Shown here one piece after another: positions 1-64,000 of a stretch of DNA of 64,000 nucleotides (position 1 is its first letter; each line of letters begins with the position of its first letter). The notes under the pieces are model-generated. The model did no database searches. It had not been told where the DNA came from and saw only the letters and a program-made list of their open reading frames with translations. Made by a program: the position numbers and the translations under genes. The stretch lies in the NCBI GenBank assembly GCA_036630325.1, contig CP142734.1, positions 620,001 to 684,000 on the forward strand, given 5' to 3'. Source of the DNA: Vairimorpha necatrix (Eukaryota).

Positions 1-69
1 ATTTAACTCATAGTTTATTAGAAAACAATTAAATTGGTTCAAATAATATATTTTTTTATAAACTATGTT

Positions 70-219
70 TAAATTAGATATTTCTATGACTATTTTTTTA
101 CGCATGTAAATTTTTTTCTTTTCCTTTTAGCTCTGGACGCTTCGACTTTTAAAAAACAGGGCTAAAAATAAAAAATTCTGTATTTATATTGATAAGGGGG
201 GATAAAGTGAAAATTGGCC
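70..219. repeat. Terminal arm of a long-TIR (Mutator-like) DNA transposon family
   Basis: ...GCTTCGACTTTTAAAAAACAGGGCTAAAAATAAAAAATTCTG...AAGGGGGGATAAAGTGAAAATTGGCC is nearly identical to 52486-52562 and similar to the reverse complement of 45960-46115. Confidence 0.6.
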
Positions 220-224
220 CCATA

Positions 225-780
225 GTCAAATTGCTTTTACTTCTTTTACATTGATTTCCACTTTTAGCATGCAAATAGTCCAAACTTTTATTTTCTTTAT
301 TAACTTGATCTTTTTCATTTCCTTTAGGTTGAGAACACTTCCTAGCTATGAGTCCCATTTTACCACATACAAAACAATGTTGTTCTCGTCTTTTTTTTTT
401 GAAAATGTCTTCCTGGCACTGCTACTTTCATGGCCAATTCTCCTTAAATCGCTCTTCTTAATTTTTCTTTCAAAACCTCCACCACATCTTCCAGTTATCT
501 TCTCCTTGTTCTCATTCTCTTCCTCTTCAACAACTAATTTTCCGACTTCATCAATAATATCAGTCTAATTTATCATACTGAATAATTTTTTTATCAAAAA
601 TAAAATCCTGAAGTTCAATACTTGATTGTATTATCTCCTGTTTCAGTGTCATTTATTTTACTTCTTCTACATTCTAATAATCGCTTCTACTCTCTTAGCT
701 TCTTTGAATAATTTTTTGTTCTCTTAGACACGGGTCTCACTTTTTACCTTTTTTTAGCTTTTGTTTGCCATGTAAACCAT
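225..780 (-). pseudogene. Degenerate Lys/Glu-rich ORF with zinc-knuckle remnant (Gag-like or CNBP-like)
   Basis: Minus strand reads CFVCGKMGLIARKC (CX2CX4HX4C with H>L). CCC motif lies upstream of an ATG near 780. Multiple stops and frameshifts. Confidence 0.35.
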
Positions 781-2069
781 CTATTTATTAGGGGTTATAA
801 ATACCACAAGAAATAAAAAGAAAACAAAAATTTTTTAAAATCGATTGTTTAATAATAAAGTTTTTTAGCCTAGACATAGGGAAAATCTGTTTATCTTCTT
901 CAATTTCATATTTCACTCTGCTGTTTTAGAGAATTTCTGGAAAAAGATACTGTTAGAATAAAATATAGGGTTTATTTATTGCAAAATATTTAAAGAGCGC
1001 AATGTCAAATATATCAAAACAATGGCACGATATATTTGACACATGTAGCACTTTCCACACCACCCCTCCTTTAAAAGCTTGACATGATATCGACTCGTCG
1101 TAGCTGTTTTTCCACTGTCCAATAAAAACTTTAAATGAATGAAATTTTTGTTCTTCAACCACTCTTTTTTCTTCCCATTTAGGTTCAAGTTTTCTTCTTA
1201 TCGGGAGAATTGAGTAGTACCAGACTCTATCTCCTACATTTATGGTGTCCTTAATATCAGCATTCTTCTTTCCACTCGTGTTATATTCGAGCCTATAGGC
1301 TTCTTAATTCTTAATGGCCTGTTCCTGATACTTTTCTTATCTTTTGATGTCTTAATTCCTTCCTGTAAGTCCATATCGTTAAGTGTCATTCCTGTGATGA
1401 GTTCGACTAGGGCGCAGCCTATATCTCTATGTAAGACTGCAAATAGGCCTTGACCATTTTAGGAACGCATCTTGCCCAATCAAATTTCCCGAATTCTGTG
1501 ATTTTTCTTAACTTTGAGCCTATTGTTATATTCAATCACTCCACAAGCCCCGTCATCGCCGGTTTATAGGGGGAACCATATTTCCAGTAAATTTTTTATT
1601 CCTTGCATTTCATCACAGATTTTATTTTTAACTCTTTCCCATTAAAAGTTAGTATGGCTTTCGGAACTCCATGTTTTCTCACTATACGTTTATCGATCAA
1701 ATAAACAACGTATTCATGTCCTTTGTATAAACCGAGACAACCTCTGCAATTTTTGAGAAATGGTCAATCATTGTTAATAAATGTCGCGAGCCCAACTGAT
1801 TACCCGATCCGGAATGGTTACCAGATTATTTTCTTGCATTTTTTTAATTTTTATTTATGATCTGTGTTTTCATAATTTATGCCAAGTTTCCGTTAGTTTT
1901 ATCACGTGAAACATTTTTAATTTTTTACTAAATTTTTTACCCATATGAGACTAAAACCAAATATACCGAAGTCAAAGACGCAATAGTAACAACTGAGCCA
2001 AATAGCTTAAAAAATTAGAATATTGAAACAACTTTTAACTTTTTTGGAAATTTTTTTTTTATCCCCTCA

Positions 2070-3291
2070 ATGAAAGGAATCAACCCCCAAGAAGAGTATG
2101 ATCTTCTGGTAAAAATCCTCCAAAGAGATGATTTGACCACAATCATCGACAAACAAGCAAGGTATAAGCCGAGAAAAAGAGCCGAAAAGTATCTTCTTGC
2201 AGAAAATATTTTCTTTCTAAGAGATATTTCAGGCTTACATAAAAGGGTAGTTGTAGAGAGTAAGGTACAGTCAATGAAATTGCCAGTACAAACTCTACAT
2301 AGTTAGTATCATTATGAACACAATCGTTTATATGAGTTGTGTCAGCAATTTTACTTAACTATCTCAAGAAGTCTTGTGCGGGAGGTTTGAAAAGAGAGCA
2401 ATGTTTGTTCACAGGCACAACCTTAAAAAACAAAGGAAACCTACAAGCATATATTACTTAAAAGGCCATTTGAGAGGATTATTATCGACTGGTAGACATG
2501 AGGGTTTATGTCGACCAATACGAAGGAAATAGTTGGTTACTAACAGCTTTAGATGTGTATCCTAAGTATGCATATACTTCTGTGATGGAAACTAAAACTG
2601 CTTCGGAAGTTTTATTATATTTGAAATTTAATTTCAATCGGTACAGGCTTCCTAGTGAACTTCAGTGTGATAATGGTAATGAATTTAGAAATTCACTTTT
2701 TTGTGAATTCTGCGATCAGAATAAAATTTTACTAGTTCATGGCAGACTCGGGCATTCTCAGAGTCAAGGTCAAGTTGAGAGATTAAATCAGACAATTCCT
2801 TGATACTTACAAAAACACCTCTACGCAGAATTTGGTCCAAATAATAAAAACTGGGTCTTATTCATTGACACAGTTGTTTATCAATACAACGTCGCAGTAC
2901 ATTCTGCAACAAAAAAATCTCCATTTGAATTATTTTATGGAACGAAGGAATATAATACTGCTAAAAGCAGTATTAACGATGAGGAAATCAAAGATAAAGA
3001 CTTGGATTTCGACTTTGGGCGAGAAAATAGATCTATGGTAGACGAAAAATATCTCTTAAGAATGGACAAAAAATGCGTTCATCGTTCTATCAATAATTTT
3101 GTTATAGAAGATTAAGTAATATTAAAAAAAGATTTTTTGCTCATTACAAAACAAAAAAATTAAATTTAAGCTCGTTTTATTCTGAACCAGGAGAAGTAAT
3201 AGAAATTTTGTCTAATAATAGGTTAAAGGTTAAGTTTAAAGATTTTGAAGAAATTGTGTCTATAAATTTGGTAAAAAAATTAAAAAAATAG
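2070..3291 (+). pseudogene. Ginger-type DDE integrase/transposase (KRBA2/SCAND3-like), disrupted
   Basis: ORF pieces 2070-2306 and 2498-2803 with LDVYPK, QCDNGNEF, HSQSQGQVERLNQ. No RT or RNase H. Stops and frameshifts. Similar to 7603-8894. Confidence 0.85.
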
Positions 3292-3882
3292 TTAAGCAAA
3301 GTTAAATTGAGTTATTATTCTTTATAATTTACTTTTAAATTTAAACTAGATTTTTTTAATACTTATCATATTTCTATTCCAGCGTTAATATAATTCATCA
3401 TAAAAAATATATGTGTAATTAGTATATCGAATTATATATAAACAACTGATAATATTTATAGATTGTCCTATTTTCATTATACAATTAATTTAATTACAGA
3501 AATCTAGATTTATAATCTTTGTTTACGATGCTCAAGACTAATCATTGATATTCACTAACTCATTGTGTAAATTATATTTTTACCTTTTCCACAATTACAA
3601 ACTATTCTAAAATAAAATTGAAAAAAATTCGACGTGTAAACCGTTTTAATTAATTTAAATATAGTTTTTTTAAGTAAAATATTAGTATTCAAATATATAA
3701 CAAACAAATTTAAAAATTGAAAATATTTGTATAATTTTAAAATGCGTATTATAATAAAAATTATAGTGATAAAAATATTAATTGAAAATTTTGATAGTTT
3801 GTTATATTTGAAAATACTAAATAGAAGTTAAATTTTTATAAAAATTAGATAATAAAAGTAGTGAAAATTTTTAAGAAAAATG

Positions 3883-5023
3883 GGTTAAGTTCTCGATTTA
3901 CCCCCCCCCCCACCCCTAAAAAAATAAAAAAACGTTTAATTCTCGACTAAACCCCCACCCCTAAAAAAAAAATTATTCCACAATTGTAAAATCTATTTCA
4001 GGAATAATATCATATTCTAAAATACTAAAATTACCTATTTCAAAAAATTCTAACATTTTATCTAATAGATTTATACGATATATTAATTTGAATCTATTAA
4101 TGTAAATCTTCCTTACAAGATTCATAATAGTACCATGACTAGTTCCGCTTTTTCTTAGTTCTCTTTTAAGAACCGGCTACATTCCCTCTATAGTCTGAGT
4201 ATGCGCACCAGTTATATTATCAACGAAATTTTGGCTGTGATTCACAGTCAAATGTAGATACTCATATTCTACACAGATTGTTTGAATATTACTTTAGCCG
4301 CGCCAACAATCTGTCATAATTGTAGTTCCCGGAGCAGTTTTTCGTGTGATTAATTTAACAAGAGTAGCTCTTGTTCTATTTTCTACGATTTCAAAGAAAA
4401 AAGAATTCGCATCCCCCCTCACAACGCCTCCAACTGCCCATACTTGATATTGAAGAACCCTTCCCGCATGGTTTTTACTTTTTACAAGTAAAGTTTCATC
4501 AATTTCAACATTACAACCGACGCCGCCAATCGTTTGATTGTTTATATATGTTTAATAGCAGACGTACACGGCGTTATTAAAACGCGTAAACCATCTTGAT
4601 ACCGTACATTTACCTATATCAAGTTCTAACGTGGCGGCCAAATTACTTGAACCCTTTACCCATTCGCAAAGCAATATTAAAAGATCCTCAATAGGCAATT
4701 TTGAGTTCTTAAAAACGCTTTGTTTCATTATGGTACCTTTGTTAGAACATTTTGTACCACCACGTCTTAAATAACAACGATAGTTTTCAGTGTTTGTCCG
4801 ATTTTGAGTCATTGGTATATTGCATTTATTGCACATAGGGACCCTCAAAATGTTTTTTGCAATTAAAAATTGCATTAACTCATTTTTTTTATAGATGAGT
4901 TTTCTGAATTCTTTAATTCTCATTATGGGTCAAATAATTTATTTTTTTATTTTTTCCCCTTTTTTTAATTTTTTTTTATTTTTTTAGGGGTGGGGGGGGG
5001 GGGGGCAAGTCGAGAACTTAACC
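3883..5023 (-). mobile_element. Merlin DNA transposon, family M1, frameshifted copy nested in Ginger A
   Basis: TIRs GGTTAAGTTCTCGA.../...TCGAGAACTTAACC. Perfect 8-bp TSD GAAAAATG (3875-3882, 5024-5031). Transposase from 4923 to ~3975 is nearly identical to ORF 59835-60785. Confidence 0.93.
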
Positions 5024-6115
5024 GAAAAATGTCTTTATTTTTTTCGAATATTTTTTTTTATTCAATTTAAAAATATTGAGTGTTATTGAAATAGGTTTTA
5101 TGCCCAACAAGTTAAACAACTCCACAGAGCATTTTAAATACCTTTTGGGGGTTTCTTTTAAAAAAATTTTTTTTTGTAACCAGCTGGGCTCGTGACAATA
5201 TATATTTATATCCTTGCTTACTCTCTTTCAGGGGCCCACAATGTCTAATTGCCAGATTTCTCTTAATTTATTAGCCACCACTGGTATAATATCATTTATT
5301 TCCTCTCAGGTATTTTCTTTTGAAAAACTTCACAATTGTCAATATAGTCTTCTATGTCCTTATTCATATGCTTCCATGAGTATTTTTGTTCGATATTGTA
5401 CTTCATGTTTTGTATTGATCCGCGGCCCAATAAATCATGATAAAACTTCAATAATACCAATATTTTCTCGTTTTTTATTGCTCACCTTTGTACTATTTTT
5501 ATTATTATAACATTCTTGCTTCCATTTTATATTCTCTGCTTGTATGATCTGTATGATTTGATGGTCCTGTTATATATTCAAAACCAAAGTCATATTCTTG
5601 TAAAATCAATGACCATCTAGCCAACCTGGCTTTACCATTTCTAGACTTGAACAGGTATTTCAGAGCTTGATGATCAGTTTTTAATGTGAACTACCTAATA
5701 ATAAATATTCTCTGAAATTTTGGATGAATTTTATAACCGCCAATAGTTCTTGTTCCGTTGCGGAGTAATTCTTTTCTGTCCTCGAGTGTAATGATCTGTA
5801 ATAAGAAACAATTTTTTCTTTTCCTCCAATTATTTATTAATGTAGCACCACATCTCTCGTTTGATGCGTCTGTAGTCATAATAAACTTATCCTTCAAATT
5901 TAAGATAGTCAACAAGGCCGTTCTCTTCATGGCCTGTTTTACCTCTTTAATATTCTTACGATATTTAGCATTTTGTTCCATATTTTTCCAAAAACAATCT
6001 GCCTCCTCATCTTTGAGCCTAATTATATCAAATAGTGGGCTACCACCCCGTGACTGTTTTTTATAAATTTAGCACAATAATTGTGGCGCGCAAGCGTTGA
6101 CCCCCTGGGATTTTC

Positions 6116-7237
6116 GGATCTAGTTTGTTATACGCCCTATCCGGGCGTATAACAAACTAGGTTTTTAAAAATTTACCCTTATGAGAACGGGTGTGTCGCA
6201 GTTTGAAAGTTACGTACAAATCCGTAGAATGCCACCTAGAGAGATGATTTTTGTTCTGCGAGAACAAAACCTTCTTTTGACCAGTATGTCCTGTTCTGAG
6301 TGTTCATCTGGCATGGTTGAGAGATCAAAGAAAGGCCCGGACCTTATATGCTGGACTTGTGATAATATAGTGTGCAGGCTCTACAGAAGCACAAAGAGCA
6401 TTAGAACTGGATCATTTTTTGAGGGATTTAAATTGCCATTGTCCGGGATCTACGCTATGATTATGCTTTGGAGCAAGGGAAAACAGATTAAAGAGATCAT
6501 TTCCGAGCATGGATTTAGAAGAAACAGCTCTGGTCAATATAAACAAGCTGAGAACTATTCTTAAAGGATACTTCGAGGCTGATTCTATGAGATTGGGAGG
6601 TCCAGGTATTGTTTGCCAGATCGACGAAAGCCAGTTCGCCCACAAGATCAAACATCATCATGGTAGAGCACCATCAAGTGATGTGTGGGTTTTGGGGATC
6701 GCAGACACCTCTTTCTCTCCTGCGAAGTGCTATATGGAGATTGTTCCCAATCGAACAGCTGCTGTTTTACTTCCGATCATTGCTAGGATATGTAGACCTG
6801 GCACAATCATTCACTCTGATGGCTGGGGATCATATGTGAATATCGAAAGAGAGCTCTTGTTCCGTCATCTGGTTGTAAACCACAAGACAAATTTCGTTGA
6901 TCCGATAACTGGAGCCCATACCCAGAACATAGAGTCATTCTGGAATAAGATGAAGATTGTGATTAAGAAAATGTATGGTGTTCAAAAAGCACAACTTCCT
7001 GGTCTTCTAGCTGAACTGATGTTCAGAGATGAGTTTAAGCAGACTGTGTTCATCAGAATTCTATCTTTACTAGCCATAAGCAATAAAATTAATTAATTCT
7101 AAAACAAGCCTGTTTTTTACAATGCTGCTTTTTTATTATCATGCTAGAAAAGTTATTCTCTCTTAAAAATGTGTAATTTTTTATTCCGGGCGTATAACAA
7201 ACTAGGTTTCCCTCCGGGCGCGTAGCAAACTAGATCC
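6116..7237 (+). mobile_element. Merlin DNA transposon, family M2, nested in the left end of Ginger B
   Basis: TIRs GGATCTAGTTTGTTATACGCCC and GGGCGCGTAGCAAACTAGATCC. Perfect 8-bp TSD GGATTTTC (6108-6115, 7238-7245). Confidence 0.95.
6181..7096 (+). pseudogene. Merlin/ISXO2-like transposase with a single frameshift near 6520
   Basis: ORF 6181-6564 has a Zn ribbon (CSEC...CDNIVC). ORF 6509-7096 has GGPGIVCQIDES, IHSDGWGSY, VNHKTNFVDP, HTQNIESFW. Confidence 0.9.
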
Positions 7238-7245
7238 GGATTTTC

Positions 7246-7400
7246 AGCTTGTGCAAGCATTGATCCTCAATGAAACTTCAATCCCGTGCAAGTATTGACC
7301 CCTAGTATTTGCAACACCGTGCAGGCGTTGACCCCTGGGATTTGCATCCCGTGCAGGCATTGGCCCCAAGATTTACAACCCGTGCAGGCATTGACCCCCT
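7246..7400 (+). repeat. Subterminal tandem array of 31-35 bp units built on the Ginger B TIR core
   Basis: Five units starting GTGCA(A/G)G(C/T)(A/G)TTG(A/G)(C/T)CC, plus a first unit at 6087-6115 separated by the Merlin insertion. Confidence 0.85.
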
Positions 7401-7447
7401 CCTTTCGGAAAGCCCAGTCTAAATTAAATATTTTTTAAATAAATAAA

Positions 7448-7520
7448 CGCACCAAACTGGATTCGAACCCGCGGCCCATGTGAAAGAATTAAGCAAGCAT
7501 ACCACTCGATCACGGCATAC
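7448..7520 (-). ncRNA. tRNA-like sequence (Pol III A and B boxes) inside Ginger B
   Basis: Minus strand GTATGCCGTGATCGAGTGGT...GCGGGTTCGAATCCAGTTTGGTGCG. A box TGATCGAGTGG and B box GGTTCGAATCC at tRNA spacing. Stems are imperfect and no anticodon can be assigned. Confidence 0.55.
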
Positions 7521-7602
7521 TTTATAAAAAGAAATAAAAAATAAGAAAATACTTACATAATGACATTTGATGAATAAAAAGATTTTTTTTATCCCCTTAA
7601 AA

Positions 7603-8894
7603 ATGATTCTTCCTCCCAGAAATGCTAGTGAATACAGTAATTTAACATTAGTTTTACTGGGCAGGGACAATGAAGTTGTTTTAGAAAAGCAACAAAAAAA
7701 CGGAAAAAACAAAAAGCTCGTAATTACCTTCTTATAGATGAGGCGCTATATTTAAGGGACGAGATTAGTGGGAACCACCTCAAGGTTTTTCATGGTGAAC
7801 AGCTTGAAGCCATTGAAGTTGAATGTAGAGCTTCCCACCAGCTTCATCACAGGGGCGTTAACCGATTCGAAGCATTATGCAATAAAGTTTTTAAAATTCC
7901 TAGAGACATTATAAGAAAAATCGTTTCCGAATGCATCACATGTGGACAATCACAACCGTTAAAAAATAAAGAGCGGCAAGTACATATTACGGCCTCTAAA
8001 CCGATGGAACGAATAATGATTGATTTAATCGATATGACAAGCTATAACAGGTTTAACGATGGGTATTGTTTTTTTTTCTTTATTTATGTGTATTCTAAGT
8101 TTGCCTGGGCCTTCCCATTAAAAAGTAAAACGGGTGATGAGGTTACAAAAAACCTAAATTTTTTATTTTACAATATGGCTGGTCCTCAAGATCCTTCAAA
8201 GCGATAATGGAAAGGAATTCTGCAATTCCTATATTAATAAACTTTGTTCAGACTTTTTTTTTATTGTCAAAACATAGTACTTCGTCACCCCTAATCAAAC
8301 GGGCAAATAGAAAGGTTTAACCAAACTTTAACGCGAACAATACAAAAACATGTATTTGAAGAAAGTTTGTTAGCTGTTGACAATTCTAAAACTGAAGAAG
8401 AAAAGGAATGGCCGAAACATCTAAATAAAGTAGTTTACAACTACAATTTGGCCAAACATAGTGCGACAAAGCAGGTCCCGTTTAATTTATTCTTAAAAAT
8501 ACCAGGATTTAATTCTGGTTATACGCAAGATGAGAATGAGTCTTCAGATGATAGCTTAAAAGAAATTGAATTGATACTCTAGACAGAAAATAAAAGAGAT
8601 TTGTCGAATAGTGTTTTTTTAGAGCAAACTGAAACTGGTTCAGTTGATCCAAATTACCTTGCAAGAATAAATCGTCATTCGTTGGTTCATATCTCAAAAT
8701 ATACTTTTGAAATTGGTGACAAAGTCATTGTAGCTAAAGACTTTGATAATAATATCAAAACCAAAAAACTAAAATTATCTTCATTTTTTTCTAAAGAAGT
8801 TAAGATTATAGAAATTCTCTCAAACAACAGAGTGAAATGTGACACTGAAGAAGGAACTCGAATTTTCCCTATGTCAAGGCTTAAAAAACTATAA
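7603..8894 (+). pseudogene. Ginger-type DDE integrase/transposase, disrupted
   Basis: ATG follows CCCC. HHCC region (HQLHH...CITC), ERIMIDLIDM, LQSDNGKEF, NGQIERFNQ, C-terminal FEIGDKV. Several frameshifts. Confidence 0.88.
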
Positions 8895-9449
8895 TTAAAA
8901 TTTAATTTTAAATTTTTTTTTGTGTTCTTTTTATTTCTTATTTTTTTTACTTTTTTTTTTTGGGGGGGTCAACGCTCGCGCGCCACAATAATTATAGATT
9001 ATTTGGGACATTGCGACTTTTGCTTAATTTGATATGTAGAAAATGATGATGATAAATTGAATGAGCATATGTTTTTTATATTAAATCATATATCTTTTTT
9101 ATAATGTCATTTTTCCTCGAAGACGAATATATAACATGAAAGTTACGAAACACATCTAAAAACTCTATATGTTATTGAAGAACGAGGTGATTACTGTAAA
9201 AATAATAAGGACAGAAGAAAGATTTTATATATGAATCAAATGACCCCCTTTTGACAAACAAATGAGCAATTATCGATATAATATTGTAATGTGTAAATTT
9301 AACTCGAAACTCGTCTTTATCGAATTTTTTATAGTCGCTTTCTTATCAATGACCATTACATAAGGAATATGTAAAAAACCAGAGCTAATCGAACGATTCT
9401 GTATTATTTGATTTAAAACATCAATAAAAGATTGTCATACGAGTATTCA

Positions 9450-9585
9450 TCATATATGTTAGAAGCGAATGGATATGTTTTTATTTAACCAACTTAATCA
9501 TATGGAAGTATTTATCATATATGTTAGAAGCGAAAGGATATGTTGCTTTTTATTTAAACCAACTTATCCTATGTAAATTTATTTA
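9450..9585. repeat. Imperfect tandem duplication of about 66 bp
   Basis: TCATATATGTTAGAAGCGAA(T/A)GGATATGTT...TTTAACCAACTTA occurs at ~9450 and ~9515. Confidence 0.8.
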
Positions 9586-12500
9586 AAAGAAGAAAATCTA
9601 ATTAAAAATTAGTAATGTTAATACATCGATTCTTTCGTTACAAGAATAAAAAAAAACTAAAAAATTCCGTGTCAGAATAAACGTGAAAAAAAAATTAATC
9701 AATCTTTTACGATAGCAAATATGTAAATATCATTTAAATTAACAACATATTCTTGTATCAAACCACAAGTAAGAATAACAAAATCAATTTGAGCTATTTG
9801 TTATTTTGAAATTTGTTCTATGATGTCAAAAAATCCATTGCGTTTCCCAAAACTTATAAACAAATTATACTTTCACTTTTTGATTTTTAGTATGACAACA
9901 TCGGCCTGTTTTTTAGCGAACGTAACAAGTTAGTACGAAGTCTTTGGATCTTGAAGAAAACGAACTTTGTACCAGCAAATTGTGGGCTGTAAAAGAGAAT
10001 AAAAGAGAAAATGATATAAAAACAATATGTATACATTGTATTATAGCTGATTTAGATTATATTCAACTTATTAAATCTCATTATATTAGTAAAAATGTAA
10101 ATAAAATGATTTGTTTATATTTTATAAAAAATTAGCTAAAAATATCTTTATAAACAAACTTGATGGTATAAACTTATAGAAACTTGTGAGATAAATATTA
10201 TAAGATTTAATAATAGAAGAAAAAGAGCACTTAATTTGGTTATGTAACCATTAAAATAGAAGACGAGACAACAACAAAATTCTCTGAGAAAAGTGACAAA
10301 ATCGAAGATATTTGCAATGAATTAAATCTAAAAAAATAATAAAATGAATTCAAACGGTCGTGAAATAATGCAATGAAGGATGTAGGTTAAGTTATATCTA
10401 ACAATAAAGTTTCTATAAATCTTATATCTACACAAAAGATATAAAATCTATTTTACATCATTTCGAATTATATTGATAACTGTGATGTTACTAAAGTAAT
10501 AATAAAAAAATTTATGTTTCAAAAAGAAGGTAAACTATTATTTAAGAATATCAAAATAAAAATGTTGTGTTGAATAAGAGTAATATGTGATTAGAACTAA
10601 AAAATCGAAATTCAAGAAGTTGAAGTATGCTGTACAAGATTGAACTACTTTATGCGTACTAAAAAATATGAAAATTATTTTTATAGTAACAATATGTGGT
10701 AAAACCATAATTCTGGACAAAAATACTCTATTCATGGTTGTATGGGATAGTATAGATTAGATGTTGCATTGACATCATTTTGAAGTTGCAAAAAAATTTT
10801 TATCATAATCACATTCGTTCTACGTGCTAAATAATATTTTTAATTCCATTTACGAAACTATAAGGCTGTGGTCAAGAATATAGGTTGATAATGAATATGA
10901 TAGAATTGTATGTGTCATAAAATAAAGGAAACTAATTTTAGTGTTATAATTACAATATGATTAAATATTATGTATAATATAAGTGTAAATAATACTACAG
11001 TTCTATTTTTTTTTAATAGTAAAAGGTTAAGAAACTCGAAATATTTACTTAACACTTTTTGCAATCTCAAATTTTTTCTCCTTACAATATATTTATAATG
11101 ATAGTGCCTTAAATTATATGTCAATCTTGTTTTATTGTATCTTTATTATCATACTCTTTTTGTAATTTTTTTTAAGCTCTGTTAAACTCTAAAAACAGTT
11201 TAAAGCTTATTAATATTATAAAAGAGTCTTTATGTATCAATCTTTTCAAACTTTAGGTATTTTTACCTTTTTTCATTTAATTTATTTGTTTGTTTTATTT
11301 TTACATAAAATATTTATTTATATTGATTTTAATTTCTACATGATTGAGATAAAAGAAATTCAGACTCCTTCTTCTAAACACCTAGTGTCTTTACCATAGT
11401 CAATAGCTCGACTTTTAAATTTTGCCTCAATAGCTACTGTCATATTCGTTATTCGACAAATTTCACCTATTCAACCAGATATATTTTTAATCGTTTAACA
11501 CACAACGGGGAGATTTTATAATAAAGTTCATTTTCTAATATATTATAGAATCAAGTTATTATTTAACAAATTATATAGTTATGTGCAGGTATTAAACAAA
11601 TACAGATAATTTTTAAAGAAGTTTCTTTAAACTCTATGTAAACATATTGAATAAATAATTGTAGTTTAAGGGTATTTAACAATGGGGATGGTTGTTATGT
11701 AAATGCTTATAGAAAAAAAAACATGTCACTGCTTTCTTTCGTATATTAGTATGTATTGTTATGTTCATTACTTTAAAATTTAAACATTCTTTATGTTTTT
11801 GACCATTAGCATTAAGTATAATAAAAAGACTATAATTTTAAATGTGGACGACGGATAGTCCGGACGAAACAGATTGTCTTCTTGGCATCTGAAACAATTG
11901 TTTAGAATTGAATATAAATACATCTTCGAATTAACGAAGATAAGTAATTGAAACAATATTATAATACTGCATATTTAGGTACGTCAACACTTAATATTTA
12001 TGTAAGATTCAGCCGATAACATCGTAATCGCATATTTTATAACACTCAAAAAAAAATATTTTTTTAAAATATTCGAATAAGTTAAAGTTCTTTTGATCTA
12101 TTTTTAATTGTACTGAAAAATAAGTACAGTATAATTTCTACATTTACGAACTATGTAGTTATATATAAATTTAAGATTTTCTACATAGTTCCAAAAAAAT
12201 GTGAAAATAAATAAGAGGAAATCAATTGATCACATTATATCATTTGTAAATTAATACAATGTTTTTATGATTTTTTTGTCAATTTTATCTTACCTTTCAC
12301 ATTGAACTGCAGCAATATATCTTATCCTAGCATTTGTTTTATGATATAGTGCTAAATTACGCCAATATTCCGTTGTTATTACTTTTAAAATACCAGATTG
12401 TTCTTTATTTTACAAATATAAGGGTAATATTGAGTGTTTTCATAGAAATTAGATCCGAAATAGAAAATTTATATATATACGGCATTTAAAAATTTGATTT

Positions 12501-13533
12501 AGGTTGGTTGCAAAAAAATATTTTTAACAGACCGGATGATTCTTATTTATGCATTAATTAATAATAAAACTCAAATTTTTCAAAAAAAATAGATAACATA
12601 ATTTACTCCGAAGAGAATTCATACATTAAAAAGTAATGTCTATGGGTGCCAGATGGGATTTTTTTCTAATTTTGCAGTATGAAAGATTTTATTGTAGTTT
12701 CATGATAAACATTTATGATATAATATTACAAAGAATATTTTTAGAGACATCTTCATGGTTATTACGTACGAAGAGAAAATTGTGAAGATCAATGAGCACG
12801 AAATAAATTATCTTTAGATTATTCAAATATTATCATCGCGGGTGGTGCACAATAAACTTTTATGTGTTTATCATACAATAGTACAGAGTAATATGGAAGC
12901 ATTCATTGTTCGATTGTCATAACATGAAAATGTTTTATTTTGTTCAGACATATTCTTTTCTTGATTTTCCTTTCCAGGGCCGTCTTATTTATGAGAAAAA
13001 GTTCGGCCTTAAACATGTCATTTGATCATATCCGACAAGTGTTATTTTAAATCAATTACTTATAAAAAGAATTTAAGTACAATAACATATTTTTTCCATT
13101 CTCCAATTTCATAAAATTATTACGTACTTGAAGTTATACAAAATAAACAAAGACTACAATAATACAAATGTAAGTAAAACGATTTTAATATGATTTCGTT
13201 TATAATTCTAAAAAAAATCGTGTGAAAATTATTTTTTCAGTTTGTATAGATAAATAATAGATTTCATTTTTTTTATCTTACTATAGTAAAAAAAGCCAAA
13301 AGAAATAAATAGAAACAAACTTGTCCATTATTTATTTATCTATTAAAAAATAGTTGACTTAGCATTTCAAAGGTTTTAAAATTGATTTTTTATTGTGTAA
13401 TTCGGTTTAATTTACGTATTTTTTTTTCTTTGTGTAAAGAATCAAAACTCAACGTGAAAATAAATAAAAATGTATAAAACTCTATAGTGTATTGATGTAT
13501 TACCTTATTTTCATAAAAATTTTATTCTTTTTT

Positions 13534-14744
13534 CTATTTTCCATCTTTTCCATCTTTGTATTTGCAACTTTCTTTAGGATGTCTTTTCATAAAATCTTTT
13601 CTAGTAAACGTCCTGTTACATCCCTTGCTTGGACATTCAATGCCCTTTATTCCAGTGTGCGAATGGTAATGTCTTTTTACTAGGGTCAATTTATTCCACT
13701 GTTTATTGCAAGTTTCGGGCATATCGTCCCAACCTTTCCACGGAAAAGATATATATTTTTTATCCCCGATAATCTTTACATGAAACATGTTATTAGAATA
13801 CTTTTTACTTTCTTTTATTGGGTTATCCATAACTCGTTTTACTTTTTTATTCCTTAATTTCAGCGCTTTTTTCGTTTTTAAGTTTTCTTTAGGAATATAT
13901 ACTAGTATTCGAATTACTAATATATCTTCATTTTGATCTAAACTAATCTTTTGATTATGTTTTAACTTAATCTGTATGTTTTTTTACCCCTTCACATTCT
14001 GATTTCGCCTCTAATCTTCTACTTTCTGTATTGATTTCTAAGGGTTGTTCATTATCATATTCGTGTGTTGCTTCAAAAAGAATTCCAACATCTTTTTCTT
14101 TTCTAGATTCGTTTTTTGTATGATCTACTTCTTGTTTTGTTTTAGATTTTTCCTTTTCTCTATTTTATTTAAAACATCAGATTTTTCCGATAACTTTCTT
14201 ATTTTTATGTTAGAATTTTTGGTTAGTTCATTTCGGCTTCAAGTGCAGCTTCTAATAAATATTGAAGGTTTGTCTTATTTCTTTTTTTGGTGATACAACT
14301 TCTTGTTTGGCGCATCCAACTAAATATTCAATAGGTAACTTTTCATCATCTTCTTTATAATCGTTAAAACTTTTAGATTTATAAATACTATTTTCGGCGT
14401 TATTTCTAATTTTTATCTGTAGCTTTGTCTTTTTGGCCAGTTCTCGGAACCCCTGATATAAGTATCATATAAATCATCAAATGATCCTGAATCTTGTTTT
14501 CTTTTTAATTTAGAATGTTTTTTCGATGTCATTATCATTTTTTGTATTAGTGCCTGTGTTTTATTTTTCAGTTTTTTTGTTTCTTATCTGCTTTCGACGG
14601 TTTATTTGATTTAGATGTCTTAGAAGATTTTGTTGGCAAAAAGGGTTTTCTGGTTCGTCTCTCTTTTTTGTCATATCCTTCGTTGATTTTTTTTGTTTTT
14701 ATCTCTTAAATGGAGAAAAGGGTTATCGTCTCATGTATACTCAT
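13534..14744 (-). pseudogene. Lys-rich protein with C-terminal C2H2 zinc fingers, disrupted
   Basis: ORF 13534-13830 has CNKQW...VKRHYHSH-TGIKG-IECPSKGCNRTFTRKDFMKRH (two fingers with a TGEKP-like linker). Upstream charged coding-like sequence is broken by stops. 5' limit approximate. Confidence 0.6.
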
Positions 14745-15459
14745 ATTTGTTTTATCTTACATAATTTCAAAATGTAATCAGAGAAAATAACAAAACTTGT
14801 TTTTGTAATGTTTAATTGTTTACTTACAAATATTTATAATGCTTCTAACAATTATAAGCACTTATGTTGCAAATCGATAGAATATTATGAATCAAACAAT
14901 TTATATACAAAACAATACAATACATATATAAATATAAAAAATAATATAATTTATTAACAAATATCGTTTTTTGATTTCTAAATTTTTGGACATGATGATA
15001 AATCTAATTACACAAAAGTTATATTTTTTATCTATAACAAATATTATAAAATTAAATAGGTTTGAATAAAACTTAGGTCAATATTTTGTCAAATTAATTT
15101 ACATTATTGTTTACTATATAATTGATAACAAATTGTATTTTTTTATATGCTAATTCTCTCATTTAAACACTGAAATTTTACCTTTGTAAATGTCCCATCC
15201 ACGTCATTCCTGTTAAATAAAGCGACAAATATTTTTTCGAAAAGACCATCAAATTTCCATTTAGTGACTTAATTAAAAATGATCTAACTCAAAATGATTA
15301 TTAAATTTTTTTGGGTTGGTTTAATCTTCTTTTATATCCATTCAGAATCATATAAAAGTTTTTTTTATTTATAATCTTAAAAAATATAACTGTTATTATA
15401 GTATTTATGTATATATAAAAAAATTCTTGTAAAGTATAAAACAGAAATTTTAAAGTACA

Positions 15460-15669
15460 TTATAAATGTATTTTTGTGATGTTTCCACCGGGGAGATGGC
15501 TATTTTGTAAATAGCATTCAATGATGCTTTTCCCTGCATTTAAATTAGTTTTATTTATATTGCATTTATTATTGATATTCCCATGTGGGTAATTAGCTGT
15601 CCTCTTGTAAGGGGGTAAGTCCCTTGGTGACCTCCCATAATTGTAGTAGTGACTCTTCTTCTCGCTCAT
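15460..15669 (-). CDS. Possible small host ORF or gene fragment (69 aa)
   Basis: ATG preceded by TTTAACCCACAAAAAAAGG (CCC motif). Locally higher GC. No recognisable domain. Confidence 0.25.
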   Translation of the reverse strand: MSEKKSHYYNYGRSPRDLPPYKRTANYPHGNINNKCNINKTNLNAGKSIIECYLQNSHLPGGNITKIHL

Positions 15670-16183
15670 CCTTTTTTTGTGGGTTAAAATAAAAGGAAAA
15701 TAATAATAGCAAAATATTTTCTAGAAAATTAACTTGAAGAGAAATAAGAATAAAAATTAATAATGTGGTAAATATTACCACAATTTTCGGGCTTATAATT
15801 TAGATAGCTTAATATTTAAGAATTTCTGCGTTATTAATTATAATGTTAGTTTTCATATATGAACATGTAAATCCATAGAATTTATTTATAAGTTAGTTAT
15901 ATTATAATTAATATTGTATAAATAGTCTACTCCTATTATTAATATATATTACAAACTCAAAAGTGCATCTTATTTTTAAGAAAGTAAACAAAAAACTCAT
16001 TTATTGATTTTTAGAATTTATTCATGCAAAAATGTTTAAAAAGACTTTAGTTTATGCAAGTCTAAAGTGTTTAAAAAAATTAGAAATTGTTGATGACTTT
16101 AAATTTAAAATTTAAATATATTGTATGTGCATTTTTTTAGATTAGTATTAAATGGAAATATTATAAACTTCAAATATAACTTA

Positions 16184-16488
16184 TGTGATTAGACACGATG
16201 TCTGATCTGAAATAGATGACGGAGTATCAATAATAGATTTATTTGGGTTATTTGTTGTAGCCATGATTTCGGGCAAGGGCTGGAAAATAAATAGGAAATA
16301 TTTGGAATAGACCATTTCGACGGTCTATTCCGAAAGGAGTAAATTGCTAAAATAAAAGTAACTCTCTAAATGCTCGTATTCAATATTAATTAACCACCTG
16401 TGCTTATATCATCCTCCACATTTATATTAATATTAGAATCAGTCACCTTTGAGGATTCTTATTGTCAGCGTAGGTTCGTCGCCTGACA
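16184..16488 (-). repeat. 3' LTR of gypsy 16184-24307
   Basis: Direct repeat of 23999-24307 with scattered substitutions. Confidence 0.95.
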
Positions 16489-19400
16489 CTATCCCTCTCT
16501 CAGAAGAAATCCATTCTAATGGATCTGAATCCTCTATCTTTACAATATCTTTTCTGTTAACTGAAAATGTTTTTCCATAAAGATCTTCTATTTCGTAATT
16601 GCCTTTTCGGCCTTTCTTTAAAACCTTATAAATACCTTCAAAATTACAGTCAAGCTTGTTTCTTTTTTCTTTTGTAATTTTTCCCTTCTGACGTAGTCGT
16701 TCAAGTCGAGATCCTCTACGTCTCTACCTTTTTTTATTACCTTAAGCGCTATCTCTCTGATCTCCTTTTCTTCCGCAATCAGCATCTTTCTGAATTCATT
16801 GAGCCTCTCGGCAATCAATCCGTTTTCTTCTAAGATTTCTGGTTCCTCCTGGTTATAACTGTTTTGTTTCCTACCGTAGATCCGTTCGAACGGTGAATTT
16901 CGTGTGCTCTTTCTTGGGGAAATTCGGTATGCATAGATTGCATATGGAAGGAACTCATCCCACATCTTCCACCTTCCATCTACCAACTTAGCCAACTTTC
17001 CGACTAGTGTTTGGTTTGTCCTCTCGGCCAACCCGTTGCATTTTGGGTTATAGCTTGATATGAATGATTTTCTACCCTTCATCATTTCACATATCTTTTT
17101 TACTAACCCGTTGGTGAATTCCTTACCTTGGTCTGCAAAATCTCTCTTTGCGATCCATGGATTAAAAATATTTTCTCGACTAAGAATTTGGCTATCATGT
17201 TAGACGATTTGGTTTTAATTGCATCTGCCTCGCACCATCCAGTGACGTAATCTGTCGCTATCACAATGTATCTGTTACCATCATAGCTTTTCGGCAGAGG
17301 TCCTACTAAGTCTATTCCTATTTTATCCAGTGGATTTGTCAGCGACAATCTGTATTTCTGCAGGGGTGTTTGTCCTTTACAGTGTCTATTGCATGTACTG
17401 CATCCTTTAGGTATACTTATGATGTCTTTGCACGTCCCTTTCCAACTGGTTTCACGTAACGTCAGAACGTATGTGGCCTCGACTCCTCCATGGCCGCATT
17501 CTAGGTGGTTTCTCAACACGACCTCGGGGTTTTCCTCGGCTGTCATCTCTTTGTCCTTCTCCACACCCTTCGATATCATTACGATTCGGCTTAAAGCATC
17601 CGCCATCACATTCTTTGTCCCTGGTATGTGTTTGATTACGTAGTTATACTCCTGTAAGGCCAGTATCCACCTCATTAATCTTCCCGTACTATCTTTTAAG
17701 TTTAAGAGCCATTTTAGAGCTTGATGGTCGGTTCGTATCGTAAATTCTCTTGTTATGTAGATTCTCAGTTTTTTCACCGCCCATACGATTGCTAGGCATT
17801 CTTTTTCGGTAAAGTGTAGTTTATTTCTGCAGCTAGAAGTCGTCTTGATATACAGATGACTGGTTTGACCGTGCCATCCTCATCCTCTTGAGACAGAACA
17901 GCCCCTATCGCTAGGTTTGACGCGTCGGTATCTAGGTAAAATCTTTTTTTAAAATCTGGCAACCTGAGCCCAGATGCATTTCTTATTTCTTGTTCTATTT
18001 CACGAATGCCCCTGTGGCAGCCTCAGTCATCTCAAATTTCCCATGTTTTTTCCCTCGAATTGTATCATATAAAGGTATCATCTTTTCCGCATAGTTTTGG
18101 ATAAATTTGCTAAAAAATGCTGAGAAGCCGTTAAAAGCTCTGACGTCCTTTTTTGATCTTGAAGTCACCCAGTCCATGGTTCTCAACTTTTGTTGTAACG
18201 GTATTGTCACCAATCCGTCTACCACCGTGAATCCCAAGAACTCTACCTTATTTTGAACGAATTTACATTTTTCTTTCTTTAATTTAAATCCTATGTTCTT
18301 GATTATCTCTAATACAAGTCTTAGATGTTCCATATGTGATGCGTGGTCTTTTGAGTACACAAGTATATCGTCTAATTACACCATGACAAATTTGTACATG
18401 TACTTTGAAAAATATTTATTCATTTTCTTCTGAAACGTAAATGGCGCGTTGATTAGTCCAAACGGCATCTTTTTTCATTGGTAAATTCCTTCTCTCGTAT
18501 AAAAGGCCGTCTTTTATCGGTCCTCCACGCGTACACTTAATCGGTTGTAGGTCGCTTCAACGTCCATCGCACTAAAGATTTCGCCCCTTGCAACTGGTCT
18601 AGAGTCTCATCGATTCTCGGTATTGGATATTCTAACGGAATTGTTATCTTGTTTATTCTTCTGAAATCAATGCAGAATCTTATCCCTCCATCTTTCTTCT
18701 TACACAAGACCACTGGTGAGACATATTGGCTTTCGCTTTCTTCTATAACGCCTTTTTCTAAAACTTCTTAACTTCTTCCTTGATAGTTTTATGTTCTTCA
18801 GGAGATCTCTTATATTCCGGACATGCTGTGATTTTACCATTTTCCACTAGGTCTATTGCGTGCTCAATATCAATGTTTATTGGCCTATCCGTATCAGTAA
18901 ATACCTCAGAATAATTTTGTAAGATTTTCTTGTAACTATCCTTTATGTTCGCATCTCCGCAGTCCATGTTCTTAACAAGATCAGTAATATCTTCGAGTGG
19001 TAATGTTTCTTTTATGTCGACTCTCGCTTCCATAATGACTTCAGTTCTAGAGTTCTTTTTTTTTCTTTCCTTCCAGTGATAAATGGAACCAACTTAAGTT
19101 TTCTAACATCGTCGATGCCAAAGATTAATGACTCTTCCATATCGTCGACCCCAAGAACCTTTTTTACTTCTTCGTGTTTTGTGTATTCTCTTCTTATTCG
19201 AAGGTTGCCACATCCCAACACCTTTGGATACCGGACAATCCTCTTATCTTCCCCGCTGTTTTGGTCATTCTCATGCCCATGTTTGTGGATTCCTTTCGCT
19301 TTATAACCGATACTGTAGCCCCAGTAGCTATAAATGCTTCTAGGGAATGTTCGCCGCCTGTGAGCTGTAGTCTCGGCCTATTGTCATTTTCTTTTCTGAC

Positions 19401-20100
19401 TGTAGCTGATATGTTTAATACTTTTCTTTTAGGTTGCCATTTAGGTTTCTCATTTTCTCTTGTCTGGGTCTTCTCAGGCTCCGAATTCTCCTTCATTATC
19501 TTTTTAGTTTCAAAAGTTTTTTTCTTAGAAAATGGTTTTAACTTTTTATTAAGAATCTCTTCTTTTCGCTCAAGGTATTCCTCAAAATCAGAGGTGGGCA
19601 AAAGCCGGCCCGCGGGCCGGATCCGGCCCTTTTGCTAATTTTATTCGGCCCGCTGAAAAATTTTAACGCAATTTTTTAAAACTCTTTATGAGATTTTGTT
19701 GACATAAACATTATTAGTATGCGAACTGTATATATAATAGGCGAAATAAAATAAGCGTTTGGCTGATTACACTAGTGTGAACGATGCGGGTCGCTCGCGA
19801 CAATCGCTCTCATGGCGAAGTTTCCATCGAACACAAAGTAGATCGCGCTAGGTTTAAAATGCATGTGTGGACGACATATGCAGCACTCCTCTCAGCCTCT
19901 CAATGTTTGGGGGACGACAGATCGCAGCCAAGGTATTGTTAATTATTATTTTATTCTGATCGCATACTCTTTTTTAGTTCGAATCTACCATTGGTTTGCA
20001 TATATAAAATTGAAAAAGTGGACTTTTTGTAAGTAAATTTTTAAAACTTTGGTGTTTTTTTATTGTTTTTATTTAACTTATTTTTTGTAGCCCTTTTAAA

Positions 20101-23096
20101 ATGAGAGAAACTAAAAAAAGAAAAGTTGATTTGGAATGCAGAAACTTCAATGAAGCTTGGACGGTAAAATATCTTTTTACAAACATTAATAAGAAAGCAA
20201 TTTGTTTAGTTTGTCAGGAAACAATTGCTGTTTTCAAAGAATACAATTTAAGCAGGCATTTCCCAACAAAACATCCAAAATATGCATCACTTTCTTTACA
20301 AGAACTTCAAAACATAGCTGAAAACTTAACAAAAAACTTGATTCAGCAACAAAAAATTTTTACCAAACGAATTAATATTGTAAAATCTACTACAAAAGCA
20401 AGTTATGTTGTCGCACACAAATTTGCTAAGTTCTGTAAGCCGTTTTCAGAAGCAGAATTTGTTAAACAATGCATGGTACAAGTGTCGGATATATGTTGTC
20501 CTGAAAAGAAACATATTTTTGAAAATCTAAGCCTTTCGAGAAGAACAATAGTACTCCGGATTGAAAATATTTCAGGAAACTTACTTAACCAGCTAAGCAG
20601 AAAAATTGCTGATTTTACCTATTGTACTCTGGCTTTAGATGAATCCTGCGGCGCTACAAAATTATCTCGGCCAGGGGGTGAAAATAGGGGTAAAAAATAA
20701 ATAATTCGTTCAAATTTAAAGAATAACTTTTTCTTGGCCGAGATAATTGAGTAAAAGTGAAAAAAGGGTAAAAATTTGCCCCAAACATGGAAAGACCTAT
20801 TGACGAGCTAACAAGCTTAGACTTCTCCCACAAAATATTCCAAAGCAACAAAAGAACATTGGAATTTTTCACAAGACATGGAGTTTTTCAAAGTTCTCTT
20901 ATTTGTGATAAGTGTGGTAGTGCTAATCGCTTGCAAACCGAGAGAAAAGCACTAGACGGGAAAATTTTCCGATGTGTTAACACATCATGTAGGAGAATGA
21001 TGTCCATAAGGAAGGGTTCAAAGTTAGAAAAAATAAGAATTGATGCAAACAAACTTTAAAAGAAATACATTGCTGGATTTTTAATGCCAGCAGCTATCAC
21101 GCAGTAAATTCATGACAAATATCTGAGCCAACCTACATAAAACTAAAAAACATAATTGATGAACTGATTGGGGAAAGAGAACAAGAGGAGATACAGATTG
21201 GCGGTGAAGGCGTCGAAGTACAATTCGACGAAACTGCTATCTGTAATGGGTTAATAATCGAAAACCCATCAAGTGTAGATGATGATATTCCTGGGATACA
21301 ATGGATTTTAGGCGGCGTAGAGAAGGATAATTTCAGAAATTTTGTTTTAAAAATAATTCCAAACAGAAAAAAAGAAACAATATTTGAGTTTTTTAAACAA
21401 TATAATAGGCCGGGTTCTATAATAGTAACAGATGGATATCCTTCGTATCCATGGGCAGTGCGTCAATTTGGGTCAGTTCACTACGTTGTAAATCACAGTG
21501 AAGGGTTTAGCACACAGGGAGTAACAAACACCAATCGAATTGAAAACCTGTGGTCTCATTTGAAGCAGCAATATCGTGCACGAGGTGGTGTATATAAAAA
21601 GAGAATCCAAATATTTTTTAATGAATTCGTATGGGAAAAAAAGAAATAACAATATTATGACCCCAAATCCCTTCTTTTAGCCTTCTTTTAGATATCATTA
21701 CTTTTTCTACATCTTCCAATTAAAATTTTAATTCAGTTTTTTTCCTAATTTTTTTTTAAAAATTTTCTATCTCCCGACTTTTTATTTTTTTTACCCCTCT
21801 TTTGAAAAGTGGCCGAGATAATTTAGTAGCGCCAGTCCTGCGATATTACTGATACAAGTCAATTATTAATATTTATTCGCGGCATTAATAAGAAATGTGA
21901 AATTAGCGAGGAACTTCTTAGTGTGCATCCAATGAAAAATACAACTACTGGTAAAGACTTTTTTCTCGCTGTTGAAGAGTGTTAAGTTAAAGTTAGTTTA
22001 ACTTGGAATAAAATAGTAAGCGTCACTACGGATGGCTGTCCTAGTTTAAGAGGGGAAAATAACGGCTTCTTAAACGAATTCGCGACAAAGTAAAAAAGTT
22101 ACAACCAGAACACGATATATTATTTTTGCACTGCATTATTCACCAAGAAATGCTATGCAGAAAAGTTTTGAAATTGAATCACGTCGTTACTGTTGTGACC
22201 AAAGTTTTAAATTTTAACCGAGGACGTGCTTTAAATCATCGACAGTTTCTTGAATTTTTGAAAGAAATTGAAAGTGACTACTACGAAATTCCCTATTACA
22301 CTGAAGTGAGATGGCTTAGCATTGGTAAAGTTTTACATAGATTTCAATATTTGCTTGATGAAATAGTATCATATTTGTCGATAAAAGAAAAAATACAAGA
22401 TTTTCCTGAATTGCAAAATGAGGCTTGGCTAAACGATTTCTCGTTTTCAGTAGATATAGTAAAATATTTGAATGAACTAAATATAAATCTACAAGGTAAA
22501 AACCAATTCGCTTTCAATATGCACTTAAACGTCAAAGCATTTATGACAAAACTCAATTTATTTGCTGAAAACTTTAATAATAAATTATTAAATCATTTCC
22601 CCTCATTGCAAGCAGGCGAAAATCATTAAAAAATACAGATTTTTTTAAATATAGTGCAATAACACAAGACCTGCATTCTGAATTCCAAAGAAGATTTCAA
22701 AGATATTGAAAAACTTTTATCATTAGTTAGCCATCCTTTCATTTTTGACGTGCAAGAAGCTCCTGTTGAAATTCAATTAAAATTAATTGACTTACAATCA
22801 AAAAATTTACTAAAAGAAAAATTTCATTCAAACGAATTGAGTGCTTTCTATGGCGCGTTAAATATTGAACATTTCAAATATTTTTTGAACTATGCTCAGA
22901 AATATCTTGTTTTATTTGGTTCGACTTATATTTGTGAAAGAACCTTTTCTTTAATGGTTCCACGAAAAATAAGTATCGATCATAAATTACTGACGAAAAT
23001 CTACACTAAGCATTAAGGATTGCTACAAGTGATTTAGAACCTAATTTTGAAAAAATAATGTCGGATGAACATTCAACATTTCACGTTTCGCATTAA
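20101..23096 (+). pseudogene. hAT transposase (GTF2IRD2/SPIN-like), interrupted by a Merlin and frameshifted
   Basis: KKRKVD, BED-like CLVC...YNLSRHF, ALDESC|DITD, VTTDGCPS, HCIIHQE, VRWLS, FGSTYICERTFS. Confidence 0.92.
20650..21833 (+). mobile_element. Merlin DNA transposon, family M3, nested in the hAT transposase
   Basis: TIRs GGCGCTACAAAATTATCTCGGCCA and TGGCCGAGATAATTTAGTAGCGCC. TSD AATCCTGC/AGTCCTGC. Transposase pieces 20787-21649 (IGGEGVEVQFDET, VTDGYPSY, NTNRIENLW). Confidence 0.93.
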
Positions 23097-23998
23097 AATT
23101 AAAAATTTGTTTTAACGTTTGATTTTTTTTTTCTTTTTTGAATTTTTTTTATATTATATTTAGAGATGCAATATAAATGTTAAATTGTAATAACCATGTA
23201 TCAATATAAAATAATTAATATCGTTAAGATATAAATAAGTAACAAAATAAAACCTTTTATTGTGTGGTTTATCTAATAGCCATTTATTTATAATAATATT
23301 TCCTTAAAAGGTACTTGACATATTTTATTCTAATTGAAATGATACTTAATATTTTTGTAAAAAAATGGGCAGGGGAAAAACTTCATCCAAAATTTCCGCT
23401 TGTGTAAAGCAAAGCCGAAATATTCTTCCGGCTTGGGAGACATTTTAAAAAATTCATTTGGGCCCACAGCTTTAAAGTATTTGCCACCTCTGCTCAAGAT
23501 CATCCCAGTCACTACACTTTTCTATATTATCTCTAATATATTCATCTTCAAATAATTCCATTGGCCGCTCTCTACTTCTTATGAATAGCGTCTCCACTTT
23601 CTCGGCGTATATTTTTAAGTTGTAGGCATATGAAAGTACATCTGGGTATTTAGGGCCCTCTTTTATGCAATTCCAAAACATTTCCGCTTTCTGAGTACTC
23701 GTCTCCTTTTTATTGTACTTCTTCTTAAATTTCTTAAAAAACCTTGTAGGTTGGCATGTCTTCTTGGTTTGCCTTAAACCATAGTTCCGCCCTACATTTT
23801 AGCTTCGCAGTTACCTTCAAATATATACGTTTTGCGTCCATTGTTTTTCATATTCAATAAATTGATTTAGGAATGCTTTTTGGTCCTCTCCCTTTAGTCC
23901 TTAAACTCATACCACTTTTCAACCACCAACAGATTTCTCAACCTGTGTAACACTGAATCCATTGTCTCATTTGTTTGAATCGCTTCGTTGTCGCCATT

Positions 23999-24307
23999 TG
24001 TGATCAGACACGATGTCTGATCTGAAATAGATGACGGAGTATCAATAATAGATTTATTTGGGTTATTTGTTGTAGCCATAATTCCGGGTAAGGGCTGGAA
24101 AATAAATAAATAGGAAATATTTGGAATAGACCATTTCGACGGTCTATTCCGAAAAGAGTAAATTTCTAAAATAAAAGTAACTCTCCAAATGCTCGTATTC
24201 AATATTAATTAACCCCCTGTCGCTTATATCATCCTCCACATTTATATTAAATAAGAATCAGTCGCCTTTGGGGATTCTTATTGTCAGTGTAGATCTGTAG
24301 TCTGACA
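23999..24307 (-). repeat. 5' LTR of gypsy 16184-24307
   Basis: Direct repeat of 16184-16488, followed on the minus strand by the PBS. Confidence 0.95.
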
Positions 24308-25353
24308 ACTTATAAAAGGCCATAGAACAGAAACTTGATTTATAGCTTAATATCTATAAATTTTTTTTACAAAAAAAATTCATCGAATTTTGATAAACCT
24401 ATTCTTTAATAAATCTATAACTGCGTTCATATTCTGATCATAACCCAATATCACAATAAAATAAATCCTTGAGTTAAAAACCCGCTTTTTATAGAACTAA
24501 TATATTGTAAGGTTTGGCAGAAAACTTTATAGATATTAAATTTTGGAATTTACTACAAAAAAAAATTGCTATTAGTTATTTCATCAAAAAAGGTCGAATC
24601 AAAAATTTTTACTCAAAGAAAATAAACTAGGATCACTTTATTTATAAGAAAAAAATTGATATTCGTACTACAAACGTACAAAAAATACAAAAATGTTTAC
24701 GCATCTAGTTCAAAACTAATAATGTCATTAAGCTAGATACACTTCAACCTTTAAAATAATTCATATTGATTTGCAATATAAAAATACATAACAAAAAGTT
24801 TTTGATATCAAATCATTTTTTCGTACATATAAAAAGAAATTCACAATGATAATCTACATTGAATTTGGAACTTTACATAATTATTTAACATTCTATCTTG
24901 GGAATAAAACAAATAAAATATTTATTTTTGCATATTGTTTTAATTGTAGACCAATGGTATTTTTTTAGATTGTATTGTGAGGATTGCTAGATTTTATATT
25001 GTCTAAATTCGTATACTAAGAGACAATTATGATTTTTTCGGAAAATTTATCATATTTTCAAAATTATCCTACATAAATTATCAAAGGTCAATCAAATATG
25101 GTTAAATATTGTTTATGTTCTATCTATATAATTATTACTTTTGAAATATAGCAATATAAAAATAAATCAAATATTACTGCTTTCCTTTTATTCATTCCAA
25201 GTATCGTTAGGATGTTATCTGTTTATCATGCACAATAATTACGATATTAATTTTTATGTTAAAATAACATAAAAAATAGGTGGAGAGATTATGAAATGTA
25301 CGAAGTTTTTGAAATTATTAAATAAGTTCTTTTAGTACTTTATAAAAATTCTT

Positions 25354-26092
25354 GGCGCAACGGTCTGGGCCCGGACTTTTTTCTCTATAAGGGGGGACCC
25401 AAGAGCGAAACGAAAAAAATACTATTAATTTAAGCATTTGATTCTAAAAAAATTTGATGATTTAAATGGAAATATCTCTACAACTTATGATATTTTTATA
25501 TATTACACATCTTATTCTCCATTTATATTCCTAAAATTTTGGGATCGCTCTTTCTTTAATCCCTTTTCTAGCTATCATATAACATTTAAGATGTGACCAG
25601 GATCCCTCTATTAAATTTATGGCCTTCCCTGCTTCGTTTTTAAAGCCGTCACGTGGACATAACGCGATGATTAGAGTTGATGGATTCTTCTGCTGCGGGT
25701 TAGGATTTGTGCTCATTAGTTATACAAATAGTTTGGTTTTTTATGTATTTTTTGAAAAACTGAGTCATCGTCTGAATAGTTCGTTTAGGCGCAATCTCGA
25801 TTTTCAATGTTAACGTTCGATCGTCTATAGTACCGACCAACCATGTGCTGTTTTTGACTGTGCCATATCTTTTCGGTGGTGGATTGACAGGTTTCCCTTT
25901 TACTATAACCTTTTCATCGGTCTGTATCACTTCTTTAAACCCTTCTATTTTTTTAGTGCTTGATGTTTTCCTTTTTTAATGCTTCGTATATTTTTTTTTG
26001 TGCCTGAAGACACTGTTAGCTGTCACGCGGGAATTTTTGTTTTGATTTAGTGTAGACTGCTTTTTTAGTGAATGAATACAGAATATACAAAT
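25354..26092 (-). mobile_element. Merlin family M4, 3' half, truncated by a gypsy insertion
   Basis: GG-starting terminus GGCGCAACGGTCTGGGCCCGGAC. Minus-strand VIQTDE, WLVGTID, NLIEGSWSHLK. Partner TIR not found. Confidence 0.75.
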
Positions 26093-29000
26093 TGTAAGGG
26101 GGCAGATCTCCATTATTACTAAGTTGACCCTCGAGATCTGAGAACACCATTCTGTGTGTATTCCCTCTTCTCAAGTACAATTTTTGGAGGGCAAATCGGG
26201 ATATTCCCCGCCTAAAATTATAAAAGAAAACCATGCCAGAAGGGTATGAAGAATAATAAAAATAATAGTTTAAAACATTCTTCTCGGACTGATGGGAAAC
26301 CATCAGTCCACGATGGTGGTAACGGTGAAGAGGATAAGATGAATGAGATCGATGACATTTGCTCTTACATGAAAAACTATGTCTCCAAAACAGATGGACA
26401 GAATTTACCGGCGAAGATTTAAGTAAAGCCGAAGACTTTCTATCTCAGTTTAGAGAAATTAAAGACGTGTACTCAACAGCCAAGACGCTAGATATTGCCA
26501 AAACCAAACTAAAGGGCAAATCGTTGAGATGGTATAAGGCTTTCGGGGGGGGGGGCGAAGAGATAACAGACTTCGAGTCTTTCAAATCCCAATTTCAAAA
26601 AAATATATAAAAGAGAAACTAGTGGAGAACAAAACTACAATGTTTATGCACCTATATGTATAAGGTCCAAAGAAAGCGATATTATAAGTTACACTTATGA
26701 CCTAAAGAGGTATGCCAAGAGAAACATAGAGTACTTTGAAAGATCAAAGATTGCCATACTAAGAAACTCTCAGGATGCATTTAAGGAGCCAGTCAATGAT
26801 ACTCAAGACTGGATAGAGTTACTAGAAGAAAAAGAAACTTTAATAAATAATTACATAAAGAAAAAACATATTTAGAAAGCCACAACAGGAAACACCTTTA
26901 TATGAAAAAAAAGAATATAGAACTTTAAACAAAAAATAGGCTCAGATGAATTCGAAGTCATCATTATTCCTGAAAATAGGTAAAGTGTGAACAAATAAAA
27001 ATTCAACAGATATCCGAGCCAGAATAAATTTTCTATCAGATAAAGAAAAAATTGCTGCGCTAATGCACCGGAGCCGAGGTTAACTACATTAACAGGAATA
27101 AAGCCCAAGCATTGGGGTTAAAATAAAAAAAAGAGGCAATGACTATAGCAGGTATAGTAAAATCAGAAGGGATAGTGAAATTTCTTGTAAAAAATCTTAA
27201 GACCAAGAAAAATAAAGCCTTGAAGGCCTACGTAGTCAAGAATCTGCTAGAAGACCTTATAATTAGCCTAACAGATATCTTAAATTTAAACTTACATAAA
27301 ATACTGGATAAGATTAAGAGTACCCGAATAACTAAGTCTATTTGCATTACAACGGCTAAAGCATCCGAAGTTCAAATAGCAGATGTTGAAGAAGAAGATA
27401 TGACAGAGAATGAAAAAGAAAAATTTATTAAAGTTATTTCAAAATATCCCGATGTGTTTTCTGATAATAATCAACAATCGTGCTTAGACATTGAGCATGT
27501 GATTGAAATAACAATGACTTTTCAGAGGTAAAAAATATTCAATCTAGAAGGTCGCCAGAACAAAATGAAATAATCGAAAATAAAGTAAAAGAATTCCTAA
27601 GTAAAGAATTTATTGAGTGTAGTGAGTCAGACTATACTTTCCGGTTGCTCTTGTGAAAAAAACCGAATGGAGATACACGGGGTTGCATAGACTATAGGAG
27701 ACTTAAAAAATTACAAAGAAGATGATTTACCTAATCCCACTCGTAGAAGCAACCATAGAAGAACTTTAAGGTGTGTCTATATTTACAGTTTTGGACTTGG
27801 AATCAGGATACCATCAAATCCGAATTCGGAAAAAAAATAGGTATTTAACAGCTTTCAGAAGTAGATCAGGAACTTTCCAATGGGTTAGAATGCCATTTGA
27901 GCTGGTAAATGCACCTTTTACATTCCAGAAAATGATGAATTCGATATTAGCACTCTGCCTTTATAAATTTGTACAAGTTACCTAGATGATATAATGATAT
28001 ATTCGAAGTCAATCGAAGAGCACCTAATACACGTAGAAGCGGTTTTATCAATACTAAACAAACAGAAATTGAAGGTTAATTGTGAAAAATGTTAAATCGG
28101 AAAGAATACAGTGAAGTTTTGGGGATACACGATAAATAAAACTGGTACTAGTATGCCCTTAGAACAACAGACTAAATGTTTAAATTTGAGAATTTTTACA
28201 ACGCTTAAAGAAACTAGAGCTTTCTTAGGATTTATAAATTACTTTAGAAAATTTATAAGGAGCTACACAGATATAATGGCTCCTATTTACGAATGCCTGA
28301 ATAAAGGAAAATTTGAATTCTCGGAAGAAGCCAAACAAAGTGTTAAGAAATAAAAGAGATTATTACGAGCTCTCCCGTCTTAAAGCTTCTGGACTTCACT
28401 AAGAAATTTATCTTGTACACTGATGCAGCAAACTTTTATATAGGAGCAACGCTAATGCAAGCATACGATGAAATTAAAATCCCTGTATACTCCATTTCAA
28501 GAAAACTAAACCCAGCCGAAATCAATTACACGGTAACCGAAAAGGAATGCCTGGCAATAATATGGAGCATATCTCAATTTCGTATTTATCTGACAAATAC
28601 TTTTACCAATAGAACTGATCATCAAGCATACAAATGGCTGCTAAGTTATAAAGCGAGTACAGGAAGACTAATGAGATTAAATCTAACCCCGGGAATTTCT
28701 TCCTACGACATCAAATACATAAAAGGAAAAGATAACATTGTAGCTGACGGATTGAAAAGAATTGTTTACACAGTGAAGCATATAATGAACGAGAACTGTC
28801 GCTAGAGAGTCGAAAAGAACTGATATTGAAATGCCACAAAGAATGTGGACATGGAATCACTCTCGCAACGTATAATCTAACTCTTGACAAAGCCAAATAT
28901 AAAGGCATGTATGAGGAAATAAAAAAAAGTCGTTGAAAAGTGTCAAATATGTTTAAAATTCAGTTCAAAAAGAGTACCGAAGGAACACCATAATATCCGC

Positions 29001-31036
29001 CTAGAGGATCCCTTCGTACTGGTAGGAATTGATATGGTAGGACCCCACCTAAGTCTGAAAATGGAAAAATCTATCTAATAGTCGCCACAGATTACTTGAC
29101 AAGATGGTGCGAAGCGAAAGCCGTAAAAAATAAGACTGCTAAAACGGCGTCTAAATTTATATTCGAGGAGATTATATGTAGACATGGCCCACTAAATAAA
29201 ATTCTTTCAGATGAGGACTTGAATTTTTAAACAGTACTGTCAAAGAACTATTCGAATATTTAAGATAAGGAAAATTTTTGCATCAGCATACCATCCACAA
29301 TGTAATTGTATAGTAGAAAGGACGGCTAATGTCGGCTTTAGAAGAAAATTTTCGATATAGGGTTTTTTTTGTTTTTTGCCCCCTTTTCAAAAATAAAGGA
29401 GAAAAAATGTGGAAGAAGAAACAAAAATAAAAATTAGAACAATAAATTTATTAATGCTTCAAACACAGAACTAGAAGAATTTCTTTGAAGCATATACCTG
29501 AATAAATAAAGTTTCGCACTCCGAACTGATCTACTTCTATTTGGTATAGAATTTTTTAAAGATCGCCAATTACCTTCTATGATATTGGTATGAACTCCAG
29601 TAAGTGGGTCTCTAAAGTGTAGAGAATGATTTACCATTAGATGTTGGTTAAATATTATGCCTAAATTGCGGTAGGCTCTTCACATATCGCTATAAATTAT
29701 ACTATTTCTGTCTACATATTTTAACAAAAGATTAGTTAGCGTTATTTGGTCTCTTTTCTTAATATATATAAATATAATTCGGCGGTGTATGGTACGTTCG
29801 ACCATACTAAAACACCAGAAACCTTTCACAATTCTACCTCTATTATTCTTATTCTTGACAATCTTCGTCTCATCGATTTCCACTACTTTGTTTTCACCCC
29901 CTATAACGCCAATACTAGATAAATAATTTTCAAAAATATCCAATTCTTTTAACTTTTTTAGTATAAATGACACAGATTCCGCCGAACAACCCGAAATTTG
30001 ACAAATAGATTTTCGAGGATATCCTAGAATCCACATATTAAGTATTTGTAATACTGTAATATGGTTAAGCCTAGAATCTTGAAATAAAGTACCTTTCCAT
30101 GAAGAAACTGTTTTTTTTACAAGTACTCCATTTACACTTCAAGATAAGTTTTTGTTTATTCTTTATTATCATCTGAGCATCACATAATTCACAATTCTTT
30201 ATTTTATTTTTATTCATTAATGCATTATATATGTTTTCTAATTGCTCTCTTGTTTAAATTTTCTCCTCCATTTTTGAAAAAAGGGGCAAAAAAAACCATA
30301 TATCGAAAATTTTCTCCTAAAGCCGACATTAGCCGAAATGACTAACCAATCACTAGTGGGCAAATTGGCAACAATCATAAATGGAAGGCGGAAAGGCTGG
30401 GACGAATACATAGAACTGGTTCTTTACGCATACAGAATTTCTCCCAGAAAACAAACAGGACACTCTCCATTTGAGCTATTATATGGACGGAACCCCATAA
30501 CATGGGAACATCCTGAAGAAGCAGCCTTATACTTGGAAGATAATTTTTTAATATTTGAAAGACTAAAACAGACTCGAGATATTATGTTACAAGCCGAGAT
30601 AGAGGCCAGGGAAGGCGAAATAAAGGATGGAAAAGAGCAGACACTTAGGATAAGAGACGTGGTGGCAAGAAGAAAACCACTCATCAAGATAAAAAATAAA
30701 TTGGATAGTAAGTTCGAGAGTCCATACACTATAACTAAAGTGTCTAAGAAGGGGCATATGAAATAACTACCCCCAATAACGAAGTGTTCTCGGTAAATTG
30801 GAAAGACCTAAAGAAGATTGACTCTGAATTAAAAACCTGGGAGCCGATAAAGAAAGGGGGATGTCGGTGGACAGATCTCCATTGATACTAAGATTACCCT
30901 GGAGATCTGAAAGCACCATTCTGTGAGTATTCCCCCTCTTCCCAAGTATAATTTTTGGAAGGAAAATCGGAAAAATTTCCTGCCTAAAATTATAAAAGAA
31001 AACCATTCCCAGAAGGGGATGAAGAATAATAAAAAT
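26093..31036 (+). mobile_element. Decayed Ty3/gypsy LTR retrotransposon with truncated 3' LTR
   Basis: LTR-like repeats 26093-~26313 and 30862-31036 (CAGATCTCCATT...GAAGAATAATAAAAAT). PBS TGGTGGTAACGG at 26314. PPT AGAAAGGGGGA. Motifs LDLESGYHQI, YLDD, YTDAA, TDHQA, GIDMVGP. Confidence 0.9.
29324..30334 (-). mobile_element. Merlin family M5 nested in the gypsy integrase
   Basis: TIRs GGCTAATGTCGGCTTTAG.../...CTAAAGCCGACATTAGCC. TSD GAAAGGAC/GAAATGAC at the VERTN codons. Transposase motifs VVEIDET, IYSD, HTNIIEGNW. Confidence 0.93.
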
Positions 31037-31138
31037 GGTTATGTTCTCGACTTACCCCCCCCCCACCCCTAAAAAAAAAAATTCTTCCACAATTGTAAAA
31101 TCTATTTCAGGAATAATGTCATATGCTAAAATACTAAA
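31037..31138 (-). mobile_element. Merlin M1 terminal fragment
   Basis: GGTTATGTTCTCGACTTACCCC...CCACAATTGTAAAATCTATTTCAGG matches the ends of 3883 and 59657. Confidence 0.85.
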
Positions 31139-31514
31139 TGTTGTAACTCTAAGTACAAATCATTGCTCTTTATCAAACATCAAACTGATTCATCACAAGC
31201 TGGTCCGGTCGAATATGGTTATCACTAATCAGAATTTCAGAATTAAATATAAAAGAAAAGGTTCTTAATAAACATGCAATTTCATTCAGATTCGTCTGCT
31301 AGTTTCAACATGGCGACAACGACAATAAAAGGACTTAAACAATTCGGAAGCGACCCAGAAGAAGACATTTGCTTATGGATGCAAGAAGCGCTATTCATCG
31401 CAAGAATCACGGAAAAGACGGAGGCGGAGTCAATTAAACTCATCTTCTTGCAGCTCAAAGGGGAAGCCCTGAGTTGGGTGGCAGAAACTATGGGGGACCG
31501 AGCCAACCAAATTC
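31139..31514 (+). mobile_element. gag: Gypsy 5' fragment: LTR (31139-31310), PBS and start of gag
   Basis: TGTTGTAACT...AGTTTCAACA then TGGCGACAACG. MATTTIKGLKQFG...LKGEALSW resembles the gag at 47519. Confidence 0.8.
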
Positions 31515-32613
31515 GGTACATGCCCGTCTGGAACCCGCTTTAGGAAAATGGACCCGCTTTGAAAATTTCAAAAAAAGGAAAAATAAAAAAAATTATAAAA
31601 AAAGAGACTTAACGATTTATTTTGAATAATGAAAAAAGTCGATTAATTCTTTGGTTTTTTGGTATTTGATAAGACCATAGAAACTGTAAAAGATACTCAT
31701 AGTGCTCGTCCTGGTTTAATCCATGTCTAGCCCGAATATCTCTCTTTGAAAGAGACCAAAATAATTCAATTTGTTGAGTATGTGTCTTGGGATCGTTAGG
31801 ATTTACAAAATTAATAAGGCGATTCACGTCTTAAACTCTATCTCCGTAATTTGTCTAAATGCGGCACTATATGCTCTCCATTGTTCAGTGATCACAATAG
31901 ATCCAGGCAATACATTATCTTGTATTACCTCAAGAAGAGTAGCAGTATATCTACTAGTTTCAGGGACGATAAAGGCCTTTTTAGAACCTCTTTCAACTCC
32001 TCCTACATACAACTGACCTATGGTATGATTACCACGATTATATTTGGCACGGAAGAATAGAATCTCGTCGATATTTACTACTTTAAAGATGCCGAACTCA
32101 TCACGATCTTATTATCTCTGACTATTGTTGGTTACTTTCTCGATATTGCGATCTCTGCAGAGCAAACCATATGTACTTACGGGGGTTTCTGTCTAGATCG
32201 AGATCATTTGCTATATCAAGGAAGGAAACTCTTTTGATGTACTTATATATCATTCTTCGAATTTATTAAAAACTAAATTTGGTATTTTCAAAAATAGAGT
32301 CCTTTTCCACAGATTTAGAAGCCATACAATATTTGTACAATCCCAAACATATTGTCTACTAGTCTTATTCTTCTAATCAATTTAATTGGCTTTATAGAAT
32401 TGCATACAGTAAAAAGGTGTTTTTTATTAATGAACTGCGTGCCAGAAAGATACACGCTGTCTCAGAATCATAAATGTAACTTTAATTTATAAAAACAACA
32501 TATTATCACTAAAGAGCTCAACTCTCTCAACAAAATTTGTTTTTGTCAGTTTGCCATTTTTTGTAAGGGAGGCTCTTATAATTTTCAAGGCGGGTTCCAA
32601 ACGGTCATGTACC
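31515..32613 (-). mobile_element. Merlin family M6 with non-matching flanks
   Basis: TIRs GGTACATGCCCGTCTGGAACCCGC and GCGGGTTCCAAACGGTCATGTACC. Motifs GGVERGS, LPGSIVIT, HTQQIELFW. Flanks CCAAATTC and GCCCCATA are not a TSD. Confidence 0.88.
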
Positions 32614-34140
32614 GCCCCATATATAAGATCATTACGAGAAATTCTTGGCTTTATAAGCGTTTACATGAAATTTATTTCCGGAGCTCAAGTGTTGCAGGAT
32701 GCTTGTATGATTTACTTAAATAAGATAGAAAGTATAGTTAGGCAAAACATAATAAGGCTTTCAAAAAGCTTTAAAACATCATAAAACCAAAAATAGCATT
32801 ATACCAACCAGACTATACAAAACCCTTCATACTAGATACAAGCGCGTGCAATTTGGTAGTTGAAGCAATTCTCTACAAAAGCAAGGCGAAACAATTTATT
32901 CTATTTCATATGCTTCAAGAAGACTTTTACCGACCGAGATAAACTTTAGTATCAGTGAGAAAGAATGCTTTGTAGTGTAATGGGAATGGAAAATTTAAAT
33001 ATTTTTTATACGGATATGTATTTGGGGTAAAACTGACCATAAAGGGTTGGAAGTATTAGACAAAGGAGAAATAGACTCTCAACGAATACAAAGATGGCTG
33101 AACAGACTTATCCTATATATTTCTCTTCTAAAATATAAAAAGAGTGTTGAGCTGGCACATGTGGACTACACATCTCGCCTATAACAAAACGATACCCAAG
33201 TTGTGAATATTATTCAAGATTCAAATTGTGAATTAAGAAGAGAATTTATTAAAGATAACATGAGAAATTAGTACATCATGGAGCAAAATGAGTAGCAAAA
33301 GAACTCAAGAAAAATATACGTGATATAATATGAAAAAATAGATGAGGATGATTTGAAAAAGTGTATAAGAGGCAAAATGTTTAATTCAAAATGAAGGAAA
33401 CCCTTTTGTGTTTGTCAAAGCGTTTTATTAGGAGAAAAGGTAGCTATAGACATTTGGACTCAAAAAATTGAAAAATTATACTAGCAGCAATTGATTACTT
33501 TAGTCGAAAGATGCGTAAAAAGTTATTACCACGAGAGCTAGTATCAAAATTGTAGATTTTAAAATGGGGATAAACAACTAAGTAACAATAAGGAGCATAA
33601 TGATTCACTCAAATTAAACCAAAGTAGAAAAGTAAAGAGCTGGCCATTAAGATGAAGTAAAAGCTTATGCTACAACAATCTTCCGCCATCGGTCGAATGT
33701 AAGGGTAGAAAGATTAGCAGAATTGTCCAGGAATGCATTTACGAACAAGAGCGAAATCTGAATCTAAAAACAGAAACTATAATAAATTTAGAGGCTTACA
33801 ATGATATCAGTTACTCGACACTAGGAATGCCTCCAAATTATGATTTTAAAGAAGAAAACGAGAAAAAATATAAGAAAGTACAAAAAAAAATAAAATTTTA
33901 ATAAGCCAAACGAGCATAAAGAAGTTGAAGAGGTGTATAAGGAAAACGATCAAGTAAAGATAGAGAATGAATTTGCAGTGAATAAGGGACTTCCGTGTTT
34001 GAAGATAGAGGACAGATTGCAAAACGATTATTAAACTAAACTTTTATTGTAATATCAAAGGAGAAAAGTTTTAAGATATATGCATCTATGCTAAAAATAC
34101 TTATATACTTGCCTATAAAAGGTTGGGAATGTTGTATATT
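32614..34140 (+). mobile_element. pol: Old gypsy pol remnant (RT thumb, RNase H, integrase, PPT)
   Basis: SLREILGFI, PFILDTSA, SISEKEC, KTDHKGL, AIDYFSR. Purine tract AAAAGGTTGGGAA then TGTTG at 34130. Heavily mutated. Confidence 0.75.
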
Positions 34141-36570
34141 TATAAATTTATATTTTTAAACGCCAAGATAACCTAAATAAACAATTTAAAAATATTTGCA
34201 AGTAAAATTGGTTTTGATGATGCTGATTTTTGCACATTATAAAATCGATAGGAGGTTAAATAGGAAATATGGTCAACTTAAAAGAATTATTATTAGAAGA
34301 GTTTTTTATTATATCAGTAAAAAAAAATTATGAAAAAACATGAGTACCGCTTAAATACATTTTTTACGAGAGACAATCAAATATCCGGAGCATAAAATAG
34401 TTGTTTCTACAGGGATATTGTTTTATCTATCAGCAAAAAATCGAATTTCAATAAATATTAAAGAAATAGTTAAATAAAAGGATAGAAAGTCGAAATTCCA
34501 AGCATGCAATTTAGTCAAAAATTGTGGAATCGTGAATTTGACATTTGAATGGGGGCATTAAAGTCATCAAACTAATAATAAGTAAGGCATTCCTATCTTT
34601 GCTAGACGTACAGTTTCGAGAAAAAATTTATGAAAAAAGCCAGGATGTATCTAGAATTATATAATCCTAAGTTCGACTTCTTTAAACTTTGGAAAATAAC
34701 ATAGTAAACAACTAAAAGTCTTACCGTAGGGAGCCAAAAGTTATTCAATTTAAAAAAGTAATATGAATGTTGAAGAAATTGAGATTTACTACAATTACAA
34801 TAATATATGCAAAGAACGTCTTAAAATGATGTTAGAGTAAAATTTCTTACAAAACACAAATAATAAGTCTATATAATATCCAATAAAGAATAATTACTAA
34901 CAAGATAGTGACACAACATATCGTAAAATTTAATTCAAGTTTTTGGCAATGTAAAGATTACACTATGAACTGCATGAAAAAAAACAATAGTTATATCATA
35001 ATAACACAATTACAAATAAAAACTACTGATTCAAGATTGGAAGCCACCCTTTAGATTACAATACAGCTACTAGAAGGATTAAGGAAATATAAATTTATAA
35101 TAGATATGGAGAAATAACTCGTAGTAAGCACGAATACTTTAGTAAAAAATGTGAAAAAGAAAACAAAAGAGAATTAACGACAAAATTCTTTTTTTTCTTG
35201 AAAGTAGTAGGTAGATAGAAAACTTACACAATTAAAAAAAAACTTTATTTTGTATCTATTTAGGGGTAAAAAGGATTCTTACATACATAATGTACCCTCG
35301 AGCGTGATTACACTGAATTTTTGTGTTATCTTACATATTGAAAGCATGAGGGCCTATTTCCATGGTTTTATCGTGGCCAGTCTACACCGGAAGAAAAAAG
35401 TTGGGGATGTTTAAAATGACACAAGTAAAGGCAAAAATGTACTAGTTCAGGTTTTTACGTTATTTCTATCATTATCTTTCCATAGACAACCACACTGATA
35501 GTCCGAATTTATTTACTGTATTGGATTTCAGTTCTTATCATTTAGATCATAGTGTTGAAAAAACAATTATGATGTATTAGCTTAAGTTCATATTACCGCT
35601 TATAAATTGCAAAAATTACGAAGATGCACTAGTTTTTTTCGATTAAAATGGAATCTTAATCTGGCATTAATTTTAAACTTAAGGAACAAAGTTTTGGCTT
35701 GATATAATTAACACATCAATAAACTAATTATACAAGAAGAATAACAACTGAATAGTTTTATTGTACTGAACTAAACAGAACCCAAACTTATGAATGATGT
35801 ATGCTCGTATTTTTTTTTTGTGATAAGCTTGTAATATCTAAAAAATTATTCAAAGGAACTCATTATACTCTTAATGTATACTAATTCATAAAAAAATATC
35901 CTTTTAATTATATCTGCTACAAATAAGGATTAACTAAGTCGTTTGTCTTTTTAAATTTTTCTAATATCATTACTGATGTTTGCTATGTTTATAAGTTACA
36001 CAGATTTTTGGATTGTTTGGGATATTCACGTGTTACCATTAAGATAAAACCATATCTTTGAAGAAAAAAACATAGTGTCTTTACAATTCAAATCATCAAT
36101 ATTTTTTGCATTTTATCTATCTAAAAATAATTTATCGAATTAGATATGTAAACCATTCCTTTAAGCAAAAATATTGTACTAAGACTGATGTACGATAACA
36201 AGAAAATATTGAATTGATAATAATAAGCTACTTATGCGTAAGAATGAATATTATATTTTATAATAAGGTACTTTTAGTGTGAGCTTGAATCTTTCCAATA
36301 TTTAATAGCGAATTGTCTAAGTATGTGTTATAAATAATTAAACATTATTATTAATTTTTCGATTTTACGCAGATATAATTCAACAATATATTTTTTAAAT
36401 TAATATACATTTTAAAACAAATACATCATCGAGCGATAAATAATAGTTTTGACTTGATGTAATGTTTTGTCATCGTTTAAAATCTTCTAATTATCACATA
36501 TACAAAAATATGAATAACCTTATTAGAGTTTAATTAAAAACTATATAAATAAAAAATAAAACAGCCAAAC

Positions 36571-38820
36571 ATGAATTTTTTGGCCATTACCATTGTTGTA
36601 CGGTGTTGTCAAGATATGTATGATAAAATAACTAGTGTGATTATAAATAAAATAGAGAGAAGGGAATATCTTACGTTTAACACTGATAAAAATTATCTTA
36701 GAGTAGAATTAGGATTCGATAACAATTTAAATGAGCTTAATGCATATTTAGTTAAAAATATAAACATGACCGATGATTTTAAGAGGAGCAAAACTATTAA
36801 AATAAGTTGTGGAGATAAATCTATCGAAGACATAGTCACAGAGTTTGAAGATAATTTATTAGATGAATATATTTATAATGCAACAGATTCTATTTTATTA
36901 ATCTATGATCCATTTTATATTGAACCGAATCTCATCTTTAAAAAATTAATCAAATTGTTAAAAAAAATGAATCGTAAAAGATCAAATACGATATTAAGTT
37001 CGTTTTTGTACTATGAAAACATTGTAGCCTTTGATATTTTAGAAGATAAAATATTTTCATATGTGTTTTATAAATTGTATTTTTATGGTAAATATTCGTC
37101 CAGTCGTATAAAATCACCAATAATCTACATAAACAAACTAGGTGAACGTTTCATATCTTTTTGTATACATCTTGAAAATAGTTATCATTTTTTTAATTTA
37201 AACGTAAAACATTTCTATAATGAAGAATTTTTAGGAATGATTAATGTAAAAACATGTTACAAGAATGAAACTGACAATATTATAGGCGATTTTTTTTACA
37301 ATTTATATAAAAATGCAAATATTGAACGATTAAGTGTATTTTATGAAGTGTTTGATACATTTTGTTCAATTAAAAAAATTCATTTTAATCGTAAAACATT
37401 TAAAATGGAAATAATAAAAAACAAAATTCGCATTAAACAGGGCGGAAAAATATATTATTATGCATTAAGAAAAGATTTAAGACAATCTGAAATACAACAG
37501 ATAATTTCAGAAGAATGTTTTTTAGATTTTCAAGATTTTTTTAAAAAGTTTTTTACAATAAAGCAAAGTATTAATAGTCACAAAACAGTAGAATTTTTGT
37601 ATAGATTATTAGAAAACAACAAGAGAGTGGAAAATATCATTGTTAGAATCCTAAATAATAGGGATAGGGCATTAAAAATAATATTACCGCATCTTTTACT
37701 TGAAGTGTCATTAATTAAAGAAAGTGAGTTGGAAGATATTATAAACAAAGAAAAACATAATAATGTAAAAAGAATGAATTTTATGAAAAAATTGTTGACA
37801 ATATTATCGAATCATAATTTATGCGCGAACGTTTATGCTATAAAGATTTGCATATTTATAGAAGCTCAACAAATTGTAAACGAGAATTTCTGGAGTAAAG
37901 ATCAAGTTTTTGATGTTTTGAAAAAAATTCAAAATCTTATTGAATCTAAAGAAAGAACAAACAATAAAGACGAGATTATATCTTCAGCCTCGTCTAATTC
38001 CAAGAGTATTGATTTAATTAAAATTTACCATGAAATGTTAAAATATCACATATCAGATATTGAGGAATTTAAGACAATTGTTTGGTATAACATATTTCAA
38101 ATCACTTCCTTGTTTACAGGATTAGAGAACAATACTTTTGAAAAGGATTTTGATAAAGTGTACGCCAATAAAGAAGACGTCATTTCTAAATTTAAATTAG
38201 ATAAAAATAAAATAGATACCAATAATGAAATCATATTTCAGAAACTAAAAAAAAATTTATATGAGGATTATTTTAAAGAAGAAAAAATTAAACATATAAA
38301 AGAAAGAATACTAAAAACTCTACAAAATATTAAAGAGGAAGGTCTAACTGATTCTTTAAATAAATTGAAAAATGATGCTTTAAATGTAGAGTTTGAAAAT
38401 TTTTATTTTGAAGAAGAGATCGATAATTACGAAGGTAAGTTATTTTCGGCAGGAAAAAGAGAAATAGAAAAAATATATGATTATGACAATATGAAGAGTG
38501 AACTGGAAAGTATAAGTACAAATATCGACATAAATTTCTTAAATAAATATAAAACTAAAGAGGTAAAGTTTTTTGGTCAAGACATACGAGAAAATTTAAA
38601 AGAAAACATCAAGAACAATATCAAAAAGCAAATACCAAAAATTTTAACTAATTTGTTTCAAAGCAACTTGAGTAGAGATGGAAATTTTAGATTTAAATGT
38701 GAGAAAAACATTAGTTATATTCTAAAATCCATTAATAAAAAAGACCTATTAACAATACTAAACAATGAGCCAGGAATCAAAACACATGACAGTTTGGTCG
38801 AAGGCTTTACTATCCAATAA
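36571..38820 (+). CDS. Hypothetical host protein, 749 aa, probably secreted and lineage-specific
   Basis: Long intronless ORF in very AT-rich DNA. Short hydrophobic N-terminus MNFLAITIVVRC. TATATAAA about 28 bp upstream. K/I/N/E-rich with no recognised domain. Confidence 0.85.
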   Translation: MNFLAITIVVRCCQDMYDKITSVIINKIERREYLTFNTDKNYLRVELGFDNNLNELNAYLVKNINMTDDFKRSKTIKISCGDKSIEDIVTEFEDNLLDEYIYNATDSILLIYDPFYIEPNLIFKKLIKLLKKMNRKRSNTILSSFLYYENIVAFDILEDKIFSYVFYKLYFYGKYSSSRIKSPIIYINKLGERFISFCIHLENSYHFFNLNVKHFYNEEFLGMINVKTCYKNETDNIIGDFFYNLYKNANIERLSVFYEVFDTFCSIKKIHFNRKTFKMEIIKNKIRIKQGGKIYYYALRKDLRQSEIQQIISEECFLDFQDFFKKFFTIKQSINSHKTVEFLYRLLENNKRVENIIVRILNNRDRALKIILPHLLLEVSLIKESELEDIINKEKHNNVKRMNFMKKLLTILSNHNLCANVYAIKICIFIEAQQIVNENFWSKDQVFDVLKKIQNLIESKERTNNKDEIISSASSNSKSIDLIKIYHEMLKYHISDIEEFKTIVWYNIFQITSLFTGLENNTFEKDFDKVYANKEDVISKFKLDKNKIDTNNEIIFQKLKKNLYEDYFKEEKIKHIKERILKTLQNIKEEGLTDSLNKLKNDALNVEFENFYFEEEIDNYEGKLFSAGKREIEKIYDYDNMKSELESISTNIDINFLNKYKTKEVKFFGQDIRENLKENIKNNIKKQIPKILTNLFQSNLSRDGNFRFKCEKNISYILKSINKKDLLTILNNEPGIKTHDSLVEGFTIQ

Positions 38821-40442
38821 AATACAATTTAGTAATATTTCGCCATAGTTTCATGGTTTTTTAGGTTAAAGTTCGAAATTTATAACTACTTGTCTTTTAT
38901 TTGAACTATGAATAGTAAATTTTGGCTTAGACTTTACAATTTTAAAAACAGTAACAAACTCATTAAATCATAAAATTTACCTTGTTTATATTATAGATTA
39001 CCTATGTAAATTTGTTGTACTCAGAATTGTTGTTAAAAACATGGTTTATTTATTTATTTAATCAATTTGTAGTAAAAATCAAATGATATTAAATATATCA
39101 TTGATTGGCAGTTATACTTTCAACAAAATATAGTAGTATTAATATTCAAAATGCAGAGACTGGAATGTTAAAAACTCTCAGCCCTTATACTTTCTGCACA
39201 ATAGAATGGAATGAGGCTTTATTTAGATTAGAACAAAAGTTTTTGTCGTAGCCCACCGAATACTAACCAATCATCTTTCGACAAATAGAAAGATTGATTG
39301 GCTACTAAACTATTTGAAAACATTTTCAAAAATAAAAAGGAATATATAAGAAAGCGCTTAACAGTTTTATTCTAAAATATTATCGTACCTTTTTATGACT
39401 GCCATTAGAACAAATTAATTGTTCGAAAATTCTCGACCTTCTGTTTGCACTCAATTTATAAATTCGCCACGACAATAACCGACACGTTTATCATGACCAT
39501 GACCTCTTAATTTTATTTTTGTATCCATTCTCTACAAAATTCTGTAGAATCTTAGATACAAACCTACCCTATTCAACATTAGATAGTATTATTAGTAGGC
39601 TTTCTCAACTATTTGGAAATAAACCATGGTTATTTATGTTAATTATTTTTAGAAATGCATTTAAAGTAAAAAAAGCCTCAGATATATTATCTTAAATTGG
39701 TTTTACATATAATATATTTCATAAATACGACCTAAGAAGATCTTTTTTTCTTTGCAAGTAAGAGATAGAGAAAAAACTTAAATAAGGACCAGAGATATTT
39801 GGGGTGATCTTTATCCAACTGGTATTCGAAAATTCTTACTCACTTAAACTTCCTCTATATATTTTGCCGGTGCAGCAACCCCGCAGTATCCATTTAACTT
39901 TGGCTTCAGAAGAACATTTTCCATTAATACCTCAAATCGTATCCAGAGTTATCTCACGGTGACTAAACAGGCATGGTTATATAACCCTTAGAGAGACATC
40001 ATCGTACTAACTCAAAGGTCCCTTCAATTATTTGTATGCATATACGGCTCCTTACACGGCCTATCAACAGCCGGCATTTTATTGGGATGCGTTGACCACC
40101 AGTATTTCACTAGTTTCGGCCACCGTGTTACAGAATCTTGTAAATAGGGTCTACGAGACCTTTTATTGCCCTATTTCGCCTAGTCTCTGAGTTAGCTCTG
40201 GGATCACACTCTAGAGTGCAACAGCGCCAAGACCACCTTGGCCGTACCTATTAGATACTTCTGTATCATTAAGTCGCCACAAGGATGATACTGTTCTTTG
40301 GCCTTAAGGTGCGTTTCTGGATTAGATGTTATTTCCCTTGGGGCTGGACACATATTAGTTTTTATTGAATCAACTTATTGATTTTCGTGGACATTTATCA
40401 TCTGAGTTGTTTTAACTGCATCATAGAAAGTAGAAACATTTT

Positions 40443-40513
40443 TGGTGCCCCTGAAAATCGAACCCAGCTATTGCTCAATTTAGCATCGCTTCTACCCCTT
40501 AGGTTAAGGGCAC
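40443..40513 (-). pseudogene. Degenerate tRNA-like sequence
   Basis: Minus strand GTGCCCT...GGGTTCGATTTT...GGGGCAC-CA, about 71 nt. Acceptor stem pairs. B box degenerate. Anticodon arm imperfect. Confidence 0.45.
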
Positions 40514-40599
40514 ATTTGAAACAATAAGCATATAAGGAAAAGTTCGCCACCGTGTTGAAGAAAATTTGTAAAAAAACCCTTAAAAGGAGAAAACAAGAT

Positions 40600-43500
40600 G
40601 AATAAATTTATTGTAATACATCATCCTTAAAATTATATATTGAGCAATTTTTTAAGAACTTCCAAACAGTCATTATCTTTTAATTCTTCTATTTTAGGTA
40701 AAATCTTTGTATTCCTTGTTTTTGATAAAAGATCGTTTTTCTGATATTTTATAATATGTTTGTATATCTCATTTATAAATTTTCGAATTCTTAAGCACAG
40801 TAAAAGTTCCGTTAAACTTGAATGTGGTAATTTTAGTCCTCTTTTTAAAGATGTACAAGAACCTTCCGCTCCATTATTTGCAAATATATGTCCAGCATAA
40901 TTCTCTCTTTCTAATAATTATAGTGAAAAAGTCATTATTAAACCAATTTGATATATAATAGTTGAGAAATTCTTTGATAATTTTCCACTACAAATACGGC
41001 ATATTAACCTAACTAAATATTTAAATAAAATATATCTTTTTTCTTCACTAATGAATATTACACAGAGCAAGCATCTTATGTAGAATCTAAAAATAGTATT
41101 TTTTATGTGTTTAAAAAACCCATTGATTTAATTTTTTTAAACCACGCCTGTGAATAATTAAATACACAAAATCTTGTTCTGGTGTCTGGATAAACACTAT
41201 TTAATGCTTTGTATATGGCCAAATTTCTATCTATTATCATATTTTCCATTTTTATATCAGTTTAGATGTAAAAGCATTTGAAACGCTTTTACATACGTTT
41301 CATATTTTTCATTTGACAAGAGAAAGTAAACAAAAGGAATATATGTTTATTCATCTATAAAAAATATTCTCAACAGTAAAAAAAAGACATTAAAGGACGA
41401 GTAAAACGTCCCATCAATTGCAAAAATTCTTCTTATTGTTACTGTGGTTTTTATTTTTATCAGACCGTCATGCTATGACTCTTTATTCGGCACTAAAATA
41501 ATTATCATAATGTATAAACTTAAGACCGGATCCCGTTGTTAATAACTCATTTGAATGTCAAAAAATAAATGAATTTAATTAGGGTATGCTTATTGTAGTT
41601 TATATTTATAGTTTAACAAGGATAGGTTCCGCGTTGGCGTCTCCTGCTTGTAGGTGGCTTCTCGTCTCCATAGTTCTTTCCACATCGGCTTCGTCTTCTC
41701 TTCTTCGGTAGTCCAGAGAAATGCTTTCTAGCGTCTTCTTTAACGTGATCATCTGGATGTACGCTTCTACCTTCTTAGGAATTTCAAGTCTTGTGGTATA
41801 AGATTTGTGAAACTTAGTCACTATACCGTCCCAAGTGATTACGTAGGGAATTATTTCTGTTTTAAAACCATATATTAGGCCCAGTTCGTTCGCAAGGACA
41901 TCATACTTTCTTAACTTATCGTTTTCTACTTGCTGTAGATTCTCTTGTGATGTGACACCTATTTCGATTATTCGTATCAAGTTGTTCTTCTTATCTACTA
42001 CGACAATGTCCGGTTTATTATATTTTATCTTTATGTCTGTTTTTATCGTCGTGTCTATTCTTATTTCCACATCTTTGTTGGCAACTATCTGTTGTACTGA
42101 GTGGTTTCTTAATCTCTTCTTAGGCTGCACTTTATTATTTTCCAAACAGTAGTAGGTGGATGCATTTCACTATTTCATTATGCCTTCTCATATAATCGTG
42201 TCCTAGCATTTTTCCGCACCTCGTCGCCAGATGATCCACGGTCTTGGCTGATTTATTGCAATGGGGGCAATTTCCAATCGATCAATTAAATAGATTTCGG
42301 TCTTGTAGGGCACATAACTTACTCTCTGTCTTGGTATTCGTGTTACCTACTTTAAGCCATAGTGATGAATTTTTAATGTCGACTATGACATTTTCCTTTG
42401 CCATAACCAACTTTTTATGTTCTGTTTTTTTATTTATGTTGTTGTATAGAGATTTGCCTGAGCCTCCGCTAGTGTTTTCTGTTGCACATCTATTAACTTA
42501 TATTTTTCCTGGACGTATGCTTTAATTAGAAAAAAGTGAGTTTTCTTTTTTTCCTGGTTTAATATAATAGCTCGCCTTCTGGGGTAGATATTGACCTTTT
42601 GTTCGAAGTCCGTCCTTAGTTTGAGTATCATGCTTTCACTTTTAAACACTGCACTAATTAGTCTTCTTCCGAGTGCATCGCGGGGAAGGTATAGCCTTTC
42701 TTTGCATGCCGGCTGTGAGTGACCTCCATGTATGTTTAATGATATTCTAATGAAAGAGTCTATCTCCTCAAATATCTCCGGTTCTAAATCTAGTACCCCG
42801 ACATAATAATTTATAAGTGAAATGGCAAATTCATTAATGGACTTAAAGGTGTTCTTGGCGTTAAGTGTTGTACTGCAAATAATTCTTACTCGTGACTTTA
42901 TTTTTCCTTTATGAGTTCAATTGTACTATCACTTGGTTTGTTTTCTCCGGTTTCTAAAACTCCTAGGTATTTATATTCATCATCCTGGCCTATAATAGAC
43001 ATTTTCGCGCTGCAGATTTCACATTTCATCGCAGATTTCTTTTCATTTATTTCTAGTCCGACTGCTTTAAAACATTTCATTATTTCTGCTATCATCACTG
43101 CTAGTGTTTCTTCTTTTTCTGCTACTAATTTTTTATCTTCTATAAAAAGAAAATGGTTTGTATAGTAGGACTCCGTCTTTTCTAAGTTTATACCTACCTT
43201 AGGATAAGTAGCATTCAATTTTTTGGATAACGGGTTCATTGCCAGTACGAAAAGTAAGGGCGACAGACTGTCTCCTTGAAGAATTCCTTTTTCAATCTTT
43301 TTTTTCATAATTTTCTTATTATCTACAAGAATATCTATCTCCCAGCCATTCATAATAAACGATATAAATTTGATCATCCAACTTTCTATTTTAAGTCCTT
43401 CTAAAGTCTTTTCCAAATATTTATGTTCTACGCCGTCCAAAGCTTTTTTCACATCGATCCATGCAGTCTTAAGTTTACAGTCGTACTCGTCATTGATTGC

Positions 43501-44137
43501 TATGTTAATCATAACTTGCTCTTTGGCTCCTTGTATGATACTTCTGCACCCTAGCTGATTTTCAGCCAAAATTTCTCTTTGATTAATTTCTTCCTGTAAG
43601 CATTTAGTTACACATTTTGTTGTGAGCTTGTACAGATTAGACATGCATGTTATTGGTCTAAACTCTGATCCTTTCTCACATTTATCTTTTTTGAATGTCA
43701 TAATTATAAAAAAAGCTAAAGTTTTGTCCAAAATCTTGTATATTACAAATTCTAATTTTTATATTATGTAAACTTGTAAGTAATTTTCTTTCTGAATCAT
43801 CATGAATTATAGTTGTTGCACATACAATTTCAATTTTTGTTTTTCTGCTTGCCAGGCTATCTTTTTTATATCTTCATTCACAAATAGTATTTTGATTTGA
43901 GAACAACTAAAATTCATCGTGATAATGTTCTTGGTAAGCACTCATATCATTTGATATGTTATCAATGCTTATACTCCCATTACCCTTTTTTAATAACAAG
44001 ACCATTTAATGAAATAAGTCGAAGTATATTCTTTTATAGTACTTTTAGCCTTGTATAACCTTATTTGTTTATTTTTTTTTTGCCTTTTATATCTATAGGT
44101 CTTTCTTTTTAAAGTGTATTTTTCTTTCATTTTCCAT
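40600..44137 (-). pseudogene. Old FLYWCH-MULE (Mutator) transposase, interrupted by a non-LTR retrotransposon
   Basis: Minus strand: CCC...ATG at 44137, KWSC, EHYH, then past the insertion FAIDGTF, YFLLSNEKYETY, MIIDRNLAIYKAL..VYP, SQAWFKKIKSMG, NNGAEG. Weak TIR-like similarity between ~40536 and ~44388. Confidence 0.7.
41561..43689 (-). mobile_element. 5'-truncated R4/Dong-like non-LTR retrotransposon (RT plus restriction-like endonuclease)
   Basis: RT motifs FRPITCM, GILQGDSLSPLLF, YKYLG. TVDHLATRC knuckle, RHN, KPDIVV...IEIG endonuclease. 11-bp TSD TTTGAATGTCA (41550-41560, 43690-43700). Confidence 0.92.
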
Positions 44138-44649
44138 TTATACGGGTTTCCTTAAACTAGAGAAAATCCAAATTTTAGTAAAAATATATAAAGTCTTTTA
44201 GTGTCATTCAATTGTTTTAAAAGAAAAAAATTTCTGTTATGGTGTATTTAAAAATCTATTTTGTATTACAACATTAATTTTTTCACTCTGTAGTTTGTGT
44301 GTTTCTTCATGATGCCGTTTGCTCGCTTCAAGAGTCATGTAAACAAAGTATTTTTATAAATTTTTTTTATACGTGAACTGACTTCCCCGCCAACCGTTTT
44401 TGTGTTTCTAATGTATTAGTTGTTAACTATTTTTTTAATAAAATAGTGAATATGAACAAATTAAAACACTGTGATATTCTTTGTTTGTGTTTACTTGTAC
44501 GTATTATGCAAATATGTGTTTGAATTATTATCGTAAAACAAAACATTTACATAATAATTACGAGAATCGATATTTCTGAATTTTTTTAACCCTTCAAACA
44601 TTGTTAAAATACATTATAACCATATAAAATGAAAACGCAAAATGCATAA

Positions 44650-45396
44650 TGTTGAGAATATATACTTAATAAATTTAACCCTTAATTTACAATTATCTTT
44701 AACATGGTGGTGAATAAAAAAAATTATTGAACCCAAACATAAACAAAAAAGAGGTTGTAAGTTCCGTCGAGGTATGAGACGTGAAAAATGCAGTTTAAGT
44801 TTGAATGGGGATATTTGGTTGTCTAAAAGAAGAGAAGGTGATGGCTTGCATCAGTCGAGGAACGGATAAGTGAAGACGTGGAGGTGCAATGAAGAGCTAT
44901 CAAGAAACAGTATTGACTGTAATAAGATCTGGCATAAGAGTTGTCGAGATTGAGTGTAGTGATAATCCCACTATTCACACTTAAAGCTATCGTGGCAAGA
45001 TAGCTAGACTGCCTGTTTTCATGATCCAGAGAGATTTAAAAAGGAAGAAAGTAAAAAGAAACTGTGTTGTCGTTGAAAAATGAGATAGGCGGATAAAATC
45101 CCGTTTCATTGTTGGGGAGACATGTAAAGAAAACCCACATGCCCATAGACTTTGAGTATTTTTACAGGGAAAGAAATACCGTAAAGACCAATACAAGAAG
45201 GGATAGTAAGACGCGAAAGAGTAAAGCGCAGCCCATGGACAATTAATTTTAAAAAAATGCACTTTTATTTTGAAAGCCAAGTAGTAGGCGTAGGGAGTTG
45301 TAAAGATAATTACATCACTATTTCTAAATTTAGCGCGGGGATGTTGAGAATATATACTTAATAAATTTAACCCTTGACATACAATTATCTTTAACA
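44650..45396 (+). mobile_element. Miniature non-autonomous LTR element (747 bp) with 55-bp LTRs
   Basis: Direct repeats 44650-44704 and 45342-45396 (TG...CA, 3 mismatches). Perfect TSD CATAA. PBS TGGTGGT at 44705. Purine-rich AGCGCGGGGA before the second LTR. Confidence 0.9.
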
Positions 45397-46335
45397 CATA
45401 AAGTAAACATAAACTTTTTAATGATTGTTTGAAGACGATTTGATTGAATTGTATTTGCGAAATACAAACATTTGACTTTCGATATGTTGCTTAGAGGTTT
45501 CTTAATATCATGTTTTCATAATGACAATCTTGTGACAAGGGGGTTGTTAATGATAATGCGTGTATGTGCAAGTAAGAAGGGGGATGCCATAAAAGATTCT
45601 TATGTTTAAAACTATATCCATATTAATTATATTTTCAGTGTTATTTTTTATCGATATTTTTTTCGCTATATTATACAAGCATATGCTAATCCGTTTTGAA
45701 AACGGGATTGATATATTGGTTTATGTCATTTACCTTCCTCTCTATTTTTTAAGTTTCTGTTTTTGGTTTTAATAAGGAAAAAAGATTGTATTTTTAAAAA
45801 ATACTTTTTATTGACATTTAAAGAATAAAATAATGTTTAAAACACACATAACTCGTAATATTCTATATTAAATATTTTTGTAAATTTCTGTTGAAGGGTT
45901 AAATAAATTCTAAAAAAGGATTCTGACGATATTTTAGAAGAATATTTTATAAAAACAATGGCTAATTTCCACTTTAGCCCCCCTTATAAGGATAAGAACA
46001 GGAAATTTTTTAGTTAGCTTTGTTGTTTGAAAGTCGAAGCGTCCAGAGAAGAGAGGAACAAACAAAAATTTACATAGTGCAAAAATAGTCTTATTTAGAT
46101 CTAATTTGATCAATATTTATGATTAACATTATTTTAAATCTTTTTTGATAATGTATTACTGTAAAATATGCGTTTAAAGCAGTAAATATTTGAACAAATG
46201 TATTTTATTCTTTTGTCATTACAATTAATTTTTGTTGTTGTTGTTAAACATGTTTTCAATCAGTTTTTGTTATTATAAACAGATTTTAGGATAGGTTTTT
46301 ATTTTTATATATATATATGTATATATTAGTTAGGT

Positions 46336-46824
46336 GACACGACGATAAAAACAAACATAAAGATAAAATATAATAAACCAGACATTGTCGTAGTAGATAA
46401 GAAGAACAAATTGATACGAATAATCAAAATAGGTGTCACATCACAAGAGAATCTACAGCAAGTAGAAAACGATAAATTAAGAAAGTATGATGTCCTTGCG
46501 AACGAACTGGGCCTAATATATGGTTTTAAAACAGAAATAATTCCCTACGTAATCACTTGGGACGGTATAGTGACTAAGTTTCACAAATCTTATACCACAA
46601 GACTTGAAATCCCTAAGAAGGTAGAAGCGTACATCCAGATGATCACGCTAAAGAAGACGCTAGAAAGCATTTCTCTGGACTACCGAAGAAGAGGAGACGA
46701 AGCCGATGTGTAAAGGGCTATGGAGCCACAAAGCTACCTACAAGCAGATGACGCCAACGCGGAACCTACCCTTGTTAAACTATAAATATAAACTACAATA
46801 TGCATACCCTAATTAAATTCATTT
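46336..46824 (+). mobile_element. Short 5'-truncated copy of the R4/Dong-like element
   Basis: Nearly identical to the reverse complement of ~41567-42055. 12-bp TSD TATTAGTTAGGT (46324-46335, 46825-46836). Confidence 0.93.
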
Positions 46825-47354
46825 TATTAGTTAGGTCTTTCTTAGTACTTAATGATTTTTATAGTCAAACAATGTTGTAATATATAAAATTTATATTCTT
46901 TTATGTATTTTTGAATCATATAAAACATCATTTTTAAAGAAATATCGTTTAAAACGATGTAAAAAGCTTACATAATATTGTTTATATAGAGATTAATCAG
47001 GACTTATCTCTATTATACATTGAAATGTAAAATAAAGATAAGTCTTGAATAATAAACGAAAGAAGGAATATTAAAAAACCCCGAAAAATAATTATGGTAT
47101 CTTTGCGCAGCACAGATCCACAAGTAAATTGTTTGTTTACACAACAAACAAATAAAACTATAAATACAATTATAGTCCTTACCCACACACAAAACCAAGA
47201 AAGAGATGGGAATCAGACAATCTAAAAACACAAGAATTACAGGGAAGAACACACTACCAAAAATCTTAATAAAACAATTGTGCATAAAACTATTTTAGAG
47301 ACATACTTCGAATTAGGATATGTCAATGTTTTGTATATTTTTGGAAATTATGCT

Positions 47355-50300
47355 TGTCGTATCTGAACTAATAAGCTTCTATCATCTAGTATCAGAATCT
47401 CTTACAATGTTTACACCATCAGAGTGCTAGATCACAATTAATCTTTCAAGAAAACTACATAATAAAATATAACGATAGATAAATGCATATTCCTTCAGAC
47501 TTGTTATATGAATCCAATATGGCGACAACGACAAAAGGAATAAAGACTTTTAGTGGTGAGAAGAATGAGGATGTATTTATCTGGATCCAAGATCTAGTAT
47601 TCATAATTAAAATTATGAAGCACTCGGATGCGGAAGCCATAAAGTTCCTGCTATTACAATTAAGAGGGATCGCCTTAAGCTGGGCTGCAGAAACCTTAAA
47701 TGGAAGAATTAAAGAGATGGGACTTAACGGACTTACACAGGCTCTAAAAACAAGATTCGGTGAACAGCAAAATACATATATATATCACTAAGTAAATTTC
47801 TGCTACAAAATTTCCCAACAACAAGAAATGAATATACTGAACTGTTAAAACGCAACGATATTGTTCAAAAAAAAAACTACATAAACATTATGCCACTTAC
47901 TCAGGTCGTTATAATAAATCACCTGTCGAAATCAAACCGTTACTCTTCCAAGAAGCAGAAGTAGTCCAAACTTTTGACAATTTTGTAAAAAGGGCAGAAG
48001 ACATCGCATGGATCTCTTTCCCGGATAAAACGTTAAACGCAGTCTCAATGGAACGACCGACAACCTCTGGGTCTACAAAACAGTACTGTGAATATCATGA
48101 GACCACGTGACATAGTGCGAAGAATTGCATAGTCTTAAAAAAGCTAAAGAAGAACAGAGGTCAGATTCAAAAAAAACTACAACAAGCCAAAAAACACGGC
48201 ATTTTCACTTACAACAGAGAAGAAAACAACATCAGACGGTGAAACAACTGACACAGTAACAAACTAAAAACCAATAAACAAAGTTACATTCTACATAAAC
48301 CAGCTATACATCACAACAAATCCTTTTTTCAAATTTTCACATTAAACTCAAACCCCATAAGATGCCTCATCGACACAGGCGCAGAAGTTACCATAATCGA
48401 TAAATCCTTTATAGGGGATCTAAAATACCGTCCCCAAATCCAAACGCCTCAGATAACAATAAGATCGGCCTGCGGTACGGAGCTAAGAGTCATAGACAGA
48501 GCAACCGTAATCACACTTAATAAAGACCACAACAAGGAACTTGCCATAAGCCCATACATTGTCACAAACGAGCCCCTTGCGTCATACTAGGGATTGACAT
48601 GATCAAAAACAATCCAGAACTTCTTGCCGAGCCTATACGAATGCTAAAAGGAGGCCGATAACAGGGAAAAACTGTCAACAATTTGCTATGAATGGAGGCC
48701 AAAGATATAATAACGAAGTACACAGATATTTTAAAACCGAAATCTCAGAGTTACGGTTTGCACAAAGGGGAAGCACAAAATAGAGATCTCATCAGATGTT
48801 TCTATATATTCCAGAGGAGGTAGAGTTCCAATACATCTAAAAGAACAAATAGACAAAGAAATCGAGAAGAATCTGCGACTTGGGATCATCAGAAAAAGTA
48901 AAAGCCCATGGTGCAGCCAAATTGTGGCTGTCCCAAAACCGGATGGGTCGGTACGTATGTGTATAGATAACCGACCTTTAAATAGAATAACTACGAAAGA
49001 TCGATTCCCAATACCTAGGATTGATGAAATAATAGATAACCTCGCGGGTTCGCGATATTTCACTACATTAGACGCAACATCAGGGTATTACCAAGTCGAA
49101 GTCGAAGAAGACGACAAAGAAAAAACAGCGTTTTCATGGAGAGGAGGCCTTTTCGAATTTAATAGATTACCTTTTGGGCTGTGCAACGCCCAGCCACCTT
49201 CCAGAGACTAATGGATGCGACGTTCGAACAGGAACGAAGAAAGTTTGTAATTCCTTATCTTGGCGGCATAATTATATGCTTAAAAGCATAGAAGAACGCC
49301 GTAAGCATGTAAACACGGCGATGGACAAACTAATGAAGGCCGGATTCCCACTAAATAAAAAGAAATGCACATTCTTCAAACCCGAAATAAAAATACTTGG
49401 ATCGATCATCGGACAAAACAAGATCCGCCCGGACCCTGCTACAATGAGGTGATACAGAAATTTCCATTGCCCGAGACCGTCACAAAACTAAGATCTTTCT
49501 TAGGTATGGCGAACTACTGCAGAGATTTTATTAAAGAACATGCCAAACTATCTCGTACCTATTTAAACTTATCGGTGGAGAAAAAAGAACTCTCAGAAAA
49601 TGATTCAGTATTTGGATGCGGCAATTCAATCCTTCAAACAATTAAAGAAAGTTATCTATGAGAATCTCGAGCGCACACAGCCTGATATCAATGAAAATTC
49701 CATTTTGACTACCGATTCGCCGGAAAGTGCTGTTGGTCTTACTGTCACAGGTCGATGATCTCGGAAAGGAACAAATGATTTCAGCCTTCAGCAAAGACCT
49801 AGACAAGGCTCAGCCTAATTATTCGGTGACCGATAAAGAACTTTTAGGGCTAGTGAAGAGTATAGAACACTACAGACACTGCCTATTAGGAAAAGAGTTC
49901 TTACTACGTGCTGACCATATGGCTTTGGCATACCTATGGAAATATAAGAATCCCGTTGCCGCCTTCTGCGTTGGTCACAACGGTTACAAGAATATTCCTT
50001 CAAGGTAATGTATATCAAAGGCGAGAATAACATCGCAGATGCGGTTAGTAGGATGAGCATAAACTCTTTACATCAAGGCTGCCCCAATGAAACCCCCAGT
50101 CAGGAACAAAGGGACGAAATAATAAAAGAAGGTTAAATTGCGATGTTGCCCCCCCCCCATCCCTAAAAAAATAAAAAAAAGACAAAACTAAAAAAGGAAT
50201 AAAATTATACCTTTAAAATGAACATAAAGAATTTTAGAAAATTAATATATAAAAAAGAGTAATTATTTTTATTTCTTCTTGAAAAAAATATATTAAAGGT

Positions 50301-52430
50301 ACCAATGTGCAATAAGCACATGACACTCATGACCAAAATTAGAAATAATTTGGACAAATATCGTTGTTACTTACATCGAAATGGAAGAAAATGCTCAAAC
50401 AAAGGTAACATTTACAAAGAAAGCATTTTAAAAGTTCTAGATTAGATATCGAAGATCTTTTAATTTTGCTGTGTGAATGGGTTAAAGGTGTAAGCAATGT
50501 TTCGGCTACTATCGAATTGGATATAGATAGTAGATCCGTATCTCGCTGGTTTACGCGTTTTAATAACGCCGTATTCTTTCCCTATTTCACTACTTTAAAA
50601 CAAAACCATAGGAGGTTTAAATTGCGTAGTTGAAATAGACAAGACATTGCTTGTTTAAAGTAAAAACCATAACGGTAGAATCCTTCAATACCAAGTTTGG
50701 GCGGTTAGTGGAGTTGTAAGAGGAGACAGCAATTCTTTTTTTTTCGAAATTGTTGAAAATCGATCAAGAACTACTCTTGTCGATTTAATAAAACGAAAAA
50801 TCGCACCTGGATCTACAATTATTACTGATTGTTGGCGGGGTTATGAAGGGCTTTGTGAACTATGTCCGGATTATAACTATTTACATTTAACTGTAAATCA
50901 TAGCCAAAATTTTGTAAATTCAACAACAGGCGCCCCCACCCAAACAATTGAGGGAATGTGGTCTGTAATTAAAAGGGAATTGCGCAAAGAAGGAACAAGC
51001 CATGGTTCTTTAATGAATCTAATTCGAAAACTTTATATGGCTCGTTTTAAGTTAATTTATAGAGAATCACTACTTGAAAGAATGTTTGCTTTTTTGAAGT
51101 TCAAAATATATGGTTTTTAAATTACGATTTAGCCCCTGATTTTGATTTAATTGAATAAATTTTAGTTTTTCCTTTTTTTTAGTTTTGTCTTTTTTTTATT
51201 TTTTCCCCTTTTTTTTATTTTTTCCCCTAATTTTTTATTTTTTCCCCTAATTTTTACTTTTTTAGGGGGGGGCAACATCGCAATTTAACCTAAAAGAATA
51301 TCATATAAAATTTGGCCATGGCTCGGCAAAGGCGATGACGTACCTCTTGATAAAAAGATATACGTGGAAAGGAATTTACATGGATATTGAGAAATATACA
51401 AAATCTTGCAGTACGTGCATAAGATCAGGAGTTCCTCTGCTCAAAACAAAAAATAGTGTCATACTCACAGATAAGCCAAACGAGCTTTGGGAGGTCGACT
51501 TCTTAGGGAGAATACCATCTCCACGAGGAAATAAATTTATCTTTGTTCCAATAGATCATTATACAAACTGGGTAGAAACGGCCAAAAGAATGAAAAAAAA
51601 CAGATGACACCATCGTCGCATGCATCAAGAGTTAATCAAGTAACATGGTAAGGCAGAGAAGATAGTGTCGGACGTGGGCTTAGAATTTAAAAATGCGAAG
51701 GTAAAAAATATGCAGATGATAGTGGAATTATGTGGAACTTTGCTTCGCCCGTGCATCACCAAACGGTAGGTTGTGTATAAAGAGTAACCCGGACGCCATG
51801 GAACAAATTAAAGAAACTTTCCAAATTGGCAAAACGAGTTGGGAATCACAAGTCGCGGCAGCCACCCCGGCAGTAAATTTATCATACAATCATGCAATCA
51901 AAACTTCTCCTTTCATACTCAAATACGGCTATGTTCCTACACTAGACATGGACAAAAAACTAGGTAAGAGAAATATTATCATACCACTAGAGAAGCTGGA
52001 ACGAGACCGACTAAAAAGCTGATATCCTATCACAGTGAGATAACGAAGGGGAAGAGAGTTGTGGAGTACAATTTAAGCCCAAATGACCCAGTTTTAATAT
52101 ATAAAGAATCTACTTTGAATAAACTTAAACAAGAATGGGGAAGAGGATATAAAATTTTATCGAAGATCGAACCCGATGCGTATCTAATTCAATCCAAACG
52201 AGGAAGCTTCGACTTAATAAAACACATGTAAAATTAGACGTACCGGCTCGTCTTAAAATGGAGGTGTCGTATTCGAACCAATAAGCTTCTATCATCTAGT
52301 TTCAGAATCTCTTACAATGTTTACATCAATCAGAGTGCTAGATCACAATCAATGTTTCAAAAAAACTATTTAAGAAAATATAACGATAAATAAATGCAAT
52401 TTCCTTCAGATTCTTTATATGAATCCAATA
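47355..52430 (+). mobile_element. Full-length decayed Ty3/gypsy LTR retrotransposon
   Basis: LTRs 47355-47519 and 52265-52430. Perfect TSD ATGCT. PBS TGGCGACAACG. Motifs CEYH knuckle, LIDTGA, LDATSGYYQV, YLGG (from YLDD), WEVDFLG, IDHYT. Confidence 0.95.
50131..51290 (+). mobile_element. Merlin, sister family of M1, nested in the gypsy pol
   Basis: TIRs GGTTAAATTGCGATGTTGCCCC and GGGGCAACATCGCAATTTAACC. Perfect TSD TAAAAGAA. Transposase from 50218 (MNIKEFRKLIYKK) with stops. Confidence 0.94.
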
Positions 52431-53239
52431 ATGCTATTTTATCACAATTTTATTTTTTTGGTTTGTGCTCCTTCACATTTTTTCCGCTTCGACTTTCAAA
52501 AAAACAGGGCTAAAAATAAAAAATTCTGTATTTATATCGGTAAGGGGGGCTAAAGTGAAAATGCATCGAGATAATTATCCTTCTCGTCCTGTTGCGCGTT
52601 GAATTTCTAAATACGAGATATTTTTATAAAATTGCCATTTATATATTTAGGGGTGTAATGTGAAAATACTCCGTGTTTAGTGTTGACAATAAATAATTAA
52701 TTAAAAATAAAATATAAAAGAAGGTCGTCCTCAATTAAGGGTAAAAAGGAGCGATCTGAAAACAAAAACCACCAAGAAGAAAAAACAGAAAGGAACACGA
52801 TACAAAGTAGGAAGGAACTGAATATGCCATAAAAACAATACATGATTAGGTGAGCGTCTTGTGTCTCTCCTCACATCTAGGGAATCGAATTCTAACGAGT
52901 GGCCCGGAAGAGTATTGGAGGCAATTCTATAGCGTATAAGACGGATGCCAAGAGGAGGATGAATTTCACACTTGACGTGTACGATAGTAGATTTAGCTCG
53001 ACCCAACTTAACTTGCAAGAACTGAATCAGAAAGCTAAGGCAAGAGTGACAACAGAAGACGGCCAACCAACAAGCAATGGAAAATTTCTTGCACAACCAC
53101 AAACAAGCAAAAGAATAAAAACAATAAAAGACATTGTGGTATCCCACATGTCAAACATATCATTTTTGACATGTCTTGATTTGTTTACCCTGTAAACAAA
53201 CAAAAAAAAACTATAAAAGAAAATTCCACACTTAGAGGT

Positions 53240-54400
53240 ATGGAAGGTAAGAGAAATAAACATTTTACTCAAAACTTATCTTTATTGGAGTTGTACTTCC
53301 GCAGGAGGTACGACATATTGAATTCAATAAGAGAGTACAAATATAATGAACTCCCACCCACGCGAGGAAGAGAAATCGCAGGGCACAACTCCAAAATTCA
53401 AGAAACAAAAGTAGTCACCATAAGAATTAAGACGGGTGAAATTGATCTAGGAATCACTAAGAATGTAGAACTGATCAACGACATTTTCGAAATCGATCTA
53501 CTAGGATGGTTTAAAAAGATCGAAGAAATTTTCCAAAGGAACCAATGGAATGAAGAGACTAAAAAGCTCTTTTTATACGATCTTATAGAAGATCAGATTA
53601 TAGATAAAACCAAATTGAAAGATGATTATGAAGAGAACAAAAAATACATCATGTCCAAAGTATTTTCACAGAAAAGGGTCGAGAACTTAATAACAGAACT
53701 GGATAATCTCAAACAGACTGACCACATCTTCTTCGACGATTATGTAAACGAAATCATGAATCGATTAACTATCTACAGTAAAGTATCCAACTTTAGCATG
53801 AAAGAATACGAACGAAGATCAAAGGAATCTCTATACAGAGGACTAGGCTTAGAAACAGTAAGATATCTCGAAAAACAAAACCTCGAAACACTACCCGAAA
53901 TCATACCAGCCCTAAAAAGAATTGAAGAAAACATAATAACAAGATTTAACATACCGAGAAAGCTAAATAACACCTCAGGTATAAGATTCATGAAAAAATG
54001 GTGTAAAGTCCACAAAACTTTGGGACATACAACGAGAGACTGCGGGCAAAGCAATGAAACAAATCGATCGAATATGAGCAAAGTAAAACACGAAACATTC
54101 AACAACTACAAAAAGACATTAGTTCCCGATACCAATCAAAACTTAAAGAATACAACGAGGAAGACTTCAGAGCCCAGGGAAAATAAAAACTCTTTAAACT
54201 ATGTTATTTTAAAAAATCCTACCATTGTCGAACGACTCGATATCTCACTCATAATCAACACAAAACATGAGTCAACAGGAACTATAGACTGCGGAGCAGG
54301 ATTAAACTTTATTAAAGCAGACCTCGTAGAACAATGGAACATCACCACTAGAGAAAACAAAGAGATCCAGGTAATGTTCGGTAATAAATCTATTGAAAAA
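53240..54400 (+). CDS. gag: Gag plus N-terminal protease of gypsy 53135 (interrupted)
   Basis: Open frame from an ATG inside the LTR. WCKVHKTLGHTTRDC knuckle and IDCGAGLNFI protease motif. Confidence 0.85.
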
Positions 54401-56010
54401 TCGGTCTTTCGGCCTAAAAAAAATAAAAAAATAAATAAAAAAATAAAAAAAATAAATAAAAAAAAAAAAAAAAAAAAAAAAAATAAAAAAAAAATAAATA
54501 ATATAAAAAAACAATAAAACTAAACATAATAACTAATATTAATTTAATAATGTAAAAGGGTATTCAAGAGTAGATGAAATTTGAAATAAATAATCAAGCG
54601 CGTCTATGGTTTCAAAATTGGATACAATATCATATATATATATTTCTCTTATATATTTTTACACTTTTCATTTACTTTAAAGAACTTGTAATAAGCGCGT
54701 AGAATTTTTTTGCCTGCTTTTCAAATGCTCCTCATGTAACCTTTCTCCAAAAACACCCAAATCCGGATTTGCTGCAGTAAAAAGATTATCAAGCGATCTA
54801 TGAAATCCTTCTAAACTATTCGTAGTTCTTGGTAACTTATGTAATACTCGGTTTTAAACATTCCAAAATAAAATCTCTTCTGCGTCAATGTCAATATAAT
54901 TTTTAAATACAAATCCTAAAATTGTTTCATATCTCTTTCTATCACTCCTTGACATAAGCTTTTCTTTAATCAGACCAAAATAATTTAGAACCTCAATAGG
55001 TTTAACAAAACTTAACGCTAAAATCCTTCTTATATTCATTTTAAATTCGATATCATTTTGATACAACGTGCTCACTTTCAACTCTTGCACTTTCCTATAA
55101 ATAATCTGGGAAAATGAAAATTGCACCCATAGAAAACTGCGGCAGGAAAAGCTGTTTTGAAAGCTTTTCTTGGTGCTAATTCAAAATCTAAAAAAACATT
55201 TAGGGTTAAAATTTGGTGCTTTTTCCACTATAAAATCACATATTTTCTTATATGATGCCTCATTTTTTTTAACATTAGTATAAATACCAAAGGAATGTAC
55301 TTAGTATTGATATACGCGACTAGAGTATAGAGTTGCTTGAACTTAGATGGAGCAAACTTGAAAGTACCAATCATTAAAACAGTTTTAGTATTCTCAAGGT
55401 GAATTAAATTTTCTAGCGTGCAAAGAATCACGACTCTTTCCTTATCTTCTATCCCAGAATCAAATTGCACAAATAATTCGCCTGTAGGCAAATATTTAAT
55501 TGAATTTGTGATATCGGTTTTATCGGGAGTTGAGTAACTATGCCTCCCGTTTCGCATTCTCTTAATTCTATCCCTAATACTAAAGATATCAGGTGTTTTT
55601 TTAAAGCTTCATTAGAATATTCTTTCAACGCGTCAAAAATTATAATTCTTGACGCCTTGGCAGTTTCCTCTGCCCGTTTTAAGATTTGACCGTAGGAATA
55701 TTCGAATTTATTTTTGTCGAAGTCTGGCTCGTGGTTGTGGGGGGGGGGGGTAACGCTTAAAAAACTACAATCTAAATTTGTATGAAGTTTTGAAGTGCAG
55801 TTTTCTGCTCTACATCTTCATATTATTTTTTCTTTTCCGTTATATCTGAAATTATACGCATGTCCTGCATATAATATCTTTCTTCCTCCTCTTTTGGAAC
55901 GAACTTCACACAGTTCTTCGTGGGATAAATTATCCATTGGGGTATTTTAAAATAATTTTTTTAGGCCGAAAGACCGATTTTTCGGCCTAAGGCCGAAAAA
56001 TCGGCTTGCC
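54401..56010 (-). mobile_element. FLYWCH-MULE (Mutator-like) transposon, frameshifted, left TIR truncated
   Basis: ATG at 55937 after CCCC. RGGRKILYAGHAY, RCRAENC, HNH, LMIGTFK, FSQIIYRK, PRTTNSLEGFH. Inverted TCGGTCTTTCGGCCTAAAAAAA at both ends. Confidence 0.88.
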
Positions 56011-56061
56011 CTCGTAGAACAATGGAACATCACCACTAGAGAAAACAAAGAGATCCAGGTA

Positions 56062-58736
56062 ATGTTCGGTAATAAATCTATTGAAAAAACTAACACTACA
56101 ATAGAACTCGACTTAAAATTAAAGGAGCAAAACGAGACATGCAAGATCGAATTTTACTTATTAAAAAACCTACCAGTCAATATTATACTTGGTAGAGATT
56201 TCATATTGAGAAACGATATTATATTAGATTTTACAAGAAAGAAAATAATCTGGAACAATGCAACCGTAAATATGAAAACAAATGCAGAAGAAACAGAATT
56301 CGAAAACCCCCTAGAAAAAATACTTATCACTAAGGAAGAAGAAAGACTTAGGGAAATTATAGATAATTATAAAAGAGAAATCAAAGAAAATTGTCTTATA
56401 AACACAGATCACGTTAAATTACAAGTTTCAAACAACGACATAAAATGTAAGAAAATTAACTATGCCGTACCAGCAAACTTTAAAGAAGATGCAATAGCCG
56501 AAATACAACGACTTATAACCGCTGACATAATAGAAGAATGTAATGGAAGATACACAAGTCACGCATTTTTTAAGAAAAAGAAAAATGGGAAAATGAGATT
56601 AATAGTAGACTATAGAGAAATAAATAACTTTATTGAAGATGAAGTGAAAATAATACCCAAAATGGACGATATTAATTATCACTTGGTAATAGCGAAGTAA
56701 TAAGCAAATTAGACTTGACAAACGGGTTTAATCAATTACTCCTAGCAAAAGATAGCAGAAAATGGACAGCATTTTCGATATTTGGTAAAACATTCAGGTA
56801 CAAAAGACTTCCTTTTGGATTAAAAAATGGACCAAAAGCTTTTCAGAAAATCATGAACAAAATACTTTTCGGGATAAATAACATTTCAGTATATATAGAC
56901 GACATAATAATTGCCACAAAGGACTACGAATCACAACTCAATACGCTTAAAGAACTGTTCACAAGATTGAAACATTACAATGTAAATGTAAATTTCGCAA
57001 AATCAGAGTTTTGCACAAAGGACACCGAAATCCTAGGAACAAGAATTTTTAACGGAAAAATGTACCCTCTCACGAAAGACTGTAAACTAAGAGAAAACAT
57101 GAAATGCCACACTAAAAAAGACCTGCAAAAAATAATTGGCATATTTAATTGGTACAGAAAATACATTCCAAACTTAAGTCTAGAAATTCTAAGCTTAACC
57201 GAAAAGCTAAAAGGAAACGAAAAAAAAGTCAAGCTAACAAAAGAAGACAATCTAATAATAAACAAATTAATAAGTACACTAAAGAACAATAGCCATCTAG
57301 TACTGCCAGACTACAGTAAAAAATTTACACTACATTGCGACGCCTCTGAACTAGGAATGGGTGCAGTACTATCACAAGAACACGGAATAATTTTAAATAT
57401 TAGCATGAAATTTAATAAAACAGAAAGAAATTATACAATAGTGGAAAAAGAATACTTTGCAATAGTATACGCGATGGATAAGTGCAGAAACATAGTACTC
57501 GAAAATTACGTTGAAATCTATACAGACAACAGGAATTGTCTATTTAAAAGCAAAATAAGCAGAAGAATAGAAAGATTGGATGCGATGATGATAGAGCACA
57601 ATTGCTGCATAAAACAAATCGCAGGAGAGAATAACTCAGTAGCTGACTATCTATCAAGATGTTTTAAAATAGAAAATGTCAGACATGAAAATAACCTTAC
57701 GAATATAATAGAACAATATGTAGAAAAAATATCAGACGATAAATCCGGAAAGGAAAACTGGAAAAGAAGAAAAGATGACAAAATAATAATTAAAAACACC
57801 GAAGCAGAAAATTTTCTAACGAAAATACATGAACTAGCCGGCCACCCAGGAATCGTAGTATTAATCAAGAATCTCTCTCCTTTCTACAACATAATTGGAT
57901 TAAAGAACAAAATAATAGCAATAACAAAAAATTGCAGAATGTGTAACTAAAATAAGAAAGAGAAAGTCAAAACTCAGAAATTACAGATCGAATCTGATAA
58001 AATTTACGGAACAATAGCCATGGACATATTTGGACCATTTGAACTTGAAAATTTTGAACATGATACAATCCATTATAAGGCTTATTACCTTTGCATAACA
58101 GATGTTTACTCAAGAATCTCAAGGGTATACCTTCTATATAACATCACGGAAGATACAATAATTAAATGTATAGATAAATGGATACAAGAATTTCAACAGC
58201 CAGAAAAAATTATCATGGACAATGGCACACAATTCACCGGAGAAAAACTCAGAGAAAAATATGAGAAAAGTAGAGGAATTAAACTCGTTAACACTCCAAT
58301 ATACCATCCACAAAGCAACGGAATGGCAGAAAGGCAAAACAGTATAATAGCTGAATGTCTAAGGATAAACAAGCTAAATAACATCAACGACATAACAAAT
58401 AAAATTAACACTAAACTTAACGTAAATTACAAAAGAACTATTGGATGTTCTCCATTCGAATTATAGAAACAATACAGCTTTTTTGACCCATTCAGACGAC
58501 AAAGCAACCTAAAGGAACCAAAATACAAATCAGTTCCAGCCACACTGAACCAGAATAACGATAAAAAATTAAAAATAAATGATAAAGTATTTGTAAGAGA
58601 TTTCAAAGCTGGGAAAATGGATGAACAATATAAAGGACCCTGTACGATCAAAGAGGTTGGGAAGAAAGGAAACTGGGTTAAAGTAGAAGAAGGAGGCAAC
58701 TGGATCCACATAAAGGACATTAAAAGAAGAGGGTAG
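56062..58736 (+). pseudogene. pol: Pol (protease end, RT, RNase H, integrase) of gypsy 53135, one frameshift and two in-frame stops
   Basis: RLIVDYR, LPFGL, VYIDD, LHCDAS, YTDNRN, HELAGH...CRMC, MDIFGP, MDNGTQF, SNGMAER, YKGP. Confidence 0.93.
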
Positions 58737-59656
58737 GATGTGGTATCCCACATGTCAAACATATCGTTTTTGACATTTCTTGATTTGTTTACCCTGTAAA
58801 CAAACAAAAAAAACTATAAAAGAAAATTCCATACTTAGGGGTATGGAAGATAAGAGAAATAAACATTTTACTCAAAACTTATCTTTATTGGAGTTGTACT
58901 TCCGCAGGAGGTACGACAGACATATAGGAGAATGACGTAGTCAAGAGGAGCTATCTCTGTATAAATACCATTTGATAGATTTGATGTTTTATTATTAATT
59001 ATATTGTAAGCCCCTCGTTAGACATCTGTTTTGGGAGTCTGGTCCCTGGCTTGGTAGCCCTTCCTTGGTCTTGTGTTCCAATGGAATTGATCGTTATTCT
59101 GTCGCATGATCTTGTGGGAGGGGGTCAGGGCAAAAAAAGAAATAAATATTTGGGAGGTGAGGTACCACAGTACCCCCCCCCCCATTTGAGGGTGTTTACT
59201 TTATTTTTTTGAACCCCCAAAACGAAGTGCATAAAAAAGGAGAGCAGGAAGGGGACAAAAATTACTAGAACTTTATGATAATAAAAATACATAATAAAAT
59301 AATGAAATGACTTAAAATTGAATTTAAAAAAAAATGGTTTTAAATATATGATATAAAAAAATTAAAATTTATACAAATTTATTTACTTTATCCTAGTTTT
59401 TATTTAATAGCCCTTAAAAATGACAGATCTCTATAAGGATGTCGAGAAAATAATGGAAAAAATGATTCTAAGAACATTAGAAGGCAGATTTTGTCCATTA
59501 TGCCTTGGAAATGTACATCGACATTTGGAAATACAAAATCAAATGCGTTGTACCACAAGAGGATGTCGAAAAGAAATTATAATAACGAAAAAGAAGCCTT
59601 TTTTTAATGCTAAATTGCCTTGGTTAAAAATATGCCAGGTTCTATATCTATTGTTT

Positions 59657-60911
59657 GGTTAAGTTCTCGACTTACCCCCCCCCCCACCCCTAAAAAAAAT
59701 AAAAAAAAATAAAAAAATTAAAAAAAGGGGAAAAATAAAAAAAAATAAAAAAAGGGGAAAAAATAAAAAAAATAAAAAAACGTTTAATTCTCGACTTAAC
59801 CCCCCTTTACCCTTCAAAAAAAAAACAAAAAAAATTATTCCACAATTGTAAAGTCTATTTCAGGAATAATATCATAAGCTACAATACTAAAATTACCTAT
59901 TTGAAAAAATTCTAACATTTTATCTAATAGATTTTCACGATATATTAATTTGAATCTGTTAATGTAAATCTTTCTTACAAGATTCATAATAGTACCATGA
60001 CTAGTTCCGCCTTTTCTTAGTTCTCTTTTAATAACCGACCACATTCCCTCTATAGTCTGAGTATGCGCACCAGTTATATTATCAACAAAATTTTGGCTGT
60101 GATTCACAGTCAAATGTAGATACTCATATTCTACACAGATTGTTTGAATATCACTATATCCACGCCAACAATCTGTCACAATTGTGGTCCCCGGAGCAAT
60201 TTTTCTTGTAATTAATTCAACAAGAGTAGCTCTTGTTCTATTTTCTACGATCTCAAAGAAAAAAGCTTTTGCATCCCCTCTCACAACGCCTCCAACTGCC
60301 CATACTTGATATTGAAGAACCCTTCCCGCATGGTTTTTACTTTTTACAAGTAAAGTTTCATCAATTTCAACAATACAACCGACGCCGCCAATCGTTTGAT
60401 TGTTTATATATGTTGAATAAGAGACGTACACGGCGTTATTAAAACGCGTAAACCATCTTGATACCGTACATTTACCTATATCAAGTTCTAACGTGGCGGC
60501 CAAATTACTTGAACCCTTTACCCATTCGCAAAGCAATATTAAAAGATCCTCAATAGGCAATTTTGAGTTCTTAAAAACGCTTTGTTTCATTATGGTTCCT
60601 TTGTTAGAACATTTTTTACCATCACGTCTTAAATAACAACGATAGTTTTCAGTGTTGGTCCGATTTTGAGTCATTGGTATATTGCATTTATTGCACATAG
60701 GGACCCTCAAAATGTTTTTTGCAATTAAAAATTGCATTAACTCATTTTTTTTATAGATGAGTTTTCTAAATTCTTTAATTCTCATTATGGGTCAAATTTT
60801 TTATTTTTTCCCCTTTTTTTATTTTCTCCCCTTTTTTTATTTTTTCCCCTTTTTTTATTTTTTTTTATTTTTTTTAGGGGTGGGGGGGGGGGGTAAGTCG
60901 AGAACTTAACC
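59657..60911 (-). mobile_element. Merlin family M1, intact copy
   Basis: TIRs GGTTAAGTTCTCGACTTACCCC at both ends. Perfect TSD TATTGTTT (59649-59656, 60912-60919). Confidence 0.97.
59835..60785 (-). CDS. Merlin/ISXO2-like DDE transposase, 316 aa, uninterrupted
   Basis: CNKC...C Zn ribbon, IGGVGCIVEIDET, IVTDCWRGY, VNHSQNFVD, HTQTIEGMW. Confidence 0.95.
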   Translation of the reverse strand: MRIKEFRKLIYKKNELMQFLIAKNILRVPMCNKCNIPMTQNRTNTENYRCYLRRDGKKCSNKGTIMKQSVFKNSKLPIEDLLILLCEWVKGSSNLAATLELDIGKCTVSRWFTRFNNAVYVSYSTYINNQTIGGVGCIVEIDETLLVKSKNHAGRVLQYQVWAVGGVVRGDAKAFFFEIVENRTRATLVELITRKIAPGTTIVTDCWRGYSDIQTICVEYEYLHLTVNHSQNFVDNITGAHTQTIEGMWSVIKRELRKGGTSHGTIMNLVRKIYINRFKLIYRENLLDKMLEFFQIGNFSIVAYDIIPEIDFTIVE

Positions 60912-61274
60912 TATTGTTTGAAAATACAACATTCAGAATGATAAAAAACCTACTTAATATCCACAAAAAAACAATCTATAGAATTATCAGAAAAAGTAGT
61001 AAACATATTTCTGGCAATAAAAAAAAAATAGGAGGTCCAGGTATAATTGTAGAGATTGATGAATCTCAATTCGGAAAGAGAAAATACAACAAAGGCTACA
61101 AAGTTGACGGTGTGTGGGTAATTGGGTGGTGGAAGAACAGCCGAAAGAAATTTAGTGCTTCTAAAAGTAAAAAACAGAATAGCCGAAACTCTTGAAAAAT
61201 TAATAAAAAAAAATATGTAGGTCCCGGAAGTATTATATTTAACGACTGTTGGAAAGGTTATATAAATTTAAATC

Positions 61275-61816
61275 GGCTAAAGTTAGCTTTAGCTAACAAA
61301 AATGCATATAGGGTTTTTTTTTCTTTTTTCCCCCCTTTTTTTAAAAAATGGAGGAGAGAAAATGATGACCAGAGCAGAAATGGAAACAGTTTATAATATT
61401 TTATTTGGCAAAAAAAAGAATCAGTTATGCAAAGTGTGTAATGGTAGAATGAGGTTGCTTAGTAAACAGGGCCCTATCTTAAAATGTACTTGGAAGGACT
61501 GTAAGAAGACAGTTTCTATGTGGAAAGGTACATTTTTTGAAAACTTTAGACTCGATCATATCAAAATTTTGCAGGTACTTAATTTGTGGATTCTAGGCTA
61601 TCCTCGTAAGTATATTAGCCAAATTTTATGTTGTTCAAAACCTTCAATATCGTTTATTTTTAAAAAATTAAAGCAAATAGACATTTATAATAAATATTTA
61701 TCATCTTTGGGAAAGATAGGCGAGGAAGATATTATAGTAGAAATAGATGAAACTAAAATTGGAAAAAATAAGTATAATAGAGGTAAACTAGTGATAGGGT
61801 TTTGGTGCTTTGGGAT
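61275..61816 (+). mobile_element. Merlin, M5-related, 5' part cut by an LTR element
   Basis: Terminus GGCTAAAGTTAGCTTTAG resembles 29324. CKVC...CTWKDC, LWILGYPRK, IVEIDET. Confidence 0.85.
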
Positions 61817-61917
61817 TGTTACCAGAAGGAGAGCTGGTTATTGAAGAAGGCTTTTTATTAGAGGAAGAACTATATTTATTTGGCATCTTTAGTCTATTTA
61901 AGATTTCTTAAATAGTT

Positions 61918-63327
61918 TTAGTTTCGGATCTGAAACATAGATGGTTTCAGATCATTATCAACTGTTTCATCTTTCAGTTTTAGTCTGATTATTGGCGTGT
62001 GCAACACAGCCGGTAACACTCTCCCCTCCTTAGAACAAGGCTTCACTTCCAGAGAAGAGGTTAAATCCTCCAATATATCGTCATCTTTATTATATACTAC
62101 AAAATCGTTTCGGTTTATAGAGTGTTCTATTCCAACTTCAAGACTCCTTACTTCATAGGCTCCTTTTAGTTTGTTTTTCGTGACTATGTAGGGTCCTATA
62201 TATATTTTATCCAATCTTTCATTTCTATATAATGTATGGTAAGACATTAGGAACTTTTTACGTGGCTTCTTGAAGATATTGTACGTTATTCTTTTTAACC
62301 TTTTTCTCGAGTTATCTAATCCATAGGGGATGATATTCCACAGTAGTTTTCCTGTAAATTTCGGCCTAAAAACAACATCACTTTTTGGCACGATTGATGC
62401 GTGAGCGCTTCGAGCGATCGTATCTTCCTCGCCCGCCACGCTTTTAAATGGTCGTATAGGGATTTCTTTATTTTCTTCATACCCACTTAATTCCTTTCTC
62501 GTGGGTATCTGATAGTATCTATTTTCCAGGTCGAGCTGTTGGTTTATTTTCGTGCTACTTAGATAAGCCCAACGCGCAATTAATCCAGATTTTGCCTTGT
62601 TGTACTTTGTTCTATTAAACTCTTTAAAATCTATGCATAGTTGCATACAGTCGACCCCTTCCGTTGCGATTACAGCGGGTGTTTGGTAGTATCGCTTTCC
62701 CGGGTCGAGCTGGCGGTTCAATTTCACTGTACTCAAATATGTAAAAGATTCTTCAAACAACTGAGGTTGACATACTTCTTCAATCATGGTTTCTTTTGCT
62801 TTTGTATCTTCATTGCATAGGCGCACACCATCGTCTCTTTTCGTTACGATCGAACTTAATGAGTCCTTGGTACTCGTATAGTCGTCTCTTCCCGCGCTTT
62901 TATTTACTTGCGCATTGTTTGGGTTGTTTCCATCGTGTTTGAGTATGTTCTTTTGTAAGCAAACAATATGCCTGCTGGTCGATGCACTCATCTCGGTTAA
63001 TCTCAGATTTCGATACTGAAGTGGGGTCTGAGCTGTTTCTGTACTTGCTCTTTTTTTAATCCGCATATCTTCTTGTTTTGACACTCTTTTGTCTATACTC
63101 TGTGGATAGTTTCGAATGCAATGGCCTCCTTTAGCCCTTCTTAGTTTCTCTCTATTAACTAAGTTTTTATCAACAAATGAGTTGGATTCACCTGATCCCA
63201 GGCGCATTCTTACTACATCGCCATTAACGGTATCTTCAACTGTAGTATCGTTCGTGTCTCTTGACACCGGATCTGCCTCGATTAAAAACACCTCTATTTC
63301 CTCGTGTTTATTGCAGTCCTTAAGCAA
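61918..63327 (-). CDS. 469-aa ORF of rearranged pol-derived fragments without catalytic cores
   Basis: In frame with CYKCGGEHLLKDC. Protease-like VNG..RMRLGSGESNSFV, two RT-like LD...YYQ blocks, IIPYGL, and integrase-tail YIGPYIV. No YxDD, RNase H or DDE core. Confidence 0.7.
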   Translation of the reverse strand: MLKDCNKHEEIEVFLIEADPVSRDTNDTTVEDTVNGDVVRMRLGSGESNSFVDKNLVNREKLRRAKGGHCIRNYPQSIDKRVSKQEDMRIKKRASTETAQTPLQYRNLRLTEMSASTSRHIVCLQKNILKHDGNNPNNAQVNKSAGRDDYTSTKDSLSSIVTKRDDGVRLCNEDTKAKETMIEEVCQPQLFEESFTYLSTVKLNRQLDPGKRYYQTPAVIATEGVDCMQLCIDFKEFNRTKYNKAKSGLIARWAYLSSTKINQQLDLENRYYQIPTRKELSGYEENKEIPIRPFKSVAGEEDTIARSAHASIVPKSDVVFRPKFTGKLLWNIIPYGLDNSRKRLKRITYNIFKKPRKKFLMSYHTLYRNERLDKIYIGPYIVTKNKLKGAYEVRSLEVGIEHSINRNDFVVYNKDDDILEDLTSSLEVKPCSKEGRVLPAVLHTPIIRLKLKDETVDNDLKPSMFQIRN

Positions 63328-63353
63328 GTGCTCACCTCCGCACTTATAGCATA

Positions 63354-63953
63354 CTACTTTTCTCGGACGCTCTTTCGTTCTTTAGTATCTGGCCTCGAAG
63401 TCCTTGCTTCCCTTGGCCTATTCTGTTCAGGTCTCTGCCTTGAACTCTCAATAAATTTACGATTTCTCTCGTAAATCTTTAGTACAACGTCCCATGGCGT
63501 TGCCTCTTCCACCTTTTCTTTTAGTGACGGTGGGAAATATCTGGCCAATTCCTCAGTGATTCCAGTCATGCTGACCTTAGCTTTCTTGTTTAGCTTTACC
63601 AGGTCGTAAATGAAGCTTTCAATCTTCCTAGATTGAGGTCCAGAGAAAAGTTTTTTGTAAAGCATTCTAGTATAGTCAATTCCTTCCTGGAACTCTTCTT
63701 TCCCATACTTTCTTAGGAAAATTTGTTTAAATTCCGTGTATGCTTCCACCTCGTCTTCAACCATAGCCTCATACCATTGGAGCGCTATATCCCCCAGGTA
63801 TCTCTTCGTATAGTTCAATAGTTTATTGTCACTCCATTCTCTCTCGAGATATTGGAATTGGTTAATCCAAACCCATGCATTCTCGCTTTGGGTCCCGTTG
63901 AATTTCACCATCGTGTTAGTTGATATTCCTAACTTATCTAGCAGGTGATCCAA
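63354..63953 (-). CDS. gag: Gag capsid-like protein
   Basis: KFNGTQSENAWVWINQF...YLGDIALQWY...EFKQIFLRKY, typical of retrotransposon gag. Confidence 0.85.
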   Translation of the reverse strand: MDHLLDKLGISTNTMVKFNGTQSENAWVWINQFQYLEREWSDNKLLNYTKRYLGDIALQWYEAMVEDEVEAYTEFKQIFLRKYGKEEFQEGIDYTRMLYKKLFSGPQSRKIESFIYDLVKLNKKAKVSMTGITEELARYFPPSLKEKVEEATPWDVVLKIYERNRKFIESSRQRPEQNRPREARTSRPDTKERKSVREK

Positions 63954-64000
63954 TTCGTTGGATTTCGAATAGTTGTCGCCAGTGTTACCAGAAGGAGAGC

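Follow-up and report, generated by a model that had tools for sequence, protein, structure and literature searches.

A non-autonomous Ty3/gypsy element in Vairimorpha necatrix with a long Gag-deltaPol frame that may be kept open by selection

Near one edge of the window, by which we mean the whole 64,000-nt stretch of Vairimorpha necatrix DNA analyzed here, a short LTR element carries a long stop-free frame built from degenerate pol pieces. The locus raises the question of what such an element is and whether anything keeps its frame open. We found it to be a known kind of element and an unusually clean example of that kind; for an otherwise ordinary element, the signal of selection on the frame is suggestive and unproven. 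The explanation toward which we lean, with guarded confidence, is a Ty3/gypsy element of the single-polyprotein microsporidian type that is non-autonomous, has undergone internal deletion and rearrangement, and has its frame kept open by selection. Its closest protein relatives are from Vairimorpha/Nosema.

Boundaries and coding content

All features of the element lie on the minus strand. As read from the sequence, the 3' LTR (61817 to 62018, 202 bp) has TGTTACC...GGTAACA termini forming 7-bp inverted ends, and it is abutted by an 18-nt purine-rich tract, the PPT GTTCTAAGGAGGGGAGAG in minus-strand letters (62019 to 62036). At the other end, the window takes in the final 18 nt of the 5' LTR (63983 to 64000), identical at 18/18 positions to 61817 to 61834; the rest of that LTR lies past the window edge, as does the 5' flank against which a target-site duplication would be recognized. 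Short contigs from four other sequencing runs, X1 to X4, were compared with the window sequence, and an X1 contig passes from 64000 back into LTR sequence at 61852. A putative PBS, TGGCGACAAC... (TGG...), occupies 63964 to 63981 and begins 1 nt past the 5' LTR end; the window holds 0 tRNA genes, hence no primer match for this site there. Thus a PBS-like site stands beside the 5' LTR and a PPT beside the 3' LTR, as in Ty3/gypsy elements. The internal region (62019 to 63982) measures 1964 bp, in agreement with the roughly 1.96 kb between PBS and PPT given by an earlier note on this DNA. When metagenomes were scanned with the 18-mer across the PPT/LTR start, two loci were found: at L002 the 18-mer adjoins the integrase gene of a distant autonomous gypsy element, and at L001 protein similarity to the element was not above chance.

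The same note had placed the insertion within a Merlin element. The plus-strand Merlin/ISXO2-like transposase fragment at 61293 to 61816 (...IVEIDETKIGKNKYNRGK...) is indeed cut, its frame being interrupted at 61816/61817 and its far half lying past the window edge. Four X1 Merlin contigs take a different continuation after 61807, and an intact Merlin neighbor at 59835 to 60791 matches DDE_Tnp_IS1595 at 2e-13. Other gypsy copies within the window are only distant relatives of the element, and the neighboring ones are split by stops, as had been noticed before. Neither the element nor its LTR turned up a second time within the window.

Gag is encoded at 63354 to 63911 (first ATG at 63911, stop at 63354 to 63356) within a stop-free frame of 63354 to 63998. 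By BLASTP it matches the N-terminus of the V. necatrix protein XP_065330713.1/WUR04568.1, a 626-aa product annotated "reverse transcriptase domain-containing protein" and called P0006 herein, with 38% identity over 120 aa (E 4e-28). Pfam returned weak Retrotrans_gag and Ty3_capsid matches below the cut-off, and word-index protein searches at near and at longer lengths gave no match for gag.

Following gag is ORF2 (61918 to 63381), which is free of stops over 487 codons, counted between its bounding stops; the strand's two remaining frames contain 41 and 42 stops. The frame had been described earlier as 469 codons long. Its openness stands, but at 487 codons it runs past the PPT and ends about 100 nt within the LTR, so that the 3' LTR contains its last ~33 codons and stop. 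ORF2 comprises a knuckle, a dead protease (PR) remnant, duplicated RT fingers, an RT remnant, an integrase (IN) C-terminal domain, and an LTR-encoded tail. At 63313 to 63351 lies a CCHC-like zinc knuckle, CYKCGGEHLLKDC (ORF2 aa 11-23), which aligns to P0006 residues 148-166; the knuckle reported before is therefore present, but its spacing is CX2CX3HX4C rather than the canonical X4. The PR active-site remnant (63130 to 63219, aa 55-84) reads LGSG for FDSG, and the Asp-to-Gly change already noted is borne out by alignment to P0006 (RMRLGSGESNSF versus RILFDSGASHSF). Knuckle and PR together are 34% identical to P0006 over 79 aa (E 1e-10), and the rest of the protease is ~60 aa shorter than in P0006 (a deletion of ~62 aa).

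The RT fingers occur as two tandem units. Unit 1 (62680 to 62856, aa 176-234) is 36% identical to P0006 343-433 (E 7e-9). Unit 2 (62506 to 62679, aa 235-292) is 40% identical to P0006 379-435 (E 1e-5) and ends in LDLENRYYQ, the RT motif A region. The internal duplication that had been proposed here is confirmed at 62503-62565 versus 62677-62739, with 73% identity and a spacing of 174 nt, or 58 codons. Next is an RT remnant (62266 to 62505) that extends up to IIPYGL...NIFKK with ~30 extra residues, as read against the neighboring RT fragment; it stops just short of the place of motif C (YxDD). The best-conserved part of ORF2 is the IN C-terminal domain remnant of SH3 or GPY-F type (62026 to 62265). 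It is 56% identical to P0001 (E 6.7e-18), also matches P0003, P0004 and P0005, and matches P0006 by BLASTP at E 4e-10; relatives of this tail show weak SH3_Tf2-1 matches. When ORF2 was searched against 1.84 billion representatives, there were only five matches at E<=0.001, three of them from Vairimorpha, and the best of the five (E 6.7e-18) aligns at the integrase GPY tail that the first reading had recognized.

Against P0006, the BLASTP pieces all fall in order: gag, knuckle plus PR, RT unit 1, RT unit 2, and IN tail. This alignment overturns the view that the pol pieces are scrambled and out of order: apart from a tandem duplication, they follow the arrangement of a normal gypsy pol. Gag, knuckle, PR, RT, and IN C-terminus fit the gag and PR-RT-RH-IN order of Ty3/gypsy elements, an assignment that rests on the remaining pieces because RNase H and the IN core are missing. 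Further searches with ORF2 added little. The word-index protein search at near lengths gave no match, and no annotated protein corresponds to it; scans of metagenome contigs and genome contigs showed no relative, and self-BLASTP for more internal repeats gave nothing useful. A single-sequence AlphaFold2 model was uninformative (mean pLDDT 28.2), and the nearest ESM Atlas clusters are PR-RT polyproteins with scores of 0.76-0.79, which serve as leads only.

Pfam reported 0 families for ORF2 at E<=1, RVT_1 included, while control sequences were detected (the neighboring RT N-terminal fragment as RVT_1 at 4.4e-14, and P0006 as RVP_2 at 6.1e-11). Together with the joining of RT directly to the IN C-terminus, this upholds the reported absence of YxDD, RNase H, and the DDE core. 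It is thus well supported that the element is non-autonomous: its PR is truncated and without the Asp, its RT stops just before motif C, and it has no RNase H or IN core. With no RT catalytic core and a dead PR as well, autonomy is impossible. The catalytic parts are missing or dead and the cis signals are kept, as in non-autonomous LTR derivatives.

Copies in other runs and a possible helper

Pieces of the same mosaic were found in all four runs at 97-99% identity, including the duplication and the RT/IN deletion junction. Of the 341 differences, 27 indels, and 311 pieces, the copy comparison covers the 40, 12, and 23 listed, respectively. A region that is a repeat stack invites the suspicion of an assembly artefact, that is, a chimeric join of unrelated gypsy fragments, and the earlier note had allowed for a misassembly. 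However, independent X1, X2, and X4 contigs overlap one another across 62007-63426 at ~95-99% (most pieces 97-99%), mostly without gaps. They cross the PPT/LTR boundary, the RT/IN junction, and the duplication, and X3 adds two short pieces within the span. This largely refutes an artefact, which we regard as scarcely credible.

Do these copies indicate that the element has moved? Five contigs in two runs (four X2, one X4) match the window as far as 61817, precisely where the LTR ends, and then continue into other flanks. None of the contigs in the four runs was found to join the ORF2 core to a flank. The claim that the element moved in this form therefore holds piecewise, through the 97-99% matches in four runs and the five contigs diverging at 61817, but no single contig ties core to flank.

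The copies also bear on the gag/ORF2 junction. In the window a 1-nt difference at 63382 to 63383 throws gag and ORF2 out of phase; copies in X1, X2, and X3 have one extra base at 63382/63383 that puts the two in phase (the X1 contig is 1 nt longer, and loose contig ends fall at 63382 in X2 and X3). Because these copies carry the extra base, the frameshift reported earlier, although present in the window copy, is private to it. With the extra base read as X, the in-phase frame begins at the gag ATG and reaches the LTR stop after 664 codons. Gag is in frame with the pol remnants, as in a Gag-Pol fusion, in X1, X2, and X3, and the window copy is 1 nt off. The copies demonstrate that the family has one Gag-deltaPol frame of about 664 codons ending inside the 3' LTR. 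Within ORF2, one X1 contig (depth 3.6) lacks 1 nt relative to the window. We also weighed programmed -1 frameshifting at the 28-nt gag/ORF2 overlap and put it aside, as no X-XXY-YYZ heptamer was seen there and the other copies are in phase.

Read depth differed along the element. In X2 the summed depth was 42-108 over 62313-63221 versus 1500-26000 over the LTR, gag, knuckle, and IN tail; in X1 it was 2-11 over the ORF2 core versus 14-91 over the same outer parts. A 1517-nt X2 contig matches gag at ~84%; its matches beyond gag are limited to short stretches at the PR and RT motif A sites. This depth profile and the diverged contig suggest an abundant relative that would share the LTR, gag, and IN tail.

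The core thus appears to be low-copy, and this, along with the long open frame and its degenerate enzyme motifs, might also be expected of a domesticated, immobile host gene exapted from gag-pol. We consider this very improbable, since the LTR, PPT, and PBS are still there, the frame ends in the LTR, and the whole lies inside a Merlin transposase. Moreover, LTR ends adjoin several different flanks in other runs, a frameshift follows gag, and no annotated protein matches ORF2. Domestication is recognized by LTR loss, a fixed single locus, and purifying selection; the element does not fit this pattern, and 5 of the 20 listed differences are synonymous, as chance predicts.

Under the explanation we favor, the 5' LTR would drive transcription, and the RNA would yield the Gag-deltaPol fusion on translation. 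For packaging, reverse transcription, and integration, the RNA would then rely on a related autonomous element that presumably has LTR ends, gag, and IN C-terminus in common with it and would donate PR, RT, and IN in trans. Along the lineage that transposes, selection favoring translation as far as the LTR may have kept the frame open, with pressure on openness more than on sequence. The fusion with its conserved C-terminal domain could aid the element's own RNA in cis, as does IAP 1-delta-1; alternatively, a premature stop could reduce RNA stability. On avoidance of NMD as the reason for openness, the available text of one study (PMC5709506) describes microsporidia as without the SMG1 complex and mostly without ATM. 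Inserted copies, including the one in the window, would afterwards decay neutrally.

Openness of the frame

Selection for openness of ORF2 is plausible but unproven. Between RT units 1 and 2, dS is ~0.53 and dN ~0.29 over 33 alignable codons, and the 25 codons in the middle cannot be aligned at the protein level. In a neutral substitution simulation, the probability that the frame stays open was 0.05 at d=0.05 and 0.003 at d=0.1, and at d=0.2 it was open in 0/3000 trials. There have also been at least four large length changes, all multiples of 3. The frame-preserving events are the PR deletion (~62 aa), the duplication (58 aa), a ~30-aa insertion, a 2-aa difference between the units, and the large RT-IN deletion, a count that rests on alignment to a relative just 34-40% identical. 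Similarity to P0006 is about the same in gag (38%) as in the RT fingers (36-40%), although RT fingers are normally far better conserved. P0006 itself is a second, independent open Gag-deltaPol frame; its breakpoints differ, and it has an additional in-frame gap of 23 aa.

The same derivative could, however, carry a frame that is not selected at all. It would then be a recent mosaic, made for example by template switches between co-packaged diverged gypsy RNAs, with lucky joins and no time for stops to arise. The differences between copies, 1-5% per piece, look neutral. Among those listed for ORF2, 5 of 20 are synonymous and 15 are not, and 25% is what an unconstrained frame predicts (21-28%), so the constraint between copies that had been looked for as support did not appear. 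The listed gag differences split 7 versus 8, which is not significantly different from ORF2 (Fisher p=0.28). At 2-3% divergence, a neutral frame survives in the simulation with a probability of 0.16-0.27, and the window copy is already frameshifted. The low copy number of the ORF2 core fits as well, and it means that the derivative's success is not obvious. Template switching could have brought the two RT units together from two diverged parents, and the frame would then have needed to survive for less time; because the element was chosen for its unusualness, its frame may be a chance survivor among many elements. Recombination among LTR retrotransposon families has been documented in Athila, to the extent that the available text (PMC2410132) covers it.

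Other observations are harder to reconcile with a recent, unselected origin. Both RT units and the PR are degenerate compared with functional relatives, with a dN of 0.29 even in the best 33 codons, and PR and RT are invisible to Pfam under conditions in which control fragments are detected. Such decay requires substantial evolution after the loss of function. In addition, at least four joins would all have had to fall in frame, with a chance of ~1-4%, and V. necatrix holds a second, independent open Gag-deltaPol frame. We treat an unselected mosaic as a serious possibility that we nevertheless doubt. Taken together, the proposal that the Pol remnant is kept under selection draws support from the dS of ~0.53 between units, the in-frame events, and the neutral probability of 0.003, but it is weakened by the 5/20 synonymous count, the frameshift, and the rarity of the core.

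Comparison with known elements

Non-autonomous LTR elements are usually seen as non-coding (LARD, TRIM) or gag-only. LARD and TRIM elements, and gag-only parasites such as barley BARE-2, keep the cis signals and sometimes gag, and take their enzymes from a partner family. Unlike LARD and TRIM elements, which have no long coding frame, the window element has a 487-codon frame of dead pol remnants. The Athila non-autonomous recombinants, as portrayed in the accessible portion of PMC2410132, are similar in keeping cis signals and sometimes gag while a partner family supplies the enzymes. Among titles and abstract starts, we found no earlier account of a microsporidian LTR element that is non-autonomous; the work of Xu et al. 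2006 on LTR elements of N. bombycis lay outside that search.

Within microsporidia, Ty3/gypsy LTR retrotransposons have been described by Parisot et al. 2014 (PMC4202319), whose available text reports a single polyprotein, and in Pan et al. 2013 (PMC3614468, likewise in part). The window element resembles these in its one-frame order of gag, knuckle, PR, RT, and IN and in its host clade; its best matches are Vairimorpha proteins, and its PPT/LTR start is common even to the distant autonomous element at L002. It differs in that the RT catalytic core, RNase H, and IN core are absent, the PR is dead, and the RT fingers are duplicated.

P0006 is closer in kind. It is homologous to the window element along its whole length and likewise has one open frame that runs from gag, knuckle, PR, and RT fingers straight to the IN C-terminal part and an LTR-type tail (GRVLP...). 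In P0006, however, the RT ends at LDLEKG and IN restarts at ERTNQ, the PR active site FDSG is intact (RVP_2 6.1e-11), there is no duplication, and the GPY block is missing (a 23-aa gap versus P0004). At just 34-40% identity, P0006 is by its sequence an independent derivative and not a member of the window element's family. A bolder reading, which we think unlikely, is that the Nosema/Vairimorpha clade repeatedly evolves Gag-deltaPol elements in which dead, fast-evolving pol is kept translatable as a functional fusion. The window family and P0006 would be two independent cases, and the fusion might act as a cis packaging or assembly factor that hijacks helper particles, or as a regulator of helper copy number. 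Such a protein would begin with Gag and the knuckle and finish with the IN C-terminal domain followed by the LTR-encoded tail.

If selection on the frame is real, the family is one whose enzyme remnants have decayed past recognition while the frame is still open, and it offers a natural test of what a parasitic retroelement must translate beyond Gag. Candidates are a cis-acting fusion protein, comparable to mouse IAP 1-delta-1, or simply the placing of a stop codon near the 3' end. Since microsporidian genomes are compact, with a few expanded transposon-rich lineages, the dynamics of helper and parasite could be traced across whole genomes.

Judged by analogy, mouse IAP 1-delta-1 and its gag-pol fusion are the closest analogue that we can propose for the window element. 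According to the available text of PMC7411935, an internal deletion there creates an in-frame Gag-Pol fusion, Gag and Pol must come in trans from full-length copies, and the fusion was shown experimentally to promote retrotransposition in cis. Unlike the window element, IAP 1-delta-1 is a mammalian endogenous retrovirus; it carries one deletion and lacks degenerate, duplicated remnants.

Anatomy and cis signals of the element

At the end of the window, on the minus strand, we read a small Ty3/gypsy element (61817-64000) whose 3′ LTR of 202 bp (61817-62018) has 7-bp inverted termini, TGTTACC...GGTAACA. The polypurine tract (PPT, 62019-62036) begins an internal region of 1964 bp (62019-63982), and a PBS-like sequence (TGGCGACAAC...) starts 1 base past the LTR end. 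The last 18 bases of the 5′ LTR (63983-64000) are identical to 61817-61834; the remainder lies beyond the window. Translation of the minus strand gave a gag frame at 63354-63998, with its first ATG at 63911, and a long stop-free frame of 487 codons at 61918-63381, ORF2 herein. Since the remaining two minus-strand frames over ORF2 hold 41 and 42 stops, its openness is not a chance product of composition. The earlier note had placed this frame between PBS and PPT; the long stop-free frame is there, but it extends past the PPT and takes in ~100 nt of the LTR. Within the window, neither the element nor its LTR was found a second time.

The PPT and LTR start (GGAGGGGAGAG/TGTTACC; window 61921-62036, L002 39-63) are common to the element, its Vairimorpha relatives, and L002, a distant autonomous gypsy on a metagenome contig. 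Pol in the element's family continues into the LTR, the protein tail of the Vairimorpha relatives being ...GRVLP...IIRLK, whereas in L002 it stops just short of the PPT. Inside the LTR, a perfect 10-bp palindrome, GATCTGAAAC(7 nt)GTTTCAGATC (61927-61953), falls in the last codons of ORF2, only a few bases away from its stop (61918-61920). One contig from sequencing run X2 has an opposite-strand joint at 61819/61944.

The window is AT-rich (31.5% GC) and abundant in Merlin and gypsy elements, which, together with published descriptions (PMC3614468, PMC4202319), fits a microsporidian host of the Nosema/Vairimorpha clade. One Merlin copy with an intact 318-aa ISXO2-like transposase frame has ~115-bp terminal inverted repeats (59657-59771 and 60797-60911) made up of A-rich/GGGG units with a 9/18-nt period that close with a G/C run. 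A 207-aa frame (20077-20700, plus strand) amid transposon debris has a Spin-doc zinc finger (zf-C2H2_12, E 1.9e-12), and the window's longest open frame, 755 codons (36553-38820, plus strand), matched no Pfam family below E 0.04.

Composition of the long frame and its relatives

Against Pfam, ORF2 matched no family at E ≤ 1. When it was run with HMMER over 1.84 billion representative proteins, only five matches were found at E ≤ 0.001; the three with names come from V. necatrix and V. ceranae, the other two being unnamed, and this places the host among microsporidia of the Nosema/Vairimorpha clade. Four align to the integrase C-terminal domain (best, 56% identity, E 6.7e-18) and one to the RT fingers (E 1.5e-10). 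The most informative relative was P0006, a V. necatrix protein of 626 aa that shares a 90% cluster with the RT match; by BLASTP, gag and ORF2 are collinear with it: gag at 38% over 120 aa (E 4e-28), knuckle and protease site at 34% over 79 aa (E 1e-10), RT fingers unit 1 at 36% (E 7e-9), unit 2 at 40% (E 1e-5), and the integrase tail at 40% (E 4e-10). The pol pieces, described earlier as scrambled, thus keep the usual order, with 58 codons of the RT fingers duplicated in tandem, both units aligning to P0006 residues 379-435. The Asp-to-Gly change claimed for the protease active site is borne out, RMRLGSGESNSF lying opposite RILFDSGASHSF.

Between its protease site and the beginning of RT, ORF2 has ~62 residues fewer than P0006. 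Past unit 2, it runs through LDLENRYYQ and IIPYGL to ...NIFKK, ~30 residues more than the neighbouring RT fragment, and this RT remnant is joined straight to the integrase C-terminal domain. The alignments are computed; motif A, PFGL, YxDD, and GPY/F are customary motif names. As controls, a nearby RT N-terminal fragment of comparable extent scored 4.4e-14 against RVT_1 and the P0006 protease 6.1e-11 against RVP_2, so the degeneracy of ORF2 is real. The knuckle (63313-63351) is spaced CX2CX3HX4C, not the usual CX2CX4HX4C, and in that of P0006 (residues 151-163) Trp replaces the second Cys.

The element is a non-autonomous Ty3/gypsy derivative, already a known kind; in the literature, judged by titles and abstract starts, we found no microsporidian example described. 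P0006 itself (XP_065330713.1; noted together with P0002, XP_065330714.1) is an annotated open frame with gag, knuckle, an intact protease site, and RT fingers that run straight into the C-terminal part of integrase. Compared with an integrase fragment from the V. necatrix genome, it shows only 51% identity and another in-frame gap of 23 residues. P0006 is a second, independent open Gag-deltaPol frame in the clade, with other breakpoints.

Copies in other sequencing runs

Parts of the stretch are carried by four public runs (X1-X4), all compared at a likeness of at least 80%. Overlapping contigs of X1, X2, and X4 span 62007-63426 at ~95-99% identity, most pieces at 97-99%. Differences numbered 12 in 416 nt and 11 in 492 for X2; 2 in 154, 5 in 257, 7 in 269, and 11 in 421 for X1, with 8 in 172 in a boundary piece; and 4 in 171 and 8 in 239 for X4. 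X3 has two short pieces within the same span (2 in 151 nt and 3 in 138). Between them, these contigs read through the PPT/LTR boundary, the RT/IN junction, and the duplication, making misassembly, a danger named in the earlier note, very unlikely. Four X2 contigs and one X4 contig depart from the window exactly at 61817 with different flanks, which confirms the LTR boundary and puts LTRs at several sites. Four X1 Merlin contigs carry transposase sequence on past 61807, consistent with a Merlin copy having been split by the element's insertion.

The frameshift reported between gag and ORF2 exists in the window copy, but X2 and X3 contigs have one extra base at 63382/63383 and X1 record 7 exceeds the window by one base, so it is a private lesion or error of that copy. 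Reading through with X at 63382/63383 gives a single 664-codon frame that starts at the gag ATG and terminates within the LTR, matching the single-polyprotein organisation described for microsporidian gypsy elements (PMC4202319). None of the 12 listed indels, out of 27, falls between 62019 and 63381; within ORF2, X1 record 6 (depth 3.6) lacks one base of the window sequence.

Summed contig depth over the ORF2 core (62313-63221) was 42-108 in X2 and 2-11 in X1, versus 1500-26000 and 14-91 over LTR, gag, knuckle, and integrase tail. In X2, a contig of 1517 nt aligns to gag at ~84% and, past gag, only in short stretches around the protease site and RT motif A. From this contig and the summed depths, the latter a poor measure, we infer that a commoner relative, possibly an autonomous helper, has the same ends and gag and that the mosaic core is low-copy. 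In X2 the depth over the gag 3′ end and knuckle (63323-63524) is 14,740-26,166 against the core's 42-108; this excess suggests either that a related family is very abundant or that the library, whose kind is only guessed, is something other than plain genomic DNA.

Openness of the frame and a possible fusion product

The two RT units can be aligned as DNA over ~174 nt, yet they differ strongly, with dS 0.53 and dN 0.29 over the 33 codons alignable as protein; for their middle 25 codons a protein-level alignment was no longer found. RT fingers are normally the most conserved part of RT, so a dN of 0.29 means that most of this divergence arose without RT constraint, whether by tandem duplication or by a template switch between relatives. 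Gag, which as a rule is conserved least, resembles P0006 to the same degree as the RT fingers. In a neutral simulation of ORF2, the probability of remaining open was 0.53 at 1% divergence, 0.16 at 3%, 0.05 at 5%, and 0.003 at 10%, with 0 of 3000 open at 20%; only substitutions were simulated, and indels would reduce these values. The frame is kept through at least four large length changes (protease deletion, 58-codon duplication, ~30-residue insertion, and RT-to-IN deletion), and also through a 2-codon difference between the RT units. The chance of all being in frame is ~1-4% if frame was irrelevant after the first event. Also in favour of selection is the independent Gag-deltaPol frame of P0006, open despite its other breakpoints and further in-frame gap. 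We lean, with moderate confidence, toward ORF2 most likely having been kept open in an active lineage.

Of 341 differences between copies, 40 were listed, 35 of these in the coding frames. Five of the 20 in ORF2 are synonymous (25%, versus 21-28% expected without constraint), compared with 7 of 15 in gag, a contrast that is not significant (p = 0.28). An apparent stop at 62602 vanishes once combined with an adjacent change on the same contig. The listed ORF2 differences thus show no sign of the selection proposed in the earlier note; since inserted copies are expected to differ neutrally whatever acts on the transposing lineage, this neither supports nor refutes selection at that level. Counting against selection are the low-copy core and the frameshift in the window copy; the in-frame argument, moreover, leans on P0006, a distant relative, and the element was singled out for its oddness. 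The main rival, a young recombinant whose frame is open by luck, is a possibility to which we give tentative and lesser credence.

The element has intact cis signals and a gag bearing a knuckle, and none of its PR, RT, RNase H, and IN is functional. We propose that the LTR would drive transcription, a Gag-deltaPol fusion would be translated from the RNA, and a related autonomous element, recognising the same LTR ends, PBS, and PPT, would supply the enzymes for mobilisation. The conserved parts are, on one side, gag and its knuckle and, on the other, the integrase C-terminal domain and its LTR-encoded tail; the remnants between behave like a fast-evolving linker. Single-sequence structure prediction of ORF2 was uninformative. 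Openness could matter because a stop that comes too early, well before the 3′ end, may be penalised, or because the fusion could work in cis on its own RNA. The latter would resemble mouse IAP 1-delta-1, whose fusion is stated to act in cis (PMC7411935).
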